Below, piece by piece: positions 1 to 64,000 of a DNA stretch of 64,000 bases. The DNA is from a bacterium (GTDB lineage Bacteria; UBA8248): contig OZ251456.1 of the NCBI GenBank assembly GCA_965242545.1, positions 2,618,775 to 2,682,774 of the forward strand, given 5' to 3'. The notes below the pieces were generated by a model, which was given only the letters and a program-made list of their open reading frames with translations, was not told where the DNA came from and made no database searches. Positions within the stretch are counted from its first letter, which is position 1, and every line of letters starts with the position of its first letter. A program made the translations under genes and the position numbers.

Positions 1-1758
1 TACGAGACGCCCCGCGTTCACCAGAATTACCTCGAGCCCCGCGCCATGCTCGCCGAGCCCGGCCCCGAGGACAGCACGATAGTCTATTCTCCCACCCAGG
101 CGGCTTTCGTGGTGCGCGCCATCGCCTCGGAAATCCTCGAACTGCCCATGAACAAGCTGCGCGTCGTGAGCACCCACGTGGGAGGCGCTTTCGGGGGCAA
201 GTCCCAACACCTTTTGGAAGCCGCAGCGGTTCTTCTGAGCAGAAAATCGAACAGGCCCGTGCAGCTGACCCTCAACCGCGAGGAGGAAACCATCACGGGA
301 AACCCGAGACACGCCTATCGGATGCGCTATCGCACGGGCGTGACGCGGGAGGGGAAAATCATCGCGCGCCACGTGCAAATCACCTCGAACAACGGCGCCT
401 ACTGCATGACCGGGCCGATGGTGCTGGGAAAGTCCTGCTACACCAGCGCGGGGCCATACAAGATCCCGAACGTCCGGGTCGATGGCTCGCTCGTCTATAC
501 GAACCTGCCCCCCGGCGGCTCCTACCGGGGACTGGGCGTGGCGCAGGTCGCCTTCGCCTGCGAGCGGCATACCGATCGGATCGCTTCGGAACTGCGAATG
601 GACCCTCTCGCCTTTCGACTCCTCAACGCCATGGATGAGAACGACGCCGACCCCGCCGGCACGATTCTGCAAAGCGTCAGCATCAAGGAAACGCTGAAGC
701 GCGCGGGCAGGAGGGCGGGCTGGGAGAATAAGGACAAGAAGAGGCGAGACGGCGGAATCAGGCGCGGACTGGGCATCGGTTGCGCGCGCTATCCCACGGG
801 CGGGGGAGCGTCGGGCGCCGTGGTGAAGGTGAACGAGGACGGAGGGCTGGTCGTGTTAGCCGGGTGTTCCGATTTGGGCACGGGAGCGGCCACGCTGATG
901 GCGCAGGTGGCGGCTGAGGTTCTGCAATCGGACATTGAAAAGGTGAGCGTTCGCATCGCCGACACCGAAGCCACGCCCTTCGACGCCATCAGCGCGGGCA
1001 GCCGCACCACGTTCAACATGGCGCACGCGGTGCGCATGGCGGCGGAGGACGCGCGCGAGCAGATGCTTCGCCAAGCGGCGCGGATGCTCGAATCCTCCCC
1101 GGAGGATCTGGACATCGACGATGGAAGCATCTTCGTCCGCGCGGCGCCTGCGCGCGCCGTTCCGTTCGCCGAGGCGGCGCATTCCGCCGTCTGGAAAGGC
1201 GACGGACCCGTGATCGGCCGCGGCGCCTACCGCGGCGAGAATCCGCCCCACCGAGAGGACAACGTGCGCGGCCACCCGGAACCATCCAGGCCGGGGCCCG
1301 AATTCGCCACCCAAATCGCCGAGGTCGAAGTGGACGCCGAAACGGGAGAGGTTTCAGTTTTAAGAATTATCAGCGCGCAGGACGTGGGCTTCGCCATGAA
1401 TCCCCTCACCCTGAACGGCCAGATAGAAGGCGGCATCGCGCAAGGGCTGGGCTGGGCCCTGGCCGAGCAGATTCATCACGAAAACGGCCTCATCACCCAC
1501 GCGGACTTCGAGAGCCAGCTCAACCCCACGAGCCTGGACGTTTCGGAAATCGAAAGCGTGATTGTGGAATCGCCCGACGTGGAGGGTCCCTTCGGAGCGA
1601 AAGGAGCGGGGGAGATGCCGCTCATTCCGGCGGCGCCCGCGATTGTCAACGCCATTGCGGACGCCATCGGGGACCCGGCGAACCAGAACCTGAACAAGCT
1701 GCCCATCGCCCCGGAGGACGTTGTTCGCGCGGTTCGCGGAAAAAACGCCTCTCTTTGA
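1..1758 (+). CDS. Xanthine dehydrogenase/aldehyde oxidoreductase family molybdopterin-binding subunit (5' end outside the window)
   Basis: Frame open from base 1 (YETPRVHQNYLEPRAM...); Moco-binding motifs GGAFGGK, YRGLG, GQIEGG, GAKGAGE. Confidence 0.9.
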   Translation, partial: YETPRVHQNYLEPRAMLAEPGPEDSTIVYSPTQAAFVVRAIASEILELPMNKLRVVSTHVGGAFGGKSQHLLEAAAVLLSRKSNRPVQLTLNREEETITGNPRHAYRMRYRTGVTREGKIIARHVQITSNNGAYCMTGPMVLGKSCYTSAGPYKIPNVRVDGSLVYTNLPPGGSYRGLGVAQVAFACERHTDRIASELRMDPLAFRLLNAMDENDADPAGTILQSVSIKETLKRAGRRAGWENKDKKRRDGGIRRGLGIGCARYPTGGGASGAVVKVNEDGGLVVLAGCSDLGTGAATLMAQVAAEVLQSDIEKVSVRIADTEATPFDAISAGSRTTFNMAHAVRMAAEDAREQMLRQAARMLESSPEDLDIDDGSIFVRAAPARAVPFAEAAHSAVWKGDGPVIGRGAYRGENPPHREDNVRGHPEPSRPGPEFATQIAEVEVDAETGEVSVLRIISAQDVGFAMNPLTLNGQIEGGIAQGLGWALAEQIHHENGLITHADFESQLNPTSLDVSEIESVIVESPDVEGPFGAKGAGEMPLIPAAPAIVNAIADAIGDPANQNLNKLPIAPEDVVRAVRGKNASL

Positions 1759-1763
1759 ATTTT

Positions 1764-3041
1764 TCAGTTTTTCAATTCAAATGCCTCATCATAAATATCG
1801 AATCCCGATGAGGCCGCCATATTCCGCGCCTGGGTGATGAGTTTCCTCGATAATTCCGAAATGTCGGGGTTTTTGAGAAAACGCGCGTAGAAATCCTGAT
1901 AAAAAGCGTCGGGGCGCACGTGAACGCGCACCCTGAACCTCGCCGCGCCCCTCAATCGTCCCCTCCTGTATTGAAACGTGACGGATTTTTGCGGAGGAAT
2001 GCGCGTATCGTGGATTTCCCGGCTGAAATCGGACGAGAGTTTCCGTTCGATCACGTTCATCTGCCTTGATCCCGGCAAGGCTCGTCCACTCCCGTCCTGG
2101 AGCTCGGAGATAACCTCCACGGAAGGCGTAATATAGGTGGGGAAATAATGGCCGGCGCCTGAGTTCGTGAGTCTTATCTCGGCCGTGACGATTTCCCCGG
2201 CCGCCTTTTCTCCAAGCGAGACGTCTATCCGCACGGCGCCCCGGGTCATGGCCTCGTCATGTATGCCCCGCCACAAATGCGCGCGGCCGGGCATGTGGCA
2301 GCTCTGACAGGCGACGCCCTCCCGGCCCCAAAGCGAGTTTTTCCATTCGTCGTATGTATTCTGAATCGGCTTTCCGTTCGGACCGGGGAGCCTGTGCTGA
2401 TGACAATTCATGCAAAATTCGGAGCGCCGGAAAAAAGACGTGCGCTCCACGCCGGCGTGGGGGGGCCTTCTCGTCGCGTCGTCCACGCCCTCGGGAGTTT
2501 CCTTTTTCGGCGGGCCATGCACGCGCCAATTCCGCACGTGGCAGGCGGCGCAGGACAGTCCGCTCATCTCGAGCTTCGGATCATGCGCCGGGTTCTTCCG
2601 CCAGCCCCCGAAAGGGGCCGCTTCCGCCTTCGCCCTCTTCCGCTGCTCCGCCAAGGGCGCATGACATTCATGGCAGCCTTGCGCTCCCTCGGGATTCGCC
2701 CGCCACATATCGACAAGCTGCCCATAGACGCCCGGACTCATCGCCTTGGCGTGAAGCGTGGTTTTCCATTGCTTGTGCTGCTCAGGATGACAACCCCCGC
2801 AACTCCCGGGCAGAAGCGATCGCTCGGGTCCCTCGTATGATTTCGGCGCCTCCCCCATGGGGGGCAGGGGGTAGTCGAAATACTCATTCACGAAACCCCG
2901 CCAATGCTTCCATTTCCCGGGACCCGCCTTTTTTTCCGCCGCTTTCACGGAGGAGAAGACGAATTCATCGGATATTTCGTGAGCGGCGCCGAGGAGAAAA
3001 AACAAGACGCCGACGGGCGGGATCATCCGTTTCAAGCGCAT
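1764..3041 (-). CDS. Multiheme (5 CxxCH) cytochrome c, c554/c552-like, with signal peptide
   Basis: CGGCH, CHECH, CAACH, CMNCH, CQSCH; likely start MRLKRMIPPVGVLFFLLGAA at 3041. Confidence 0.8.
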   Translation of the reverse strand: MRLKRMIPPVGVLFFLLGAAHEISDEFVFSSVKAAEKKAGPGKWKHWRGFVNEYFDYPLPPMGEAPKSYEGPERSLLPGSCGGCHPEQHKQWKTTLHAKAMSPGVYGQLVDMWRANPEGAQGCHECHAPLAEQRKRAKAEAAPFGGWRKNPAHDPKLEMSGLSCAACHVRNWRVHGPPKKETPEGVDDATRRPPHAGVERTSFFRRSEFCMNCHQHRLPGPNGKPIQNTYDEWKNSLWGREGVACQSCHMPGRAHLWRGIHDEAMTRGAVRIDVSLGEKAAGEIVTAEIRLTNSGAGHYFPTYITPSVEVISELQDGSGRALPGSRQMNVIERKLSSDFSREIHDTRIPPQKSVTFQYRRGRLRGAARFRVRVHVRPDAFYQDFYARFLKNPDISELSRKLITQARNMAASSGFDIYDEAFELKN

Positions 3042-3336
3042 TTCATGCTTCCTGCTCCAGCGGCCCGCGCGCTCGATCCGCCCGCTTTTTCGGGGCGGCG
3101 CCTGCGCGGACAGGTTCCGGGAAAACCCCGAAAATTGTAGCCTCCGCCCGATTTTGTTTCCAGGATGCCCCGGAGTCGCCGTTTTCTGATGACGGGCGGA
3201 CAGACCGCGGGACGTCCGGGGGTTCACCCATCGGAAAACCCCCGTCCTCGCGCGGCGCGCCGCTTTTACTCCTTCGCCGGGATTCGATAGGCTCCGGGCG
3301 GAGCCATCGTAGCGATCGCCTCTCGAACCCGGTGGG

Positions 3337-3792
3337 ATGATGAATTTCGACATACGGCCGGCGACCCTTGCGGACGCGGAGAAAATTACCGAGTTCAACA
3401 TCGAGATGGCCCTCGAAAGCGAAAATCTGCGCCTCGAGCCCGATACAGTCCGCCGGGGGGTGGAAAAATCGCTCTCCGATCCCTTGAAGGGACGGTATTA
3501 CCTCGCACGCCAAGGCGGCGACGTCCTGGGACAAATCCGGGTAACCCTCGAATGGAGCGACTGGAACGATTCACACTACTGGTGGATTCAGAACGTCTAC
3601 GTCGTCCCGCGGGCGAGGAGGCGGGGCGTTTATCGCGCCCTGCACCATCACGTCAGGAATCTCGCCGACCGCGCCGGGGCGTGCGGCCTGCAGCTATACG
3701 TGGACGCCGGCAACGCGAGGGCGCAGTCGGCGTATCAAAGCCTGAACATGGCCCGAAGCCATTATCTGATTTTCGAGCAGACCGAAGATTAG
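3337..3792 (+). CDS. GNAT family N-acetyltransferase
   Basis: VYVVPRARRRGVY acetyl-CoA motif; LYVDAGNARAQSAY. Confidence 0.9.
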   Translation: MMNFDIRPATLADAEKITEFNIEMALESENLRLEPDTVRRGVEKSLSDPLKGRYYLARQGGDVLGQIRVTLEWSDWNDSHYWWIQNVYVVPRARRRGVYRALHHHVRNLADRAGACGLQLYVDAGNARAQSAYQSLNMARSHYLIFEQTED

Positions 3793-3882
3793 GCGGGAAG
3801 GCGGGGGAAGCGGCGTCTTTCACCTCCGCATGGGCGCAACGCGCGCGAACAACCCGGCCGCTTTCTTCCAACTCCCTGAAAA

Positions 3883-4353
3883 CTAGCGACCTTCCCGGTT
3901 CCTCTTGAGAGGGATGACGTCCGCGCGCTCCCCCGCGCCGCCGCGCCTGCGCCAGGATGAGGGCCAGACGCGCCGCGCGCGCCATGCGGCGCGGGCCGCC
4001 CCTCCCGCCGTCCACGCGAGGAGGCTCCCGGCGGCGCGCACCCTTCTTCCCACCGAGCGAAGCGCCTTTTTTCCGCCCTGCTCGCCGATGGAGACGAGGC
4101 GCGAGGTCGCTTCCTTCGCCGCGCCGATCGGCCGAAGCGCCTGGGCGATGGCCTGCCGCAGAATCCACTTCAGCGCGAAGCAGAAAGCGACGGAAAAGAG
4201 GAGGAATACGCCGAGTATCCTGAACCCCCGGGCGGGATCGTCCACGAGGATGACGCTCATCTGCGCGATGCCGTAGAACGCCAGACCCAGCATGGCCAGG
4301 CAGGCGGCCACGGCGCCGCCTGAGCGCGCCATCACCCGGAACAGGCCGAACAT
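3883..4353 (-). CDS. Hypothetical membrane protein
   Basis: Two hydrophobic segments; purine-rich GGAGACGAGG RBS before ATG. Confidence 0.5.
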   Translation of the reverse strand: MFGLFRVMARSGGAVAACLAMLGLAFYGIAQMSVILVDDPARGFRILGVFLLFSVAFCFALKWILRQAIAQALRPIGAAKEATSRLVSIGEQGGKKALRSVGRRVRAAGSLLAWTAGGAARAAWRARRVWPSSWRRRGGAGERADVIPLKRNREGR

Positions 4354-4464
4354 CCTCGTCTCCCCAGATTCAGCGAAGCCGGATAACCCTCCCGATGAGC
4401 CGAGGATACCCTATTCCGAAAGGGAATCATACCCTCGACCGGCCGCGCTCCCGCGCGGGTTCCG

Positions 4465-4493
4465 TTGACGCGCGCGGTCTCTCGTTCTATGTT
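4465..4493 (+). promoter_or_regulatory. Sigma70-like promoter of serS
   Basis: TTGACG-N17-TATGTT directly upstream of serS. Confidence 0.5.
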
Positions 4494-4510
4494 CGCGGTT
4501 CCGAGAGAAA

Positions 4511-5830
4511 ATGGCGCCGCGCCGCGTGACGAAGGAGCCGGAATTGCTCGACATTCGCCTTATCAGAAACGACCCCGAAGCGGTGGCGCGCGCCCTCGCC
4601 CGAAGGGGCGGGGAGTGGGATTTCTCCGAAATTCTGGAGATCGACGCCCGAAGGCGGGACCTGACCCATCAGGTGGAAAGCCGGGTGGCCGAGGCGAGGA
4701 GGCGGAGCAGGAAAATCGGCGAACTCAAGCGCGAAAAGGCGTCCGAGGAGGAAGTGGCGGCGTTCCTGGCCGAGAGCGGCCGCCTGACGGCCGAGGCGAA
4801 GGCCATGGAGGGGGAGCTCGCGGAACTCGAACGAAAACAAGGCGATTCCCTGCTCGGCTTCCCCAACGCGCCGCACGAGACCACGCCCGACGGAAGAAGC
4901 GCGGAGGACAACGCCCTCCTGCGGACCTGGGGCGAGAAGCCGGCGTTCGACTTCGAGCCGAGGGCGCACGACGATCTGGGCGAGGCGCTGGGGATTCTCG
5001 ACATGAAGCGCGCCGTGAAGATCGCCGGGGCGCGCTTCGCCCTCTACCGGGGAGCGGGGGCGCGGCTCGAGCGCGCGCTCATCAACTTCATGCTCGACCT
5101 GCACGCGGGCGAGGGCGGCTACACCGAGTGGCTTCCGCCGTTCATGGTGAATCCCGAGTCCATGACGGGCACCGGCCAGCTGCCCAAATTCGAGGAGGAT
5201 CTCTTCCGGGTCGATGACGGCCGCTTCTATCTGATCCCCACCGCCGAGGTGCCCGTCACCAACATCCACCGGGAGGAAATCCTGGACGGGCGCGCCCTTC
5301 CCCTCAAATACGCCGCCTACACCCCCTGCTTCCGAAGCGAGGCGGGCTCCTACGGCCAGGACGCGCGCGGCCTCATCCGCCAGCACCAGTTCAACAAGGT
5401 GGAGCTCGTCAAGTTCAGCCGCCCCGAGGCGGGCTACGAGGAGCTGGAGAGCCTCACGGCGGACGCCGAGGAGGTGCTGCGGCGGCTGGGACTGCCCTAT
5501 CGCGTCGTCGCGCTGTGCGCGGGCGACCTGGGCTTCTCCGCCGCCAAGACCTACGACATCGAGGTCTGGGTGCCCTCCCAGAACGCCTACCGGGAGATTT
5601 CCTCGTGCAGCAATTTCGAGGACTTCCAGGCGCGGCGCGCCAACATCCGCTATCGCCCGGAGCCGGGGGCGAAGCCCGGATTCGTCCACACCCTGAACGG
5701 CTCGGGGCTGGCCGTCGGCCGCACCGTGGTGGCGATTCTCGAGAACTTCCAGCGGGCGGACGGCGCGGTCGTCATCCCCGAGGTCCTGCGCCCCTACATG
5801 GGCTGCCTGGAGGTCGTCGAACCCGCCTGA
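4511..5830 (+). CDS. serS: Serine--tRNA ligase
   Basis: N-terminal coiled coil, [46 protein letters not shown]. Confidence 0.98.
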
Positions 5831-6241
5831 TCGCCGCGCGGCGAATGCGAAATCAACGCCTTGAAACGTTCGCCATAACGCTTGAAACGTTCCTCAATTC
5901 GCCTGAAAACGTCCCGAATTTTCTCGATTTCACCTGTTTTGTTTTTATTTCGGAAGGGCGCGAATCGTTCTTCCATTCGCCTGAAAAGGCCGTCAATGCG
6001 CTCGATTTCGCAGGTATTCGCTCAAATTCCCCCGACGCCCGAAAAGCCGCCCCGACGAGGCGGGATCGTCCGACCGTCCCCTGCGCCCCGAACGACGCGA
6101 ACGCGGGGAAACGCGGGCAGACGCGCGCGCCGTTTTTTCGTCATCCGGGGGGCGAACCCGACCGGGGAGAGACCTGCCCCGCCGATCGGAACCGGATGTC
6201 AAACCCCGCCGATATCTTCCATATGTTGCTTACGAACGTTC

Positions 6242-6270
6242 TTGACATTCGCTATTTTTTCGACTATACT
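6242..6270 (+). promoter_or_regulatory. Near-consensus sigma70 promoter of the low-GC ATPase/methylase cassette
   Basis: TTGACA-N17-TATACT. Confidence 0.7.
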
Positions 6271-6417
6271 AGATTAGCAAGATGCATATCATTCAGCAGT
6301 GCAGTAAGGTAATGTTCACGGCTAAAAGGGCCTTGATATCGCCTCATCAAGATAAAAAACAGCAGAGGAAAAGACCCGCCCGACGGGCTCGAGCTTAGAA
6401 TTACGAGAGGAGAAAAC

Positions 6418-8511
6418 ATGAAAATTAGAGCGATTGAAATTACAAATTTTCGAGGGATTGAACAGGCTAAGATGAGCAACATCGGAGATATGGTAGTAAT
6501 CGCAGGGCCAAACGGGTCAGGAAAGTCGTGCATCCTAGACGCTATCAGGTTGGTCAAATCGACATACGGGGGCTATCAGATTAACGAATGGGACTTATGG
6601 ATGGGGGAATTCCAGATCGATAGGAGGTCGGGACCTTGGGAACTAAAAAAACTATTGCGGCAACCCACAAGGCAAGCAGAGATCAAGGCAGGGATCGAAA
6701 TATCTACGCGAGAACGTGAATATCTAAGAGAAAAAAGCGAAGAGCTGATGGAGGAAGCTGCGTTCGGAAGACTGTTTCCCGGACAACAAACGGAAGAGTG
6801 GCGAAATATCAAACAGGAAGGAAGAGTAGCGAGCTTGCCACAGCAAACACGCTCAGCACTGAGCACCATAAAGGAAAATTTGAAAAATCAGTTGAATAGT
6901 GAATTAGCGAATCTAACACAGGAGGCTCATGTCGCAATTTTACCAACAGGAGAGATGACTAGGCAAACAGGAAGTATAACCTTGGAGACAATATGGCGAA
7001 TTTATGAACCAGGGAGGGTAGGAGTAATCGACTATCACGGCTCACACAGAAATTATGCCCGGGAAAACGTGGCGGGAATCAATCTAAGCCTGAAAAGCCA
7101 TGAAGAACAACAAAAACAACACACATTATACAATTACGGAAATAAATACATGAATATCAAAACGGAAATGGCAACAGAGTTCGTCCAAGACATGTTGCGG
7201 AGAGAAGGGGGGCAAACAAACGAGCGGATAACGAGAAGTTTAGAAAACACACTAAAAGAGCTCTTCAAAACATTCTTTCCTGGCAAGGAATTCGAGGGAG
7301 CCAAAGCAGATGAACACGGGAACATTGCGTTTCCGGTAATAATCGGCGAGTCAAGACATGACGTCAATGAACTCTCTTCGGGAGAAAAGGAAATTTTGTA
7401 CGGGTATTTACGATTGAGAAGATCGGCCAAGAGAGATTCAATCATCTTGTTAGACGAGCCGGAATTGCACTTGAATCCGAAACTAATCCAAGGACTGCCC
7501 CAATTCTATGAACGGCACTTGGTGTCTGAACAAGAGAATCAGCTGTGGCTCATAACGCATTCGGACGCCCTGCTTCGAGAAGCACTCACGACATCCAAGG
7601 CAACCGTATTGCACATGCAAGAAGCGAAAGAAGGAGTAGCAACAGCAAATCAACTGAAACGGGTTGAAGAAAACAAAGACGAAGAACACGCGGTTATGGA
7701 GCTTGTCGGGGACATTGCCGGCTATAGACCAGAAGGAAAAGTAATTATTTTTGAAGGAAAGAACGCGGGCTTCGACGTCCGAATGACAAGCAGGTTATTC
7801 CCAGAATACGAACGGAAGATGAATTTTATCGCGGGAGGCCACAGGGCAGGGGTAGAGCGCTTGCACAAATGCCTGGAGACACAGGATGAAGAAACAGGGA
7901 TCGAAATCTATTCGATCGTTGACCGGGATAAGCAAGAAATGCGTAGGAGTGGCGGAAGGAGATATTCATGGGATGTGTACCATATAGAAAATTACCTCCT
8001 AGAGCCAACATATATTTTTGATGTCGTGAAAGGCATCACACTGGGCTCTCCCACATTTCAGGCGGCACCCGATATAGAAGAAGAACTACGGAAAATTGCA
8101 AAAAGACAAGTGAAAAAATTGGTAAAAGAATATCTAAACGAACACGTCCATCGGATACTAGTAAAAGAAATCGTCTTGAATGCGGAAAACGAAGATACGC
8201 TTAGCGAAGACCTGCTGAAAAAAGCAGAGATATCCGCAAAGAATCTGGCGGAAACGATCAAAAACAATCTGGCAAGTGATCAAATCGAACGAAGGCGTAT
8301 GGAGTACGAAAACGAACTAAAAGAGGCTTTGGAAACCGATGAGTGGAAGAAGAAATTTAGGGGACGGGAGATATTAAGGGAGTTTGTTGGGTTACACTGC
8401 CGAGGATTATCTTATGAGCGACTAAGGGATATGATCGTGAACCAAATGCAACAGCGAGGACATCAACCGAGCGGGATGAGAAATATCCTGCGAAAGATAG
8501 AACAAGACTAA
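6418..8511 (+). CDS. ABC-type ATPase fused to a TOPRIM-like domain (OLD/PARIS-like defence protein)
   Basis: Walker A GPNGSGKS, signature LSSGEKE, Walker B ILLDEPE, ITHS; C-terminal VIIFEG...IVDRD...IENYLL; low GC. Confidence 0.75.
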   Translation: MKIRAIEITNFRGIEQAKMSNIGDMVVIAGPNGSGKSCILDAIRLVKSTYGGYQINEWDLWMGEFQIDRRSGPWELKKLLRQPTRQAEIKAGIEISTREREYLREKSEELMEEAAFGRLFPGQQTEEWRNIKQEGRVASLPQQTRSALSTIKENLKNQLNSELANLTQEAHVAILPTGEMTRQTGSITLETIWRIYEPGRVGVIDYHGSHRNYARENVAGINLSLKSHEEQQKQHTLYNYGNKYMNIKTEMATEFVQDMLRREGGQTNERITRSLENTLKELFKTFFPGKEFEGAKADEHGNIAFPVIIGESRHDVNELSSGEKEILYGYLRLRRSAKRDSIILLDEPELHLNPKLIQGLPQFYERHLVSEQENQLWLITHSDALLREALTTSKATVLHMQEAKEGVATANQLKRVEENKDEEHAVMELVGDIAGYRPEGKVIIFEGKNAGFDVRMTSRLFPEYERKMNFIAGGHRAGVERLHKCLETQDEETGIEIYSIVDRDKQEMRRSGGRRYSWDVYHIENYLLEPTYIFDVVKGITLGSPTFQAAPDIEEELRKIAKRQVKKLVKEYLNEHVHRILVKEIVLNAENEDTLSEDLLKKAEISAKNLAETIKNNLASDQIERRRMEYENELKEALETDEWKKKFRGREILREFVGLHCRGLSYERLRDMIVNQMQQRGHQPSGMRNILRKIEQD

Positions 8512-8530
8512 CAATATACTTCGAGAAATT

Positions 8531-9772
8531 ATGAACTTGACCATTCAGGCCTCCATACCAAATAAACCAAACTGGAAACCAAAGACGATTTGGACTGGCG
8601 ACAACCTCCCGATCATGCGGGGGATGAACAGCGAGTCCGTTGACCTGATCTATCTGGATCCCCCGTTCAATTCAAATGCCAACTACGCGGCCCCCGTGGG
8701 AAGTGAGGCGGCAGGGGCGGAGTTCAGGGATACTTGGCGTCTTCGGGATATTGACGTGGAATGGATCAATCTCATCGAAGAAAAATATCCGCGAGTCTAT
8801 CGGGTTATCATGGCGGCAATGACGGATAGCGACAAATCTTATCTCACCTACATGGCGTCCAGGCTGTTGGAGATGCGCAGGGTATTGAATATGCGGGGGA
8901 GCATTTACCTACACTGCGATCCTACTATGAGCCATTCCTTGAAGTTGCTGCTGGACGCTATTTTCGAGAAAGGAAATTTTCGGAATGAGATTGTTTGGAG
9001 TTATCGCCGCTGGACAGCCTCACAAAAAAAACTGCCTAGATTACATGACATTATCTTGTGTTATGGCGAGAAAAATGCCGTATTCAACCCAGTACTCATT
9101 CCAAATAGCAATCCAAACCCTTCACAATACGTGAGTGCCAAAGACGATTCGGGAAAAACGATTGTCAAGCGAGATTCGGATGGCAAGCCAATAAAACGGA
9201 AAGTAAGTAAGACGCTGACTGTGGGAGATGTTTGGGACATTCCTATAATCAGCCCTAACGGAAAAGAACGTCTCGGATACCCCACTCAAAAACCTATCGC
9301 GCTTCTAAACCGGATCATAGAGGCATCTTCAAACGAAGGCGCTGTTGTCTTTGATCCGTTTTGTGGATGCGCAACGACCCTGGCCGCCGCAGATAAACTG
9401 AACCGAAATTGGATTGGTATTGACATATCCCCGAAGGCCGTAGAACTCATCATCAGGAGAATTAAAGATCAGCAAGGTCTCTTTAGGGATATCAACCATA
9501 GGGATGACATCCCCCAGAGGACTGATCTCGGCAAACTTCCCAAATATAATTCCTCCGAAAACAAGAATCGGCTATACGGAGATCAGCATGGCAACTGCGC
9601 GGGTTGCGGCACGCATTTTGAGGCGCATCACCTTGAGGTCGATCACATTATATCGAGGAAAAGGGGCGGGACGGATCACATAGAGAATCTGCAACTGCTT
9701 TGTGGACATTGCAACAAGGTCAAGGGCGACAGGGGAATGGATTATTTGAAAGTGAAGTTGCAACTGAAATAG
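8531..9772 (+). CDS. Beta-class amino (N4/N6) DNA methyltransferase with C-terminal HNH endonuclease domain
   Basis: IYLDPPF, YPTQKP, FDPFCGCATT; CAGC...LEVDHI...NLQLLCGHCNKVKG. Confidence 0.88.
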   Translation: MNLTIQASIPNKPNWKPKTIWTGDNLPIMRGMNSESVDLIYLDPPFNSNANYAAPVGSEAAGAEFRDTWRLRDIDVEWINLIEEKYPRVYRVIMAAMTDSDKSYLTYMASRLLEMRRVLNMRGSIYLHCDPTMSHSLKLLLDAIFEKGNFRNEIVWSYRRWTASQKKLPRLHDIILCYGEKNAVFNPVLIPNSNPNPSQYVSAKDDSGKTIVKRDSDGKPIKRKVSKTLTVGDVWDIPIISPNGKERLGYPTQKPIALLNRIIEASSNEGAVVFDPFCGCATTLAAADKLNRNWIGIDISPKAVELIIRRIKDQQGLFRDINHRDDIPQRTDLGKLPKYNSSENKNRLYGDQHGNCAGCGTHFEAHHLEVDHIISRKRGGTDHIENLQLLCGHCNKVKGDRGMDYLKVKLQLK

Positions 9773-9822
9773 TCCACAAATCCTTGATCTCATTATAGCC
9801 CATTAAAAATCGTATCAAACCA

Positions 9823-9864
9823 TGCTATCATCCTCCCGGAATCATCCCCCTTGCAGGACGCGCG
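9823..9864 (+). repeat. Copy 1 of the tRNA-Ser(TGA) promoter/leader
   Basis: TGCTATCATCCTCCCGGAATCATCCCCCTTGCAGGACGCGCG closely matches 19281-19322 and 15633-15674. Confidence 0.8.
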
Positions 9865-10775
9865 TAGTCCCGCTCGGCCTTCGCCTTCTCCGCGAGAGAC
9901 GCGCGCGCGGCGAGCGCCCCGTTCACCGCCGCCTGCCAGGCGTCGTGCTCGAAGAGGGCGACGGGCAGCTTGATCATCTCCGCGTCCTTGAGCTCCTGCG
10001 CGCTCACGCTGTGGAGGATGTTCGACCGGGGCCGGGGCGTCGCCGTGAACTCCACGATGGCGCAGGGGTTCACCCGCCTCTGCGTCTCGCGGGTGAGGCC
10101 GGTGACGGCGTTGTGCGCCTCGTCCACGATCATGAGCGGGCGGCGCAGATGCAGGAAGTTGGCGAAGGAGAACTTGACGCCGCCGTCCTCCACCCGCTCC
10201 AGCCCCGGCGGGAAGGAGGAGAGGGCGGAGAAGTGCGCCTCCATGTCCTCGTGGTGGGCGTAGACCTTGCGGCCCTCGGTGTTCGTGACCCGAAGCGTCT
10301 GGATGGTGCCGACCACCACGCAGCACCTGTCCCGCGCGTCGCCCGGGCGCAGATGCCCGAAGTCCGCGATGTCGAACACGCGCGCCCCGCCCCCGAACGC
10401 CTCATCGAGCGCCCGCCGGTAGGGGTGCCACGGCTTCTTGAGGGCGTCCGCCGTCTGGCGGCGGATGACGTTCGTGGGCGCGAGCCAGAGGACGAGGGGG
10501 CAATCCTCCTCCATCCAGGCATCGCGGGCGACGGAGACGGCGTGAGCCCCCAGAATCGTCTTGCCGCCGCCCGTGGGCAGGCGCAGGCAGACGTAGGGAA
10601 CGCCCGGCAGTTCCGCGAGCGGCTCATAGCTTCCGGCGTAGCCGCCGAGCCGGGCGGCGCGCTCCGGCTCCTTCGTGATCGCCTCGTAGGCGGCCTTCGG
10701 CCCGGCGACGCGCGCTTCCTCCAGAAAACGGCGCAGCGTCTCCAGCGTCTCTATCTGATAGCCCTTGAGCATCAT
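9828..10775 (-). pseudogene. res: Type III restriction (Res) helicase subunit, C-terminally truncated
   Basis: CLRLPTGGGKT, IVDEAH, FTATP; only 315 aa; reading frame runs into the tRNA-promoter copy at ~9864. Confidence 0.8.
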
Positions 10776-10828
10776 CGGGCCGAAACCCCCAAAAGCGTCA
10801 GGCGCGCCGCGCGCGAAGGCGGCGAAGG

Positions 10829-12100
10829 CTAGCCGGCGTCCTCAATCCGCGCCGACCTGTAAATGATTTCGTCATCGAGCAGGTTCGTTGAAAGTCCGTG
10901 CAGAACGCTGAAGGGCCTCATCAGGGGATTGATGAAGCGATACCTGTAGCGTCTGGGCGCTCCCGTTTTTTCGAGAACCGACCCCCGCTTCTCCGAACAG
11001 AAATCGTTCAGATGTCTGGCGAAAACGGGAATATAGCATCTTCTGCCGAGAATTTCCGAAAGAGGCCCGGAAACGGATGACGCGGAGAAATACCCGAGCG
11101 GATCCGTTTTCGTCAGCGCGCACGCGGTCAGGACTTCCCAGTAGATGTTTCTTTGGGGGCTGGAGACGGCCGTCGTATGCGCGCTCAGCAGGCTGTACGA
11201 CTTTCGCACCGCGCTTTCAATCGCGTTGCGAACGTCCTCCGCCGTCGCCCGCGTTCGCCCGTTCTCCAGCGCTTCGTACGCGGAGTATTGACCAAGCAGA
11301 TGCGCGAAATGCGGGAGTCCCTGGGACAGCCGCGAGATATATTCCTTCGCCTCGCGCTTCATTTCCATGCCGCACCTGCCCATCCCGGTATCCAGAATGG
11401 AAACCAGCTCATCGTCGCTCATTCTCGGCATGGGCACCTGCACGAGGCACCGCTCGATGGATTTATGCTCCGAAATCAGCTGATCCACGGAATCGCCCAC
11501 TCCGGTAAGAATGATGGTCGTTCCCGTGGCGTGGTCGGACAGGTTTTTTATCGTATCGGCCAGCAGGGCGGAGGTGTTCTCGGTTTCGCCTTTCAATCTG
11601 TCCAGTTCATCGATGATGATGATCGTGTCCGGGCCGATCGCGTCCAGCCCGTGCCTGACGTCATCCGGCTGCCGCGGGCGGGCGCCTTCCAGGGATATTT
11701 CCGATCGCTCCGCGTTCGACGCGAACCCCGGCTTCAGTTTGGTCAAATTGAATTTCAACTCGCGAAAAATCTTGCCCCACAGGGAAGCGAAGTCATCCTG
11801 ACGATCGCAGTTGATGGTGCACGAGCTGAGAAACTGAAGATCCGTGGAGGATAGAAGCTCGGCGAGGACGCGAACGAGCGACGTCTTCCCTACGCCGGGT
11901 TCGCCAAAGACAATCGCGTGCTGACCCTTCTGAAAAACCGCCTTGATAATGTCATTCGTCTGCTCCCCCCTGCCGGCGAACAGGTCCAGGCTGTCTATCG
12001 GCGTTCCGGGCTGAAAGGCGAGTCCTATTTTGGCCCGATAGAAAACTTCTTCCGACTTGTCCACCTTCTGCTTTCCTTTCGCTGTATATTGGCGCGTCAA
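10829..12100 (-). CDS. AAA+ ATPase (AAA_16/Orc1-Cdc6-like) with probable winged-helix C-terminus
   Basis: LFAGR, GEPGVGKTS, IIIIDELDRL. Confidence 0.8.
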   Translation of the reverse strand: MTRQYTAKGKQKVDKSEEVFYRAKIGLAFQPGTPIDSLDLFAGRGEQTNDIIKAVFQKGQHAIVFGEPGVGKTSLVRVLAELLSSTDLQFLSSCTINCDRQDDFASLWGKIFRELKFNLTKLKPGFASNAERSEISLEGARPRQPDDVRHGLDAIGPDTIIIIDELDRLKGETENTSALLADTIKNLSDHATGTTIILTGVGDSVDQLISEHKSIERCLVQVPMPRMSDDELVSILDTGMGRCGMEMKREAKEYISRLSQGLPHFAHLLGQYSAYEALENGRTRATAEDVRNAIESAVRKSYSLLSAHTTAVSSPQRNIYWEVLTACALTKTDPLGYFSASSVSGPLSEILGRRCYIPVFARHLNDFCSEKRGSVLEKTGAPRRYRYRFINPLMRPFSVLHGLSTNLLDDEIIYRSARIEDAG

Positions 12101-12446
12101 CCCTCATAATATAAGACCAAAAGCTAACAATATAAAGGCGAACCCTGTTAAATTAGCGCCTTTCGCCGCCTGAACGCTGTAATAAGCTCCATATTAACGC
12201 GCCTCCTTGCCGAAGCCGACCCCCGCGAAAGAAACCCTCCTCCCCCGGAAAATGCCGCTTTCCGCTTTCCTTTCGCTGTTCATTGGCGCGTCAACCCTCA
12301 TAATATAAGACCAAAAGCTAACAATATAAAGGCGAACCCTGTTAAATTAGCGCCTTTCGCCGCCTGAACGCTGTAATAAGCTCCATATTAACGCGCCTCC
12401 TTGCCGAAGCCGACCCCCGCGAAGAGAAACCCTCCTCCCCGGAAAA
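12070..12446. repeat. Near-perfect tandem duplication (period ~194 bp) upstream of the AAA ATPase
   Basis: 12070-12252 repeats as 12264-12446 (GCTTTCCTTTCGCTGT...CCCCGGAAAA). Confidence 0.9.
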
Positions 12447-12489
12447 CGGCGCGGCGTCTCCGGCGTCTCGATCCGGCGACCCTCGAGCG

Positions 12490-14053
12490 TCATCGGGCGT
12501 CCTCCCGGCGCCCCCGCGCCTTCATCTCGTAGGGCGTCTGCCTGAATACGACGCCCTCCCGCTTGAGCGTCGCCGTCCGCAGGCGCGAGCCTTCCCCATA
12601 GACGACAAGGGGACAGCCCGGCGCGATCGCCGGACGCGCCCGCGCCGCCTCCGCGCGAATCGCGCCCAGGGTCGCGCGCGTGAGCACGTTGCCCCCGTCG
12701 GGACGCTTGTCCCCCAGAACCCCGTTGTAGAGCAGGGCGTAGGCGCGCCCCTCGTGGACGCCGAGAAAGGGGGAATCCCCGCCGCCGCTCCGGGGGCGGC
12801 CCGTCTCGGCGAACCAGACGTGGGCGGCGAGGACGGAAAAGCGGATATCCGGGCGGATGCGCCCCTCCGCGTCGAAGGCGGGCGGCCCCAGGCGATGGAA
12901 GCGGAAGCCCCCGCCGCCCCGCCAGCCGACGGCTTTGGAGATTCCCCCCCGCTCGCCCTCGATGACCTTCTCCATGCGGGGGACGCAGTGCGTCACGGCG
13001 TGTTCGCCCATCTCGACCCCTATCCACCGCCGCCCCATCTTGTGGGCGACCGCCGCCGTCGTGCCGGAGCCGAGGAAGGAGTCGAGAACGAGGTCGCCGG
13101 GGTCGGTGGCGATTTGGAGAACGCGCTGGATCAGCCGTTCGGGCTTGGGGGTATCGAAAACATCTGATTCGTTAAAAACGCGAGATTCTCGTTTCGCTTC
13201 CTGATTATCGCCAACCTCTTTTCGATACCATATCGTCTTGGAAACCGCGCCCTGCTTCACTTCGGAGAGAAATCTTTTTATCGAAGGCACGTTGCTGCCT
13301 TGCTTGCCAAACCATATTCGGTTGTCATCCACCATTTCCTGAAAGCCGCTCCTTTGAAACAACCCAACAACGACCAGCTGGCGGGTTGACGACACGGCCT
13401 GACGGCGTGGTGATGGGATAATCATAAACTGCGGAGTACGTTCTGACGTCCAAGCCGCTTACCTTCCATAAACCCCTTGGATCGTCATCCGGATTCTTGT
13501 AGCGGGCGTTCATTTCTTCCGTTCGCGGCAGGAGATTCGGTCTCCAAGTCTCTTTGGTTTTCGCAAAACAAATAACGTGATCGTGGGTGTCGGAAAGCCA
13601 TTTCGCATCATTCTGCGGCGCGTATTTCTTCTCCCAGATAACATTCGCCACGAAATTCCTGCGCCCAAACACCTCGTCCATGATGGTTTTCAGATAATGC
13701 GCCTCATTGTCGTCAATGGACGCCCATATCGAGCCGTCCTCCGCCAGCAGGTCGCGCAGGAGTTCGAGGCGCGGCCACATCATGGCGAGCCACCGGGCGT
13801 GTTCGAGGCTGTCGTCGTAGTGGGCGAAGGCGGAGCGCGTGTTGTAGGGCGGGTCGATATAGACGCACTTCACCCGCCCGGCGTAGAAGGGGAGGAGGGC
13901 TTTCAGGGCTTCGAGGTTGTCGCCCCGGATGAGCATGTTCGGGGCTTCGACGTCCCCGGCGGAGAGCGCCGGCGCCTCCTCCAGCAGACGCCAGGGCGCG
14001 CGCGACGCCGCGGCGATGTCCTCGGCGCGGGTGAGCCACGTCAAAGTGGGCAT
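12490..14053 (-). pseudogene. mod: Type III methyltransferase (Mod) split by a 1-nt frameshift near 13345
   Basis: N-half MPTLTW...YIDPPYNT; C-half TPKPE, VLDSFLGSGTT; removing one base joins VSKER to FQEMVDDNRIWFG. Confidence 0.85.
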
Positions 14054-14125
14054 CAGTCGGCGTCCTTCTTCGGGACTTCCGCCATCGCCGCCTCGTATTC
14101 GGCTATCCACCCCTCGGCTTGTTCT
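14012..14125. repeat. Direct repeat (pentapeptide gene 3' end plus mod 5' end), also at 17711-17824
   Basis: Near-identical GGCGATGTCCTCGGC...GGCTTGTTC in both places. Confidence 0.88.
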
Positions 14126-15525
14126 TTGGAGTAGGCTCCGGTGACCGCGCCGCTGTTTCGGGGCGGTTCATGGCTCGCCGGTTGGTCGATGTGGGATGCG
14201 AGTTTTGTCCGCAAACCCACCGTTTCCCAATCAGACAAGCCGACGACGAGATGTTCCACGCTTTTCCAAGTCAATCCGCCCGCGAAGACCACGTCGGAGA
14301 AGTCGCTTTTTTCGTCGATTCGCGCCCTGATACGTTTCGCGAAACTGCTTGGGCCCTCCTGCCTACTGCTGACCACTCCTTGCAACTGCGCATCGTTAAG
14401 ATACGCACTTTGGAAATCCGCTCCCGCAAGAAACGCGCCTTGCAAATGCGCCCCAACAAGATACGCCCCTTGCAATCGCGCCCCGACAAGATCCGCCCCC
14501 TGCAACTGCGTCTCCCGAAGTGACGCTTTCTGCAAACCCGACCCGCAAAGATCCGCCCCTTGCAAACGCGCCGCCTCAAGATTCGCCTCTTGCAACTGCG
14601 CACTCAAAAGCTCCGCTCCCTGCAACTGCGCCCTCCGCAGCTCCGCTCCTTGCAACTGCGCACCAAAAAGATCCGCCCCTTGCAATTCCGCTTCCGAAAG
14701 ATCCGCGCCTTGCAGACGCGCCTCCTTAAGATTCGCACCTTGCAGGTACACCCTCCGAAGATCCGCCCCTTGAAAATGCGCGTAATCAAGCAGTGCCCCT
14801 TGAAAATGCGCCCCGCTCAGGACGGCCTTTCGCAAACGCGCCTTCTCAAGATTGGCCCCGTTCAGCCAGCTTCCTTGCAAGTTGATATGAAGTCCATCGA
14901 AAACCTCATGCTCCTGGACAAAAAGCAGGGTGAGCAGACTCTGGATTTCCTCGGAGGGCCTCGACTTGTGCTTTTCCCGATACTCTTTCTCGCCCGTCGT
15001 CCGGCGGACGTGGGCGCAGAGAATGTCGAGCGCCGTTTGCCGCAACTCTTTGTTGTCCTGCGCCAGATGAAAGAGCTCGTAAGCCCCGCCCAACCGCACT
15101 GAGACTGCCCCATGGCCCAGATGCTCGATGGCGTTTTTCAGCCGCTCCTGCCGCAGACCCTTCTCGGCGTTCCGGTTCGCCTCCGCCTGCCGCTCCGTGG
15201 CCCCAGCCTGGGCGCGCGCCGCGTCCGCCTGCGCCCGCGCCGATTCCTCCATCGCCACGGCGCGCCGGTGGGAGTTGGCGGCCTGGATGGCGAGGATGAC
15301 GCCGCCCATGGCGACGCCGAGAGACTTCAGCGCCGTGAATTTCCGCTCATCCCCGTTCGCGATCCCGGAAAGGCGGTAAAACCATTCCGGCTCCCGGATC
15401 ACGACGATCAGAAAAAGCGCCAGCAGGATGACCAGCAGGGCGGCGAGAACGGCGACAATCGGATTTCCCCGCGCCCGGTCCCATATCCGCGCAAGGATAT
15501 TCTTCGGCGCGTCCGGCGGCGTCAT
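14053..15525 (-). CDS. Membrane-anchored pentapeptide-repeat protein A
   Basis: Two N-terminal hydrophobic helices; many A(D/E/N)LxxAxLQG repeats; stop codon overlaps mod ATG. Confidence 0.9.
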   Translation of the reverse strand: MTPPDAPKNILARIWDRARGNPIVAVLAALLVILLALFLIVVIREPEWFYRLSGIANGDERKFTALKSLGVAMGGVILAIQAANSHRRAVAMEESARAQADAARAQAGATERQAEANRNAEKGLRQERLKNAIEHLGHGAVSVRLGGAYELFHLAQDNKELRQTALDILCAHVRRTTGEKEYREKHKSRPSEEIQSLLTLLFVQEHEVFDGLHINLQGSWLNGANLEKARLRKAVLSGAHFQGALLDYAHFQGADLRRVYLQGANLKEARLQGADLSEAELQGADLFGAQLQGAELRRAQLQGAELLSAQLQEANLEAARLQGADLCGSGLQKASLRETQLQGADLVGARLQGAYLVGAHLQGAFLAGADFQSAYLNDAQLQGVVSSRQEGPSSFAKRIRARIDEKSDFSDVVFAGGLTWKSVEHLVVGLSDWETVGLRTKLASHIDQPASHEPPRNSGAVTGAYSKEQAEGWIAEYEAAMAEVPKKDAD

Positions 15526-15607
15526 GGAGGCGTCCTTCGCTCTGCTCGGGCGGGAGCGGACACCCTAAATCACGCGCGGCGCGGATTCAAGCGAGCCGCC
15601 TCCCCCC

Positions 15608-15694
15608 CCGCCTTATCAGCCCCGCCCGCGCGTGGTATCATCCTCCCCGGAATCGTTCCCCTGCGGGACGCGCGGAGGGATGGCCGAGCGGGCG
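15608..15694 (+). repeat. Copy 2 of the tRNA-Ser(TGA) promoter plus the first 21 nt of the tRNA
   Basis: Matches 19256-19342, including TGGTATCAT and GGAGGGATGGCCGAGCGGGCG. Confidence 0.9.
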
Positions 15695-15733
15695 CCTTAG
15701 CAACGAGACCGGGAGCATCAAAGAGACCGAGCG

Positions 15734-17110
15734 ATGAAAGTAAAGGTCAAAAATCTGGGCATTCTGCGGCAGGCCGAATTCAGCCTCGGCGATATCACCA
15801 TCATCTGCGGCGGCAACAACACCGGCAAAACGTATGCGACCTACGCGCTGTACGGGTTTCTGGCTACGTGGCGTAAGCACTTGGGCGCCAGAGCGAGCCT
15901 CATTCCCGACAAGGTGATTGACGACTTGCGCAACGACGGCCTCGCGCGCGTTAAGCCCATGGAATACGCCCAGAAGGCGAGAGATCTCCTTGACGCGATA
16001 TGCAAAGGTTACTCGTCGAGTTTATCCCGTGTTTTCGCGACGTCCGAGGAAAAATTTCAGGACAGCCAATTTCGGATATTCATAGACAACGACTCGTTTG
16101 GCTCCATAAAACCAAAACCATTGGAGCGCAGGATAGGCCCTTTGTCCTTTTCCATGGATGGGAGGAGCAGAGAATTAGAAATTTCTCTCGCTAGTTCGGA
16201 AATCCCTTCTTTTCCCTTAAGACGAAGGATTATGCGAATCATAAACGAAATTATTTTCGGCCATTTCTTTCCCGACGCATTCATCGCCAGCGCCGAACGA
16301 ACCGGCGCCGCGATTTTCCGTAAAGAACTGAACTTCGCCCGCAACCGGCTATTGAAAGAAATAAGCCAAGCGGATGATAAAATCGATCCATGGGAACTAA
16401 TGGACAAATCTTATCAAGACTATCCATTGCCCGTTGAAGAAAACGTTGATTTCATGCGGCAACTCGAGCGCGTTTCAAAGATGAAAAGCTTCCTCGCCGA
16501 GAAGCATCCTGACGTCCTGGAGCAGTTCGCCGACATCATCGGCGGCGCATACAAGGTAACTTCCAGCGACGAGCTGTATTTCACGCCCAGGGGAAAGCGG
16601 GTCAGGCTGGGCATGGACGAAAGCTCCAGCGGGGTGCGCTCCATGCTCGATCTGGGCTTCTATCTGCGCCACTCCGCGGAGCGCGGCGACCTGCTGATGA
16701 TGGACGAGCCGGAGCTGAACCTGCACCCCGAAAACCAGCGCCGCATCGCGCGGCTTTTCGCGCGGCTGGCGAACCTCGGCGTCAAGGTGTTCATCACCAC
16801 GCACAGCGACTACATCGTCAAGGAACTGAACACCCTCATCATGCTGAACCAGGACAAGCCCTATCTGAAAAAAATCGCCAAGCGGGAAGGCTACGACCAT
16901 TCCGAGCTCATCAGCGCCGACAAAATCAGGGTCTATATCGCGGAAGAGGCGCGCGTCAAACTCGACGGCAACAAGCAGAGGAGCCGCTGCCCCACCCTGA
17001 CGGAGGCGAAAATCGACCCGGAATCGGGCATCGAGGCGCGAAGCTTCGACGAGACAATCAACAAGATGAACAAGATTCAGGACGCTATCCTGTGGGAAGA
17101 CGAGGAGTAG
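15734..17110 (+). CDS. ABC/AAA_15-21 family ATPase (putative defence)
   Basis: GGNNTGKT, SSSGVRS, MMDEPELNLHP, ITTHS. Confidence 0.85.
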   Translation: MKVKVKNLGILRQAEFSLGDITIICGGNNTGKTYATYALYGFLATWRKHLGARASLIPDKVIDDLRNDGLARVKPMEYAQKARDLLDAICKGYSSSLSRVFATSEEKFQDSQFRIFIDNDSFGSIKPKPLERRIGPLSFSMDGRSRELEISLASSEIPSFPLRRRIMRIINEIIFGHFFPDAFIASAERTGAAIFRKELNFARNRLLKEISQADDKIDPWELMDKSYQDYPLPVEENVDFMRQLERVSKMKSFLAEKHPDVLEQFADIIGGAYKVTSSDELYFTPRGKRVRLGMDESSSGVRSMLDLGFYLRHSAERGDLLMMDEPELNLHPENQRRIARLFARLANLGVKVFITTHSDYIVKELNTLIMLNQDKPYLKKIAKREGYDHSELISADKIRVYIAEEARVKLDGNKQRSRCPTLTEAKIDPESGIEARSFDETINKMNKIQDAILWEDEE

Positions 17111-17111
17111 G

Positions 17112-17699
17112 ATGTCCGACTTGGCCATCCTGCGGGAGTTGATAAAAAAGGAAGCCATCGTTTCACCGACGAACACTCAGGACGGAAAACAAACCGCGAC
17201 CCTCGAAGAAACGGACGACAGAGGCGTCCTTCTGTATTCCGTAGAGATAAAGGGCATCCCGAAAGACGCCATCATCATCAAGGCGGATGAATTTCCCGCC
17301 CCGAAGCCGATTTTTAATAATACAAAGGGAGAATGCCGGCGGGCCGATTTCGCTATCGTCATCAACTCAACTGTAGGGAATTTCATTCTTTACATAGAAA
17401 TGAAAGAAGGGGAAGACAGCATAAAGAAAATCATCGAGCAGTTAAAGGGCGCGAAATGCTTCATGAGCTATTGCCGGGAGATTGTCCGCGCATTCTGGCA
17501 AAAGCGCGACTTTCTCGGGGCAGGCTACGAAAGCCGTTTCGTCATCATCAGAAAAATCAAAATGAGCATGGCGAAAAGACCAACAAGACCAACAGTGTCC
17601 ATACCCAAGGGCGGCCTGAACGATCGCCCGGACAATGCATTGAGAATTTCAGGGAAAGAGAGTCTGCATTTCCGCGAGCTGATTCATGGGAAGAAATGA
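17112..17699 (+). CDS. Hypothetical protein, possible PD-(D/E)xK nuclease partner of the ATPase
   Basis: Starts right after ATPase stop; RADFAIV...ILYIEMK pattern. Confidence 0.65.
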   Translation: MSDLAILRELIKKEAIVSPTNTQDGKQTATLEETDDRGVLLYSVEIKGIPKDAIIIKADEFPAPKPIFNNTKGECRRADFAIVINSTVGNFILYIEMKEGEDSIKKIIEQLKGAKCFMSYCREIVRAFWQKRDFLGAGYESRFVIIRKIKMSMAKRPTRPTVSIPKGGLNDRPDNALRISGKESLHFRELIHGKK

Positions 17700-17704
17700 T
17701 GGCG

Positions 17705-17752
17705 CTACATGGCGATGTCCTCGGCTCGGGTGAGCCATGTCAGGGTGGGCAT
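17705..17752 (-). pseudogene. 5' stub of a second mod gene (MPTLTWLTRAEDIAM*)
   Basis: First 14 residues identical to the Mod N-terminus at 14053. Confidence 0.75.
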
Positions 17753-19200
17753 CAGCCGGCGTCCTTCTTCGGGACTTCCGCCATCGCCGCCTCGTATTCG
17801 GCTATCCACCGCTCGGCTTGTTCCTTGTCGTAAATGCCGGAAACGACTCCCTTCTCCGTTGGTGGGGTATTATCAATTTTTTCCTCTTTACTATGATGGT
17901 CTCGTAGGAATTTCTTTAGCGAAGATTCATTATCTTTAGATAAACCTTCAATCACTTCGTCGATAGCTCCCGCCTTATCCAGCCCACCTTGGAACACGGG
18001 TCCATTGGAATCATTTTTCCCGTATTTTTTGAAGTCTTCCAACTCTTTTTTGCCTACTGATTTCAAGATACGAGCCCGAAACGTATAAGAATCCATTTGG
18101 CATTTCGCTCCCTGAAATCGCGCTTTCTCAAGCTTGGCGCCTTGTAATCCTGCTCTGCCGAGAACAGCGCCTTGCAACCACGCTTTTTCCATCGAAGCAC
18201 TCTGTAAGCCTGCCCTAAAAAGAACAGCTCCTTGCAGGCGCGCTCCCCTAAGATTCGCACATTGCAAGCGTGTATCTTTGAGGGAAATCCCTAGCAAGTT
18301 CGCATCTTCCAGAGAAGCCTCTTGTAATCTGGCTGAAGCCAAACTCGCTCCGTGTAAACGCGCCTTCGTCAAATTCGCTCCGTTCAGCCAGCTTCCCCGC
18401 AAGTTGATACGAAACCCCGAAAAAAGCTCATGCTTCTGCCTGAAAAGCATGGAAAGCAGGCTCTGGATTTCCTCGGAAGGCTTTGACCTATGAGCCTTCC
18501 GATAGTTCACCTCGCCCGTCTTCTGACGAATGTGTGCGCAAAGAATATCGAAGATCGTCTGGCGCAGCAATCCCTTCGAATCTATCGCAAGATCCTCCGT
18601 ATCCCGCGCTAGGTAAAAGAGCTCATAGGCCCCGCTCAGCCTCACCAAGTCCGACTCTTTACCCAGATGCTCAATACCGTTTTGCAGACGTTCCCGCAGA
18701 AGTCTTTGCTCAGTGTGGACGTTCGCTTTCGTCTGTGCTTTTGCGAGATCGAGTTGCGCATTTGCGGCGTTCTCTACTCCCCTAGCTCGTTTGTAAGAAC
18801 TGAAAGCCTGGATCGTGAGGATGACACCGCCCATAGCGACACCGAGAGATTTAAGAGTCGAGAATTTATGCTTATTATAGGGGATAGGGGGGTCACCCGC
18901 GTCGAATTTAAACCCGATCCATTCAGAAACCCACTTCACCTCAAAAAACAAGACGGTTAGGAAAATCACCACCAGCAAGACCAGTAGAGCGGCAAGAAAA
19001 AAGAGAAGCGGGCTTTTCTTCATAGTCGAGGACAACCGGTCGACAAGAGAAGCGAGAAGCGGATGAGTATTTTTTTGATCCTCCGCCGTCTCCCGCTGAT
19101 CCTCCGCCGTCTCCCGCTGATCCTCCGCCGTCTCCCGCTGATCCTTCCCCGTCTCCCGCTGATCCGAACGTGTCATGAGACATTCCTCTTTTTCACCCAA
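17752..19200 (-). CDS. Membrane-anchored pentapeptide-repeat protein B (paralogue/allele of A)
   Basis: Shares KSLGVAMGGVIL, DILCAH, SEEIQSLL, GSWLNGANL and the tail WIAEYEAAMAEVPKKDA with protein A. Confidence 0.88.
   Translation of the reverse strand: MGEKEECLMTRSDQRETGKDQRETAEDQRETAEDQRETAEDQKNTHPLLASLVDRLSSTMKKSPLLFFLAALLVLLVVIFLTVLFFEVKWVSEWIGFKFDAGDPPIPYNKHKFSTLKSLGVAMGGVILTIQAFSSYKRARGVENAANAQLDLAKAQTKANVHTEQRLLRERLQNGIEHLGKESDLVRLSGAYELFYLARDTEDLAIDSKGLLRQTIFDILCAHIRQKTGEVNYRKAHRSKPSEEIQSLLSMLFRQKHELFSGFRINLRGSWLNGANLTKARLHGASLASARLQEASLEDANLLGISLKDTRLQCANLRGARLQGAVLFRAGLQSASMEKAWLQGAVLGRAGLQGAKLEKARFQGAKCQMDSYTFRARILKSVGKKELEDFKKYGKNDSNGPVFQGGLDKAGAIDEVIEGLSKDNESSLKKFLRDHHSKEEKIDNTPPTEKGVVSGIYDKEQAERWIAEYEAAMAEVPKKDAG
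19076..19165. repeat. In-frame 21-bp tandem repeat (about 4 units)
   Basis: TGATCCTCCGCCGTCTCCCGC units encoding DQRETAE. Confidence 0.9.
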
Positions 19201-19321
19201 AGGATAGACTCAAAACTTATAGCACACGAAAGTCAAATGCAAGAGAAGTCGCCCTCCGCCTTACCGGCCCCGCCAGCGCGTGGTATCATCCTCCCGGAAT
19301 CGTCCCCCCTGCGGGACGCGC

Positions 19322-19407
19322 GGAGGGATGGCCGAGCGGGCGAAGGCGGTGGTCTTGAAAACCACTGAGCGAAAGCTCCGGGGGTTCGAATCCCTCTCCC
19401 TCCGCCA
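19322..19407 (+). tRNA. tRNA-Ser (anticodon TGA)
   Basis: GGAGGGA/TCCCTCC acceptor stem, loop CTTGAAA, long variable arm, GTTCGAATC, G discriminator, CCA. Confidence 0.96.
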
Positions 19408-19449
19408 GAAGAGGCCGCCGCGCCGCGCGCGAGGGAGCGCGGGACTCCG

Positions 19450-19541
19450 GGAGAGATGGCCGAGTGGCTGAAGGCGCTCGCCTGCTAAGCGAGTAGGCCG
19501 GGAAACCGGCCTCGAGGGTTCGAATCCCTCTCTCTCCGCCA
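19450..19541 (+). tRNA. tRNA-Ser (anticodon GCT)
   Basis: GGAGAGA/TCTCTCC stem, loop CTGCTAA, long variable arm, GTTCGAATC, CCA. Confidence 0.96.
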
Positions 19542-19613
19542 GATTCATCGCCGACCGTCGTCCTCCCGGCGGAAGCGCGCCGGAGGCCGTCATCGACCGC
19601 GGGAGAGGACGCC

Positions 19614-20108
19614 TTGAGCGGAGCCGTCGAAAGCGCGAAGGGGGGCAACTTCTTCCGCCTGGAGGCGGCGCAGCGGCTTCCCGTCCCGCTCGAGGCCGCC
19701 TGGGACTTCTTCTCGAACCCGCGCAACCTGCGGGAGATCACCCCGCCCGAACTGCGCCTCTCGGTGGTGAACGAGCCGCCCGCGCGGATGCACGCGGGCA
19801 TGATCATCCGCTACAGCGTCCGGCCCCTCCTGGGGATTCCCCTCGGCTGGGTGACCGAGATCACGCACGTGGAGGAGGGCCGCTTCTTCGTGGACGAGCA
19901 GCGCTTCGGCCCCTACCGCTTCTGGCACCACCAGCACCATTTCCGCGAGGTGGAGGGCGGGGTCGAGGCGCGCGACGTCGTTCACTACATGCTGCCCCTG
20001 GGGCCGCTCTCCGCGCCGGCGAACGCCCTCGTCGCGCGCCCGCGCCTGAAGCGCATCTTCGCCTACCGCGAGGAGGCGCTCGCGCGGCGCTTCGGCCGGA
20101 TGTCCTGA
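19614..20108 (+). CDS. SRPBCC family protein
   Basis: WDFFSNPRNLREITP, FVDEQRFGPYRFWHHQH. Confidence 0.88.
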   Translation: MSGAVESAKGGNFFRLEAAQRLPVPLEAAWDFFSNPRNLREITPPELRLSVVNEPPARMHAGMIIRYSVRPLLGIPLGWVTEITHVEEGRFFVDEQRFGPYRFWHHQHHFREVEGGVEARDVVHYMLPLGPLSAPANALVARPRLKRIFAYREEALARRFGRMS

Positions 20109-20182
20109 CGCCCGCCCGGACGCCCGGATTCGCCCCGGGGCCGGGCGAACGCTTCTTCCCGCGCCCTCCCCGGAGACGCTCC

Positions 20183-21016
20183 ATGAAAACCGCGCTCGCT
20201 TTCGCCGCCGCCCTGCTCCTCGCCGCCCCGCCCTCCCCCGCCCAGGAGATAAAGCGGGAGAAGCCGGGGAACCCCGTCCTCCTGATGAAGACGAACTTCG
20301 GGGACGTCTATCTCGAGCTGTTCCCCGAGGAGGCGCCCAGGACGGTGAAGAACTTCATGGCGCTCGCCTCGGGCGCGCGCGCCTTCACCGACCACAAGAC
20401 GGGCGAGAAGGCGAAGCGCCCCTTCTACGACGGGCTGACGTTCCACCGCGTCATCAAGGGCTTCATGATTCAGGGGGGCGACCCCCGGGGCGACGGCGCG
20501 GGCGGGCCCGGCTACCGCTTCGAGGACGAGATAAACGCCGAGGCGCTGGGGCTGCACAGGATGAAGGCGCTGGAGAAGGGGCGCGTCCACCCCTTTCTGG
20601 GGATAAGAACGCAGAGCGAATTCCGGCGCGTCCTGCTGCATCCGCTCCTTCACAAGATGGGGGTGCGCTCGCAGGCGGACATGAACGCGCGGGAGAAGGA
20701 AGTCCAGGCGCGCCTCAACGCCCTCACGCTCAAGGAAGCCTACGAGAACATGGGCTACCGCTTCAGCCCGGCGCTCGCCTCGCGTCCGCCGGTGAAGGGC
20801 TCGCTGGCGATGGCGAACTCGGGCCCCGACACGAACGGCTCGCAGTTCTTCATCAACCTCGCGGACACGCCCTGGCTGGCCGGCAAGCACACCGTCTTCG
20901 GAAGGGTGGCGCGCGGCATGGAGGTGGTGGAGCGCATCGGCGAAACGCCCGTGGGGGCGGGCGCCGCGCCGGTGAAGGAGGCGCGGATCATCTCGATTCG
21001 GACGCATCCCCGATAA
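20183..21016 (+). CDS. Cyclophilin-type peptidyl-prolyl isomerase with signal peptide and internal insertion
   Basis: FYDGLTFHRVIKGFMIQGGD, LAMANSGPDTNGSQFFI, KHTVFGRV. Confidence 0.93.
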   Translation: MKTALAFAAALLLAAPPSPAQEIKREKPGNPVLLMKTNFGDVYLELFPEEAPRTVKNFMALASGARAFTDHKTGEKAKRPFYDGLTFHRVIKGFMIQGGDPRGDGAGGPGYRFEDEINAEALGLHRMKALEKGRVHPFLGIRTQSEFRRVLLHPLLHKMGVRSQADMNAREKEVQARLNALTLKEAYENMGYRFSPALASRPPVKGSLAMANSGPDTNGSQFFINLADTPWLAGKHTVFGRVARGMEVVERIGETPVGAGAAPVKEARIISIRTHPR

Positions 21017-21052
21017 TCGCCGGTTGAGGGCGGGAGCGGCGCGCCGGGCGCG

Positions 21053-21661
21053 CTAGATTTCGCGGCGGCCCTCCAGGGAGCGGGTGAGCGTCATCTCGTC
21101 CGCGTATTCGAGGTGGCTGCCCATCGGCAGGCCGTGCGCCAGCTGGGTGACGCGCGCGCCCAGGGGCTTGAGAACCCGCGCGAGATAAAGAGAGGTGCCC
21201 TCGCCCGCCATGTTGGGGTTGAGGGCGAGAATCACCTCCTTCACCTCCTCGCGCCTCACGCGCTCGATCAGCTGCGGGATGGTGAGGTCTTCGGGCTCCA
21301 CCCCGTCCAGGGGCGAGATGACGCCCATCAGCACGTGATAGCGGCCCTTCACGCCCCCCGCGCGCTCCATGGCGAACACGTCGGCGGGCTCCTCCACCAC
21401 GCAGATGACGCCCGGTTCGCGTCCGCCGCAGACGGCGCAGTCCTCCCCGCCGGCCGCGCCCTCCACGAGCATCGAGCACGTGGCGCAAAAGGCCACCTTC
21501 TCGTGAAGCACCCCGCAGGAGGCGGCGATTCGGCCCGCGGCTTCCGGATCCTTGCCCAGCAGGTGAAAGACGATGCGCCGCGCGCTCTTGGGGCCCACCC
21601 CGGGCAGACGGCGAAACGCCTCGATGCACGCTTCGATGGCGGGAAACCGGCTGAGCTGCAT
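21053..21661 (-). CDS. recR: Recombination mediator RecR
   Basis: LPGVGPKSARR, C4 zinc finger, YHVLMG, EYADEMTL; dnaX-ybaB-recR order. Confidence 0.96.
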   Translation of the reverse strand: MQLSRFPAIEACIEAFRRLPGVGPKSARRIVFHLLGKDPEAAGRIAASCGVLHEKVAFCATCSMLVEGAAGGEDCAVCGGREPGVICVVEEPADVFAMERAGGVKGRYHVLMGVISPLDGVEPEDLTIPQLIERVRREEVKEVILALNPNMAGEGTSLYLARVLKPLGARVTQLAHGLPMGSHLEYADEMTLTRSLEGRREI

Positions 21662-21703
21662 GACGCTCCCTCGCTCGCGCTCCCGGAGGCGGCCGGCGGC
21701 GAA

Positions 21704-22021
21704 TCAGAACAGGCCGGGAACCGGCAGGCCGCCGGTGAGCTTCTTCATCTCTTCGGACATCATCTCCCGGCCCTTCCTGGACGCCTCGTTGCACGCGGCG
21801 CGCACCAGATCCTCGAGCATCTCCACGTCCTCGGGGTCCGCCACCTCCGGGTCTATCTTCACCGACACCACCTCGCCCGCCCCGTTGGCGACCACCCTCA
21901 CCATGCCGCCGCCCGAGGAGGCCTCCACCGTCCTGCCCGCCATCTCCTCCTGGACCCGCGCCATTTTGTCCTGGAGCTGGCGCGCCTGCTTCATCAGATT
22001 TCCGATACCGCCCTTCAACAT
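21704..22021 (-). CDS. ybaB: YbaB/EbfC nucleoid-associated protein
   Basis: MKQARQLQ...SGGGMVRV...EMLEDLV; lies between dnaX and recR. Confidence 0.93.
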   Translation of the reverse strand: MLKGGIGNLMKQARQLQDKMARVQEEMAGRTVEASSGGGMVRVVANGAGEVVSVKIDPEVADPEDVEMLEDLVRAACNEASRKGREMMSEEMKKLTGGLPVPGLF

Positions 22022-22106
22022 GAGAATCTCCCCGATGCGCTTCCGACCGGCGCCCGGTCGGCGGCCCGCCCGCGGCGGCGTCCTTCGCTCCCGCCGCCCG
22101 CGCGGC

Positions 22107-23810
22107 TCAAGTTTCCTTCGGTTTTCGCGCGCGCAGGGGGCGGATGTCGGTGATCCGCCCGTTGAACAGATCGACCACCTCCTGAATCGCGGCCTGCGCG
22201 TCCTCGTCCACTTTTCGGGCGCGCTCGTCCGCGCCCTCCCGCTCGTCGTCCGCCCCGGCGGCCGGACGCGCGCCGTTCTCCGCCCCCGCCAGCTCGACGC
22301 GGGCGCTCCAAGGGGAGCGCGTCCTGAAGAACTCCTCCAGCTCGGGCAGCGACTCCTCCGCCAGATGCAGGCCCTGCGCGTTCCGGTTCTCCCGGGCGAG
22401 GGTGAGGCGGATGAGCCCCTCGGTCTCCAGGTCGAGTTCGGCGCCCAGAAAAAGCGCGCGCCTCGTCGGACGCAGCGCCTCCACCGCACCCTCCCACGCG
22501 CGGCGCGCCTCGGCGGAATCCCACGCTTTCGCCTCCGCGGCGGGAGAGCTTTCGGCGGCCGCTTCAGGCGGAGGAGAGGCCGGGCCGGGCGCGGCGGCCT
22601 CCCCGGAGGCTTCTCCGGCGGCCGGAGCGGGCGGCGCGGAGGGGCGAGGCGGCGGCGCTCCGCCCGCGCTCATGGACTCGAGCCTTTCCATCAGGGCGTT
22701 CAAATCCGCCAGAGGCTCGATCTGGCACATGCGCAGAATCGCGACCTCGAGCGTCATCCGGGGATGATCGGAGGTTCTGAGTTCCGCTTCCGCCCCCTGA
22801 AGGATGGAATACGCCTGATGCGCCTCGGCGAAGCTCATCGCGCCGGCCACCTCCTTGCGCTCCTCGATCTCCGACGCCGCGACGTCGAAGAGCGCGCCGT
22901 CGTCGCCCGCCGAGAGGAGAACCATGCAGTCGCGCAGATACTCCAGCAGGTTCGAGGAGAAGAGCCGGAGGTCGTGGCCCGCGTCGAACACCCCCTTCAG
23001 CTCGGTGAGCGCCCTGCTTCCGTCCCGCGCGATCACCGCCTCGACCAGCGCCTTGTAGAGGCTCCCCGAGGGCACGCCGAGCGCCTTCTCCACCTCCCCG
23101 GCGGACACCGGATCCGTAGCGGAGAAGGCCAGCGCCTGATCGAGCAGGGACTGCGCGTCGCGGATGCTGCCCTCGCCCATGCGCGCGAGCAGCTTCACGG
23201 CCGCCTCGTCCATCTTCCGGCCCTGCGCCTCGACGATTTTCGCAAGGTGCGCCGCGATGACGGAGGGCGCGATTCTCCTGAACTCGAACACCTGGCAGCG
23301 ACTCAGGATGGTGTCGGGAACCCCCTTCATCTCCGTGGTCGCCAGAATGAAGACGACGTGGGGCGGCGGCTCCTCGAGCGTTTTCAGCAGGGCGTTGAAG
23401 GAGCTCCTGGAGAGCATGTGCGCTTCATCGAAGATCACCGTCTTGCAGCGCCCGCGCGCGGGGTGGTAGCGCAGCCCCTCCCGCAGCTCGCGCACGCTGT
23501 CCACCCCGGTGTAGGCGGCGGCGTCGATTTCGAGGATATCCGGATGCGCCCCCTTCGCTATCTCTTCGCACGAGGCGCACCGGTTGCACGGCTCGGGAAG
23601 AGGCCCCTCGCCCGATTCGCAGTTCAGCGCCTTGGCGAGAATGCGCGCGGTGGTCGTCTTGCCCACCCCGCGCGTTCCGCTGAACAGATAGGCGGGCGCG
23701 ACGCGCCCCGAGGCGAGGGCGTTGGAGAGCGTCCGCCGGATATGATCCTGGCCGATCAGGTCCTCAAAGCGCTGCGGACGCCATTTCCGGGCGCTGCCGA
23801 CGAAGGACAT
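22107..23810 (-). CDS. dnaX: DNA polymerase III subunit gamma/tau
   Basis: ARKWRPQRF, GTRGVGKTT, DEAHMLS, NALLKTLEEPP, TILSRCQ. Confidence 0.97.
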   Translation of the reverse strand: MSFVGSARKWRPQRFEDLIGQDHIRRTLSNALASGRVAPAYLFSGTRGVGKTTTARILAKALNCESGEGPLPEPCNRCASCEEIAKGAHPDILEIDAAAYTGVDSVRELREGLRYHPARGRCKTVIFDEAHMLSRSSFNALLKTLEEPPPHVVFILATTEMKGVPDTILSRCQVFEFRRIAPSVIAAHLAKIVEAQGRKMDEAAVKLLARMGEGSIRDAQSLLDQALAFSATDPVSAGEVEKALGVPSGSLYKALVEAVIARDGSRALTELKGVFDAGHDLRLFSSNLLEYLRDCMVLLSAGDDGALFDVAASEIEERKEVAGAMSFAEAHQAYSILQGAEAELRTSDHPRMTLEVAILRMCQIEPLADLNALMERLESMSAGGAPPPRPSAPPAPAAGEASGEAAAPGPASPPPEAAAESSPAAEAKAWDSAEARRAWEGAVEALRPTRRALFLGAELDLETEGLIRLTLARENRNAQGLHLAEESLPELEEFFRTRSPWSARVELAGAENGARPAAGADDEREGADERARKVDEDAQAAIQEVVDLFNGRITDIRPLRARKPKET

Positions 23811-23886
23811 CGAGAACCCATCCCTTGCGAGGGGCGCGCCGCCGGCCGCCGGAAGCGCCCGGCGCGGCGCGAAAAGCGAACGGAAT

Positions 23887-24017
23887 CCGCGAAGGAGCCG
23901 ACCGGCCAGGCGACCTCGCGGCGCCCGGGAGGGTCCGCTTGCCGCTGCTTCCTTCCGGACCTGACGGGGTTCGCGGGCTCCCGCCGCGCGAGACCCGGCC
24001 GGCCGGCTCCTTCGCGG
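23887..24017 (-). ncRNA. ffs: Signal recognition particle RNA (4.5S)
   Basis: Conserved TCAGGTCCGGAAGGAAGCAGC (minus strand, 23944-23964) within a long hairpin upstream of dnaX; ends approximate. Confidence 0.92.
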
Positions 24018-24310
24018 TCTCCAAAGGGGAATCCTACCCCGGCCGGCCGTCTTTTGGAAGGGCGGGGGGCAAGGCGACGAACCCCGCGAATTCCATCGCC
24101 CCGGGAAAACGAGCGGCCGCTCCGCGCGAGGCGCGCTCCGTTCGGGAGGCTTTCCGCGAGCGAAGCGCCGCCGGGTCTCGTCTCTCTCCCGGCGGACGTC
24201 GTCATTTCGCCCCGATGGGGCTACAATGGCGCTTTCAGCTGCGAACCGCGCAAACCCCCGGCCGTGGGGGAGGCCCGCTTCGCGCCGGAAAGAGAAAGGC
24301 CCCGAAACCC

Positions 24311-25177
24311 ATGCCGCACTCGGAGATCGTCGAGCTGGCGAAGGGAAAGACCCACGTCCTCCAGAACGCGTTTCCCCTGGACGGGCGCATCAGCGCGTAC
24401 CCCATCAGCGCGCGGGGGCACAGCGTCTCCAACTGCTATCTCCTGCGGGAAGCCGGGGGCGCGCTCCTGCTCGACACCGGCTACGCCGCCCACGAGGCCG
24501 AAATCCTGGCGCAGCTGGCCTCGGTTCTCGACCCCGGGACGCCCCTCTCGCTGCTTCCGCTTCGCATCAACGAATTCATGTCGGTGGGAAACGCCATGGC
24601 CGTCGCCCGGCGGTTCAACGTGACGGAGTGTCTCTCCCCCGTGCCGAAGATCAGCGAGTGGCTCGAGTTCGAGGCGATCGACCCGGACGGCGAGGGCGAG
24701 GGCGCGCCCGCTCTTCCCACCACGGTGCTGAAGCCGCTTCATCCCGTCCAAATCGGCGAGAGGCGCATCGAGGTGATGAACGCGCCGATCCGCCTCATCA
24801 GCACCCGCTGGATTTACGACGCGGACACGCGCACGCTGTTCACCTCGGACATGTTCACCCACCTCTGGCGAGAAGCGGCCGAGGGCCCCTGGCTGCTGGA
24901 GGAGGAGGAGGACGCGACGACGCCCGCCTTCGTTCGCTCGTTCCTGCTGAACACGCGCTACTGGTGGCTGGAGGGCGCGAGGACGGACGCCATCAGAAAA
25001 GGCGTCGCCGGGGTCTTCGAGCGCCATGACATCGAAACCATCGCCCCGGGCTACGGCGCCATCCTGAGGGGGCGCGCTCTGGTCGAGCGACAGTTCGCCG
25101 CCCTGGACGAGGCGCTGGCGAGCCTCGACCGCAGAAGCGTCAAGCCGCGATACGTCCCGCTCGGCCTGGAGAGATAG
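24311..25177 (+). CDS. Divergent MBL-fold (ODP/flavodiiron-like) protein
   Basis: NCYLL..LLDTG, RTLFTSDMF, IAPGYG; canonical metal motif degenerate. Confidence 0.65.
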   Translation: MPHSEIVELAKGKTHVLQNAFPLDGRISAYPISARGHSVSNCYLLREAGGALLLDTGYAAHEAEILAQLASVLDPGTPLSLLPLRINEFMSVGNAMAVARRFNVTECLSPVPKISEWLEFEAIDPDGEGEGAPALPTTVLKPLHPVQIGERRIEVMNAPIRLISTRWIYDADTRTLFTSDMFTHLWREAAEGPWLLEEEEDATTPAFVRSFLLNTRYWWLEGARTDAIRKGVAGVFERHDIETIAPGYGAILRGRALVERQFAALDEALASLDRRSVKPRYVPLGLER

Positions 25178-25185
25178 GAGCGCCC

Positions 25186-25947
25186 GTGAGCCATCCCCTG
25201 CCCCGCGAAATCGCGCCCGGCGTCTTCTGGCTCGGGGACTGCCTCGTCCAGCACTCCGGGGGCAAGATCTATCATTCCTACAACGCGGCCTTTCTGGTGG
25301 TCGGCTCGGAGGCTTCCATGCTGGTCGAGACGGGGCACCCCAAGGATTTTCCCGTCATCGAGCGGCAGATGCGGGAAATTCTCGACAGGAGCGGCGGAGC
25401 GCTCAGGCACCTGTTTCTCACCCATCAGGAGACGCCCCACTCGGGCGGCCTGGGCCGCGTGCTGGAGCGATATCCGGACCTCGCGATCCACGGGGACATG
25501 AGCGACTACCACCTGGCCTTCCCGCGTCACGAGGGCCGCTTCCGGGAGATGCGGACGGGCGAGACCATCGACCTGGGCGACAAGCGGTTCATGGCGGTGG
25601 AGCCGGTGATTCGGGACCTGCGGAGTTCACTCTGGGGGTTCGAGACCGGCGGGCGGACGCTCTTTCCCGGGGACGGCTTCGCCTACAGCCACTATCACGA
25701 GGACGGCCACTGCGGGCTGTTCGCCGAAGAAGCCGCCTCTCTCGACCTGGTGGACGTTCTGGGCGTGTTCGCCGAGCGCGCCCTGTTCTGGACCACCTTC
25801 ACCGACATGAACCTCTACGCCGACAGGCTCGAGGAGCTGATGGACGCGCTGGACGTTCAGGTGGTCGCACCGACCCACGGCCTGCCCATCCGGGACGTCG
25901 CCCGCACCATGCCCCGGGTCAGAGAGGGCCTCGTCCGGGGCGAATGA
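25186..25947 (+). CDS. MBL-fold (ODP/flavodiiron-like) metalloprotein
   Basis: YNAAFL, LVETG, THQETPHSGG, LFPGDGF, APTHG. Confidence 0.75.
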   Translation: MSHPLPREIAPGVFWLGDCLVQHSGGKIYHSYNAAFLVVGSEASMLVETGHPKDFPVIERQMREILDRSGGALRHLFLTHQETPHSGGLGRVLERYPDLAIHGDMSDYHLAFPRHEGRFREMRTGETIDLGDKRFMAVEPVIRDLRSSLWGFETGGRTLFPGDGFAYSHYHEDGHCGLFAEEAASLDLVDVLGVFAERALFWTTFTDMNLYADRLEELMDALDVQVVAPTHGLPIRDVARTMPRVREGLVRGE

Positions 25948-26043
25948 GAGGAAGCCCGGCGCGTAGGAAGGGCGGCGGGCGAGGGCGCGCTCATCCCTTC
26001 GCCTCCATCGGCGGAAGACGCCCGCCGGCGCGTCCGGCCCCGG

Positions 26044-26442
26044 CTAGACGTCCTCCACCAGCTCCCACAGCGTCCCCATCGTGCTCTTCGGCTTGATGAA
26101 GGCGATGAGGTGTCCGCCGAAGCCGCGCCGCGACTTCTCGTCGATGAGCTCGAAGCCCCGCGCCTTCAGCTCCGCCAGCGTGCCGTCGATGTTCTTCACG
26201 TCGAAGGCCACGTGGTGGAGACCCTCGTCGCGCGTCTCGATGAACCTGGCGAGGTCCGTCCCCTCCCTGAGGGGGGAGATGGGCTCGATGAGGTCGCCGC
26301 CCATATCCAGCATGGCCAGGTCGGTCGCGCCGTCGGCGGAAGTCTCGCGCGCGAGCAGCTTCGCGCCCGCTCCCTCATAGAGGGCGATGGCGGCGTCCAC
26401 GTCCTTCACCGCGACCCCGATGTGATGCACCTTGTCGAACAT
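26044..26442 (-). CDS. VOC family protein (methylmalonyl-CoA epimerase-like)
   Basis: HHIGVAV, EGLHHVAF, AFIKPKSTMGTLWELVE. Confidence 0.88.
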   Translation of the reverse strand: MFDKVHHIGVAVKDVDAAIALYEGAGAKLLARETSADGATDLAMLDMGGDLIEPISPLREGTDLARFIETRDEGLHHVAFDVKNIDGTLAELKARGFELIDEKSRRGFGGHLIAFIKPKSTMGTLWELVEDV

Positions 26443-26679
26443 ATCCGCGCGTCCTCCCGTGAAAAGGCGGGGAGCCGGGTTCGCCGGCCTCCCCGCGTTC
26501 GAGTTGAAAGCGTCAGCGGGCGATTCGGCAGGCTTCCTGTTTAGCAGGCCCGCCGCGGCGCCGCAATCGCGCCTTCAAAGAAGAGGGCGGGAAGCCGCGA
26601 ACTGGACGCGCGCGGGGCGTTTGCCCTATGCTCCCTCAAAGGGAATCATGCGAACTTCGCATTCACGAGGAGAACGCTC

Positions 26680-27240
26680 ATGGAAGGGCCGATTGACGGA
26701 CACAGCACCTCCACGACGCCCGGCGAGCGCGTCATCGACAAGCCGGAGCTCCCCGCGCGGGGACTCTACACGGACAACACCGTCCGCGCCGAGATGGTCG
26801 AAGGCGCCCTGCAGCTCAAGCGCGGCGTCGCCGGGGAATACGAAATCTTCTGCGACGAGGGGGCGCAGATCGGCGGAACGGCGAAATACCCCACGCCGAT
26901 GGCCTATCTGGCGATGGCGACGGGGTTCTGACTGCTCACCCAGGTGTCGCGGTACGCGCACATGATGAAGCTCTCCATCAAGGGGGCGAGCGTTTCCGTC
27001 CGGTTCCGCAAGACCCTGGGCGGCTCCGTCCTCAAGGGGACGGTGTTCAACAAGTGGCAGGGCGTGGACACCCATCTCCGGGTGGAATCGGACGAGCCCG
27101 CCGACAGGCTCGCCCACCTGATCAAGAACGCCAAGAACGGCTGCTTCGCCGAGAGCCTCATCGCCGAGCCGGTTCCCCTGCGCTCCACCGTGGAGGTGAA
27201 CGGGGAGCCGTTCCGCATCGAGGGCGTGACGGACGATTAG
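26680..27240 (+). CDS. OsmC-like selenoprotein (Sec at TGA 26929-26931)
   Basis: The two track ORFs are in one frame, joined by TGA: TPMAYLAMATGF-U-LLTQVSRY, at the first catalytic Cys position of OsmC; second Cys in AKNGCFAE; SECIS-like hairpin follows. Confidence 0.82.
26941..26964 (+). promoter_or_regulatory. Putative bacterial SECIS element
   Basis: GTG-T(bulge)-CGCG-GTA-CGCG-CAC hairpin starting 12 nt after the TGA; G-containing loop and bulged U as in the E. coli fdhF SECIS. Confidence 0.7.
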
Positions 27241-27313
27241 CCCCGGGCCGCCCGCAGCGGCGCGCCGGGCGCCGTGAAAACGCCGCGTCCGCCCCTTTTC
27301 GCATGGAGTGATC

Positions 27314-27781
27314 ATGGACTGCTTCAGCGCTTCGGAAGACGTCGCCTTCGGCTCGCAGCCGGCGCCGGAGGATTTGAAGACGCTCGCCGCCCAAGGCGTC
27401 AGGACCATCATCAACACCCGCTTTCCCGACGAGGATCAGGGCGAGCTTCCCCCCGATCGCGCGAGGGCGGAGGCGGAGGCGCTGGGGATGCGCTACGTCA
27501 ACGTCCCCGTCTCGCCGGTCGAGTTCAGCCCCGCCTCCCTCGCCGAAGTCAGCCGCGCCCTGCGCGAGGCGAAGCCCCGCGGTCCCGCCTTCGTCCACTG
27601 AAAGGCGACGGGGCGGGCCGGGATTTGCTCGCTGAATCATCTGGCGGAGGAGAACGGTTGGACGGCGGAGGAGATGGAGCGGGCGGCCGACGCCACCGGC
27701 TTCGACTGGCGCGCCGCGCCCCTCGCGGAGAAGTTCCGGGAGTTCTTCGCGGGGCGGGGAAGTAAGAACGTGAGAGATTAA
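27314..27781 (+). CDS. DUF442/PTP-like phosphatase or sulfurtransferase selenoprotein (Sec at TGA 27599-27601)
   Basis: GSQP...GVRTIINTR...E...GMRYVNVPV...PAFVH-U-KATGRA; frame stays open 59 more codons to TAA 27779-27781; GGAG RBS before ATG 27314. Confidence 0.78.
27613..27632 (+). promoter_or_regulatory. Putative bacterial SECIS element
   Basis: GCGGGC-CGGGATTT-GCTCGC hairpin starting 11 nt after the TGA. Confidence 0.55.
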
Positions 27782-27979
27782 GGCCCTTCCGGGGGATCTG
27801 AAGCATTGCCGGCGGACAACTTCTCATTCGGCGTTGCCTCGCGGACAAACTGACGTAGAAGATAAAGCCCGAGGAGCGATTACCCGAATGGCTGGTTGAC
27901 CATTCCATCCGATGCAGCGAGAATGAGGCTTGTCCAACGATAGTGGTTATCTGTCAGATCTTCGTAAGGTATTGATAAA

Positions 27980-29119
27980 GTGCCCAGAACACAACGAGTT
28001 GCCCGGTTGCACCTCCCGGCTCTGAAAATCAAAGGGTTTCGCGGAGTCAAGAGTCTCTTCATCCCAAAACTGGGCCGCGTAACCCTGCTCGCCGGAAAGA
28101 ACAGCGTCGGAAAGACCTCCGTCCTTGAAGCGGTTGCCATATTCGCCGCACGTGGTCGTCGCTCCGCTCTTTCAGACGTGTTGGAAGAACGCAACGAATT
28201 GCTCACGATGATAGACGAGGATGGCGATGAGTACTCGGCGCCTAATGTAACGGCCATCTTCCATGGGCGGGACGCCTCAGAAAATCCATCCATCGTGATT
28301 GGTCCATCAACAAAGAAAGACCAACTCACGATCAAGAGGACTTCTCTTAGCGCTATCCCAGAAGAACAGTGGCTGGACATTATTAAAGATTTGGGACCCG
28401 AGCATGACGACGATGATTTGGCGTTGATTAAAGTCGTATTTCGAGGGAAGGAGTATATGTTCCCTTGGGCGGATTTCAAAAATCGGTTCTGGCGACGGCG
28501 TATGCGGAATCTCATTACGGAATCAGAACCACCGGCAGAAATACCATGCAAGACTCTGGGGCCGGGGTTGTTGCCCAATCACGAGATAGCCCAGCTTTGG
28601 GACGAAATCGCGCTGACCAAAGACGAAGAGCAAGCAGTTGATGCGCTAAGACTAATCTTTAGGCATAAAATGGATCGAATTGCGGTCATCGGAAATCAAG
28701 AACATAGCTATAGGAGTCGCGGTCGCCGCGTTATCGTCAAGCTGAAAGATCACCCCCAACCCGTTCCTCTGAAAAGCCTCGGAGACGGCGCGATTCGCCT
28801 TTTCAGCGTCGCCTTGGCTCTGGCGAACAGCCGGGACGGCATCCTGCTGATCGACGAAGCGGAAAACGGCATCCATCATTCCGTGCAGTCGGATTTCTGG
28901 CGCATGGTTTTGCGAATGGCCCGCGAGAACAATACGCAGGTTCTGGCGACGACCCACAGTTGGGACTGCGTAAGGGGTTTCGCGCAAGCCGCAGCCGATG
29001 ACGAAAATAACGAGGGAATTCTCATTCGCCTTGAGCGGGATGACGAAGATATCCAGGCGGTCTTCTACTCCGAAGACGAACTCCAGATCGCTGCCGAGCA
29101 AGGCATTGATGTCCGGTAA
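27980..29119 (+). CDS. ABC/AAA_15-21 family ATPase (putative defence)
   Basis: GKNSVGKT, SLGDG, LLIDEAENGIH, ATTHS; lower GC. Confidence 0.88.
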   Translation: MPRTQRVARLHLPALKIKGFRGVKSLFIPKLGRVTLLAGKNSVGKTSVLEAVAIFAARGRRSALSDVLEERNELLTMIDEDGDEYSAPNVTAIFHGRDASENPSIVIGPSTKKDQLTIKRTSLSAIPEEQWLDIIKDLGPEHDDDDLALIKVVFRGKEYMFPWADFKNRFWRRRMRNLITESEPPAEIPCKTLGPGLLPNHEIAQLWDEIALTKDEEQAVDALRLIFRHKMDRIAVIGNQEHSYRSRGRRVIVKLKDHPQPVPLKSLGDGAIRLFSVALALANSRDGILLIDEAENGIHHSVQSDFWRMVLRMARENNTQVLATTHSWDCVRGFAQAAADDENNEGILIRLERDDEDIQAVFYSEDELQIAAEQGIDVR

Positions 29120-29765
29120 AAATATGCTCAAAGGGGATCCGCCGCCAATCCGGATCCTGCTGGTCGAAGGGCAGGATGATCGCCATTTCGTTCAGCAACT
29201 ATGGGACAAGCATTGCGCCGAAAAGCCGCCATTTTCCATATCAGACAAAGGCGGCGTCGGCAGTCTCATCGAAGCGATTCGTCTGGAAATCAAGGATTCC
29301 GGTAGAGAGGCTCTTGGAATCTTGGCGGACGCGAACGGCGACATCGCGCAAAAGTGGCAAGAAATAACCGATGAAATCAAAAAAGAGCGTGGCCATCTGA
29401 ATCTCAAATCAGATCAAATCCCTCGGAAGTCCAAGCCGGCCGGAACGATTATCGACTGCAAGCCGCGAATCGGAATCTGGTTGATGCCCGACAACAAATC
29501 GCCCGGCGAGCTCGAGGACTTCGCGGCGAAGATGGTGCCCAAGAATGATTCCGTCTGGCCTCTCTCCGAGGAATACATCGAAAATATCCCCAAGAATGAA
29601 CGCAAGTTCGCTCCCGACAAAACACCAAAAGCCAAGCTGTTCGCATGGCTCGCCGCGAGAAAGGAACCCGGCCGCATGGGAGCGGCCGTCGGCGCGGGTG
29701 ATTTAACCCTGAACAACGAGCCGAGCAGGAAATTTCTGAAATGGCTGTCCGAACTATTCCGATAA
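29109..29765 (+). CDS. DUF3226-like TOPRIM-related protein
   Basis: LLVEGQDD, GILADAN, GIWLMPDNKSPGELEDF; overlaps the ATPase stop. Confidence 0.75.
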   Translation: MSGKNMLKGDPPPIRILLVEGQDDRHFVQQLWDKHCAEKPPFSISDKGGVGSLIEAIRLEIKDSGREALGILADANGDIAQKWQEITDEIKKERGHLNLKSDQIPRKSKPAGTIIDCKPRIGIWLMPDNKSPGELEDFAAKMVPKNDSVWPLSEEYIENIPKNERKFAPDKTPKAKLFAWLAARKEPGRMGAAVGAGDLTLNNEPSRKFLKWLSELFR

Positions 29766-29848
29766 AACCCGGCGCGCGCCGGCGACTACCCCCCTCATCC
29801 GCTCTCCCTCAAACCCGGCGATGGCGGCGCGGCGGAAGATGAGCTCGC

Positions 29849-30472
29849 TCACTCCCCCGCAAGCCACCTCTCGGCCTCCTCGCGGACGGCGCGCTCCTCC
29901 GCGCTGTTCTGAAGAACGAGGTTCGAGGCGGGCGGGTGGCCGATTCGGGCGTTTCGCCAGCAATGGCAACGAATGGCGCGGGGGTATCCTCCCAGGTCGA
30001 TGGAGGCGTAAAACGAAGCGGGCAGCTCATCGGGCCTGCAGGGGTCCATCCTGTCCTTTTCATAGACGTTGGTTCGCTTCCAAATCCGCCACGCGCCCTC
30101 GCGCTTCTCGAGCAGGACGACGACGCGGCTCCAGGTGGTGAAGTCCAGCTCCACCCCGTCGATGAGCCTTCTCTGGTAGAGAATCAGATCCTGCTCCGCC
30201 GCCGCCCGGTCGCCCTTGAGGCGCACCCAGGGACTCGCCGCGACGTGCTTCTGGCTCTCTCCCGGATGGCGGGCGATCTTCATCCTCCGCGCGGCTTCGA
30301 TGAATTCGTCCCGCGTTCCGGTGAACCAGGAGGTGGCGAGCGTGGCGTCCGGGTGATAGCGCGCCCGCAGCTCCTCCCAAAGCCCCGAGTCCCGCGCGTA
30401 ATTCACCGTCGAAACCACATCCCTGATCTCGCTCCTGTCCAGCGTCTCCTGAATTTTTCGATCCGCTTCCAT
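29849..30472 (-). CDS. SnoaL/NTF2-like protein
   Basis: RDSGLWEEL..YHPDA, WRIWKRTNVYEKDRMDP. Confidence 0.8.
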   Translation of the reverse strand: MEADRKIQETLDRSEIRDVVSTVNYARDSGLWEELRARYHPDATLATSWFTGTRDEFIEAARRMKIARHPGESQKHVAASPWVRLKGDRAAAEQDLILYQRRLIDGVELDFTTWSRVVVLLEKREGAWRIWKRTNVYEKDRMDPCRPDELPASFYASIDLGGYPRAIRCHCWRNARIGHPPASNLVLQNSAEERAVREEAERWLAGE

Positions 30473-30486
30473 GAAATTCCCCGCGC

Positions 30487-30882
30487 TCAGATGAACTCGT
30501 GAACTTCGGCGAACATTCCCTTGACGATTCCGCCGCTCAAATGGCCGACCAGGACTTCCCCGGGCTGGTAGGGCCCTCCGCTCAGCGCCAGATGGAGATG
30601 AACGTAGGGCTGGGGCTCGTCCCACGCCTCGTCCCCCAGAACGGCGGGAGGCCTCTCCGGCCAGCTGATGCTCCCCACGGCGACGAGTTCGCGCCAGTCG
30701 TGGAAGCGGCGCCGCGCGGCGGGTCCGATGATTTCCCCAAAGCCCGTTCGGATGTCGGATTCCTTCAGCGCGCCGAACACGATGAGCGAGGCGCTTCGTA
30801 TGTTCTCCTTCTTCACGAAGCGATTGAACTCCTCGAAGAAATCGTCGTCCTCGTCGAACTCCAGATGAAAGACGCGGCCCAT
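30487..30882 (-). CDS. PPC domain (DUF296) protein
   Basis: ELVAVGSI, PYVHLHLALS, GHL. Confidence 0.8.
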   Translation of the reverse strand: MGRVFHLEFDEDDDFFEEFNRFVKKENIRSASLIVFGALKESDIRTGFGEIIGPAARRRFHDWRELVAVGSISWPERPPAVLGDEAWDEPQPYVHLHLALSGGPYQPGEVLVGHLSGGIVKGMFAEVHEFI

Positions 30883-30892
30883 CCTCTTCTCC

Positions 30893-31774
30893 TCAGCCCG
30901 CATGTCCCGACCCCTCCCTCACCTCCGCGTAGAGGTTCTCGAGCCCCCGCCGAAAGGTTCGCCTCCTGTGCTCGATCCAGGACGCGCCCCGAGACCCGTC
31001 GGACCAGAAGAATTTCTCGAACGCGGGCGCGGCGGCGGCTTCCTCCCGCTCCATTCCTTTTTCCGCGAGCCTTTCCATGATTCCCCACATCTCCAAAAAA
31101 TCGTTTCTGAGGCGCCGCACCTCCCCGACGCCGCAGATTTCCCCATGTCCGGGAACGACGTGCGACACGGGCAGGCTTTCGATCCATCGGAGCGCGTCGA
31201 TCCATTCCCGAAAGCGGGCCTCGCGCATTCCAGGCCCCGGCTCGTTGATCATCACGTCACCCGTGAAGATGACGCCCTCCTCGGGCACGTACACCGAGGC
31301 GCAGGCGGGGGTGTGGCCGCCCAGACAAAAAATCTCGAACGTCAGGGGATGGAGATGAACCGTCATTTTCTTCTCGAAGAGCACCTGCGGCAGGGGGAGG
31401 ACGGCCTCCGCGATTTCGTTCGCCTCGTCAGTTTCGCCCATGTCGTTCAAGGCGTTGATGAAGGTCTCGCGGCCCGCGAGGGAGCCGCGCCGCGCGCCGG
31501 CGAGCTTCTCGAACACCCGCGCGGAGGCGATCGAAACAATCCCCTCGTCCTCGATGAACGCGGCGCCGATGACGTGATCGCCGTGATAATCCGTCGAAAT
31601 GCGGCAGCGGACGCCTTTCGGACTGAGGAGCGCGAGTTCCTTCAGCCAGCGGCGCGAATCCGAGGGCCGCACGGGACAGTCGATGAGAACCGCGCCCGCC
31701 TCGGTAATCCCGGCCCCCACGTTCGCCCAGAGATATTCCGTCTCCGCCACCAGACGATCGCTCAGGCGCCGCAC
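30893..31774 (-). CDS. MBL-fold metallo-hydrolase (cyclase-like)
   Basis: TDYHGDH, GGHT, FTGD, VPGHG. Confidence 0.88.
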   Translation of the reverse strand: MRRLSDRLVAETEYLWANVGAGITEAGAVLIDCPVRPSDSRRWLKELALLSPKGVRCRISTDYHGDHVIGAAFIEDEGIVSIASARVFEKLAGARRGSLAGRETFINALNDMGETDEANEIAEAVLPLPQVLFEKKMTVHLHPLTFEIFCLGGHTPACASVYVPEEGVIFTGDVMINEPGPGMREARFREWIDALRWIESLPVSHVVPGHGEICGVGEVRRLRNDFLEMWGIMERLAEKGMEREEAAAAPAFEKFFWSDGSRGASWIEHRRRTFRRGLENLYAEVREGSGHAG

Positions 31775-32060
31775 GGCTCACGCCCCGTCCGTCAGCCGGG
31801 AGGCCGGACAAATGGAGCGGCGACCCGTTCCGATCGTGAAAAAACGCTTCATCCCGACTTCCATCCCCTGCGGGGGCCACGGTCTCCGGCCCGACCCAGG
31901 CGCCCCGGCTTCATCGCGCGCCGCGAAAAGGCCCGCGACTCAATGGTCGCCCCGGGTCACTCGCGCGCTCCTCGCGCCGTCTTGTCCCCGGAAACCCGCT
32001 GACGGGGGCGCAAACGTCCGCCCCCGCCATGATCGTCCGCCTCTCCCGAACGCCTGCGCC

Positions 32061-33050
32061 TCACTCCCTGATCTTGACCCCGGCGTTCTTGTAGATGTTC
32101 TTGTTGCTGTCGTACTCCGCCTTCAACTCCTTCAGGAGCTTCTCCCCGACGACCGGCTCCGGGCGAACGCCCATCTTCTTGAGAAGACGCTTGAAGGTCT
32201 TGTCCTTGGCCATCTTCAGCAGGGCTTTCGTCAGAATCTCGATGCGATCCCCGGGCGTTCCGGCGGGCGCCATGATGATGCGCTTCGAGGAGAGGAGAAG
32301 ATCCACCCCCTGCTCCCTGAAGGTCGGAACGTCCGGGAAAAGCGGAAAGCGCTTCGCGGCGGCGACGCCCAGAATGCGGATCTTGCCCGACTTGTAGTTC
32401 GAGAGAACGCCCCCCGTCGCCGGGTTGGCTCCCGCCGTGTCCACGTGTCCGCCCAGCATGGCGAGCATGGCGGGGCCGCCCCCGCGGAAGGGAACGTGGT
32501 TCAGCGTCGTCTTCGTGTCGTAGGCGATCTTCATGAGCATGGTGTGGCTGAGGCCGTACGTTCCCGTGGAGCCGTGCATGACCTTGCCCTTGCTCTTTTT
32601 CGCCGCCGCGATGTATTCCTTGAAATTCTTCCACGGCCTGTTCCCCAGCGTGACCAGCAGGTAGGGAAGCTCGTTGATCTGAAAGACGGGGATGAAGTCC
32701 CTGAAGGGATCGAACCCCATGTCCTTCACGTGGGGGGACATGTAGAGGTGGCTGTTCGCGCCCATCGCGAGGGTGTAGCCGTCCGGCCTGGCCCGCTTGA
32801 GCGCGCCCATCCCTATCTTTCCGCCGCCGCCCGGCATGAGCTGCACGAACGCCGGCTGGCCGATGTACTGGTGCAGAACGCTGGCCACGGCGCGCGCGTG
32901 AAGATCGTGCGATCCTCCCGCGCCGAGGGGCACGATGATCTTGATGGGCTTGGAGGGATACTTCTCGGCCCCGGCGGGAAGGGCGCCGAAAGCGAGAAGG
33001 CCGAGCGACAGAATTGCCGCCAAAGCGATTTGCCATGATTTGCGCGTCAT
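32061..33050 (-). CDS. tctC: Tripartite tricarboxylate transporter substrate-binding protein (TctC/Bug)
   Basis: YPSKPIKIIVP..GGSHD, PDGYTL, VPFRGGG, PDVPTF. Confidence 0.92.
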   Translation of the reverse strand: MTRKSWQIALAAILSLGLLAFGALPAGAEKYPSKPIKIIVPLGAGGSHDLHARAVASVLHQYIGQPAFVQLMPGGGGKIGMGALKRARPDGYTLAMGANSHLYMSPHVKDMGFDPFRDFIPVFQINELPYLLVTLGNRPWKNFKEYIAAAKKSKGKVMHGSTGTYGLSHTMLMKIAYDTKTTLNHVPFRGGGPAMLAMLGGHVDTAGANPATGGVLSNYKSGKIRILGVAAAKRFPLFPDVPTFREQGVDLLLSSKRIIMAPAGTPGDRIEILTKALLKMAKDKTFKRLLKKMGVRPEPVVGEKLLKELKAEYDSNKNIYKNAGVKIRE

Positions 33051-34585
33051 CCTGAATCCTCCTTTGAATGGGGCGAATCGGCCCGCGTCCGCGGCGCCAG
33101 CGTCGAAGCCCAGGGCCGCCTCCAAATGCTCAGCGCCAGCATCAGCGCGGTCATGGCGATGAAAAAAGCCGCGATGGGACGGGTGAGGAAAATGGAATAA
33201 TCACCCCGTGAAATGATGAGCGCCTGCTGCAGGGCCTCCTCCGCCCGGGGCGCGAGGATGAACGCGATGACGAGCGGGGCCAGGGGAAACTTCAGCTTCC
33301 GGAGTCCGTAGCCGAACAGGCCCGCGACGAGCGCGAGAACGAGGTCCCCCAGGTTGCTGTGATAGACGTACGCCCCCACGAGGCAGGAGAGAATGATGCC
33401 CGGCACCAGGATCGACTGACGGATGGTGACGATTTTGGCGAACATGCCCGTGAGCAGCCAGCCCTGGACCAGCATGATGGGGTTTCCCAGAAGGAGCAGC
33501 GTGAAGATGGCGTACATGGTGGGGGCGTGCTCCTGAAAAAGACTCGGCCCCGGCCGCAGCCCCTGGGCGATGAACGCGCCCATGAGAATCGCCGCGCTGG
33601 GGTCGCCCGGGATTCCAAACGTGAGGGTGGGGATGAGGTCCGCTCCCGCAACCGCGCTGTTGGCCGACTCCGACGCCGCGACGCCCTCGTAGCTGCCGCG
33701 GCCGAACTCCTCCGGCCGCTTCGACGCCCGCTTCGCCGCCGCGTAGCTGACGAAGGTGGCGATGGCCGCTCCCGTCCCCGGAATCGCGCCGACGAAGGTG
33801 CCTATCATGGATGATCGCACGATGGTTCGGGCGGAGCGCCATACCTCGACGATCCTGAGTTTTCTGCCCCCCCGCAGGCGCAGGGCTTCGGGCGGGCGCG
33901 CCAGATCGACGGCCCGCTTCTCCGCCTGGATGAACACCTCGCTGACGGCGAAAAGCCCGATGAGCAGGGGCACCACCCCCACTCCCTCGGCCAGGCCGGG
34001 AAGCCCGAACGTGAAGCGCTCGCCTCCCGAGATGATGTCCGTGCCCACCATTCCGAGCTGGAGTCCAATCAGGGCGGAGAGCACTCCCTTCACCACGGAG
34101 GCTCCCGTCACGCTGGAGATGATGGCCATCCCCATCAGCAGAAGTCCGAAAAACTCGGCCGGCCCGAACAGGAGCGCCACCGCGGCCAAAGGAAGCGCCG
34201 CCAGGATAAGCACGAGATCACTGAAAGTATCGCCGATGGTGGAGGAATACAGCGCCATCTGAATGGCGCTCCTGGCCTCGCCCTTCTGCGCGAGCGGAAA
34301 CCCGTCCATGCAGGTCGCGGCGGCGGGCGCCGTCCCCGGCGTGTTGACCAGGATGGCGGGGATGGAGCCCCCGAAGAGCGTCCCCTTGTGAATGCCCAGC
34401 AGAAAGGGGATGCCCAGCACCGGCGGCATGAAAAAAGAGAAGGGAACCAGAATCGCCGTCGCCATGACGCTGGTGAGGCCCGGAATGGCGCCCACCGTGA
34501 TGCCCACGAAGACGCCCACCGCGATCATGGCCAGCCCCTGCCACGTGAGCGCCATGGCGACCCCCTGGATGATTTGCTCGAACAT
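33047..34585 (-). CDS. tctA: Tripartite tricarboxylate transporter permease TctA
   Basis: GAIPG, NTPGT, DGFPLA, ESANSA, PTLTFGIPGD. Confidence 0.93.
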   Translation of the reverse strand: MFEQIIQGVAMALTWQGLAMIAVGVFVGITVGAIPGLTSVMATAILVPFSFFMPPVLGIPFLLGIHKGTLFGGSIPAILVNTPGTAPAAATCMDGFPLAQKGEARSAIQMALYSSTIGDTFSDLVLILAALPLAAVALLFGPAEFFGLLLMGMAIISSVTGASVVKGVLSALIGLQLGMVGTDIISGGERFTFGLPGLAEGVGVVPLLIGLFAVSEVFIQAEKRAVDLARPPEALRLRGGRKLRIVEVWRSARTIVRSSMIGTFVGAIPGTGAAIATFVSYAAAKRASKRPEEFGRGSYEGVAASESANSAVAGADLIPTLTFGIPGDPSAAILMGAFIAQGLRPGPSLFQEHAPTMYAIFTLLLLGNPIMLVQGWLLTGMFAKIVTIRQSILVPGIILSCLVGAYVYHSNLGDLVLALVAGLFGYGLRKLKFPLAPLVIAFILAPRAEEALQQALIISRGDYSIFLTRPIAAFFIAMTALMLALSIWRRPWASTLAPRTRADSPHSKEDSG

Positions 34586-34594
34586 GCCGCGCCC

Positions 34595-35077
34595 TTAATG
34601 AAAGAGGCTGCCCTGGGGCAGCGCCAGCTTGAAGGCGAACCAGAAGAAGTAATTCACCCCGATGGGGAACAGAACGGCCATGGGCGCGACGTATCGCCAG
34701 TCCCGCGTTCCCATGAGCGTCATCAGGACGGCGAGAAAAACGGGAGAGCTCAGCAGGAAGCCGAAATACGCCAAAGACTCGACGTAGGCGTAGCAGATGA
34801 CGAAGACCACGAAGACCTGGATGAGCGCCCTTCCGCTCGCGAGCGCCCGCGCGGGCCCTTCACTTCTTCTGAGCGCCCCGAACAGAAGCATGGCGCTCAC
34901 CGCCGCGAAGACGACGACGGAGGCGGTGGGGAAGAAGGTCGGCAGGAAGACCGCGTTAGAGACGTCTTCCGGCGGAATGGAATACTGAATCTGCGTCGGG
35001 ATGATATGGAAAAAGCCGACGGCGCTGTAGAGCAGAAGAACGATTGCCGCGCAGACATCGGCTTTTCTCACGTCCAC
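34595..35077 (-). CDS. tctB: Tripartite tricarboxylate transporter TctB
   Basis: Several TM helices, FKLALPQG C-terminus, upstream of tctA. Confidence 0.82.
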   Translation of the reverse strand: MDVRKADVCAAIVLLLYSAVGFFHIIPTQIQYSIPPEDVSNAVFLPTFFPTASVVVFAAVSAMLLFGALRRSEGPARALASGRALIQVFVVFVICYAYVESLAYFGFLLSSPVFLAVLMTLMGTRDWRYVAPMAVLFPIGVNYFFWFAFKLALPQGSLFH

Positions 35078-35413
35078 TCCCCTCCGTGGATGCGGAATGC
35101 GCGCCGTCCTCGCTCATGCCGCCGACGAGGAAGCTGCCCAATTCCGGGACGCGCGGCCATTTTTCGCTTCATCTTTTTTCGTTGTAAAGCAGAGTCTAAC
35201 AGGAATCGCTCCGCGTGTCACCCCGCAATCGGAAGCGGATTTTCCGCAAGGCGGGGCGCGCCGCCAACGCCGCTTCACGCGGGCGCCCCGAGCGCTTGGC
35301 GCTTCCACTCGTCAGGGAGGCGCCCCGATGCCCGCGTGAAAAATTTCGTCGGCTATGGGAAGATTCCGTGGAGAAAGCAACGGAAAATCGATACCGGGAA
35401 GGGGGGGCAATCA

Positions 35414-36151
35414 ATGGACCGGGGAATCTGGGCGGTATGGTATGACCTTCCCGAGGAGGGAGAAGCCGAATACCTCTCCTGGCTCCACGAAGTCCATATC
35501 CCCGAAGCGCTCGGACGGCCGGGCTACCTGTGGGCGGCGCACGTCAGGAACGTCGTAACCCGGGAGCGCGAGGAGCGCATTCGGGGAATCGTCCATCATA
35601 CCGACGACGCGGGCGTCCCCGCGGGCGTCCGGTATCTGATGCTCTTCGGCGCCCTGGGGCCGGCCGTTTTTCTCGATCCGTCTCCCGAGCAGATGGAGGA
35701 GAAGATGGCCTCCGAGGAGCGCGAAATGCTCGGACGCCGAAGGGGCGCGCGCTCGTGCATTTTCATGGAGCACAGCCGGATCGACGGGCCCGAGGCGAAA
35801 ACCCGGGCGCCGGGCCTCACGCCGGGCCCCGGCATCCAGTTCGGAACCTTCAACGTCAACGCCGTCGAAAACGAGGACGAGCTGGGGTGCTGGTACGCCC
35901 AGGAGCGGATGCCCCGACTGAGGAGGATGAAGGGATGCGTCGGGGCGCGCAATCTGGTCTCGGTCTCCGGCTGGGCCAAGCACGGCGTCCTCTACGAATG
36001 GGTCTCCCTGGAATCCCTCCAGGAAAACTTCATCACGGAGAAGATACCCCGCTCGCGCCGGGCGGTGAGCACCCTGGTCCACGCCCCCAGCTCTCCCAGC
36101 GTGGGGGAGCGCGTCTGGCCGCCGGTGCGAGGCGCGCGGCTCTCGGGCTGA
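35414..36151 (+). CDS. Hypothetical protein (tandem EthD/DUF4286-like domains)
   Basis: Repeated pattern WLHEVHIPE..RPG and WYAQERMP..MKG. Confidence 0.7.
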   Translation: MDRGIWAVWYDLPEEGEAEYLSWLHEVHIPEALGRPGYLWAAHVRNVVTREREERIRGIVHHTDDAGVPAGVRYLMLFGALGPAVFLDPSPEQMEEKMASEEREMLGRRRGARSCIFMEHSRIDGPEAKTRAPGLTPGPGIQFGTFNVNAVENEDELGCWYAQERMPRLRRMKGCVGARNLVSVSGWAKHGVLYEWVSLESLQENFITEKIPRSRRAVSTLVHAPSSPSVGERVWPPVRGARLSG

Positions 36152-36255
36152 ACCCGCTTCTCAAAAGGCGGGCTTCGCTTAGGAGAGCGCAGCGCGCGCC
36201 TCGGGGACAGAGGCCGCCCAAAGACCATTCGGGAAACTTTCAGGTCGGAACGTCG

Positions 36256-36365
36256 AAGTCCTCCCCGTCAATACCCGAGCTTCGAGAATCCCTCGAAGAA
36301 GCGCGCCAGGAACTTCTCGGCGCGGAGAACGCCCGCCACCCGCGCGTATTCGTTCGCCGCGCGCT
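36256..36365. repeat. Left copy of a ~110-bp direct repeat (3' end of the M20 peptidase gene) flanking the Cas9 module
   Basis: Matches 40038-40148 with one C indel and one substitution. Confidence 0.92.
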
Positions 36366-36464
36366 GTGGTTTGCGGCCACTTCTCGACTTGCTACAATTC
36401 CTTCACCCATATTCGCGTGGCCTTATGGGCTGTGGTTTGCGGCCACTTCTCGACTTGCTACAAT
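36363..36464 (+). CRISPR. Minimal type II-C CRISPR array: 2 identical 36-bp repeats, one 30-bp spacer
   Basis: Repeat GCTGTGGTTTGCGGCCACTTCTCGACTTGCTACAAT at 36363-36398 and 36429-36464; spacer TCCTTCACCCATATTCGCGTGGCCTTATGG; adjacent to cas9; anti-repeat present. Confidence 0.92.
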
Positions 36465-36608
36465 GGGCGCGCTGTAAGGATTTGAAAAAATGTTGCTTCC
36501 GCCCGCTTACCGGCTGAAAACTGGTCGGCGAGCGGGCGGAGGCGGCAACCCCTCCTGATTTTTCGATTCCCCCGGTTTTGAAGTTTTTTGGATTATCGCT
36601 TGACCGGC

Positions 36609-39600
36609 TCAATCTTTCGACGGGCGGATGCGGCCGATAGGGTCCACAGACAGCTTCTTCGGCCGTCTTTTCATAAACCCCACAAAGCGAGGTACAAAAT
36701 CCTTTCGCTTGCCGCTCATCCCCAGTTCGCGCGCTTCTTTCAGGGACGTCGGGCGCGCGTCATTGACGCGCGCGAGGGTCGGACGGCCTGCCGATGCGAT
36801 ACCATGCACAACCCACAATCCCTTCTCCTCGCCCTCTAGAAGCTCAATTATATCACCCAGCGACAGAGACATGATGAGCTTCGCGCCGTCAGTCCGTTTG
36901 CGCCGCACGACATCTTCCCTTCTCGACAAACGCCGCGCCGCATCGAACAAGCTGACGACTTCAAAATCGACCCCGCCACCGGGCAGGCAATAGATAGCCA
37001 TGTGGTGATTTTCATGCTTTGCGGCGTAGCCCGTCCCGACGCGAGCCACCAGACTCCGTTGCCGCTTCTTCCACAGGCGCGCCTTGCGGATTTCGGGGCC
37101 CTTTCGTCCCCGCTTCGGATAAGGGGGAAACGCTTTCTTTGGCTCTCCACCATGCTTCTCGACCCAATCCCCGACGATTTCCCGCACACCATCGTCCCGA
37201 ATTTCCTCCAATTCGCTCTTGCTCAGTTCCTCGACTTTCTTGCGCGTAACGAAATAGCGATAAATCGTCCCGTCCGGGCCCGTCTCTTCTTTTTTCGCGT
37301 CGCCCCAAACCATATCCCTGTGCAACGGGCCGGACACTTTCTTGCGGACGCGATGGGACACTACGATCCCGGCGACGGCCTTTTCCGCCTCAACGCGAAT
37401 CGTCGCCCAAGGCGGAGCAAGTTGCGGTTTCCGGGCGCCGGGATTTTCCCTGGCCTGCCAGTAGCTGGACAGCTTATGCGTCATGCCGGGATGCGCGCAG
37501 GCGACCACCAGCGCGTCGATAGCGTGGTGGCGATGGTCGTCGCGCGTCTTCTCTCCGTCTTCGGCGAGAATGTTGTTGAGGCGCCACCATCGGCGCAACT
37601 GCCCCGTAACGCGGCCGGATACGGCCTGCACTGTAACAGGCGCTTCCGGCCCACGGTCCGGCCATAACTGCTTCAAAAAGGCGACGGCCTCCCGCGCGGC
37701 GTATCCCGTGTCGTTGAGCTGACGATCGGCGAAGCCTTCAGGAATCCGCCGCGCCAGAAAGCGCTTGATCTTGCCCGGCGACATGCCGATTCCGCCTCTG
37801 GTGGCCTTCATGTCTTCCAGACGCTTCTCGAGCTTCGCCCACTCTTCCTCATCTCCTGAGAGATATTCAAACGGGATGCGATTGCCTTTTTCGAGATTCA
37901 CGTCCCGGCGGCAAAGGGTCTTGTTCCTGAAAGCGTTGTCAAAGGATTTGGAGCGCGGCCAGATATGCTCGACCTGAAAATCATTGCTGTGAAACAGAGC
38001 GGCGAAGCCGATTGGGTCTCCCGTATAAGGGCAGAAATGCCCGCATTCCTCCCAGAGCATCCACTTTTCGACGTCATCGCGCGAAGGATTGGCGATGTCG
38101 CGCTTTTCGAGCTCTTCCTTTGCTTTTTTCCGACGTCTTGCCTGTCGGGCGATCCCTTGCCGCCTTTCCTCGCGCTGGCGCTTCGACATGCCGACGTCGC
38201 GCGCCAGTTCGACGCGAATCAGGTCCGGCTTGCCGAACACTCGGATGAGGTTGTTGGCGACCTTGCGGAGCTCGTTGCGCGCTCGCGCGACCGTGGGGTT
38301 GCGCAGTTTGGCGACGCGCTTCCTCTCTTCCGGATCCGTCGGACTCGGCAAGAGATCACGGGCCTCGCCCGTCGGTCGCTCCATTCCCGGAAAAGTTTCC
38401 TGCCGCCAAGCTTCCCACTCGGGGCCGTTCACGAGGGCGCCGAACCGCTCGCCGGCTTCGAGATGGGGCAGAAACGCCTGCAGAGCCTCGAACGAATAGG
38501 GCTCCCACCCCGCGGATAGTTTGAGGCCCTTCAGCTTCTCGGCCTGCTCTTCGGTTATGCCGAAATCATCAATGAAGCTTCCCGCGACCCTCTCCCGATT
38601 CGCCTTGCGTTTTTTCGCCGACAGGATAACCACGCGCTGCGCGTCGGTTCCTCCGTGATCCGTCCGCCGCTTGCCGACTTCCCCATAGTCCGCCCGCCAA
38701 AGACGCTCGGCAACGGCGTCCCGTATCTCCTGCCTGTGGGGGTGCTTTACCCATTCGCGGCCGAAAATCTCCGTCAGTTTCGCTTCGAGCGGGTTGCCGA
38801 TGAGCTTTTTCTCGCCCCCTACCTCCAGATTGAACTTCAGGCGCCTCTCCGCTCCCAACCTGCCGCGATCCCGGTATAGAGGCTTGAGCGCGCCGCGAAC
38901 TCCGCCCCAGGTCATGGAAGACTGGGCTTGCAGTCGATCAAGAATCGCCCGACGCTCCTCCTTATCGAGAAGCCCCCTTTTTCCGCGGACGAACTCAAGG
39001 TTGTTGAGTTTCTCCAACATGCGCCTCTGCTGCGAAAGCCATGACCCTTTGGGGCATAGCGGCGCATCGGGAGCGAAGCGGCATTCTCCGAGCGTATTCT
39101 TGCGCCAGAACGTGGGCCGCTGGGAGAAAATCGCCTCGTGGATAGATTTCCTCAAACTTTCAGTCCGAAGCGCGGCAAGATGCTCTTTCTGTCCACTCCA
39201 AATCTTGTTGAACTCATCCTCGACGTGCTTGCGCGTCGCGTGCGCGCCCCGTTTCCGCTCGCGAGGCCCGCGTTTCGAGAGCCACGCCCCAAGCGAAATA
39301 TCTTCGTTCTCCAGTATCTCTATCGTTGACTCCCGGTCGGTCTTGGCTTTCTTCTCATCGGCAATCATTTCCTTATCTTTTCCGTCGGCCGTTTCAGCGT
39401 CGTCCGAAACTTCGTCGATATCACGTCCCTTGAAATGCCGACGCTTGGCTAGATGGTAGATCGCCCTCCCGAACTCATGCGGCGAGAGAGCTTCGCCCTT
39501 GAAAGCCCGTTTTCTGAACTTGTAGGGGTCGCATTTCATCACCTCATGCCATTCGGTCGATCCATAGGATGGAAGCAAGCCGGCTTCAGACAGCAACTCA

Positions 39601-39824
39601 CCGATCGAACGCCGTCGTTCGCGGCGGCGGCGCAACTGGCGACGGCGAAGACGCGCATTTCGCCGATCCTGATTGAGCGGCGCGCCGCTTTGCGGATCGC
39701 GCGCCTCCGGGAAGATGCGGACGCCCAGACGTTTGATTTCGCCCGTCGCCTCATCCGGATCGTGGTCGATCACGGCGAATCCTACCGAGGTCGTGCCGAT
39801 GTCGAAACCGAAAATAAGCGCCAA
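36609..39824 (-). CDS. cas9: Type II-C CRISPR endonuclease Cas9 (~1070 aa)
   Basis: RuvC-I FGFDIGTTSVG, Arg-rich bridge helix, RuvC-II RVELARD, HNH VEHIWPRS..NKTL..NLEKGN, RuvC-III HHAID; probable TTG start at 39824 after GGAG. Confidence 0.97.
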   Translation of the reverse strand: MALIFGFDIGTTSVGFAVIDHDPDEATGEIKRLGVRIFPEARDPQSGAPLNQDRRNARLRRRQLRRRRERRRSIGELLSEAGLLPSYGSTEWHEVMKCDPYKFRKRAFKGEALSPHEFGRAIYHLAKRRHFKGRDIDEVSDDAETADGKDKEMIADEKKAKTDRESTIEILENEDISLGAWLSKRGPRERKRGAHATRKHVEDEFNKIWSGQKEHLAALRTESLRKSIHEAIFSQRPTFWRKNTLGECRFAPDAPLCPKGSWLSQQRRMLEKLNNLEFVRGKRGLLDKEERRAILDRLQAQSSMTWGGVRGALKPLYRDRGRLGAERRLKFNLEVGGEKKLIGNPLEAKLTEIFGREWVKHPHRQEIRDAVAERLWRADYGEVGKRRTDHGGTDAQRVVILSAKKRKANRERVAGSFIDDFGITEEQAEKLKGLKLSAGWEPYSFEALQAFLPHLEAGERFGALVNGPEWEAWRQETFPGMERPTGEARDLLPSPTDPEERKRVAKLRNPTVARARNELRKVANNLIRVFGKPDLIRVELARDVGMSKRQREERRQGIARQARRRKKAKEELEKRDIANPSRDDVEKWMLWEECGHFCPYTGDPIGFAALFHSNDFQVEHIWPRSKSFDNAFRNKTLCRRDVNLEKGNRIPFEYLSGDEEEWAKLEKRLEDMKATRGGIGMSPGKIKRFLARRIPEGFADRQLNDTGYAAREAVAFLKQLWPDRGPEAPVTVQAVSGRVTGQLRRWWRLNNILAEDGEKTRDDHRHHAIDALVVACAHPGMTHKLSSYWQARENPGARKPQLAPPWATIRVEAEKAVAGIVVSHRVRKKVSGPLHRDMVWGDAKKEETGPDGTIYRYFVTRKKVEELSKSELEEIRDDGVREIVGDWVEKHGGEPKKAFPPYPKRGRKGPEIRKARLWKKRQRSLVARVGTGYAAKHENHHMAIYCLPGGGVDFEVVSLFDAARRLSRREDVVRRKRTDGAKLIMSLSLGDIIELLEGEEKGLWVVHGIASAGRPTLARVNDARPTSLKEARELGMSGKRKDFVPRFVGFMKRRPKKLSVDPIGRIRPSKD

Positions 39825-39871
39825 CGATAATTCTCCATTGCATTCACGAACGTGAAGTAGTAGCATGGGGA

Positions 39872-39992
39872 GAATAGCAAGTCGAGAAGTGGTCGATTGC
39901 TTATCACAGGCAAATTGACTTCTTCGTCCGGGCTCGGCATCCCAAGGTCATCGCCGTGCAAAAGCCCTCGTCACAGGACGAGGGCTTTTGCA
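39872..39992 (+). ncRNA. tracrRNA
   Basis: Anti-repeat TAGCAAGTCGAGAAGTGGTCG..ATCACAG (39875-39909) complementary to the repeat with a bulge, then hairpins; 5' end approximate. Confidence 0.88.
39957..39992 (+). terminator. Intrinsic terminator of tracrRNA (possibly bidirectional)
   Basis: TGCAAAAGCCCTCGTC-ACAG-GACGAGGGCTTTTGCA perfect inverted repeat. Confidence 0.82.
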
Positions 39993-40050
39993 TTGGAAGA
40001 GAACAAAATGGTTAAGAACACTGCCTCATCCGGCCCAAAGTCCTCCCCCG

Positions 40051-41436
40051 TCAATACCCGAGCTTCGAGAATCCCTCGAAGAAGCGCGCCAGGAACTTCT
40101 CGGCGCGGAGAACGCCCGCCACCCGCGCGTATTCGTTCGCCGCGTGCTTCCGCGCGGCGTGGCAGGGGAGGCCGCCGATCCAGGGAACGCCCAGCTCCTC
40201 CGTCCACAGCGCCACCGGCATCCCCGCCGGGTGGACGGGCCAGACCTCCGGCGACGCGCCCATGGCGGCGTGCGCCTCGAGGACGCATTCGACCAGGGGG
40301 TGATCCGGCGGGGTTCCGCCGCCCGCGTAGCGGTTGTTCACGACGAACTCCACGTCGCCGTAGCCGCCCTCGGCCAGGATGGCGCGGACGTTCGCGATCC
40401 GCTCGTCGGGATCCTCCCCCGGCTGAAAGCGCATGTTCACCACCGCCTGCGCCTCGTGGGGAATGCTCACCTTGACGGATTTTCCCTCGCCGACGAACCC
40501 CGCCTGAAGCCCGGTGAGGGTGAACTCCGGCTTGAACAGGTGCGCGCGGACGGCGGCGCGGAAATCCTCCTGGCGAAACCGTTCGACCCCGAGGCCGCGC
40601 CTCATCGCTTCGGGGTCCATGCGCTCTGCGAGCGCGCGGCAGAGCGCCTCCTGCGCGTCCGTCGGCGTCCACCCCTCGCCGCCTTCGTAAATCTCCCAGA
40701 GCCTCTTCTGCAGATGGGCGACCGCCTCGACGAGGCGCTCGGCGGGGTTGCCTATCCAGTTGCTGTTGAGCGCGTGAATCTCGTTTCCCATGGGCCCGCC
40801 CCACTCCCCGGAGCGGCAGAACAGCCTGCCCATGAGGTTCCCCTTGAGACCCAGCGGGACGATGGGCGTCCCGTCGGCGTGCGCCATCGGGCAGAGCCAC
40901 AAGGCCGCGTTCGCCCTTCGCATCCGCTCCCTGTAGCGCGGGAAGAAATCCTTGATGCCGCCGCTTCCCAGCTCCGACGCCTCGTGGACGAACAGGAGGT
41001 TGATCGGCAGTCTCTCGCCGGCGGCGCGCGCGGCGAACACCGCGTTCATCAGGCAGGCGATGCCGGTCTTCATGTCCTCCGCCCCCCGGCCCACGACGCA
41101 GCGCCCCAGGCCCTCCAGCTCCCGGATTCGGGGGTCGAAGGGGGGATTCATCCAGTTCGGCTCCTCCGCCGGCGTCACGTCGTAGAGCCCGTGGCAGAGA
41201 AGCGTCCGCTCCGCGCCCTCGTCGATGAGGCCGAACACGACGGGAAACTCCGCCGTCTCCACCACCTCCGCCCGGCCGCCGGCTTCGACGATCTCCCCGG
41301 CCAGCATCCGCGCCATCTCCTCGTTGCCGAGGTTCAGGGCGGAGACGCTCGGCTGGCGGATGTATTTCAGAAGGCGCTCGAGGTGGGAGGACTCGAAATC
41401 CTCCTCGATTCGCGCGACGACCCGCTCCACGTCCAT
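40051..41436 (-). CDS. M20/M25/M40 family metallopeptidase/deacylase
   Basis: QPSVS, GLYDVTP, GRGAEDMK, HAANEY. Confidence 0.88.
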   Translation of the reverse strand: MDVERVVARIEEDFESSHLERLLKYIRQPSVSALNLGNEEMARMLAGEIVEAGGRAEVVETAEFPVVFGLIDEGAERTLLCHGLYDVTPAEEPNWMNPPFDPRIRELEGLGRCVVGRGAEDMKTGIACLMNAVFAARAAGERLPINLLFVHEASELGSGGIKDFFPRYRERMRRANAALWLCPMAHADGTPIVPLGLKGNLMGRLFCRSGEWGGPMGNEIHALNSNWIGNPAERLVEAVAHLQKRLWEIYEGGEGWTPTDAQEALCRALAERMDPEAMRRGLGVERFRQEDFRAAVRAHLFKPEFTLTGLQAGFVGEGKSVKVSIPHEAQAVVNMRFQPGEDPDERIANVRAILAEGGYGDVEFVVNNRYAGGGTPPDHPLVECVLEAHAAMGASPEVWPVHPAGMPVALWTEELGVPWIGGLPCHAARKHAANEYARVAGVLRAEKFLARFFEGFSKLGY

Positions 41437-41477
41437 CGGCAAGCCTCCTCCTCCCCCGGCGCGCGGCTCCCGGGGCT

Positions 41478-41789
41478 TCAGGGAATCATGAGATCGATCA
41501 GAGGGCCATGCTGCTGCGCTCCGTAGACGTCTCGATCCCCGGGCGCGCCCGAGGTCGGCCCCTTTCTCGGCAGGGTGATCTTGATGGCGTTGGCGGCGTC
41601 GAAATGGACGATTCTCACGTCCTCGACCGCCAGTTCGTAAAGGTCGGCGACGACCCCCGGCGTGAGCGCCTCGCTGTCGGCAACCCGCCGGTAGGTCGCC
41701 TCGTCGGCGAACAGCAGATCCAGAGTGATGCTCAGGGGGCCCGCGTTCTTGCTTCGCAGCACTTCGGCGATATCGTAGAGCCGCTCCAT
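41478..41789 (-). CDS. DUF4387 domain protein
   Basis: LRSKNAGP, AIKITLPR, DRDVYGAQQHGPL. Confidence 0.88.
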   Translation of the reverse strand: MERLYDIAEVLRSKNAGPLSITLDLLFADEATYRRVADSEALTPGVVADLYELAVEDVRIVHFDAANAIKITLPRKGPTSGAPGDRDVYGAQQHGPLIDLMIP

Positions 41790-41791
41790 CC

Positions 41792-43159
41792 TCAGCCCAC
41801 CTGCGCGTATTCGACCTCGAACGGCGCGCCGGCGTCCTCGAGCTCCACGAGGTGGTAGACGTGAAACTCGTAGACCGGCCCGCCCTCGAAGTCGGACGGC
41901 GAGAAGGGGAAGGCGAGGTTTCCCGCGGTGGCCTTCCGGCCCTCGAACCCGCAGTGCAGAAAGGTGCTTCTCGCCAGGGAGAGCGCGGCGTTCGCCGACT
42001 GCTGATCCTCCGCGATGGCCTCCATGACGACGCCGACCTCCCGGGGGAGTCCCGTCCCGTCCGCCGCGGGCGGGGCGGCGCCCGGGAGCGCGCCGCCGCG
42101 CCCGTAGAAGATGAAGCGCAGCTCGTGGCCCCCGAGCGCGCCCCGCGTCATCTCGGCGACCGTGTCCCGGACGCTCGCCTCCACCTCGTCGAGGCGCGCG
42201 ATGAGGCGCGGGTCGGTCATGCCGGCCACGGCGATCGCGCGGTATCCCCGAAGGCGCGCGCCTTCCAGCTTGATGGTGGGCTTCGGCGCGGGCGTGAAGC
42301 GGCTGCCGCTCACCCGCACGCGGCGCTCGCCGATCCGCTCGAACGCCGAATCCCTGAGGTCGATCATCCCCTCGGGCTCGTGGAACAGATAAGGATCGGG
42401 CTGCTCATACATCATGTGCGCCGCCACGGAGCCCGGCGTCACCCGCATCCCCTCGTTCATCGGCTCGAGCTCGAAGTGATCCTCGCGCAGCGTGCCCAGA
42501 ATGCAGTCGTTCGCGCCGATGGGCAGGGCGCATTGCGCGCCGCATTCGATGATTTTCGCCATGTGGAAGGCGAGCCCCAGATCGAAGCCCCGCATCGCGG
42601 CGCAGGCGGCGTATATGGCCGTGTCGCAGGAGCGTCCGGCGAGGACGACCTCCGCGCCCCCCTCCAGCGCCCGGATGAAGGGGTCCAGCCCCATCTGTCC
42701 GACGACGCGGACGCTCTCGTCCACCATCTCCTCCGTGAGTTCGGGAAGTTTCCCCAAAGGGCGGGTTCTGCCCTCCCGGACGGCGCGCTTGAGGAACGCC
42801 TTGTCCATCTCGGAGCGAATCACCGCGAGCCGGAAGCGGTGGCCGTCGCGCCTCGCCAGCTCGCGCATCGCGTCCAGCACGCTGTCCACGTGGGGGTCGC
42901 CGCCGGCCGTCCCGGCCGAGCCGATGACGTAGGGTATCTTCTTCCTTCTGGCGGCGGCGAGCGAAAAGCCCAGGTCGCGCAGTATCTGCTCGCGCTTCGT
43001 GAGCTGATCGCCGCTGCCAAGATAGTAGGGGCCCGCGTCCGTGGAGCCGTTGTCCGCTCCCATGAAATGCGGGTCGCGCGCGACCCCGTTCTCAAGAGAG
43101 GCTTCGGGAAACCCGTAGCCCAGGTTGCCGCACACGGATAATACCCTGAGTTCATCCAT
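41792..43159 (-). CDS. Acyclic terpene utilization AtuA (DUF1446) family protein
   Basis: GNLGYGF, STDAGPYYLG, KIIECGA, TAGNLAFPFSP. Confidence 0.88.
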   Translation of the reverse strand: MDELRVLSVCGNLGYGFPEASLENGVARDPHFMGADNGSTDAGPYYLGSGDQLTKREQILRDLGFSLAAARRKKIPYVIGSAGTAGGDPHVDSVLDAMRELARRDGHRFRLAVIRSEMDKAFLKRAVREGRTRPLGKLPELTEEMVDESVRVVGQMGLDPFIRALEGGAEVVLAGRSCDTAIYAACAAMRGFDLGLAFHMAKIIECGAQCALPIGANDCILGTLREDHFELEPMNEGMRVTPGSVAAHMMYEQPDPYLFHEPEGMIDLRDSAFERIGERRVRVSGSRFTPAPKPTIKLEGARLRGYRAIAVAGMTDPRLIARLDEVEASVRDTVAEMTRGALGGHELRFIFYGRGGALPGAAPPAADGTGLPREVGVVMEAIAEDQQSANAALSLARSTFLHCGFEGRKATAGNLAFPFSPSDFEGGPVYEFHVYHLVELEDAGAPFEVEYAQVG

Positions 43160-43276
43160 TCGGGGGCTCCGGGATTTTGGGGTGAGCGATGAGGAGAATC
43201 TATACGATCCCGCGCGGGGGGTAAATCTCGCCGCCGGGGGGCCGGGGCGTCATGGGTTCGGACAGGGCCGCCGCGT

Positions 43277-46180
43277 TCACGCTCGAAGCCGCGTTTTCTT
43301 GCCCCCGTGCACGCTCGGCTCGGCGCACCACTGGCGGCGGACGAGGTCGAAATCGTCCATCAGCTCCGCCGGAACCCCGAGCAGCTCCACGAGCAAAGCC
43401 TCGTCGAGAGCCTTTCTGCCGGCGTCATGGTAGCTCTCGTTGGCGGGCAGGAACTCGACGTCCCGGAACCGCTCGAACAGGGCGTCGGCCTTGCGCAAGG
43501 CTCGCTCGTCGAACTCCCAGGGATCGATGGAGAGCAGCGAGGGAATAGCAGTGATTTGCACTCGCGTCCGCCCAAGTTGCTGCCTCGTTCCCTCCCACCA
43601 ATAGATCATCAAGCCAAGCGTCGAATTCAGCCAGAGCATGACAGCGCTTTCGTGAGCTTCGTTCCCCAAGATGAAGTTCGGCCAAGCCGTGCCGCCCAAG
43701 GTATTTTCCGGCGTCAGACAGGCCGCCAGACTTTGCGAGTTGAGCCGGAAGTTCATCGTCAGATGAAGACGGGAGGCGAAGCGTTGCCAGACACCGGCCG
43801 CCTGCTCTTCGCTCCCCTCCCTGCTCCGCAATTCGCAGTCCGCTTCCACCATGAAGGAGCGCTCCCGGCGCGCGTCATGGGCCCAGAGCGCGGGATAGGC
43901 CGGCAACTGCCCCGGCAACAACGAAATCTTCTCGAACGGCCCCCTCGGCGGCGCTCCGGTGAGGTCTCGGCTGAGCAGCCCCCGCTCGCCCAGATTTTTC
44001 AGTCTCGTTAAGGGTATGCCCGCCGCCCTGTTTCGTCTGATCGCCAGCAATTCGCCTTCCGCGAGCGAAAGCATGAAGCGGGCGAGATGATGATGCGTCA
44101 GACCCACGCAGCCGCAGTGGAATCGTCCGGCGTTGATGTAGCTGCCCCCGCTCGCAATCTCTCCGCTTCGGCCTCCGCTCCCGAAGGTGATGTTACCAAC
44201 GCCCGGTCGGCGGTTCCTCGCCGCCATGAATCTCGCCAGCTCGGCGGCCTCGACGTGATGCGCCGGACGGCGATGAAGGTTGACGAACTGGAAGGTCGAT
44301 TCGCCGCCCCCGTCCTCTTCGCCCCGCCGGGTGGCGACGACGAGCACTTCCGCCATTCCGGTATCGGCGGAAAACGCCCGGTCGGTCGGCCCGTCAGTCG
44401 CGATTGTGACAACGGTTACGTCCCTGTAGCACTCGGCCAGCAGATTCCGCGCGCCGTCCCACGATTCGCCCTGGGCGAAGGTCGCCGGCAGCACCAGCGC
44501 GAGGACGCCGCCCGGCTTGAGCTTGGCGTGCGCCAGGTCGATGAAGTTCGACGCCAGCCCGGCGTTTCCGTGGCCCGCGGGACGCGAGAGGCGCCCGCGC
44601 ATCAGCCTCAGCCGGGAGCTCATCGCCTTCTGCTCCTCGTCCGAAGTGCTGAAGCCCGCGAAGGAGGGAACCGGAACCTCCGCCGTCTCGTGGTTGGTCG
44701 GGCGCGTGAAGGGCGGATTCATGATCACGACGTCCATCGACTCGTGCGGAACCCCGACTTCCCTGCTCGCGTCCTCCGTCTCCTCGCCCCTGCGGCCGGC
44801 GACCCGCTCCCCGCCCAGGCTCAGGAGGGACGTCGCCTGCTCGTGGACGATGAGCTCCAGCGAGCCGATGTGCGGGTGCCTGTTCTCGTCGTAGCCGTAG
44901 GGCATCGTGACGATGCGGGTGGTTCCGAAGGTGACGGCGGGATGGGCGTTCGAGAGGGTGGAGGCCGCCAGATGCGTGGCGGCGGGCATGATGTCGAAGG
45001 CGTAGAGGGACTCCTCCATCATGGCGGAATGAATCTCGGCGTCGTCGCTTCCCGCCCGGCGGCGGCGGGCGAGAATGGCGTGATAAAGCGCGCCGATGAG
45101 GGTTCCCGTTCCGCAGGCGAGATCGGCGACCTTCAGGCGCTTCACGGCGTCCGCGCTTCCCCAGTCCGTCCGCAGTCTGGCGGCGGCGAGCTCCGCCAGC
45201 AGGGTGGCGGACACCGGCAGGGTGTAGAAGGTAGCGAGAAACTTTCGGTCGGCGATGAGCTTCTGGAACATCCGCCCCGAGAGATCGTTCAGGCTCGCCG
45301 CGCCCATGTCCGCCAGTTTGCCCGCCATGCCGTAAAGACGGTCCAGCATCCGGTTCGCCTGAATCGTCGGCACCTTCGCCAGCAGGTCCGACGCGATTCT
45401 GAAAATCGGCCAGTAGTTGACGTTCTCCATGATCCACCGCCAGCAGTCGAGGGCTCCTATCTTGTAGAACCCGATCGGGCCCTTCAGTTCATCCAGCAGG
45501 GGGACGCCCTCCCGCCCCTCGATGCGCGTATGGAACACGGCGGCGTTGGCCATGATGGCGACCGCCATGCGGTTGGTCTGCTCGCCCGGCGACTGGTTGA
45601 GATGGGCGGCGATATTTCGATGGATGTGATCCTCCGCCGTCTTCAGAATGTTGGCGGCGTGGGTGACGCCCTCCTCGAGCACGTCCGTCGTCCGGGAGAT
45701 GAGGGACTCGGAGAGGGCGACCGACTCCAGGCAGTTCGCCACGTCGTTGACGCCGCCGTGGAGCCAGCCTCTTTCGGGCCACCGCTGGCAGTCCCCGGTT
45801 TTCGTCTCGGAAAGAACGCAGTAGGCGAAAACCGCCCGCTCGATGGCATCCTCGATTGCGTTCTGGCCGACGGTTCGCAGCTCCGAAGGGACGCGGAGGG
45901 CGATGGCGTTCTCTATCCTTCCGCCGTCGCCCTCCAGGCTCTCGCCCAGGCGGGAGGCGGCGTCGGCCTCCACCGCGGCGGCGGGGTCGAACTCCGCTTC
46001 AAGCGCCACCGGCGAACTCCCCGGAGGCGAGAGAAGGATGTCCGGCTGCCTGCCCGGCGCGCCCAGCAGGACGCCGGTGCGCTCGACGCCGATGGCGTCC
46101 TTCCACAGCGGATGCTTTCCGCGCAGCGCGCGCCCGAACGCGGCGTTGAAGACCGGCTCGGTCGTGGACGCCCTCGCCAT
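43277..46180 (-). CDS. Type IIG/IIL-like fused restriction-modification enzyme (gamma-class N6-MTase)
   Basis: N-terminal QPDIL..ALEAE nuclease-like motif, TFYT, ADLACGTGTL, IMNPPF, C-terminal putative recognition region. Confidence 0.85.
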   Translation of the reverse strand: MARASTTEPVFNAAFGRALRGKHPLWKDAIGVERTGVLLGAPGRQPDILLSPPGSSPVALEAEFDPAAAVEADAASRLGESLEGDGGRIENAIALRVPSELRTVGQNAIEDAIERAVFAYCVLSETKTGDCQRWPERGWLHGGVNDVANCLESVALSESLISRTTDVLEEGVTHAANILKTAEDHIHRNIAAHLNQSPGEQTNRMAVAIMANAAVFHTRIEGREGVPLLDELKGPIGFYKIGALDCWRWIMENVNYWPIFRIASDLLAKVPTIQANRMLDRLYGMAGKLADMGAASLNDLSGRMFQKLIADRKFLATFYTLPVSATLLAELAAARLRTDWGSADAVKRLKVADLACGTGTLIGALYHAILARRRRAGSDDAEIHSAMMEESLYAFDIMPAATHLAASTLSNAHPAVTFGTTRIVTMPYGYDENRHPHIGSLELIVHEQATSLLSLGGERVAGRRGEETEDASREVGVPHESMDVVIMNPPFTRPTNHETAEVPVPSFAGFSTSDEEQKAMSSRLRLMRGRLSRPAGHGNAGLASNFIDLAHAKLKPGGVLALVLPATFAQGESWDGARNLLAECYRDVTVVTIATDGPTDRAFSADTGMAEVLVVATRRGEEDGGGESTFQFVNLHRRPAHHVEAAELARFMAARNRRPGVGNITFGSGGRSGEIASGGSYINAGRFHCGCVGLTHHHLARFMLSLAEGELLAIRRNRAAGIPLTRLKNLGERGLLSRDLTGAPPRGPFEKISLLPGQLPAYPALWAHDARRERSFMVEADCELRSREGSEEQAAGVWQRFASRLHLTMNFRLNSQSLAACLTPENTLGGTAWPNFILGNEAHESAVMLWLNSTLGLMIYWWEGTRQQLGRTRVQITAIPSLLSIDPWEFDERALRKADALFERFRDVEFLPANESYHDAGRKALDEALLVELLGVPAELMDDFDLVRRQWCAEPSVHGGKKTRLRA

Positions 46181-46334
46181 GGGGTCGAATCTCCAGCGTT
46201 CGGGGCGGATTTCGGGGCGATATTACGCCGGGCGGATTCAAGGGGTTAAACCGGACTCCCCGCCGCGCGGCCCCCGACAGAACGCGCGGCTTTGGCTCGA
46301 GAGACCCGCGCGGCCTCCCCCGACGTCCGGCGGC

Positions 46335-46772
46335 CTACGGGGCGGCGCGCAGCCGTTCGGGCTCGATGATGGCCTCCACCTCTATCTCTATCAGGGCGTC
46401 GGGAGGGCCGAGCCGGGAGATTTCGATGAGGGTGCTCGCCGGACGAACGTTCTTGAAGTATTTGAAGCGCTCGTCGGAATGCTTGTAATACTCCATGATG
46501 TCGGTCACATACGTCGTGGAGCGGACGATGTCGTCGAACGTCGCCCCCGCGTGCGCCAGCCCCTTGCCGATGTTCTCGCAGGTGACCCGTATCTGGGTCC
46601 TCATGTCGCCCACGCCCTCCACCTCGCCGCTCGGCTTGCGGGGCACCTGGCCGGAAAGATAGACGTGGGCGTGATCCGCGCCGTGAATCGTCACCACGGG
46701 CACGTAGAGCAACTCGCCGTTCTCCACGCGGGACCACATGTCGCCGGGCTGCATGAACTGTCTTTTGATCAT
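46335..46772 (-). CDS. RidA/YjgF family protein
   Basis: VYLSGQV, RPASTLIEISRL, IEIEVEA. Confidence 0.9.
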   Translation of the reverse strand: MIKRQFMQPGDMWSRVENGELLYVPVVTIHGADHAHVYLSGQVPRKPSGEVEGVGDMRTQIRVTCENIGKGLAHAGATFDDIVRSTTYVTDIMEYYKHSDERFKYFKNVRPASTLIEISRLGPPDALIEIEVEAIIEPERLRAAP

Positions 46773-46798
46773 GTTCGGCGCTCTCCTCTGGCTGTCGT

Positions 46799-47614
46799 TC
46801 AATCCGTCACCCACGCGGGGCGGCCGTCGGACTGCCCCGTCAGCCGCGCCAGCGTTTCGGCCACCTTCCGCTCGCAGGCGAGAAACTCCACCGAAAGCGC
46901 GTCGCGCGGACGCGGCAGGTCGATTCTGATCTCCTCCGCCACCCGGCCGGGACGCGGCGACATCAGAAGCACCCGGTCGGAGAGATACGCCGCCTCCCGG
47001 ACGCTGTGGGTCACGAAGAGGACGGTTTTATGGGTTTCCATCCACACCTGGACGAGAAGCTGCTGGAGGCTCGAGCGGGTTTGGGCGTCGAGGGCGCCGA
47101 AGGGCTCGTCCATGAGCATGACCTCCGGATCAAAGGCCAGCGCGCGCGCGATGCCCACCCGCTGCTTCATGCCCCCCGAGAGCCGGTAGGGATAGACGTT
47201 CTTGAAGCCCTCGAGCTCCACGAGCCTCAAGAGCCGCTCGACGACGGGGTCGCGCTCCTTTTTCGGAATCCCCTTCATGCGCATCCCGAAGCGGACGTTT
47301 CCGGCGACCGTCAGCCAGGGGAAGACGGCGAACTCCTGGAACACGACGCCGCGATCGAAGCCCGTGCCCTCGATGCGGCGGCCGTCGAGAACGAGATCGC
47401 CCGAGGTTTTCTCATACAGCCCCGCCACGATCATCAGGAGCGTGCTCTTGCCGCATCCGCTCGGCCCGATCAGGGAGATGAACTCCCCGCCCCGGACCTC
47501 GAAGTCCACCCCCTCGAGGGCGGTGACGTCCGTGCTCCTCCCCCACCCCTCGTCAATGGTGAAGACCTTGCCCAGATCGCGGACCTGAAGCTTCGCGGCG
47601 CCCTGATTCGACAA
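46799..47614 (-). CDS. ABC transporter ATP-binding protein (TauB/SsuB-like)
   Basis: GPSGCGKST, LSGGMKQR, LMDEPFGALD, VTH; TTG start after GAGGAG. Confidence 0.93.
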   Translation of the reverse strand: MSNQGAAKLQVRDLGKVFTIDEGWGRSTDVTALEGVDFEVRGGEFISLIGPSGCGKSTLLMIVAGLYEKTSGDLVLDGRRIEGTGFDRGVVFQEFAVFPWLTVAGNVRFGMRMKGIPKKERDPVVERLLRLVELEGFKNVYPYRLSGGMKQRVGIARALAFDPEVMLMDEPFGALDAQTRSSLQQLLVQVWMETHKTVLFVTHSVREAAYLSDRVLLMSPRPGRVAEEIRIDLPRPRDALSVEFLACERKVAETLARLTGQSDGRPAWVTD

Positions 47615-47637
47615 AACGCGCTCCTCTCGACGACGCG

Positions 47638-48498
47638 CTATTCGCGCAGCGTTCCCCAGCGCTGGACCGTGGCCAGCTCGATGCTCCGCAGGCAGACGCG
47701 CTCGACGATCACCCCCAGGATGCCGACGACCACCACCCCGCCGTACATCATGTCCGCCGCGAGGAAGTCCCGGGCGGAGAAAATCCTGAAGCCCAGGCCG
47801 GCCTCGAGGGCGACGATCATCTCGCCGGTCACGACGATGCGCCAGGCGCGGCTGAAGGCGATGCGGTAGCCGGCGATGAGGCTCGGCAGCGCGCCCGGAA
47901 CCATCACCTGAAAGAAAAGGGTCATGCCCCGGGCGCCCATGGCGCGGCCGGCGCGGATGAGGGAGGCGTCCACGGTCTTCACGCCCGTCCAAGCGTTCAC
48001 CATGACGGTGATCATGCCCTCGAACCACAGCACGGAGATCAGCGTGAAGTCGCTCAGCCCGAACCACAGGATGACGATGGGGAACAGCGCGAGGCCCGGC
48101 ACGGCCAGAAAGAAATACATCGGCGGCGCGAGAACCCGCTCCACCGTCCGGCTCATGCCCATCCACAGCCCGACGAGGGTTCCCGAAACGATGGCGAGCG
48201 CCGCGCCGATCAGGAGCCGGTAGAGCGAAACGTAGATGTCCAGCCAGAGGATGCCGGAGCGCGCCTGCTTCACCATCGTGAGCCAGATCGTCTCCAGGGG
48301 AGGGAAGAGGACGGGATGCAACGTTCCCGAATGCGCGAGCAGCTCCCACAGGATGAGCAGCCCGACGAGGGGCGCGGACATCTGGAAGATCGCCTTGCCG
48401 GAGTTTCGCAGGACGACGCTCCAGTTCGGCGGCCCGAGCCTTTTCCCGGCGCCCGCCCCGCTTTCGGGATGAGCTTGCGGCTGATCGATCGAAGCCAC
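47638..48498 (-). CDS. ABC transporter permease (TauC/SsuC-like)
   Basis: RAGRAMGA EAA-like loop, GEMI..GLG. Confidence 0.9.
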   Translation of the reverse strand: MASIDQPQAHPESGAGAGKRLGPPNWSVVLRNSGKAIFQMSAPLVGLLILWELLAHSGTLHPVLFPPLETIWLTMVKQARSGILWLDIYVSLYRLLIGAALAIVSGTLVGLWMGMSRTVERVLAPPMYFFLAVPGLALFPIVILWFGLSDFTLISVLWFEGMITVMVNAWTGVKTVDASLIRAGRAMGARGMTLFFQVMVPGALPSLIAGYRIAFSRAWRIVVTGEMIVALEAGLGFRIFSARDFLAADMMYGGVVVVGILGVIVERVCLRSIELATVQRWGTLRE

Positions 48499-48519
48499 GA
48501 GAAACTCCCCCTGCCCGGC

Positions 48520-49845
48520 CTAGCCGCGAAGAAGTTCGATCTGCCCCGGCTCCGGCAGATTCGCGTGCGGATCCTCGGGAATGACGGACGGGTCCCGATC
48601 CCGCGAGCAGATATCCAGCGCCGCCAGGGCGTAGACCCTCGTCGCGTTCACCAGCGTGCGGACGTTGATGTGCTCGCCCATGTCGGCGTTCCAGCCGTAG
48701 CTCGTCGTCGTCGTATGGCCCGCCGGCCCATACGTGATGGTCTGAATCCCGTAGCGGTTCATGTGGGCGCCGTCGAGATAGGAAGTCTTGACGATGACGT
48801 TGGGCTTCTCGCCCATGACCTCCTCGTGCGCCCGAATCATGGCTTCGGAGGGCAGGGAATCGACGGGGATGCCGGAGGGCGGATGCGAGCAGAACACCTC
48901 GACCCTGGCCCCGACGTCGGGATGCTCCCGGTTGACCCCCTCGATGACGCCCTTGAACTCCGCCTGCACGTCCTGGATCTTCTGGCCCGGCACCAGGCGA
49001 ACGTCCACGTAGAGGCGGCATTCCACGGGCGAGCGCGCGCAGCGGTAGGGCCATCCCCCTTCGATGGCGGCCACGTTGACGTGGGGACGCTCCCCCAGGA
49101 ATTCGTTGCGCGACCTGTATTCGGGAATCCATCTCCGGATGGCCGCCTGCACCCGCTCCATGCGCTCGATGGCGCTGGCCGTGTAGTCGCCGTAGCAGGT
49201 ATGGCCCATCAGTCCCCGCGTCGTGATCTTGAACCACGCGGTGCCCCCGTGCCAGGGGGCGACCTGCATCCCGGTCGGCTCGCCCAGGATGCAGAAATCC
49301 GTCAGATAGCCGTGCGAGATGAGGTGCCGGGTACCGACGCCGTAGCCGTCGTAGAGCGCGTCCTGATACTGATCGATCCGGTTCTTCTCGATCTCCCCCA
49401 CGACGGAGGCCAGAACGACGTCGCCCTTGAGGCTCGCGCCCGCGTCCGCGAGCGCCTTGACCGCGCCGAGGTAGGAGACGTCGGCGCTCTTCATGTTGAA
49501 CGCGCCGTTTCCGATGATCCATTCCCCGTCGAGAATCGCCTTGTTCTTGTAGCCCGGCTGGGTGAGCTCCGGCTCCTCGCCGGAATAGGAGGTATCCAGG
49601 TGGCCGTTGAACATCAGGGAATAGCCGCCGCCCGTCCCCGGCGAGACGCCGACCGCGTTGTAGCGGCCGTCCGCCACCTTTTGCAGATGCGCCTCAAGGC
49701 CCGCCTCCTCGTATTTCGCGCTCATGTAGCGGGCCGCCGCCTCCTCGGAGCCGGTGGGGCTGGGGATGTCCACGAGCTCCATCGTCGTCCTCACGAGGAA
49801 ATCCTCGTCCACCGCCTCGACCACCTTTTTCTGAAGCTCGTCCAT
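48520..49845 (-). CDS. M20 family peptidase/deacetylase (ArgE-like)
   Basis: IPSPTGSE, FNGHLDT, GAFNMK, LGEPT. Confidence 0.88.
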   Translation of the reverse strand: MDELQKKVVEAVDEDFLVRTTMELVDIPSPTGSEEAAARYMSAKYEEAGLEAHLQKVADGRYNAVGVSPGTGGGYSLMFNGHLDTSYSGEEPELTQPGYKNKAILDGEWIIGNGAFNMKSADVSYLGAVKALADAGASLKGDVVLASVVGEIEKNRIDQYQDALYDGYGVGTRHLISHGYLTDFCILGEPTGMQVAPWHGGTAWFKITTRGLMGHTCYGDYTASAIERMERVQAAIRRWIPEYRSRNEFLGERPHVNVAAIEGGWPYRCARSPVECRLYVDVRLVPGQKIQDVQAEFKGVIEGVNREHPDVGARVEVFCSHPPSGIPVDSLPSEAMIRAHEEVMGEKPNVIVKTSYLDGAHMNRYGIQTITYGPAGHTTTTSYGWNADMGEHINVRTLVNATRVYALAALDICSRDRDPSVIPEDPHANLPEPGQIELLRG

Positions 49846-49970
49846 CTTTTCCGATGCTCCTCCGCTCGCCCGACGCACGCGCGTCCTTCCGCCCCCGGGA
49901 GGGCCGAGCCGCCTCCCCGGGGGCGTCGATGACACGACGAAAAACCTGCTCGGAAATCGCCCGCCCCGCC

Positions 49971-50966
49971 CTACTTCATCAGCGCGAAGTAGGCGTTCTC
50001 CACCAGCATGGTGTCGATGTGCTTCGTGACGTCGATGCGCTTGGGCAGCTTGCCCTTCTTCACGCTCACCTCAACGCCGTCCTGCACCTCCTTGATGTCG
50101 CGGTGCGTGATCATCGCGCGATCCCAGCGCATGAACCGATACAGGTTGTTCTTCACCTTCTCCACGCTGAAGTCGAAGCCCTGGCTGTTCCAGAACTCCC
50201 GCATCAGCTTCGCGGACTCGTCCCGGCGGCGGTTCAGAAAGCGCATCGCGCGGACGTGGGCGTTCATGAAGCGCTGCGCGCCGTCGGGGTTCTTCTTCCT
50301 GATGTAGGACCACGAGCTCGTGAGGAACACCGGCGAGGTGTAGCCCAGCATGTCGTCGTAGTCCTTGGGGCCCATCACCATCCGGCCGAGCCCCTTGTCA
50401 ACGATGATCGAACCCCACGGCTCCCACGTCAGCCCCGCGTCCAGCGCGCCCCGCTCGAAGGCGGCGGGCAGCGAGCCGGTCTTCGTGTTGCGAATCTTGA
50501 AGTCCTTGTCCGAGAGGCCGATGCGCGAGAGATACGTCATCCAGGTGGCCCAGGTGCCCGTGCCCATCTGCGCGCCCACGGTCTTGCCCTTGAGGTCTTT
50601 CACCGACTTGGTGGTCTTGTCCTTCACGGGCACCAGCACCATGTTCTGGTTTCCGTAGCGGTTCAGGGCGATGCCCACCACGTCCAGCCCGCGCGCCGCG
50701 ATTTGACCCACGCGCGACCCCCGCGTGCTGATGATGTCGGCGGTGCCGCCGATCAGGGCGTCGATCAGGGCGCGGGGGCTCGTGACCCGGCGCTTCACCT
50801 CGACGCCCTCCGCCTTGTAGAAGCCCTTCTTCTCCGCGATGTAGGGGATGGCCGCGTGCGAGGTGTTGTCGTGAATCAGGCGAACGACGCCCTTCGCGGC
50901 CAGCGCGCTCGAGACCACGCCGAGGACTGCGACTGCCGTGATCAGAACCAGGCTGAGCTTTTTCAT
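49971..50966 (-). CDS. ABC transporter substrate-binding protein (SsuA/TauA-like)
   Basis: Signal peptide MKKLSLVL, IAEKKGFY, DLKGKTVG, TWEPW. Confidence 0.9.
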   Translation of the reverse strand: MKKLSLVLITAVAVLGVVSSALAAKGVVRLIHDNTSHAAIPYIAEKKGFYKAEGVEVKRRVTSPRALIDALIGGTADIISTRGSRVGQIAARGLDVVGIALNRYGNQNMVLVPVKDKTTKSVKDLKGKTVGAQMGTGTWATWMTYLSRIGLSDKDFKIRNTKTGSLPAAFERGALDAGLTWEPWGSIIVDKGLGRMVMGPKDYDDMLGYTSPVFLTSSWSYIRKKNPDGAQRFMNAHVRAMRFLNRRRDESAKLMREFWNSQGFDFSVEKVKNNLYRFMRWDRAMITHRDIKEVQDGVEVSVKKGKLPKRIDVTKHIDTMLVENAYFALMK

Positions 50967-51043
50967 TTTATCCTCCTTCACGATTGAGGCACCATGCCTC
51001 CACGCCAAACCGGATAAAACAACCGAGCCGGCGAAAGACCCGC

Positions 51044-51394
51044 CTACTCTCTCGCCGGGTGAAATATCGCCAGCAGTCTGACGTCCTTCTCGCCCCCCGT
51101 CATGCTCCGGTGCCTCGTCTTCCGGGGGAGAAAAACGCAGTCTCCCGCCCGAAACGCGATGCTCCGATCCTCCAGTTCGTATCGGCCCTCGCCCTCGACG
51201 ACGTAGATGAGCTCGTCCTCTTCGTGATCGTGCCATTCGTGCGTCTCGCCCGGCCGAAAGACCGTCAGCCACGCATCGACGTTCCAGCCGTGATCCTCCC
51301 TCGAGGTCACCCGCCATGCGTGAGCGCCGCCGTCGAGCGTCTTGCGCTTGAGGGCGCCGGGGGGTCTGATGAGGCAAGCCTCGCGTTCGCTCAA
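51044..51394 (-). CDS. Cupin domain protein
   Basis: WHDH..DELIYVVEG, GDCVFLP..TRH. Confidence 0.85.
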   Translation of the reverse strand: MSEREACLIRPPGALKRKTLDGGAHAWRVTSREDHGWNVDAWLTVFRPGETHEWHDHEEDELIYVVEGEGRYELEDRSIAFRAGDCVFLPRKTRHRSMTGGEKDVRLLAIFHPARE

Positions 51395-51554
51395 TCGCCC
51401 GCCTCCCGAGCCGCCGACACTCCATGCGCGGCAAAAGCCGCCCATGGGTATTTTCCGGTGATATGCGGATACCCTATCACCCTTCCCGAAAATGTCAATC
51501 GGGCGAAACGGAGGCGGGGAGAGCGGGACGCGCGCGGACGCGGCTCCCCTCTCG

Positions 51555-53036
51555 TCAGGTCTTCGCCGCGCGCCTGCGGCGGAATACGCCGTCGTAGAGC
51601 GTGAACAGGGAGACGCAGAGCAGCAGGGTTCCGACGGGGCTGGAGAGGAAATGCCAGAGCGGCTTGTTCTCGAAGGTGATGAGGGCGCGGCGCAGGTTCT
51701 CGTCCGCCAGGGAGCCCAGGATGACGGCCAGAACCATGGGCGCCAGCGGAAGGCCGAGACTCCTCAGAACGTAGCCGACGAACCCCGAGGCCAGCATGAC
51801 GTAGACGTCGAACATGCTCAGACGCACCGCGTACGCCCCCAGGACGCAGATGGGGATGATGACGGGCATCAGCAGGGTGCGGGGCAGGCTGTAGAGCTTC
51901 ACCGCAGGCTTCACCAGCAGAAGGCCGAACGCGTACATCAGGAAGTTGGCCACGATGAGCGCGCCGTAGATGAAATAGACCAGGCCGGGATTTTCGATGT
52001 TGATGGTGGGGCCCATCACCACGTGCTTGAGCTCCAGGGCGGCCATGAAGGCGGCGGCGGGCGGGCTGCCCGGAATCCCCAGGGTCAGCGTGGGCAGAAT
52101 GGTGCCGCCGATGCAGGCGTTGTTGGCCACCTCGCCGCAGACGATGCCCTCGTAGCTCCCCTTGCCGAACTTCTCGCGCTCCTCGGGCTTCGCCCGGCGC
52201 TTTCCCACGTCGTAGGCGACGAAGGCGGCGATGTTTCCGCCCGCCCCGGGAATGGCCCCGATCACCGTGCCGATGACGCCCGATCGCACGGAGGAGCGGA
52301 CGTATCGCCACAGCATGGAGAAGGGAGGCACCACCCGGCCCACCTTCTCCGGCATCACGGGCGGCTCCTTCTGGGGAAGCACCCAGAGCACCTCGGTGAG
52401 GCCGAAAAAGCCGATGATCACCGGAATGTAGCTGACGCCGTCCTCCAGCAGCACGCTCCCGAAGGTGAACCGCGGAACGCCGTAGATGTTGTCGAGTCCG
52501 ACGTAGGCGACGAGAAGCCCCAGCCAGCCCGATATCCAGCCCTTGATGGGCGACTCTCCCGAGGTGAGCGTTCCGCAGATGGCGATGCCCCACAGCGCGA
52601 GGAGAAACATCTCCCAGGAGCGGAACTGGAGGGCGATCAGGAGAACGAGGGGAATGAACGCCACCAGCAGCAGGATGCCCACCCAGTTTCCGAGAAAGGA
52701 CGCCGCCAGCGCCGTGCCGAGCGCCAGCCCGCCCTCCCCTCTTCGGGCCAGGGGGTGGCCCTCGATCATGGTGGGAACGGCGGCGGGCGTGCCCGGGATG
52801 TTCATCAGCACCGCGGTGATCGAGCCGCCGAAGACGCTCGCCGTATAGACGCCCAGCAGAAACATGATCGCCACGTCCTGGCTCATCTGGGTGGAGAGGC
52901 CGATGAGGAGCACCATGGACATGGTCGTCGAGATTCCCGGCATCGAGCCCCAGAGCAGCCCCAGCATGGTGCCCAGGATGCAGACGAACACCAGATACGG
53001 GTTCAGGGCGTGGATGACCTGCTCCAGGAAGAACAC
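51555..53036 (-). CDS. tctA: Tripartite tricarboxylate transporter permease TctA
   Basis: NIPGTP, GAIPGAG, EVANNA, PTLTLGIPGS; probable GTG start. Confidence 0.92.
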   Translation of the reverse strand: MFFLEQVIHALNPYLVFVCILGTMLGLLWGSMPGISTTMSMVLLIGLSTQMSQDVAIMFLLGVYTASVFGGSITAVLMNIPGTPAAVPTMIEGHPLARRGEGGLALGTALAASFLGNWVGILLLVAFIPLVLLIALQFRSWEMFLLALWGIAICGTLTSGESPIKGWISGWLGLLVAYVGLDNIYGVPRFTFGSVLLEDGVSYIPVIIGFFGLTEVLWVLPQKEPPVMPEKVGRVVPPFSMLWRYVRSSVRSGVIGTVIGAIPGAGGNIAAFVAYDVGKRRAKPEEREKFGKGSYEGIVCGEVANNACIGGTILPTLTLGIPGSPPAAAFMAALELKHVVMGPTINIENPGLVYFIYGALIVANFLMYAFGLLLVKPAVKLYSLPRTLLMPVIIPICVLGAYAVRLSMFDVYVMLASGFVGYVLRSLGLPLAPMVLAVILGSLADENLRRALITFENKPLWHFLSSPVGTLLLCVSLFTLYDGVFRRRRAAKT

Positions 53037-53038
53037 GG

Positions 53039-53671
53039 CTATCCCGACCCCGGCAGGGGAATTCCGAAGCCGTAGCGAAACGCGGCGGCCAGAATCATCG
53101 TCGAGACCAGCGAAACGACGAAGCACCGCAGAAAGGGCTTCGGCCAGAAAATCCGGAGCACGACCGCCAGCGCGGGAATGGTAACCGCCTCGAAGCTGCT
53201 GAAGCCGACCCGCCAGCCCGCGATTCCCAGCGGAACGGCGACCTCGAAGGTGACCCAGTCGATGAGGAGCGCGTAGAGGAGCACCACCCCCATCAGGATG
53301 ATCGCCCACTGGTTCTCATAATCGGCGAAATAGCGGCGAACCCGCGCGCCGGGAGCCAAGCGCGCCCCTTTCCAGGCGCCTCTTCTGAGGGCGCCCGCCC
53401 CGAGGCCGATGGTCATGACGAGCAGGCTGAGGCCGGTCAGAAAAGGCATGAAGCCCGGCGCGGTGAAGAAGCTCTCCCCGGGATTCGGCATGAGGAGCGC
53501 CAGCAGGATGGCGAAAACCGCGAGGACGCCGACGCAGGCGGCCGCCGCCAGGTCCTTCCCCGGGGAGGCGTTTCCGGGCGACTCCTCGGAGAGAAAGGCC
53601 GACGCGCCCGCCTCCTCCGGCTCATCGGCGGCCCCGCGAGCCTCTCGTTCGTCGTCGTTCAGGGAAACCAT
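53039..53671 (-). CDS. TctB-like membrane protein
   Basis: APGFMP, multiple TM helices, FGIPLP C-terminus; between tctC and tctA. Confidence 0.75.
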   Translation of the reverse strand: MVSLNDDEREARGAADEPEEAGASAFLSEESPGNASPGKDLAAAACVGVLAVFAILLALLMPNPGESFFTAPGFMPFLTGLSLLVMTIGLGAGALRRGAWKGARLAPGARVRRYFADYENQWAIILMGVVLLYALLIDWVTFEVAVPLGIAGWRVGFSSFEAVTIPALAVVLRIFWPKPFLRCFVVSLVSTMILAAAFRYGFGIPLPGSG

Positions 53672-53771
53672 GCGGCTCTCCCGGCGCGTCGCGGGACGGA
53701 GAAAACGGCCTCCCCGGACGAGCCGCCTCGTCCGTCGGGCGGTTCGTCCGGGGGGCGGCGCTGGAAGCCCG

Positions 53772-54911
53772 CTAGCTCATGCGGGGCTTGTATCCCTTGG
53801 GCGGCCACCAAGCGTCGAAATTCTTCGGGTCGGGAAGGCCGAGCTCCTTGGGCCCGCGCACCTTCTTGCCGATGTGCTTCTGGAGCCGCAGCAGTGTCTT
53901 GGCGCTCAGGCACTCCAGCAGGGCGGCGCGGCGATCCGCGTCCGCGCCCACGCGGATGTCGCTCTGGAAATACTTGCGCTTCGCGATCTTCCCGAAGGCC
54001 TCGGATTTCGCCGCGGCGATCCACGCCGGCTTGATCTTCTCGAGGACCTCGGCGGGCGTCGCCCGCTCGACGCCGATGCTGTAGGTTCCGCCCATGGGCA
54101 GCAGGCCCTTGAGCGCGGGCAGGAAGTTGCCCACGCTGAGCGCCTTTCCGTAGCCCGGAATGTCCAGATCCTTCGGACCCGTGTGCATGAGGTTGCGAAG
54201 CTTGCCCGCCCGCAGAAACTCAACGTGCTCATGGACGCCGCCGCCGGCGATGTCCACCTCGCCCTGAAGCCCCGCGACGGTGGCGGGCTTTCCGCCCTTG
54301 TAGGGGACGAACCGCAGCTCGACGCCCGCGGCGTCCGCGACGATGGCGCCCACCTCGTGCCAGATGCTGCCCACCCCCGAAGTGGAGATGGTGAGCTTGC
54401 CGGAGCGCTTTTTGGCCGCGGCGACCGCGTCGCCGAAGGTCTTGAAGGGCGAGTCGGGCCGGACCGACCAGCTCGCCAGCGAGGTGGCCGCGCCGAAGTG
54501 CTGCCAGTCCTCCCACGCCGCGGAATCCACGTAGCCCATCGGACGGACGAACTTGTTGTAGTTCGCCGCGCCCAGCCACGTGTAGCCGTCCGCCGCCTTG
54601 TTGAGCACGTAGCGGGTCGCCACCCCGCCGGAGGAGCCGGGGCGGTTGATGACGTTGACGCGCCAGCCGGTCGTCCGGGCCATCTCCCCCACCAGGGTGC
54701 GGATGACGGTGTCGGTGCCGCCGCCCGCCGCGTACATGACGACCGTGGTGATGGGGCGCGCGGGCCAGCTCGCCGCGTCCGCCTCGCGCGCCGCGAACGC
54801 CGCAGGCGCCGCCGCCGCCGCGCCGAGAGCCTGGATGAAGCTCCTGCGCGTGAGGCCGGATGATTCGGGAACGATGATGCCGGGATGCTCCTGAGGCTTC
54901 TTCCTGGACAT
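53772..54911 (-). CDS. tctC: TctC/Bug substrate-binding protein with Tat signal
   Basis: TRRSFIQ twin-arginine motif, AGGGTD, DGYT, VPYKGG. Confidence 0.9.
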   Translation of the reverse strand: MSRKKPQEHPGIIVPESSGLTRRSFIQALGAAAAAPAAFAAREADAASWPARPITTVVMYAAGGGTDTVIRTLVGEMARTTGWRVNVINRPGSSGGVATRYVLNKAADGYTWLGAANYNKFVRPMGYVDSAAWEDWQHFGAATSLASWSVRPDSPFKTFGDAVAAAKKRSGKLTISTSGVGSIWHEVGAIVADAAGVELRFVPYKGGKPATVAGLQGEVDIAGGGVHEHVEFLRAGKLRNLMHTGPKDLDIPGYGKALSVGNFLPALKGLLPMGGTYSIGVERATPAEVLEKIKPAWIAAAKSEAFGKIAKRKYFQSDIRVGADADRRAALLECLSAKTLLRLQKHIGKKVRGPKELGLPDPKNFDAWWPPKGYKPRMS

Positions 54912-55146
54912 GGCGCTCTCCTCTCCTGTTAATGAAACGAAGCGACCGCCCGGGGCAAAGCGGCGGCCGACCACAGCCCCTCCTGACGCGCGATCCATCC
55001 GGCGCCTCTTCCATTCCGTTGTCCGACTTGGGCCTGATTCTAGCACGAAAGGCGCGCGACATGCCAAGCGCCGGCGGGAGGGGGGGATGAGGGCCTGAAA
55101 ACGAAAGAACGGGAAGGTCTTGAGCCAGCGGATGCCGCAAAAAAAC

Positions 55147-55176
55147 TGGACGCATGGGGGAGCGGCGGCGTATAAT
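55147..55176 (+). promoter_or_regulatory. Sigma70-like promoter
   Basis: TGGACG-N18-TATAAT upstream of the low-GC two-gene cassette. Confidence 0.5.
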
Positions 55177-55233
55177 GAACGTCCTTCAGGCGGCAATGCT
55201 TCCCATGACCTTGGAAAGCGAGGCGGGCGCGAA

Positions 55234-55476
55234 ATGGGATGGTGTTACTATCGCAGTTCCACGAAAACAGCGAACGAGAAGCGTCAGGTGGAATCATGCG
55301 AGGGAGAAGAATACCCCATCAAAATAAGAGGAAGGAGAAGAGCGTATTATCTCAACCTCGTCAAAGCGAAAAATGACAGAAGGCCGCTTACCCCCGATAT
55401 GGGAACTGTTATACGCAGCACATTGGGAGTGAGATCCTGGAAGAACTACAGAAAAACACGATGGAAAACGAAGTGA
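55234..55476 (+). CDS. Small basic hypothetical protein (80 aa)
   Basis: ATG after GAGG, downstream of a promoter; K/R-rich, ends RSWKNYRKTRWKTK. Confidence 0.55.
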   Translation: MGWCYYRSSTKTANEKRQVESCEGEEYPIKIRGRRRAYYLNLVKAKNDRRPLTPDMGTVIRSTLGVRSWKNYRKTRWKTK

Positions 55477-55548
55477 CAAAAATCGGTCGATAGCGGATTC
55501 AGGCATATCATTCCCGATATATCCCCGGGCGGAGCCAGAGAGGATCTG

Positions 55549-56616
55549 ATGACCATCTTCCGAATCGCTGGCGATAAAATCGCTCCAATAGAAACAACGA
55601 CCTTTCGAGAAGCGGAGGTAAGGGAACGACGGGATCTCCAAAGAATGCTGAAAACCGATATTAGCGTCATCTCGGGAGGCTCTCCCGATAACATCTCAGG
55701 AGACTCTCCCGATAACGAGATTCTCGTGGTCGCCGAGGAGTTCAGCCACTGGGAGGACAGCGACCTCCGCATTGACCTGCTGGGCATAGACAAAAAAGCC
55801 AATCTCGTCGTCATCGAGCTCAAGCGCACCGAAGACGGCGGGCACATGGACCTTCAGGCGATCCGATACGCCGCGATGATCTCCGAGCTGACCTTTGATG
55901 ATCTGGTGACAGCCCATTCAAAATATCTTGCCAAAAGCGAGTCTGATAAAGACGCCAAAAACGAATTGCTGAAATTTCTGGAGAAAGAACCTTCTGAAGA
56001 TCGTTTCGGGCAGGAAGTGAAAATCATCCTCGTCTCCGCCGGTTTTTCCAAGGAACTCACGACCTCCGTCCTGTGGCTGAACGATTCCGGCCTGGACATT
56101 CGGTGCGTTCGCATACAGCCCTATGACCACGGCGACGAAATACTCTTGGACATTCAGACGATTATACCGCTACCGGAAACCGCCGAGTACAAGGTGAAAA
56201 AAAAGAAGAAAGAACAAGAAGAACGGAAATCAAGAAGCAGCGCCAAGGATTACACGAAATACAACGTGAGCGTGGCGGACATTGTTCGTGAAACAGGACT
56301 AAACAAGCGGAAGGCGATGTTCCATCTCGTATCCGGCGTGTTAGAAAGCGGCGGGACGCCGGAGCGCATAGAAGAGATAACAAGAAAAAGATTATTTCAA
56401 ACCTTCGATGGAGAGCTTGATACACAACAGATTCAGGTAAAGGCGCAGTTGAAAGAATTTTCTGACGATCTTTACTTCATGGACAAGATTTTCCACAGCG
56501 AAGGAAAAACATACCTTTTGAGCAATAACTGGCGGGGGAATGAGCCGGAAGACGCCGCTGACGCTATCAAGAACGAATTTCCAAATCTCGAAATCAAATT
56601 CGAGCGCGCCGACTGA
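55549..56616 (+). CDS. NucS/DUF91-like PD-(D/E)xK endonuclease domain protein
   Basis: ERRDLQ..., RIDLLGID..LVVIELKR, QAIRYA; lower GC. Confidence 0.8.
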   Translation: MTIFRIAGDKIAPIETTTFREAEVRERRDLQRMLKTDISVISGGSPDNISGDSPDNEILVVAEEFSHWEDSDLRIDLLGIDKKANLVVIELKRTEDGGHMDLQAIRYAAMISELTFDDLVTAHSKYLAKSESDKDAKNELLKFLEKEPSEDRFGQEVKIILVSAGFSKELTTSVLWLNDSGLDIRCVRIQPYDHGDEILLDIQTIIPLPETAEYKVKKKKKEQEERKSRSSAKDYTKYNVSVADIVRETGLNKRKAMFHLVSGVLESGGTPERIEEITRKRLFQTFDGELDTQQIQVKAQLKEFSDDLYFMDKIFHSEGKTYLLSNNWRGNEPEDAADAIKNEFPNLEIKFERAD

Positions 56617-56765
56617 CTCCCGATCCTTCCCTGGAAAGCAGATAGGCATCCATATTCTCCCCCGCCTCATCCTTTTTCAGCGCGCGCCCTCTCCCCCCGG
56701 CTGTGATATGATGCCGGGATGCCGAAGATGAACCACCACCAACCCATCGAGAGGGAGCGCGAGCC

Positions 56766-57794
56766 ATGAAGCTGGGGGTATTGACCGGGGGCGGCGACTG
56801 CCCCGGCCTGAACGCGGTCATCCGCGCGGTGACGGCCTCGAATTTCCATCGCGGCAGCACGACGCTGGGCGTGCGCCGGGGGTGGCGCGGCCTGGTGAAC
56901 GCGGATTTCGTCGAGATCACGGGCCCGATGATCTCCGGCATCCTCGACCAGGGCGGCACCATCCTGGGCTCCTCCCGGACGAACCCGATGAAGGACCCGG
57001 CCATGCTCGACAAGCTCCGGGAGAACTGGCGCGCCTCGCGCATCGACGGCCTCGTCGCCATCGGAGGGGACGACACGCTGAGCGTCGCCGCCTTCCTGAA
57101 CGGGGAGGGCTTCAACGTCATCAGCGTGCCCAAAACCATCGACAACGACATCGGCATGACGGACTACTCCTTCGGCTTCCACACCGCCGTCGGCGTCATC
57201 ACCGACGCCATTGACAGGCTGCGCACCACGGCCGAGGCGCACGATCGCGTCATCATCCTGGAGGTCATGGGGCGCCAGTCGGGCTGGCTCGCCACCTACG
57301 CGGGAATCGCCGGCGGCGCCGACCTCATTCTCGTGCCCGAGCGCCCCTTCGACCTTGACGAGGTGATCGACGTCCTCAAGGCGCGCTTCGCGCGCGGGCG
57401 CAACTTCGCCAACGTCGTCGTGGCCGAGGGCGCGAAGCCCAAGGGCATGGAAGACTACGTCACGCGCAGCCAGGCGCAGGACGAGTTCGGACACGCGCAG
57501 CTCGGCGGCATCGGCGAATACCTCGCCAAGGAAGTCGGGGACAAAATGAGCGTGGACACGCGCGCCGTCATCCTGGGACACATCCAGCGCGGCGGCTCGC
57601 CCGTTCCCTACGACAGGGTGCTGGCGACCCGCCTGGGCGTGCGGGCGAGCGAATTCGCTCACGAGGGAACCTGGGGCGTCATGACCGCGCTTCAGGGGCG
57701 CGACATCAACCCGGTTCCGCTGGACGAGGTTTTCGGGAAAGTGAACGAGCTGCGCGAGGACTTCTTCGACGCCGCCGAGCTCTTTTTCGGATGA
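56766..57794 (+). CDS. pfkA: 6-phosphofructokinase (PfkA family, probably PPi-utilising)
   Basis: TGGGDCPGLNA, GGDDT, PKTIDND, EVMGR, GHIQRGG. Confidence 0.93.
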   Translation: MKLGVLTGGGDCPGLNAVIRAVTASNFHRGSTTLGVRRGWRGLVNADFVEITGPMISGILDQGGTILGSSRTNPMKDPAMLDKLRENWRASRIDGLVAIGGDDTLSVAAFLNGEGFNVISVPKTIDNDIGMTDYSFGFHTAVGVITDAIDRLRTTAEAHDRVIILEVMGRQSGWLATYAGIAGGADLILVPERPFDLDEVIDVLKARFARGRNFANVVVAEGAKPKGMEDYVTRSQAQDEFGHAQLGGIGEYLAKEVGDKMSVDTRAVILGHIQRGGSPVPYDRVLATRLGVRASEFAHEGTWGVMTALQGRDINPVPLDEVFGKVNELREDFFDAAELFFG

Positions 57795-57845
57795 TTTCCC
57801 TCGCGCGATTCGCGGGAAAGCGGCCGCGGACGGCCGAGGATTCGC

Positions 57846-57938
57846 TGGCGGAGAGGGAGGGATTCGAACCCTCGAGGCGCCTTGTGAGCGCCTATACGAT
57901 TTCCAGTCGTACTCCTTCGGCCTCTCGGACACCTCTCC
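57846..57938 (-). tRNA. tRNA-Ser (anticodon GGA)
   Basis: Minus strand GGAGAGG...CTGGAAA loop, long variable arm, GTTCGAATC, CCA. Confidence 0.96.
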
Positions 57939-58075
57939 AGGGCGCGCGGCCGCTCCGGCGCGTGAGAACCTCCCCGGCCGCGCGGGAATTCGTATATCAC
58001 GGACGGCGCGGAGCCGCCAGACGTTCTCTCCCGTTTCCCCTTGACTTTTCCTCCCGCTTCCTTCATGATGCGAGG

Positions 58076-58243
58076 CACGTCGGAAAGGAGGTGATCCCAA
58101 TATGAAAACAGACTGTAGGGACGAGGTGGCCGGCGCCTAGGGGAGAGAGCCGCGGGGAGATTCCCGGGTTCATCTTCGCCCAGGCGAATCCCCACCAGGT
58201 CACCGAAAAGCGAAAACCCCGGTCCGCAAGGGCCGGGGTTTTT
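58076..58243 (+). ncRNA. Candidate small RNA / small-peptide transcript with 16S-tail-complementary motif
   Basis: Promoter TTGACT-N17-CATGAT (58041-58069); AAAGGAGGTGATCC at 58084-58097; ORF 58102-58140 MKTDCRDEVAGA; terminator. Confidence 0.55.
58213..58243 (+). terminator. Intrinsic terminator
   Basis: AAAACCCCGGTC-CGCAAG-GGCCGGGGTTTTT. Confidence 0.8.
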
Positions 58244-58317
58244 CGCGCCTCCCGACGCGGGAAGCCGCCCTTTTCGCGGCATTCGGATGGACGCCTTTTC
58301 AAGAACAGGAGCGCGCC

Positions 58318-58776
58318 ATGTCTCGGACAACCTGGACGGTCTACCTCTCGGGCGAAGTGCACACGGACTGGCGCGAGAGAATCACGGAAGGGGCGGAAAA
58401 GGCGGGCCTCCCGATCATCTTCCTCGCCCCCGTCACGGATCATGACGCCAGCGACGAGTGCGGCGCGTCCATTCTGGGGGAGGAGCCGAATCCCTTCTGG
58501 AAAGACCGCAAGGGCGCGGGCGTCAACGCCGTCAGAACGCGCACCCTCATCGAAAAGGCGGACGTCGTGGTCGTGCGCTTCGGGGAGAAATACAGGCAGT
58601 GGAACGCCGCTTTCGACGCGGGCTACGCGGCGGCGCGGGGAAAAGCCCTCATCATCCTGCACGGGCCGGGACACGCCCACGCGCTCAAGGAGGTGGACGC
58701 GGCCGCCATGGCCGTGGCGGAAGAACCCGAGCAGGTGGTGAGAATCCTGAACTACGCCGTCAACGGGGTTTTATGA
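58318..58776 (+). CDS. YtoQ family protein
   Basis: VYLSGEVHTDWR, FGEKYRQWNAAFDAG, HALKEVDAAA. Confidence 0.9.
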   Translation: MSRTTWTVYLSGEVHTDWRERITEGAEKAGLPIIFLAPVTDHDASDECGASILGEEPNPFWKDRKGAGVNAVRTRTLIEKADVVVVRFGEKYRQWNAAFDAGYAAARGKALIILHGPGHAHALKEVDAAAMAVAEEPEQVVRILNYAVNGVL

Positions 58777-58860
58777 GGGGAGCGGGAAAGCGCGACCGTC
58801 CTTCCGGCTTTCCGCTTTCGTCCGCCGAGCGTTTCGGAGAGCGCGGAGAATTCCAATCTC

Positions 58861-59514
58861 TTAATGGTGGGCGTGCGTCATCGCCACCATGATCGCGCGC
58901 TCGATTTCCAGAATCGCGTTATAGACCTCGCGTCCGATGAGATCCAGCTTGCGGACCTGATCGACGCGGGGGCGGAGCCGGCCGCTCTCCTTGCCGGAAA
59001 ACAGTTCGCGCAGAATGCCGCAGGCGTCGGCGAGGCAGATGATCGCCACGTCTCTCGGATCCGGCACTTCATCCGAGAGCAGCACGCCGGTGATGCGCAG
59101 CTTCACCTCGCGCTCGGCGCGCCCGTCGATCGTCGGGTATCTCCGCGCCCGGAAGACCCACAGGAACTTCTCCTCGTGGGATTCCAAGATGCCGTGCTCA
59201 ACCAGGCCGGAGAGCGACTGGCGGCGGATTTCGGCGGCGTCCTGGGAGATCGTCTCGATCCAGGCCTTCGCGTCCCCGGCTTCGGCGGAGTCCGCGATCT
59301 GCACCAGAATCCGGTCGTGCGCCGGGTGGCCGATCGGATTCCTGTCCAGAACCATGAGCCGCTCGGGGTCGGTGTCGATGCGGTCCGCGAACGCCAGGTC
59401 CATCAGGACGGCACCCGCCAGCGCGTATCCCACCGTGCTTTCCCGAACGGGCAGGAACGTGCCTTTTTCGTCATCAAGCATCAGCAGGAGGATTTCATCG
59501 ACGAATGTCAGCAT
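58861..59514 (-). CDS. GPP34 (GOLPH3/Vps74-like) family protein
   Basis: EILLLMLDDEKG, LAGAVLMDL, LVEHGIL..KFLWVF..RYP. Confidence 0.82.
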   Translation of the reverse strand: MLTFVDEILLLMLDDEKGTFLPVRESTVGYALAGAVLMDLAFADRIDTDPERLMVLDRNPIGHPAHDRILVQIADSAEAGDAKAWIETISQDAAEIRRQSLSGLVEHGILESHEEKFLWVFRARRYPTIDGRAEREVKLRITGVLLSDEVPDPRDVAIICLADACGILRELFSGKESGRLRPRVDQVRKLDLIGREVYNAILEIERAIMVAMTHAHH

Positions 59515-59525
59515 GGGACGCTCCT

Positions 59526-59864
59526 TCAGAAAGCCGCCGCGAGCGCCGCTTCGCGCGTGTCGTGGCAATCAATGATGGTGTGGAAGCCGCCGGTTTCTAT
59601 CACCAGTCTGCAATCGGGCTGAAGCGCGCAGATCATCAGTTTGCCGTCGCTCTGCTGGCATTTCCTGGCGCTCAGGAGAAACGCGCGTAGCCCGGCGCTG
59701 CTGATGTATTTCATCTTCCCGCAGTCAAGCAGCACCCGCGCCTCGCCGCGCTCGACGATCTCCGAAACCCGCTTTTCCAGCTCCGGGGCGGTGAGGCCAT
59801 CGACGTTTCCCTCAATCGAGACGACGACGACGGAACCCGCTTTTTCCTCTCCGATATTCATCAT
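59526..59864 (-). CDS. STAS domain anti-sigma-factor antagonist
   Basis: GNVDGLTAP, YISSAGLR. Confidence 0.9.
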   Translation of the reverse strand: MMNIGEEKAGSVVVVSIEGNVDGLTAPELEKRVSEIVERGEARVLLDCGKMKYISSAGLRAFLLSARKCQQSDGKLMICALQPDCRLVIETGGFHTIIDCHDTREAALAAAF

Positions 59865-60038
59865 ATCGCTATGCTCTCCCGAATGATCGGCGCCATGCAA
59901 CTCTCCCTTCCAATGTAGTCCAACACCCGGGCCGATTGCAACTCCCCTCTCGCTCCCGCCGGGAGCCTCTGGCCAGCCCGCGCGGCGCCGCGCCCTGCAA
60001 TCCCTCATCTCCCGCGCCGTCTCCCTTCTTCGGGGAAT

Positions 60039-61046
60039 TCAATCCCCCCGCTCCCCGACCTCGCAAGCTTCCGGGTTGATGAGCGTGGACGGCTTTTTCC
60101 CCTGAAAGAAATCCAGAACGCACCGCGCCGCGTGGCGCAGGGTGTTGCGAATGGCGTCCTCGCCGCGCCCGCCCAGATGCGGCGTCAGCACGACGTTGTC
60201 GAGCGCGAAAACCGGATGGGCGCAATCGGGCGGCTCCTCGGGAAACACGTCGACGCCCGCCCCCCGGATGACGCCTCCCTCTAGCGCCTCGGCGAGCGCG
60301 TCGAGGTCGAAAACGGGGCCCCGGGAAGTGTTGAACACGAAGGCGTCCGGCTTCATCATGCTCAGAATCTCGCGGTTGATGATGTGCCTCGTCTCCGGCG
60401 TCAGGGGAACGTGGCAGGTGAGGTAGTCCGACTCCCTGGCCAGCTCCTCGAGCCCCACGAACCGCGCGCCCAGCCCGGCCGCCGCCTTCTCGTCCCGCTC
60501 GATGTCGTGGGCGATGACCTTCATCCCGAAAGCGACCGCCCTTTTCGCCACCTGCTTCCCGACGTTTCCGAACCCGAGTATTCCCAGCGTCATTCCGTTC
60601 AGGGGACGCATCGGGGGCTGAATCTCCCGCCAGAGGCCCTTGCGAATCCCGGCGTCCAGCCAGCCGATGCGCCGGCACGCGCCGAGCATCAGGCCGAAGA
60701 GATGCTCCGCCACCGATTCGGAATTCCGCCCCGCCGCGTTCGCGACGAGAATCCCCCTTTCCGTGGCCGCCGGAACGTCGATGTTGTTCACGCCCACGCC
60801 CGCGCGCGCGATGATGCGCACGTCCGGCGCGCTCTCCATGACCTTTCGGGTGTAAGGCTCGGCGCCGGCGATCACCGCGCCGACGCCCGGCAGGCTGGCG
60901 ATCACGTCCTCCTCGGGCATGTGGCCGCGGCACTCGTCCAGACGCACCTCCAGCCCCTCGTCCGTCAGAGGCCGGAACATTTCCATGGGATCCTCGAAAT
61001 TCAGTATGAACGGGGTTCCCACCCAGACCACGCGCTTCGCCGTCAT
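60039..61046 (-). CDS. D-2-hydroxyacid dehydrogenase (SerA-like)
   Basis: GILGFGNVG, NTSRG, DVFPEEP, TPHLGG. Confidence 0.92.
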   Translation of the reverse strand: MTAKRVVWVGTPFILNFEDPMEMFRPLTDEGLEVRLDECRGHMPEEDVIASLPGVGAVIAGAEPYTRKVMESAPDVRIIARAGVGVNNIDVPAATERGILVANAAGRNSESVAEHLFGLMLGACRRIGWLDAGIRKGLWREIQPPMRPLNGMTLGILGFGNVGKQVAKRAVAFGMKVIAHDIERDEKAAAGLGARFVGLEELARESDYLTCHVPLTPETRHIINREILSMMKPDAFVFNTSRGPVFDLDALAEALEGGVIRGAGVDVFPEEPPDCAHPVFALDNVVLTPHLGGRGEDAIRNTLRHAARCVLDFFQGKKPSTLINPEACEVGERGD

Positions 61047-61365
61047 CCGCTCCTCTCCCGCGACTCTTCGCCCGGCGTTCCGGCCCGCTCATTGCGACCG
61101 GCCATCGAGTTTCCCGTCGATAAAGGCCCGGGCGCCATCGCAGCGCCGGTTGGCGTTTCCCGTCGCAGGAAACCGCCGGACGCCGCAGCCCGGCGCGTCG
61201 GGCTGCTCTTTTGAATGATGCCAAACAATTCGGGGACCTCCGACGCCCTCCGACAATTCGCAAAACGGCTTCACGCAATCCTCCCCGCCGAAGAACTTGA
61301 CGGGTTCCGCGCTTCCGGCCGGCAGCTTCCGAAAATCGCTCCACCGATCTTCCCGGACGCCCGCG

Positions 61366-62133
61366 CTATTCGCCGCGCCATTCGGGCTTTCTCTTCTCCC
61401 GGAAGGCCCGGACGCCCTCTCTGGAGTCCGCCGTGTGGAGGATGCGGTTCGCAACGTCGCGCGACATATGCACCCTGTCCCGATAGCCCAGGCTCTCCCC
61501 CCGCCGCGCCGCCTCCTTGATGGCGCGAACCGCCAGGGGCGCCGACTCCAGAATCTCGGCGGCGCAGCGCTCCGCCGTCGGCAGCAGATCCTCATGCGCC
61601 ACCACCTCATTGGCGATTCCCAGACGAAGGCACTCTTCGGCGGGAATGAACTTGCCGCGCATGAGATAGCTCATCGCCTGCGGCCAGGGAATCGAATGCG
61701 CGCACATGGCGGGCCCGCTGACGGAGGAGATGCCCCGCTTCACCTGGGGCCAGCCGAGGGAGGCGCGCTCCGAGAAAATCAGGATGTCCGAGTTCAGCGC
61801 GAAGCCCGCGCCCTGGGCGAGGCAGGGGCCGTTGATCGCGCAGATGATCGGCTTGTAGAGATGGCGGAGATACAGGTAGAGCTCGTCGTTCGACATCACG
61901 CGCCCGTCGTCTTCGGGCGCCTTCTCCAGAATGTCCTTGCCCGAGCAGAAAACGTCGCCCGCCGCGGTGATGATGGCCGCCCAGACGTCCGGATTGCGCT
62001 TGATGTCCGCGTAGGCGTCCTGCACTTCCTTGCGCATGGCGTAGTTGATGGCGTTTTTCTTCTCCGGCCGGTTCAGGGTGAGGTAGGCGACGCGGCCCCT
62101 CACCTCGTACACGGTCGCCTCCCGGTTCGTCAT
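61366..62133 (-). CDS. Enoyl-CoA hydratase/isomerase family protein
   Basis: TLNRPEKKNAI, FCSGKD, KPIICAING, REGVRAFREKRKP. Confidence 0.92.
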   Translation of the reverse strand: MTNREATVYEVRGRVAYLTLNRPEKKNAINYAMRKEVQDAYADIKRNPDVWAAIITAAGDVFCSGKDILEKAPEDDGRVMSNDELYLYLRHLYKPIICAINGPCLAQGAGFALNSDILIFSERASLGWPQVKRGISSVSGPAMCAHSIPWPQAMSYLMRGKFIPAEECLRLGIANEVVAHEDLLPTAERCAAEILESAPLAVRAIKEAARRGESLGYRDRVHMSRDVANRILHTADSREGVRAFREKRKPEWRGE

Positions 62134-62313
62134 TGGCGGGCTCCCTCCTCTGGCGGGACGGGACGCGGCGCCCCGTGAATTCCGCGAAAGATCGACGGGA
62201 CGCATTGTAGCGAAAACCGACGGGCCGCGCCTCTCCGGGGGCGCGAATTTCCCCGGCGCCCGAAACTATGAGAAACTCGGCCATTGAAGCTCGCCGACGG
62301 AGGGAGAAGCAGC

Positions 62314-63969
62314 GTGCGCGTGGTTGACCTGATCGCCGGAATCCTCAAGCGCGAAGGCGTAAAATACCTCAACTGCTATCCCACCACCGTCCTGATTGAG
62401 GCGGCCGCGAGCATCGGGATTCGGCCCATCGTCTGCCGCCAGGAGCGGGTGGGGGTGGGAATCGCCGACGGCTACGCCCGCGTCACCAACGGCGCCGCGC
62501 CCTCCGTTTTCGCCATGCAATACGGGCCGGGAGCGGAAAACGCCTTCCCGGGCGTCTCCACTGCCTTTTCCGACTCCACGCCCGTTCTGCTGCTCCCCCT
62601 CGGCCACGCCAGATCGCGCGACCGCGTATTCCCGATGTTCAGCTCCGTTCGCGCCTACGCCTCCGTCACCAAATCGACGGAGCAGATCAACGTGCCGGAG
62701 CGCGCGGCGGACGCCATGCGCCGCGCCTTCAGCGCGCTCAGGAACGGACGCCCGGGGCCCGCGCTCGTCGAGCTGCCCGCGGACGTAGCGAACGCGGACG
62801 TGAGCGAGGACCTGCTCCGCGACTACGCGCCGGTGCGGCGAACGCGCGCCCAGGCGGACCCGCGGGAGGTCGAGCGCGCCGCCCGCGCGCTGCTGGAGGC
62901 GAAGCGCCCGGTGATTCTGGCGGGCGCGGGCGTTCTCTACGCACGGGCCACGGACGAACTGCGGGCGCTGGCGGAGCTTCTTCAGATTCCCGTGATGACC
63001 ACCATGGAAGGCAAAAGCGCGATCTCCGAGAAAAATCACCCCTTGGCGCTCGGCGTCGGTTCGAGCGTCATGGCCGGCCCCGCCTACCATTTTCTCAAGG
63101 ACGCGGACGTTCTCTTCGCCGTCGGTTCAAGCCTCACCAGTCACGGACTCGCCGCCCCCGTCCCCGCCGGAAAGAAGATACTCCAGGCGACGAACGACCC
63201 GGTCGATCTCCACAAGAATCACCCCGTGGAGCATCCCCTGCTCGGGGACGCGAAGCTCGTCCTGCGCCAGTTCATCGACTGCTGCGCCGAACGCATCAGG
63301 GGAGCGGACAGATCGGAGCGCGAGGGGGTGAAAGCGCGGGTGGAGCGGGCGCGAAAGGCCTGGCTCGACGAATGGGCGCCGAAACTCGCCTCCGGCGAGA
63401 CGCCCATCAACCCCTACCGCGTGATTCGGGAGCTGATGCGAAGCGTGCCCGCGTCCGAGGCCATCGTCACCCACGACTCGGGAAATCCGCGATACGAGGT
63501 TCTGCCCTTCTATCAGTCGGACGGGCCGAGATCCTACCTGGGCTGGGGAAAATCCCATCAGCTCGGCACCGGACTCGGCCTCGCCATGGGCGCGAAGCTG
63601 GCGGCGCCCGACAAGTTCTGCGTCAACTTCATGGGCGACGCGGCGTTCGGCATGACGGGACTGGACTTTGAGACGGCCGTAAGAGAAAACCTGCCCATCT
63701 GCACGGCGGTGCTCAAAAACTCCACAATGGCGGTGGAGAAGATCCACATGGCGATCTCCCACGAAAAATACGGCACGCGCGACATGGGCGGCGAATACGC
63801 CGAAATCGCCAGGGCGCTGGGCGGATGGGCGAAGCGCGTGGAGGATCCGGAAGAGGTCGGCGCCGCTTTCCTGGAGGCGAGGCGCAAGACGCGGGAGGGC
63901 CGGCCTGCCCTGCTCGAATTCATCACGAGCGAAGAGATGGGATACTCCCACCCCAATCCGTTCGGCTGA
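62314..63969 (+). CDS. Thiamine-pyrophosphate-requiring enzyme (acetolactate synthase-like)
   Basis: RQER..ADGYAR, GRPGP, TPP motif MGDAAFGM..N; probable GTG start. Confidence 0.92.
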   Translation: MRVVDLIAGILKREGVKYLNCYPTTVLIEAAASIGIRPIVCRQERVGVGIADGYARVTNGAAPSVFAMQYGPGAENAFPGVSTAFSDSTPVLLLPLGHARSRDRVFPMFSSVRAYASVTKSTEQINVPERAADAMRRAFSALRNGRPGPALVELPADVANADVSEDLLRDYAPVRRTRAQADPREVERAARALLEAKRPVILAGAGVLYARATDELRALAELLQIPVMTTMEGKSAISEKNHPLALGVGSSVMAGPAYHFLKDADVLFAVGSSLTSHGLAAPVPAGKKILQATNDPVDLHKNHPVEHPLLGDAKLVLRQFIDCCAERIRGADRSEREGVKARVERARKAWLDEWAPKLASGETPINPYRVIRELMRSVPASEAIVTHDSGNPRYEVLPFYQSDGPRSYLGWGKSHQLGTGLGLAMGAKLAAPDKFCVNFMGDAAFGMTGLDFETAVRENLPICTAVLKNSTMAVEKIHMAISHEKYGTRDMGGEYAEIARALGGWAKRVEDPEEVGAAFLEARRKTREGRPALLEFITSEEMGYSHPNPFG

Positions 63970-64000
63970 TCCCGCCGCGCCTCGGGCTAAACTTCGAGGA

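Follow-up and report, generated by a model that had tools for sequence, protein, structure and literature searches.

A predicted DUF442-family selenoprotein with a selenocysteine codon in its P-loop, encoded next to an OsmC-like selenoprotein gene

A DUF442 gene with an in-frame TGA

The stretch of bacterial DNA analysed here (64,000 nucleotides; hereafter the window) carries two neighbouring genes on the plus strand, each with an in-frame TGA. The downstream gene starts with an ATG at 27314, and the called open reading frame (27314-27601) closes at the TGA at 27599-27601, after ..PAFVH. Translation past this codon gives 59 further open codons (K97-D155) up to a TAA at 27779-27781, in agreement with the initial annotation, which had described an open continuation of this length beyond PAFVH. 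The read-through product of 27314-27781 is 155 residues long. The features of the locus are as follows:

26680-27240, plus strand: OsmC-like selenoprotein gene with the motif GF-U-LLT, start codon uncertain (NF041052, Pfam OsmC)
26929-26931, plus strand: codon 84 of the OsmC-like gene, a UGA predicted to encode Sec (translation; motif in 20/20 loci)
26944-26961, plus strand: candidate SECIS element within the OsmC-like gene, a hairpin in the GUGUCGCG-GUA-CGCGCAC region (single-sequence fold only)
27305-27308, plus strand: GGAG, ribosome-binding-site-like, 5 nt 5' of the ATG (read from the sequence)
27314-27781, plus strand: full DUF442/PTP-fold predicted selenoprotein gene, 155 codons with one UGA inside (translation, Pfam, AF2, Foldseek, dN/dS)
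27596-27616, plus strand: P-loop codons H95-U96-K-A-T-G-R101, CX4R type (alignment A1, AF2 model)
27599-27601, plus strand: predicted Sec-encoding UGA, codon 96 (kept in orthologues and paralogues; Cys outside the lineage)
27612-27633, plus strand: predicted bacterial SECIS hairpin, stem GGCGGGC/GCUCGCU of 7 bp, loop CGGGAUUU of 8 nt (RNAalifold, codon freeze, bSECIS criteria)

Gene callers were expected to truncate such a gene, and 45 of 47 protein-database matches are indeed exactly 95 residues long. In at least one case (P0066) the second half has a database entry of its own, as a protein of 53 residues.

Fold and active-site loop

The read-through protein matches Pfam PF04273 (DUF442, BLH_phosphatase) with 47.1 bits (cut-off 26.1). 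The match covers residues 7-102 and therefore spans the TGA. The paralogue scores 30.7 bits with this model. With TIGR01244 (NCBIfam) the protein scores 49.5 bits over residues 7-133 and the paralogue 45.3 bits; the protein's score is below the curated cut-off of 85.85, so we call it TIGR01244-like and not a member. The Blh model NF040641, whose cut-off is 625 bits, gives 53.3 bits, and the match is confined to positions 4-130 of a profile with 423. None of the rhodanese models PF00581, NF041203 and NF045694 matches the DUF442 selenoprotein.

The AF2 model has a pLDDT of 92.4 and a pTM of 0.88, and the three helices past the UGA are predicted with values above 90 except at the tail. Strand 92-96 leads into the U96..R101 loop and then into helix 100-114, the PTP-like C(X)4R arrangement with U in place of C. 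The best Foldseek matches are the DUF442 structures 3gxh_A (E 2.7e-8) and 2f46_A (TMq 0.74), and a profile search of the PDB also returned 2f46_A (E 3.3e-20).

The TGA was originally proposed to occupy the catalytic cysteine position of an HCxxGxR-like loop, and this placement holds: the loop reads H95-U96-K-A-T-G-R101, and in alignment A1 the Cys column that corresponds to the UGA is at least 90% conserved while R101 is invariant. The Arg does lie five residues after the Sec, as described. The sequence U-K-A-T-G-R is one residue shorter than the C(X)5R signature of classical Cys-based PTPs, but the oddity that the initial annotation saw in this disappears within the family, as CX4R is normal across DUF442. 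The loop of the solved DUF442 member NMA1982, for example, is reported as C95(X)4R100 (PMC10716126).

Cysteine homologues and conservation of the TGA

Pairing of Cys with the TGA at the codon 96 column and conservation downstream had been put forward as the supporting evidence to look for, and both were found. Twenty-four full-length homologues align on both sides of the UGA; rather than ending there, the Cys forms run through, with Cys under the TGA column. Among 80 loci kept from 113 relatives, the codon is TGA in 32, a Cys codon in 46, Ser in one and unreadable in one. Every one of the 32 TGA loci belongs to a record whose title names Nitrospinota, Nitrospinaceae or Nitrospinae or reads plain 'bacterium', and homologues in other phyla have Cys at the UGA position.

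Within the lineage, TGA occupies codon 96 in 20/20 orthologue loci and the same site in 21/21 paralogue loci. A search of 51 genomes of the phylum found it in 57 of the 59 listed matches, the other two being partial (45 and 82 residues). These counts overstate the independent support, since they come from related genomes. Contigs of four runs confirm the DNA itself, and one contig, from a second study, retains the hairpin and the TGAs of both the DUF442 and the OsmC-like gene; by hand count nine of its ten differences inside the DUF442 gene fall at third codon positions. The TGA is thus not peculiar to one assembly.

The downstream frame appears to be under purifying selection, with a dN/dS of 0.185 (codons 97-148) versus 0.158 upstream (codons 1-95). 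Variable columns downstream of the UGA number 13, 13 and 37 of 52 at codon positions 1, 2 and 3, respectively. Orthologues combine a UGA with continued coding constraint downstream of it, as expected of a bacterial selenoprotein gene.

A candidate SECIS hairpin within the coding sequence

The predicted hairpin pairs 27612-27618 with 27627-27633 around the loop CGGGAUUU (27619-27626). Base 27612 is the 11th after the TGA, exactly where the hairpin had been reported to begin. The bSECIS model, as described in PMC13188914, asks for a loop of 3-9 nt, a stem of 4-16 bp, a G at loop position 1 or 2, a UGA-to-loop distance of 16-37 nt and an MFE of at most -7.5 kcal/mol. Hairpin 27612-27633 conforms to it, with G at loop position 2, a spacing of 17 nt and -10.5 kcal/mol when folded alone.

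RNAalifold, run on 17 sequences, predicts this hairpin as the only conserved structure, and none of its seven stem pairs shows a compensatory double change in that alignment. The hairpin doubles as coding sequence for R-A-G-I-C-S-L, and the invariance of the stem could partly reflect conservation of the residues RAGICSL. The codon usage is informative here. Codons A102, G103, I104, C105 and S106 are each represented by a single codon in 41/41 sequences from two clades that are ~45% identical, and the R101 codon is CGG in 25 and CGA in 16, which turns a G-U pair into an A-U pair. Of the 21 degenerate columns that encode invariant residues elsewhere in the gene, 20 use at least two codons. The synonymous sites of the hairpin are therefore frozen in both paralogue clades.

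Folded as a whole, the 85-nt stretch does not exceed the stability expected by chance (z +1.08; 177 of 200 shuffled sequences reach the same or a better energy), and the case for the relevance of the predicted hairpin is one of conservation, in the form of these frozen synonymous sites, and not of stability. Rfam gave no SECIS family match in the whole window at gathering thresholds; a search of 26850-27750 with E up to 10 also returned no SECIS family, and its three matches were at chance level (E of 1.4 or more).

Selenocysteine decoding in the genome

The genome encodes the complete machinery for selenocysteine, which had been named at the outset as something to look for (selA, selB, selC and selD). 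The tRNA-Sec scores 77.6 bits and carries the anticodon tca according to ARAGORN, and the selA, selB and selD matches score 556.6, 372.8 and 330.4 bits; all four exceed their curated cut-offs. The selA, selB and EF-type matches have no internal stops. TGA also serves as the terminator of the same DUF442 gene in 5/20 orthologues and 4/21 paralogues, and because it ends this gene in nine of 41 relatives, we conclude that it has not been reassigned in the lineage. By analogy with established bacterial Sec decoding, UGA codon 96 would be read as selenocysteine, with SelB carrying Sec-tRNA(Sec) bound to the predicted hairpin at 27612-27633 within the coding sequence, its apical loop 17 nt past the UGA. 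In BSepDB, as reported in PMC13326102, the lineage has 48-54 selenoprotein genes per genome, which places it among the bacteria richest in them.

Gene context

The gene directly upstream belongs to the OsmC-like selenoproteins (NF041052 OsmC_like_Se, 166.9 bits versus a cut-off of 95) and is also matched by Pfam OsmC. It lies on the same strand in 20/20 orthologue loci, where the GF-U-LLT motif is always retained, and the gap to the DUF442 gene, 73 nt in the window, is 24-77 nt in 18 of them. Given this spacing, the two genes probably form one transcription unit and take part in one process involving thiols, selenols or peroxide.

The paralogues have other neighbours. A Transglut_core2 gene lies upstream in 20/20 paralogue loci, at the window genome's own copy and in 6/6 more distant loci, and none of these loci has an OsmC-like gene in the 1.5 kb covered. 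The genes around the paralogue (ilvD, a TPP enzyme and the Transglut_core2 gene) do not suggest a pathway.

No partner in sulfur oxidation was found in the gene neighbourhood, and no sqr or pdo gene adjoins the DUF442 gene. A nearby MBL protein (25186-25947) was considered as a persulfide dioxygenase and rejected, as it looks instead like a flavodiiron/ODP protein of the flavorubredoxin type. A search of the genome with P0054, a PDO-rhodanese-DUF442 fusion, gave only weak MBL and rhodanese matches.

Predicted function and alternative explanations

On this evidence it is highly probable that 27314-27781 is a real selenoprotein gene. We hold with moderate confidence the fuller statement that this single gene encodes a cytoplasmic selenoprotein of 155 residues which belongs to the DUF442 (PF04273, TIGR01244-like) branch within the PTP fold and has a role in sulfur transfer. 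The initial annotation had left the Sec-dependent enzyme as either a phosphatase or a sulfur or selenium transferase; Sec dependence is supported here, and of the two activities, phosphatase and sulfur transferase, it is the second that published enzymology favours. In Xylella Blh the DUF442 domain is reported to move thiosulfate sulfur to cyanide or GSH (PMC5823870), and that of the Cupriavidus pinatubonensis SQR is described as a rhodanese with active-site Cys94 (PMC9163753). By analogy with these domains we lean, by a modest degree, towards sulfur transfer as the job of the DUF442 selenoprotein. Sec would replace the nucleophilic Cys of the H-C-x-x-G-x-R loop. With the assayed Cys-type DUF442 domains as the model, the selenolate would most likely pick up sulfane sulfur, the donor being a persulfide, a polysulfide or thiosulfate. 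The sulfur would stay bound in the oxyanion-binding loop as an Se-S intermediate until it is handed to an acceptor, either a thiol or sulfite.

Could the locus encode no selenoprotein at all? The TGA would then be a true stop (the product having 95 residues, the gene being a pseudogene, or the assembly being in error) or would specify a standard amino acid genome-wide. The stop made by gene callers, the 95-residue database entries and the unremarkable energy of the hairpin all agree with this explanation, but the AF2 model indicates that the 95-residue product would lack a whole P-loop and the three helices, and the TGA and the frame behind it are under purifying selection in all relatives examined. 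The use of TGA as terminator of the same gene speaks against reassignment, and the genome has a complete Sec system. A pseudogene, a sequencing error and genome-wide reassignment of TGA are each contradicted by the comparative data, and we consider this explanation as a whole very improbable. If the selenoprotein is real, it may instead act as a phosphatase, with Sec96 attacking a phosphate ester to give a selenophosphoryl intermediate in the CX4R loop, by comparison with NMA1982. The fold and P-loop are of the PTP kind, and the residue of the window protein that lines up with D71, the general acid of NMA1982, is Glu70 (alignment read by eye). In classical Cys-based PTPs the general acid is a conserved Asp in a WPD-like loop. 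NMA1982 is the only stand-alone DUF442 protein that has been studied in detail, and it is called a tyrosine phosphatase by its authors, and its C95S and R100A variants are reported to lose DiFMUP phosphatase activity (PMC10716126). The same source gives an extremely low activity (kcat/Km 1.26 per M per s), of which D71A loses only 50%, and the paralogue clade has an Asn and no acid at the D71 equivalent (also read by eye, with no formal alignment). Moreover, the sulfurtransferase rates reported for assayed DUF442 domains are solid (PMC5823870), and the Cys homologues P0054 and P0055 are fused to MBL and rhodanese domains and not to kinases. A phosphatase is on these grounds unlikely.

The neighbouring gene suggests another role for a real selenoprotein, namely to serve the OsmC-like selenoprotein. 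The DUF442 selenol would act, for an OsmC-type peroxidase, as a dedicated reductant or as the resolving selenol, and regenerate or load the OsmC-like selenol via an Se-Se or Se-S relay, or would shuttle selenium, and not sulfur, as a carrier. The constant position of the OsmC-like Sec gene just upstream is in keeping with this, as is the statement in PMC13188914 that co-located selenoprotein genes often share one pathway. The pairing of OsmC with DUF442 is, however, limited to one clade of one genus, and the older and wider arrangement is the one with a Transglut_core2 gene upstream of the DUF442 gene. Service to the OsmC-like protein is accordingly placed among the distinctly unlikely roles. 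The combined claim, that this is the first natural PTP-fold enzyme with a Sec P-loop nucleophile and that it forms a two-selenoprotein relay with an OsmC-like selenoperoxidase in the genus, seems to us rather improbable. If true, such a relay or selenium shuttle would amount to a redox or chalcogen-transfer module that has not been described before.

In at least 36 of the 51 species genomes of the phylum that were searched, reading the UGA as Sec would make the enzyme whole again. A DUF442 selenoprotein would add a family, and apparently also a fold, to the ~119 prokaryotic selenoprotein families. The natural Sec/Cys pair offers a way to see what selenium does for a P-loop nucleophile, and it may help decide between the sulfurtransferase and phosphatase views of DUF442 proteins.

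Comparison with known systems

A 2026 catalogue lists 119 prokaryotic selenoprotein families, and its Table 1, which includes the families of Haft and Tolstoy 2025, has no DUF442-type entry (PMC13188914). This agrees with the initial annotation, which did not place the fold among the well-known selenoprotein families. The open-access literature searched contained no description of DUF442, PF04273, TIGR01244 or BLH_phosphatase as a selenoprotein, no pairing of an OsmC-like with a DUF442 selenoprotein, and no report of selenocysteine with a PTP fold or CX4R loop; the selenoproteome papers listed made no mention of 'tyrosine phosphatase' or 'sulfur transferase'. The Sec form of DUF442 is absent from the selenoprotein catalogues consulted.

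Rhodanese-domain selenoproteins (forms 1-5, Table 1 of PMC13188914) are a precedent for a sulfurtransferase whose catalytic residue is Sec. These share the likely chemistry with the window protein, that is, Se-bound sulfane sulfur, whereas their fold and family (PF00581, NF041203, NF045694) are unrelated to it. The OsmC-like selenoproteins (NF041052; 'OsmC-like protein, UxxT' in the catalogue) are represented by the upstream gene itself, with the motif U-L-L-T.

Among DUF442 structures (NMA1982 of Neisseria meningitidis, PDB 2f46; 3gxg; 3gxh), NMA1982 is the best solved-structure match (E 3.3e-20, TMq 0.74, rmsd 2.5 Å), with an identity to the model of ~22%. It is a stand-alone protein of ~150 residues with a C(X)4R loop, like the window protein, and differs in having Cys and in being reported by its authors as a secreted, weak tyrosine phosphatase (PMC10716126). 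The closest family-level counterparts are the N-terminal domains of Blh (Xylella/Agrobacterium) and of the C. pinatubonensis SQR, which have in common with the window protein the PF04273 domain, the HCxxGxR CX4R loop, the PTP-like fold and a nucleophile at about residue 94-96. Blh and TIGR01244 are the best NCBIfam matches of the window protein, although it remains under both curated cut-offs. Unlike Blh and the SQR, the window protein has a predicted Sec for Cys and stands alone, with no dioxygenase or SQR fusion.

A DUF442 gene that very probably encodes selenocysteine

That the DUF442 gene encodes a genuine selenoprotein is almost certain; TGA, codon 96 of 155, would specify the selenocysteine (U96).

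27314-27781 (+): DUF442 reading frame, ATG to TAA, by translation; GGAG ahead of the ATG at 27314
27599-27601 (+): in-frame TGA after ..GPAFVH, read from the sequence
27612-27633 (+): SECIS-type hairpin, 7-bp stem, the sole structure kept by RNAalifold on 17 sequences

As the initial annotation described, the ORF halts at the TGA yet is open for 59 codons beyond it (K97 to D155; TAA at 27779-27781). Reading through gives the loop H-U-K-A-T-G-R, and the hairpin placed there 11 nt downstream begins at the 11th base past the TGA. The 155-residue read-through product matches PF04273 (DUF442, BLH_phosphatase; Pfam) at 47.1 bits (cut-off 26.1) over residues 7-102, a span that includes the TGA position, in agreement with the proposed DUF442/PTP-fold enzyme with TGA at the catalytic cysteine. 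TIGR01244, the sulfur-transferase model of NCBIfam, scores 49.5 bits over residues 7-133, and its Blh model scores 53.3 bits over residues 7-135; both are under their curated cut-offs (85.85 and 625). The arginine lies where the initial annotation put it, but its spacing, noted there as one residue closer than in CX5R, is the DUF442 family norm: NMA1982 (PDB 2f46) has the CX4R loop C95-R-T-G-T-R100 (PMC10716126).

Searched as a profile together with 24 full-length homologues, the protein retrieves two solved DUF442 structures, 2f46 (E 3.3e-20) and 3gxg (E 1.9e-15). The AlphaFold model from the homologue alignment is confident (pLDDT 92.4, pTM 0.88), and its Foldseek matches are DUF442 structures and dual-specificity phosphatases (3gxh_A, E 2.7e-8; 2f46_A, TMq 0.74, rmsd 2.5 A). 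In this model U96 ends strand 92-96, running into helix 100-114, and helices 118-127 and 138-151 are likewise encoded past the TGA. Judging from the model, a product stopping at codon 95 would lose a third of the fold as well as the catalytic loop.

Cysteine homologues and conservation of the TGA

An exhaustive HMMER search with the DUF442 protein returned 1986 proteins with an E-value of 0.001 or lower. Homologues do not end at the TGA position: the 24 full-length proteins align across it, Cys stands under U96 in at least 90% of these, and R101 is invariant. The closest, P0050, has Cys, is 162 residues long and shares 50% identity with the window protein. Of two further database entries, the 53-residue 'protein' P0066 is simply what follows the TGA in a relative, annotated as a gene of its own. 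In P0145 (94 residues) the first ~55 residues of a paralogue run straight into its C-terminal ~40 and the Sec region is missing, perhaps through a deletion, perhaps as an artefact of assembly.

Scanning prokaryotes with a single genome for each species yielded 113 relatives, and 80 were retained. At the U96 site these 80 have TGA in 32, Cys in 46 (8 by pattern, 38 by reading translations), Ser in one and an unreadable codon in one. All 32 TGA loci lie in records titled Nitrospinota, Nitrospinaceae, Nitrospinae or plain 'bacterium', and the Cys loci in Acidobacteriota, Planctomycetota, Verrucomicrobia, Chloroflexota and other groups; thus the Sec form is confined to one lineage among the genomes sampled.

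The TGA is not peculiar to one assembly. It is codon 96 in 20/20 orthologues (same-clade loci) and in 21/21 paralogues (a second DUF442 clade, 38-51% identical to the window protein), counts that are not independent trials since the genomes compared are kin. Among 41 related genomes, the gene occurs in 22/22 of the same genus, usually twice per genome, and a TGA is present in each full-length match. A phylum search found a match in 36 of 51 species genomes, all from one family (35/41, leaving the window's own genome out of the count), and in 0/9 genomes of the other three families; TGA is present in 57/59 listed matches, the remaining two being partial. Across the 20 orthologues, dN/dS is 0.158 before the TGA and 0.185 after it, and variable columns after it number 13, 13 and 37 of 52 by codon position. 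Contigs from public runs agree with the window DNA. One of them, assembled in a second study, has 28 differences across the stretch, yet keeps both TGAs (DUF442 and OsmC-like) and the hairpin; by hand count, 9/10 differences within the DUF442 gene, including both downstream of the TGA, are at third codon positions.

Selenocysteine machinery and the SECIS hairpin

The window genome, a single 3.09-Mb contig with 65% G+C, has the complete machinery looked for: tRNA-Sec (77.6 bits, anticodon tca), selA (556.6 bits), selB (372.8 bits) and selD (330.4 bits).

G000:C1:375815-376780 (+), on the window genome's contig: selD, with one in-frame TGA at ~375845 (..RAGG-U-GSKLG..), then a hairpin

SelD is therefore itself a selenoprotein in this genome. 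TGA is still used as a terminator, ending the DUF442 gene itself in 5/20 orthologues and 4/21 paralogues.

The 85-nt stretch after the TGA folds no better than shuffles (z +1.08; 177/200 at least as stable), so the hairpin's presence by itself proves nothing. RNAalifold, on 17 sequences from both clades and more distant genera, found no compensatory double change at any hairpin pair; one stem pair switches between G-U (10 sequences) and A-U (7). Synonymous sites give the stronger evidence: A102, G103, I104, C105 and S106 each use one codon in 41/41 sequences and R101 uses CGG (25) or CGA (16), whereas outside the hairpin 20/21 degenerate-codon columns whose residue never changes use at least two codons. 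Loop positions 5 and 7 vary among more distant relatives; the stem does not. The bacterial consensus described in PMC13188914 (loop 3-9 nt with G within its first two positions, stem 4-16 bp, UGA-to-loop 16-37 nt, MFE at or below -7.5 kcal/mol) accommodates the DUF442 hairpin (8-nt loop beginning C-G-G.., 7 bp, 17 nt, -10.5 kcal/mol). No Rfam model matches it. Two paralogue loci, L061 and L062, read HUKGVRRAG, with Arg replacing the loop Gly of the other 39 compared sequences; their hairpin nucleotides are otherwise as in the others.

Gene neighbourhood

25186-25947 (+): MBL-fold protein, ODP/flavorubredoxin type
26044-26442 (-): methylmalonyl-CoA-epimerase-like glyoxalase-fold protein (TIGR03081, 105.4 bits, just below the cut-off of 114.95)
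26680-27240 (+): OsmC-like selenoprotein gene, TGA at 26929-26931, motif GF-U-LLT
G000:C1:906741-907193 = L063:4242-4697 (+): the window genome's paralogous DUF442 selenoprotein gene, HUKGMGRAGICSL, TGA as terminator
23901-24000 (-): bacterial small SRP RNA (Rfam)
19322-19404 (+), 19450-19538 (+), 57849-57938 (-): tRNA genes (Rfam)

The OsmC-like gene directly upstream falls in NF041052, a known family of OsmC-related selenoproteins (166.9 bits, cut-off 95); gene callers would break its ORF into 83 and 98 residues. It lies upstream on the same strand in 20/20 orthologue loci, with a gap of 24-77 nt in 18; the two exceptions have gaps of 214 and 700 nt. The MBL-fold and glyoxalase-fold genes have no evident link to the two selenoprotein genes downstream. 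The paralogue's hairpin is identical in nucleotides to that of the DUF442 gene. A Transglut_core2 (SirB1-like) gene precedes paralogues in 20/20 loci and the window genome's own copy, and also lies upstream in 6/6 loci of more distant relatives, compared with 0/20 orthologue loci; the OsmC pairing therefore appears to have come later, inside a single genus.

Just downstream of the DUF442 gene, at 27980-29765 (+), G+C falls to 52-55% across two overlapping genes matching the PADLOC candidate defence pair PDC-M38 (A, AbiLi-like AAA ATPase, E 2.3e-85; B, DUF3226 protein, E 6e-35). The two genes probably form a defence islet inserted at this point.

Comparison with known selenoproteins and DUF442 enzymes

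Table 1 of a 2026 review (PMC13188914) gives 119 selenoprotein families or subfamilies with domain accessions. PF04273, TIGR01244 and any phosphatase or non-rhodanese sulfur-transferase entry are absent from that table; the fold is thus unrepresented in this catalogue, in line with what the initial annotation said of the well-known families. No selenoprotein-specific model in NCBIfam release 20 matches the protein, and full-text literature searches gave no paper tying the DUF442 family or fold to selenocysteine, though supplements or other papers may hold an earlier listing. BSepDB, described as gathering previously reported families only, has three UBA8248 genomes (labelled Nitrospinota, Nitrospinaceae or Nitrospinae) among its ten richest, with 48-54 selenoprotein genes each (PMC13326102).

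Nothing in the neighbourhood confirms sulfur transfer, so for the biochemical role we can only infer from the Cys relatives. Both activities proposed earlier, phosphatase and sulfur transferase, are published for Cys-type DUF442 proteins. NMA1982 hydrolyses DiFMUP with a kcat/Km of just 1.26 per M per s (PMC10716126). The Blh DUF442 domain passes thiosulfate sulfur to cyanide or GSH, full-length Blh forming up to 18.1 umol SCN per mg per min (PMC5823870), and in C. pinatubonensis the domain fused to SQR acts as a Cys94-dependent rhodanese (PMC9163753). Because of these published sulfur-transfer activities, and the fusion of the Cys homologues P0054 and P0055 to MBL and rhodanese domains, sulfane-sulfur transfer is the favoured role by analogy; during such transfer, a Se-S intermediate would replace the usual S-S one.

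Follow-up and report, generated by a model that had tools for sequence, protein, structure and literature searches.

How does a sponge-associated bacterium come to carry a Cas9 locus with a single spacer, set between two copies of the end of a host gene, and what could such a locus do? The genome concerned (G000) was assembled from sponge metagenomes as a single contig of 3.09 Mb and is 99.3% complete. Positions below refer to the window, the whole 64,000-nucleotide stretch of DNA that was analysed.

Anatomy of the locus

The unit lies between two genes. The left one (34388–36151, forward strand) encodes a protein of 587 amino acids that matched no Pfam family and is a conserved neighbour of the gene on the right in congeners. 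The right one (40051–41442, reverse strand) is a full-length M20/M25/M40 peptidase gene (Pfam Peptidase_M20 and M20_dimer), with 80–90% DNA identity in congeners. An initial annotation made from the sequence had described a direct repeat of about 110 bp, derived from the 3′ end of this host gene, at both borders. We confirmed this: a 113-nt direct repeat (36253–36365 and 40035–40148) brackets a unit of 3.67 kb, and its copies differ by one mismatch and one 1-nt indel (C4 versus C5). The repeat core (36263–36365 versus 40046–40148) spans 103 nt at 99% identity.

The right copy is the genuine 3′ end of the M20 gene and completes the intact gene; it covers the ~31 terminal codons with the stop, plus 16 nt of the spacer downstream. 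The left copy is a displaced duplicate of the same elements, and its placement with respect to the left gene is the native one. The peptidase gene thus stays whole despite an insertion 98 nt inside its 3′ end, that end being duplicated over 113 nt. As the initial annotation had also noted, the left copy ends at the start of the first CRISPR repeat and shares that repeat's first GCT. The mismatch sits at this border: position 36362, directly before the CRISPR repeat, is C, whereas T stands at the corresponding position of the right copy (40145) and in each of the five aligned congeners. A genome-wide search found no second copy of the flanking repeat or of the cassette elsewhere. The GC content of the cassette was 59%, against 65.4% for the genome.

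The content of the unit proved to be as first described, namely a one-spacer array, Cas9 and a tracrRNA only. The array, on the forward strand, consists of two identical 36-nt repeats (36363–36398 and 36429–36464) around one 30-nt spacer (36399–36428), the smallest array possible. The repeat occurs nowhere else in the genome, and a crude k-mer scan found no other CRISPR-like arrays there. The 3′ end of repeat 1, TTGCTACAAT, resembles the extended −10 promoter that is embedded in the II-C repeats of Neisseria; repeat 1 is predicted to drive the single crRNA, and repeat 2 to provide its tracrRNA-pairing handle. Repeat-embedded promoters have been described for Neisseria and Campylobacter II-C arrays (PMC5965381). 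Between the array and cas9 lies a hairpin region (36495–36565) with an inverted repeat (36495–36512/36526–36543) and a terminator-like site (36538–36555) followed by a T run. This region is homologous to the cas9–array spacer of the congener G012 and likely acts as a two-way terminator.

The cas9 gene (36609–39866, reverse strand) encodes 1085 amino acids from the ATG at 39866, but its true start is probably the TTG at 39824, which lies behind a GGAG and gives 1071 amino acids, as in G012. The protein matched Pfam RuvC_III and HNH_4. All catalytic motifs are present (RuvC-I DIG, RuvC-II ELAR, HNH EHIWP and RuvC-III HHAIDA), and the frame of 1085 codons is open. Its best solved relatives in the PDB were II-C Cas9s (E about 1e-61), and its size and lineage are those of type II-C. 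The unit also lacks csn2 (II-A) and cas4 (II-B), as judged from the lack of room in 3.67 kb.

The predicted tracrRNA (39873–39998, forward strand) is divergent from cas9. It comprises an anti-repeat (39875–39895, or 39875–~39912 for pairing with the whole repeat) and a terminator with a 17-bp hairpin (~39956–39992) followed by a T run (fold z = −6.2). Its start was provisionally placed from a promoter-like site, TTGCAT-N17-TAGCAT (~39838–39865), which was read by eye and was not listed by a consensus scan. The anti-repeat is complementary to the CRISPR repeat and pairs it over its entire length, with a predicted duplex energy of −48.7 kcal/mol, compared with −16.9 ± 3.4 for 500 shuffles. An inverted anti-repeat just upstream of cas9, in the same position and orientation, was present in all 18 family loci tested. 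Furthermore, one of the two repeat positions changed between G000 and G012 is matched by a change in the tracrRNA (repeat/tracrRNA CTTC/GAAG versus CCCC/GGAG). No Rfam family matched the tracrRNA. The segment of about 40 nt between its terminator and the right flanking copy (39999–40034) showed no homology when compared with G012, other family loci and the rest of the genome.

Missing adaptation genes and relatives of the locus

The initial annotation had pointed out that the unit contains neither cas1 nor cas2, and this absence extends to the genome. Profiles for Cas1 (PF01867) and Cas2 (PF09827) gave no match in six frames of the complete single-contig genome, while control profiles responded. 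The locus is therefore an incomplete type II-C system, having cas9, an array and a tracrRNA without cas1 and cas2, as in the Campylobacter loci that define the Cas9-only form.

The nearest Cas9, with 71% identity, is that of G012, whose locus reads cas1-cas2-tracrRNA-cas9-array with about 22 repeats. The two loci share the tracrRNA-cas9-hairpin-array layout, their non-coding parts are homologous, and their repeats differ at 3 of 36 positions. In contrast to G000, the G012 locus carries cas1 and cas2 upstream of the tracrRNA and occupies another genomic site, where it adjoins an IS256-type transposase and has no M20-derived flanks. Homology between the two stops at the tracrRNA terminator. Among 24 more distant loci (Cas9 identity 55–71%), 19 have cas1 directly after cas9, and the arrays span 2 to about 101 repeats. 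Searches of 185,579 species genomes and of metagenome contigs turned up no closer copy of the unit. By MAG label, the hosts of this Cas9 clade are Alpha- and Gammaproteobacteria, Paracoccaceae, Thalassobaculaceae, Poriferihabitaceae and Synechococcus, a spread that points to exchange within one habitat.

Three allelic states at the insertion site

We then compared the site among congeners and conspecific strains. Both flanking genes lay on one contig in 19 of 22 congeners, and none of the 19 had cas9 between them. The gap was 50–97 nt or a contiguous match in 11 of these, 215 nt in one, and 1.3–2.0 kb of other genes in seven. Two congeners (G014 and G021) hold DarT and macro-domain genes at this site. 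A full cas9-cas1-cas2 locus, which would have made the unit a simple deletion remnant in place, was not seen here in the 22 congeners searched. In run X7, a conspecific contig (1878 nt, ~98.7% identical) passes straight from 36255 to 40038; it lacks the 3782 nt in between, keeps a single repeat copy, and is thus an exact empty site. Together with the congeners, this empty site supports the initial proposal that the unit was gained as a discrete block.

Run X5 contained a different allele. Its right junction is identical to that of G000, with one contig spanning 39493–40566. On the left, the flank runs to 36214 and is followed by 25 other letters and then by the repeat from 36362, so that the left copy of the direct repeat is absent; this joint is seen in a single contig of low depth (7.1), whose repeat side covers only 31 nt, placed at a 90% threshold, and joints of this kind can mislead. 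The left junction lies inside the array, which suggests that the array may once have run further. One species therefore shows three states at this site: with the unit flanked by both repeats, with the unit locked in and the left repeat missing, and with no unit.

The duplication in G000 is not an assembly artefact, as shown by three lines of evidence. In run X1, the repeat unitig had a depth of 95.9, compared with 55.9–62.8 for the flanks, and junction unitigs were present. A contig from run X9, from another study, is identical over 36054–36412, and the right-junction contig of X5 comes from a third. Overall, the cassette was seen in three studies besides the likely source study.

The cas9 alleles of X5 and X7 each diverge from that of G000 by about 1.7% (29 differences in 1648 nt, and 43 differences plus 8 gap letters in 2476 nt, respectively). 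All length changes in X7 are in frame (9 nt lost, 3 nt gained). The substitution listed at 37858 would alone create a stop, but together with 37859 in the same codon it yields a sense codon. Among the 20 cas9 differences contained in the 40 of 139 listed, 10 codons change the residue and 8 are silent. Against G012, the dN/dS of cas9 was 0.21 over 1043 codons. Within-species constraint may thus be weaker than this long-term value, which is compatible with relaxation.

Spacer target and possible function

Neither the host genome nor any other collection searched yielded a target of the spacer. In the 3.09-Mb genome, the spacer had no second match with up to 3 mismatches, and its best partial match was 18 of 24. 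Even its 11 repeat-proximal nucleotides (the seed) had no second match, where 1.5 would be expected by chance.

These results bear on the suggestion in the initial annotation that the unit may act as a regulator. Control of host-gene expression by Cas9 is known from the Francisella scaRNA/Cas9 system, and by analogy a fixed single guide without adaptation genes is what a Cas9 steered to a host sequence might look like. However, the guide has no second match in the host even at the seed, the nuclease motifs are intact, and the unit is missing in congeners and in some strains of the species. We regard such regulation as extremely improbable.

The anatomy would instead permit interference. The promoter-like 3′ end of repeat 1 would start a transcript inside the spacer, repeat 2 would pair with the tracrRNA, and Cas9 with this one guide could cut a single foreign target, while new spacers could not be acquired.

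Origin of the unit

The reading that we favour, and consider rather likely, is that the unit is a truncated II-C locus of tracrRNA, cas9 and one-spacer array, present as a strain-variable insertion in the M20 3′ end that was made without a dedicated integrase, and directed at a single foreign target. The truncation is read from the relatives, since in G012 cas1-cas2 adjoin the tracrRNA and the array counts about 22 repeats, and since 19 of the 24 further loci have cas1 directly after cas9, and from the X5 array. The cas1-cas2 and the longer array of G012, together with the X5 array, speak against the purpose-built, "pre-programmed" module that was first proposed. The left border may have arisen by an illegitimate join of an array repeat to M20 codon −32, with microhomology of 3–4 nt at most, and the right side may have been resolved by homology in M20. 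Homology-facilitated illegitimate recombination (HFIR), template switching, and RecA-mediated integration of a circle closed by the same join are possible routes, and all three leave the same end product. If RecA recombined the two 113-nt copies, the unit would be excised precisely, so the geometry permits its loss as a unit, as had been anticipated.

A duplicated gene 3′ end, here of 113 nt, is also a classic integrase footprint, and the initial annotation had compared the borders with attL/attR sites of Campbell-type integration, which would require a recombinase acting in trans or since lost. The direct repeat that rebuilds the gene's 3′ end, the intact gene, the precise empty site in the population and the other cargo at the same site in G014 and G021 all fit such an element. 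Yet the unit has no tyrosine or serine recombinase ORF of its own beside the repeats, and a search for PF00589 found only two recombinases in the genome, both more than 0.97 Mb away. The left end is a CRISPR repeat to the nucleotide, with no element-specific end sequence, and the DarTG and hydrolase insertions of the congeners have no such flanking repeat. Neither a second genomic copy of the repeat or unit nor a closer copy in other genomes was found. In addition, X5 argues against a site-specific integrase because it has the same right junction but, on its one low-depth contig, a different left junction inside the array. Integrase-driven insertion is accordingly very unlikely.

The unit could also be an inert remnant, a decaying II-C leftover without defensive function that is kept because it is recent or neutral and is heading for loss through the flanking repeats. 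The missing cas1 and cas2, the lone spacer without a detectable target, the empty allele, the array ends that vary between conspecific alleles, and the 10:8 ratio of replacement to silent changes among the listed differences, which suggests relaxed constraint, would all suit such decay. Against it stand the open cas9 frame with every catalytic motif kept, the identical repeats, adequate tracrRNA pairing and intact terminators. Moreover, the X5 and X7 alleles stay readable at ~1.7% divergence, and the cassette recurs in three further studies. We regard decay as a real but lesser possibility, and retain the truncated, potentially competent locus as our preferred reading.

A bolder extension of the preferred reading, which we offer as speculation and think unlikely, is that a self-sufficient, integrase-free defence cassette circulates among conspecific sponge-associated strains by DNA uptake and recombination on the M20 arm. 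It would aim one guide at one recurrent mobile element of that community and be shed and regained via the 113-nt repeats, at a defence hot spot where sister species carry DarTG. If true, the unit would amount to a naturally occurring "one-guide Cas9 gene cassette".

Comparison with known type II-C systems

The locus leaves knowledge of how Cas9 works unchanged. It resembles the canonical II-C systems of Neisseria meningitidis, Campylobacter jejuni and Geobacillus in its Cas9 of about 1070–1085 amino acids with RuvC and HNH, its 36-nt repeat, 30-nt spacer and tracrRNA, and an array whose orientation is opposite to that of cas9. The canonical layout is cas9-cas1-cas2 with array and tracrRNA, whereas here cas1 and cas2 are missing genome-wide, there is one spacer, and the array comes immediately after cas9.

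Campylobacter already provides described examples of Cas9-only II-C loci. [quoted passage not shown] It differs from our locus in Cas9 lineage and host, and the available text of that report describes no flanking host-gene duplication or presence/absence polymorphism. CampyICE1 carries cas9, a tracrRNA and very short arrays (1.0 ± 0.6 spacers in the third), without cas1 and cas2, on acquired DNA; it has been interpreted as a weapon with a fixed repertoire that acts against competing plasmids (bioRxiv 10.1101/2021.06.01.446523). CampyICE1 itself is conjugative, spans 70 kb, encodes its own mobility genes and has three arrays and known targets on plasmids, in contrast to the 3.7-kb unit described here, which has no mobility gene and for whose spacer no target was found. 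With a predicted promoter-bearing repeat, a spacer, a handle repeat, cas9 and a tracrRNA within 3.7 kb, our locus comes close to the minimum conceivable for a complete natural Cas9 interference unit. It extends the short list of described Cas9 systems that have lost adaptation, and its three allelic states offer a concrete case of CRISPR loci shrinking, moving without integrases and being lost.

Structure of the cassette and its flanking repeats

The 3.67-kb cassette is an insertion at a variable site, bracketed by two copies of the 3′ end of an M20 peptidase gene. A repeat finder recovered a 103-nt direct repeat whose copies (36263–36365 and 40046–40148) are 99% identical; it reaches 36253–36365 and 40035–40148 when one 1-nt indel is allowed. 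The right copy (DR-R) is the genuine 3′ end of the full-length M20/M25/M40 peptidase gene (40051–41442, minus strand) and takes in some 31 codons, the stop and 16 nt of the spacer beyond it. The left copy (DR-L) adjoins the first CRISPR repeat, and the first GCT of that repeat is common to both. Between the copies lie an array of two identical 36-nt repeats and one 30-nt spacer (36363–36464), a hairpin region, cas9 (36609–39866 as an ATG ORF, minus strand), a tracrRNA divergent from cas9 (about 39873–39998), and, between the tracrRNA terminator and DR-R, ~40 nt without homology to other family loci or to the rest of the genome. Comparison with G012, the congener with the closest Cas9, makes a TTG start at 39824, behind GGAG, more likely than the ATG. 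We considered whether the ~40 nt might be the last codons of cas2 and dropped this idea, as the G012 alignment showed no convincing homology there. The GC content is 59% in the cassette versus 65.4% in the genome. The initial annotation described the locus and its coordinates correctly.

The genome holding the window (G000) is a single contig of 3,087,465 bases, 99.3% complete. A six-frame HMM search detected no Cas1 or Cas2 in it, while control genomes responded, extending the absence of cas1 and cas2 first noted at the locus to the whole genome. The CRISPR repeat occurs only twice, and a crude k-mer scan found no other CRISPR-like array in the genome. A search for further copies of the 113-nt repeat, as the initial annotation had proposed, returned only the flanking pair, and the cassette itself is present once. 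Only two PF00589 recombinases are encoded, both >0.97 Mb distant.

The insertion site in congeners

The M20 gene and its conserved neighbor (the left gene) share a contig in 19 of 22 same-genus genomes, none of which has cas9 between them. The two genes are separated by 50–97 nt, or lie in a contiguous match, in 11 of these 19. The closest genome, G006 (M20 gene 90% identical), has 215 nt there; this is unrelated sequence ahead of the M20 stop (L032, G006:C1:636000-642000, ~3345–3561), where most congeners have ~55 nt. Seven genomes (G005, G007, G013, G014, G020, G021 and G022) carry 1.3–2.0 kb of other genes, and insert contents were read in G013, G014, G020 and G021. G014 and G021 encode a DarT ADP-ribosyltransferase followed by a macro-domain protein, a DarTG-type toxin-antitoxin defense pair (L079, G014:C1:294000-298300, 977–2707; G021:C114:5105-5713). 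Because this pair is present in two congeners, the site behaves as a small defense hot spot within the genus. G013 has a fumarylacetoacetate-hydrolase gene (L080, 1035–1967) and G020 such a gene plus a cyclase (L082, 273–1934). These genes have the same orientation as M20 and probably form an operon with it; they are missing from G000 and about half the genus. No flanking repeats surrounded the inserts in the three genomes checked (G014, G013 and G007). In alignments, DR-L and the left flank are collinear with the empty sites of congeners. Hence the original gene end is the one displaced as DR-L, and the gene is now completed by the other copy, DR-R.

Alleles within the species

Twelve public runs from five studies contain the window or part of it, and four were compared as contigs (X1, X5, X7 and X9). 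In X1, probably the source run of the assembly, the repeat unitig has a depth of 95.9 versus 55.9–62.8 in the flanks, and junction unitigs at 36332–36392 and 36369–36458 have a depth of about 50. The unitigs thus support the duplication reported initially. X9 comes from another study and shows the left junction of G000, in a contig identical across 36054–36412.

In X5, from a third study, one contig spans the right junction (39493–40566, 9 differences). Its left-flank contig runs to 36214, continues with 25 other letters and enters the repeat from 36362, without DR-L; the joint comes from a single contig of low depth, which covers 31 nt of the repeat side at a threshold of 90%, and it needs confirmation. 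The 25 letters matched nothing in the G000 genome (≤3 mismatches) or in 78 fetched loci, and our guess is that they are a piece of a lost spacer.

X7, from a fourth study, supplied the empty site with a single repeat copy that the initial annotation had proposed to look for. A 1878-nt contig fuses 36255 to 40038, skipping 3782 nt, with 24 differences in 1878 nt (about 98.7% identical background). The same run holds cas9 contigs (36600–39958, depth 6.6–12.4) alongside the empty-site contig (depth 9.9), which may mean that two strains are present, or a single strain whose cas9 lies elsewhere. Repeats of 113 nt are long enough for precise RecA-mediated loss, and the empty allele is compatible both with such a loss and with the ancestral state. 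Contigs of X7 give no cover at 36302–36599 and 39959–40037, and those of X5 none over the spacer; these gaps were not counted as evidence.

The cas9 alleles of X5 and X7 have differences from G000 in common, at about 1.7%. Over 1648 nt, X5 has 29 differences, and over 2476 nt X7 has 43 together with 8 gap letters. The residence of the cassette in the species has thus been long enough for its divergence to about equal that of the flanks. Among the 20 differences listed for cas9 (40 of all 139 differences were listed), 10 codons change the residue and 8 are silent. In addition, the tracrRNA anti-repeat of X7 has 5 extra letters in its internal loop (39904), and the X7 cas9 has lost 9 nt and gained 3 nt in frame (37278–37288, 38859); these changes constitute within-species variation in the RNA–protein interface.

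Origin of the insertion

The flanking copies resemble attL and attR, and the initial annotation noted that Campbell-type integration leaves such a geometry. An integrase is unlikely to have been the agent, because none is present in the unit, the unit begins on its left, to the exact nucleotide, with a CRISPR repeat, the X5 allele of the same species shares the right junction and has a different left one, and no other copy of the unit was found anywhere searched. At the left junction, the M20-derived ...GCCGCG is followed by C (36362; T in DR-R and five congeners) and then by the repeat. X5 likewise has C immediately ahead of the repeat, so a lost spacer may have ended in this base, although the agreement has a 1-in-4 chance of being coincidental.

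The simplest reading is that an illegitimate join with 3–4 nt of microhomology linked an array repeat to codon −32 of M20, and that recombination within M20 at the opposite end created the duplication, leaving the gene intact. This origin, which we infer from the junctions, could have been reached by incoming DNA through homology-facilitated illegitimate recombination, by a template switch during replication, or by RecA-mediated integration of a 3783-nt circle closed by the array–M20 join; all three would give one end product, and the data choose none of them.

Relationship to other type II-C loci

Scanning one genome per species yielded 24 loci at 55–71% Cas9 identity, under record labels of Alpha- and Gammaproteobacteria, Paracoccaceae, Thalassobaculaceae, Candidatus Poriferihabitaceae and Synechococcus. 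No Cas9 in the genome scan was closer than that of G012 (71%), and none in metagenome contigs exceeded 64% identity. The initial annotation had asked whether close homologues also lack cas1 and cas2, and most do not. In 19 of the 24 loci, cas1 directly follows cas9 and is followed by cas2; cas1 lies about 4.5 kb further downstream in two and is absent from the fetched flank in one, and another locus is cut by a contig end. The remaining locus, in G012, has cas1-cas2 upstream of cas9. Arrays in this clade range from 2 to about 101 repeats.

The G012 locus reads IS256-type transposase, cas1, cas2, tracrRNA, cas9, hairpin and about 22 repeats, an unusual order directly behind an IS256/Mutator-type transposase (L031, G012:C1:190000-209999, 7490–15292). 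Aligned with G012, G000 is homologous from the tracrRNA terminator onward, across cas9 and the hairpin and into the array, and no further; what G000 carries is thus the tracrRNA-cas9-array portion of a locus of this kind. A second contig of G012 opens at its first base with a near-identical cas9 and array (L033/L054, G012:C2:1-4511), in which cas9 has one internal TAA; the extra copy is either genuine or the result of overlap in the assembly.

One alphaproteobacterial MAG (CBDBCV...) carries three copies of this Cas9 clade on three contigs (L047, L051 and L057). Each aligns only with query residues 8–895, and in two cases cas1 is found about 4.5 kb downstream of its usual place, a pattern suggestive of one shared insertion within the cas9 of a multi-copy locus. 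The clade spans MAGs of at least three phyla-level labels, including a Synechococcus bin, and the runs containing the window are labelled sponge metagenome, which together hint at habitat-wide exchange of one II-C lineage.

Predicted function of the cassette

The cassette parts (Cas9, the repeat:tracrRNA pairing and the terminator) look functional at the sequence level. Cas9 matches Pfam RuvC_III and HNH_4, matches II-C Cas9s of solved structure at E about 1e-61, and keeps all of the catalytic motifs DIG, ELAR, EHIWP and HHAIDA; dN/dS is 0.21 against the nearest homologue (1043 aligned codons). The predicted repeat:tracrRNA duplex has −48.7 kcal/mol versus −16.9 ± 3.4 for 500 shuffles, and between G000 and G012 the tracrRNA matches one of two changed repeat positions. 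The tracrRNA terminates in a 17-bp hairpin followed by a T run (z = −6.2 for the fold), and an inverted anti-repeat lies directly upstream of cas9 in all 18 family loci tested. Rfam returned no tracrRNA family, only three chance-level matches; a consensus promoter scan did not report the promoter-like site read by eye for the tracrRNA, and terminator-like sites were not in excess (5 found versus 5.1 expected from shuffles).

The CRISPR repeat ends in TTGCTACAAT, which resembles the extended −10 element in II-C repeats of Neisseria. Neisseria and Campylobacter II-C repeats contain promoters from which crRNAs begin inside spacers (PMC5965381). By this model, repeat 1 would supply the promoter, the spacer the guide and repeat 2 the handle, and the array would be the smallest able to work.

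The spacer had no target in its own genome, either at ≤3 mismatches or with seeds of 11–16 nt. Searches with 24 nt at ≤3 mismatches in 41 other genomes of the family, with an exact 24-mer and two 20-mers in IMG/VR, and in all fetched loci returned nothing; phage and plasmid records gave no target, with best matches at E of 2 or more. Fixed-guide interference against one foreign target, without updating, is the most likely function. That the unit is an inert remnant is a serious rival, which we judge less likely. The regulatory role raised in the initial annotation, control of a host gene by the guide, is unsupported, as even the 11 repeat-proximal spacer nucleotides do not recur in the genome.

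Comparison with known systems

Cas9-only II-C loci have already been published, and the present locus joins them. In the literature on orphan, solo or cas1-less Cas9, we found nothing closer than Campylobacter coli clade 3 and CampyICE1. The former is reported to have cas9 without cas1/cas2 or other cas genes (PMC4607530), and the latter combines cas9 and tracrRNA with arrays of 1–3 spacers, without cas1/cas2, and is read as an anti-plasmid weapon (bioRxiv 10.1101/2021.06.01.446523). What is notable in the present case is the minimal size, the host-gene duplication, the three allelic states in one species, and a position where sister species hold DarTG. G000 resembles C. coli clade 3 in having cas9 in a genome without cas1/cas2, and its unit resembles CampyICE1 in having cas9, a tracrRNA and a very short array, likewise without cas1/cas2.
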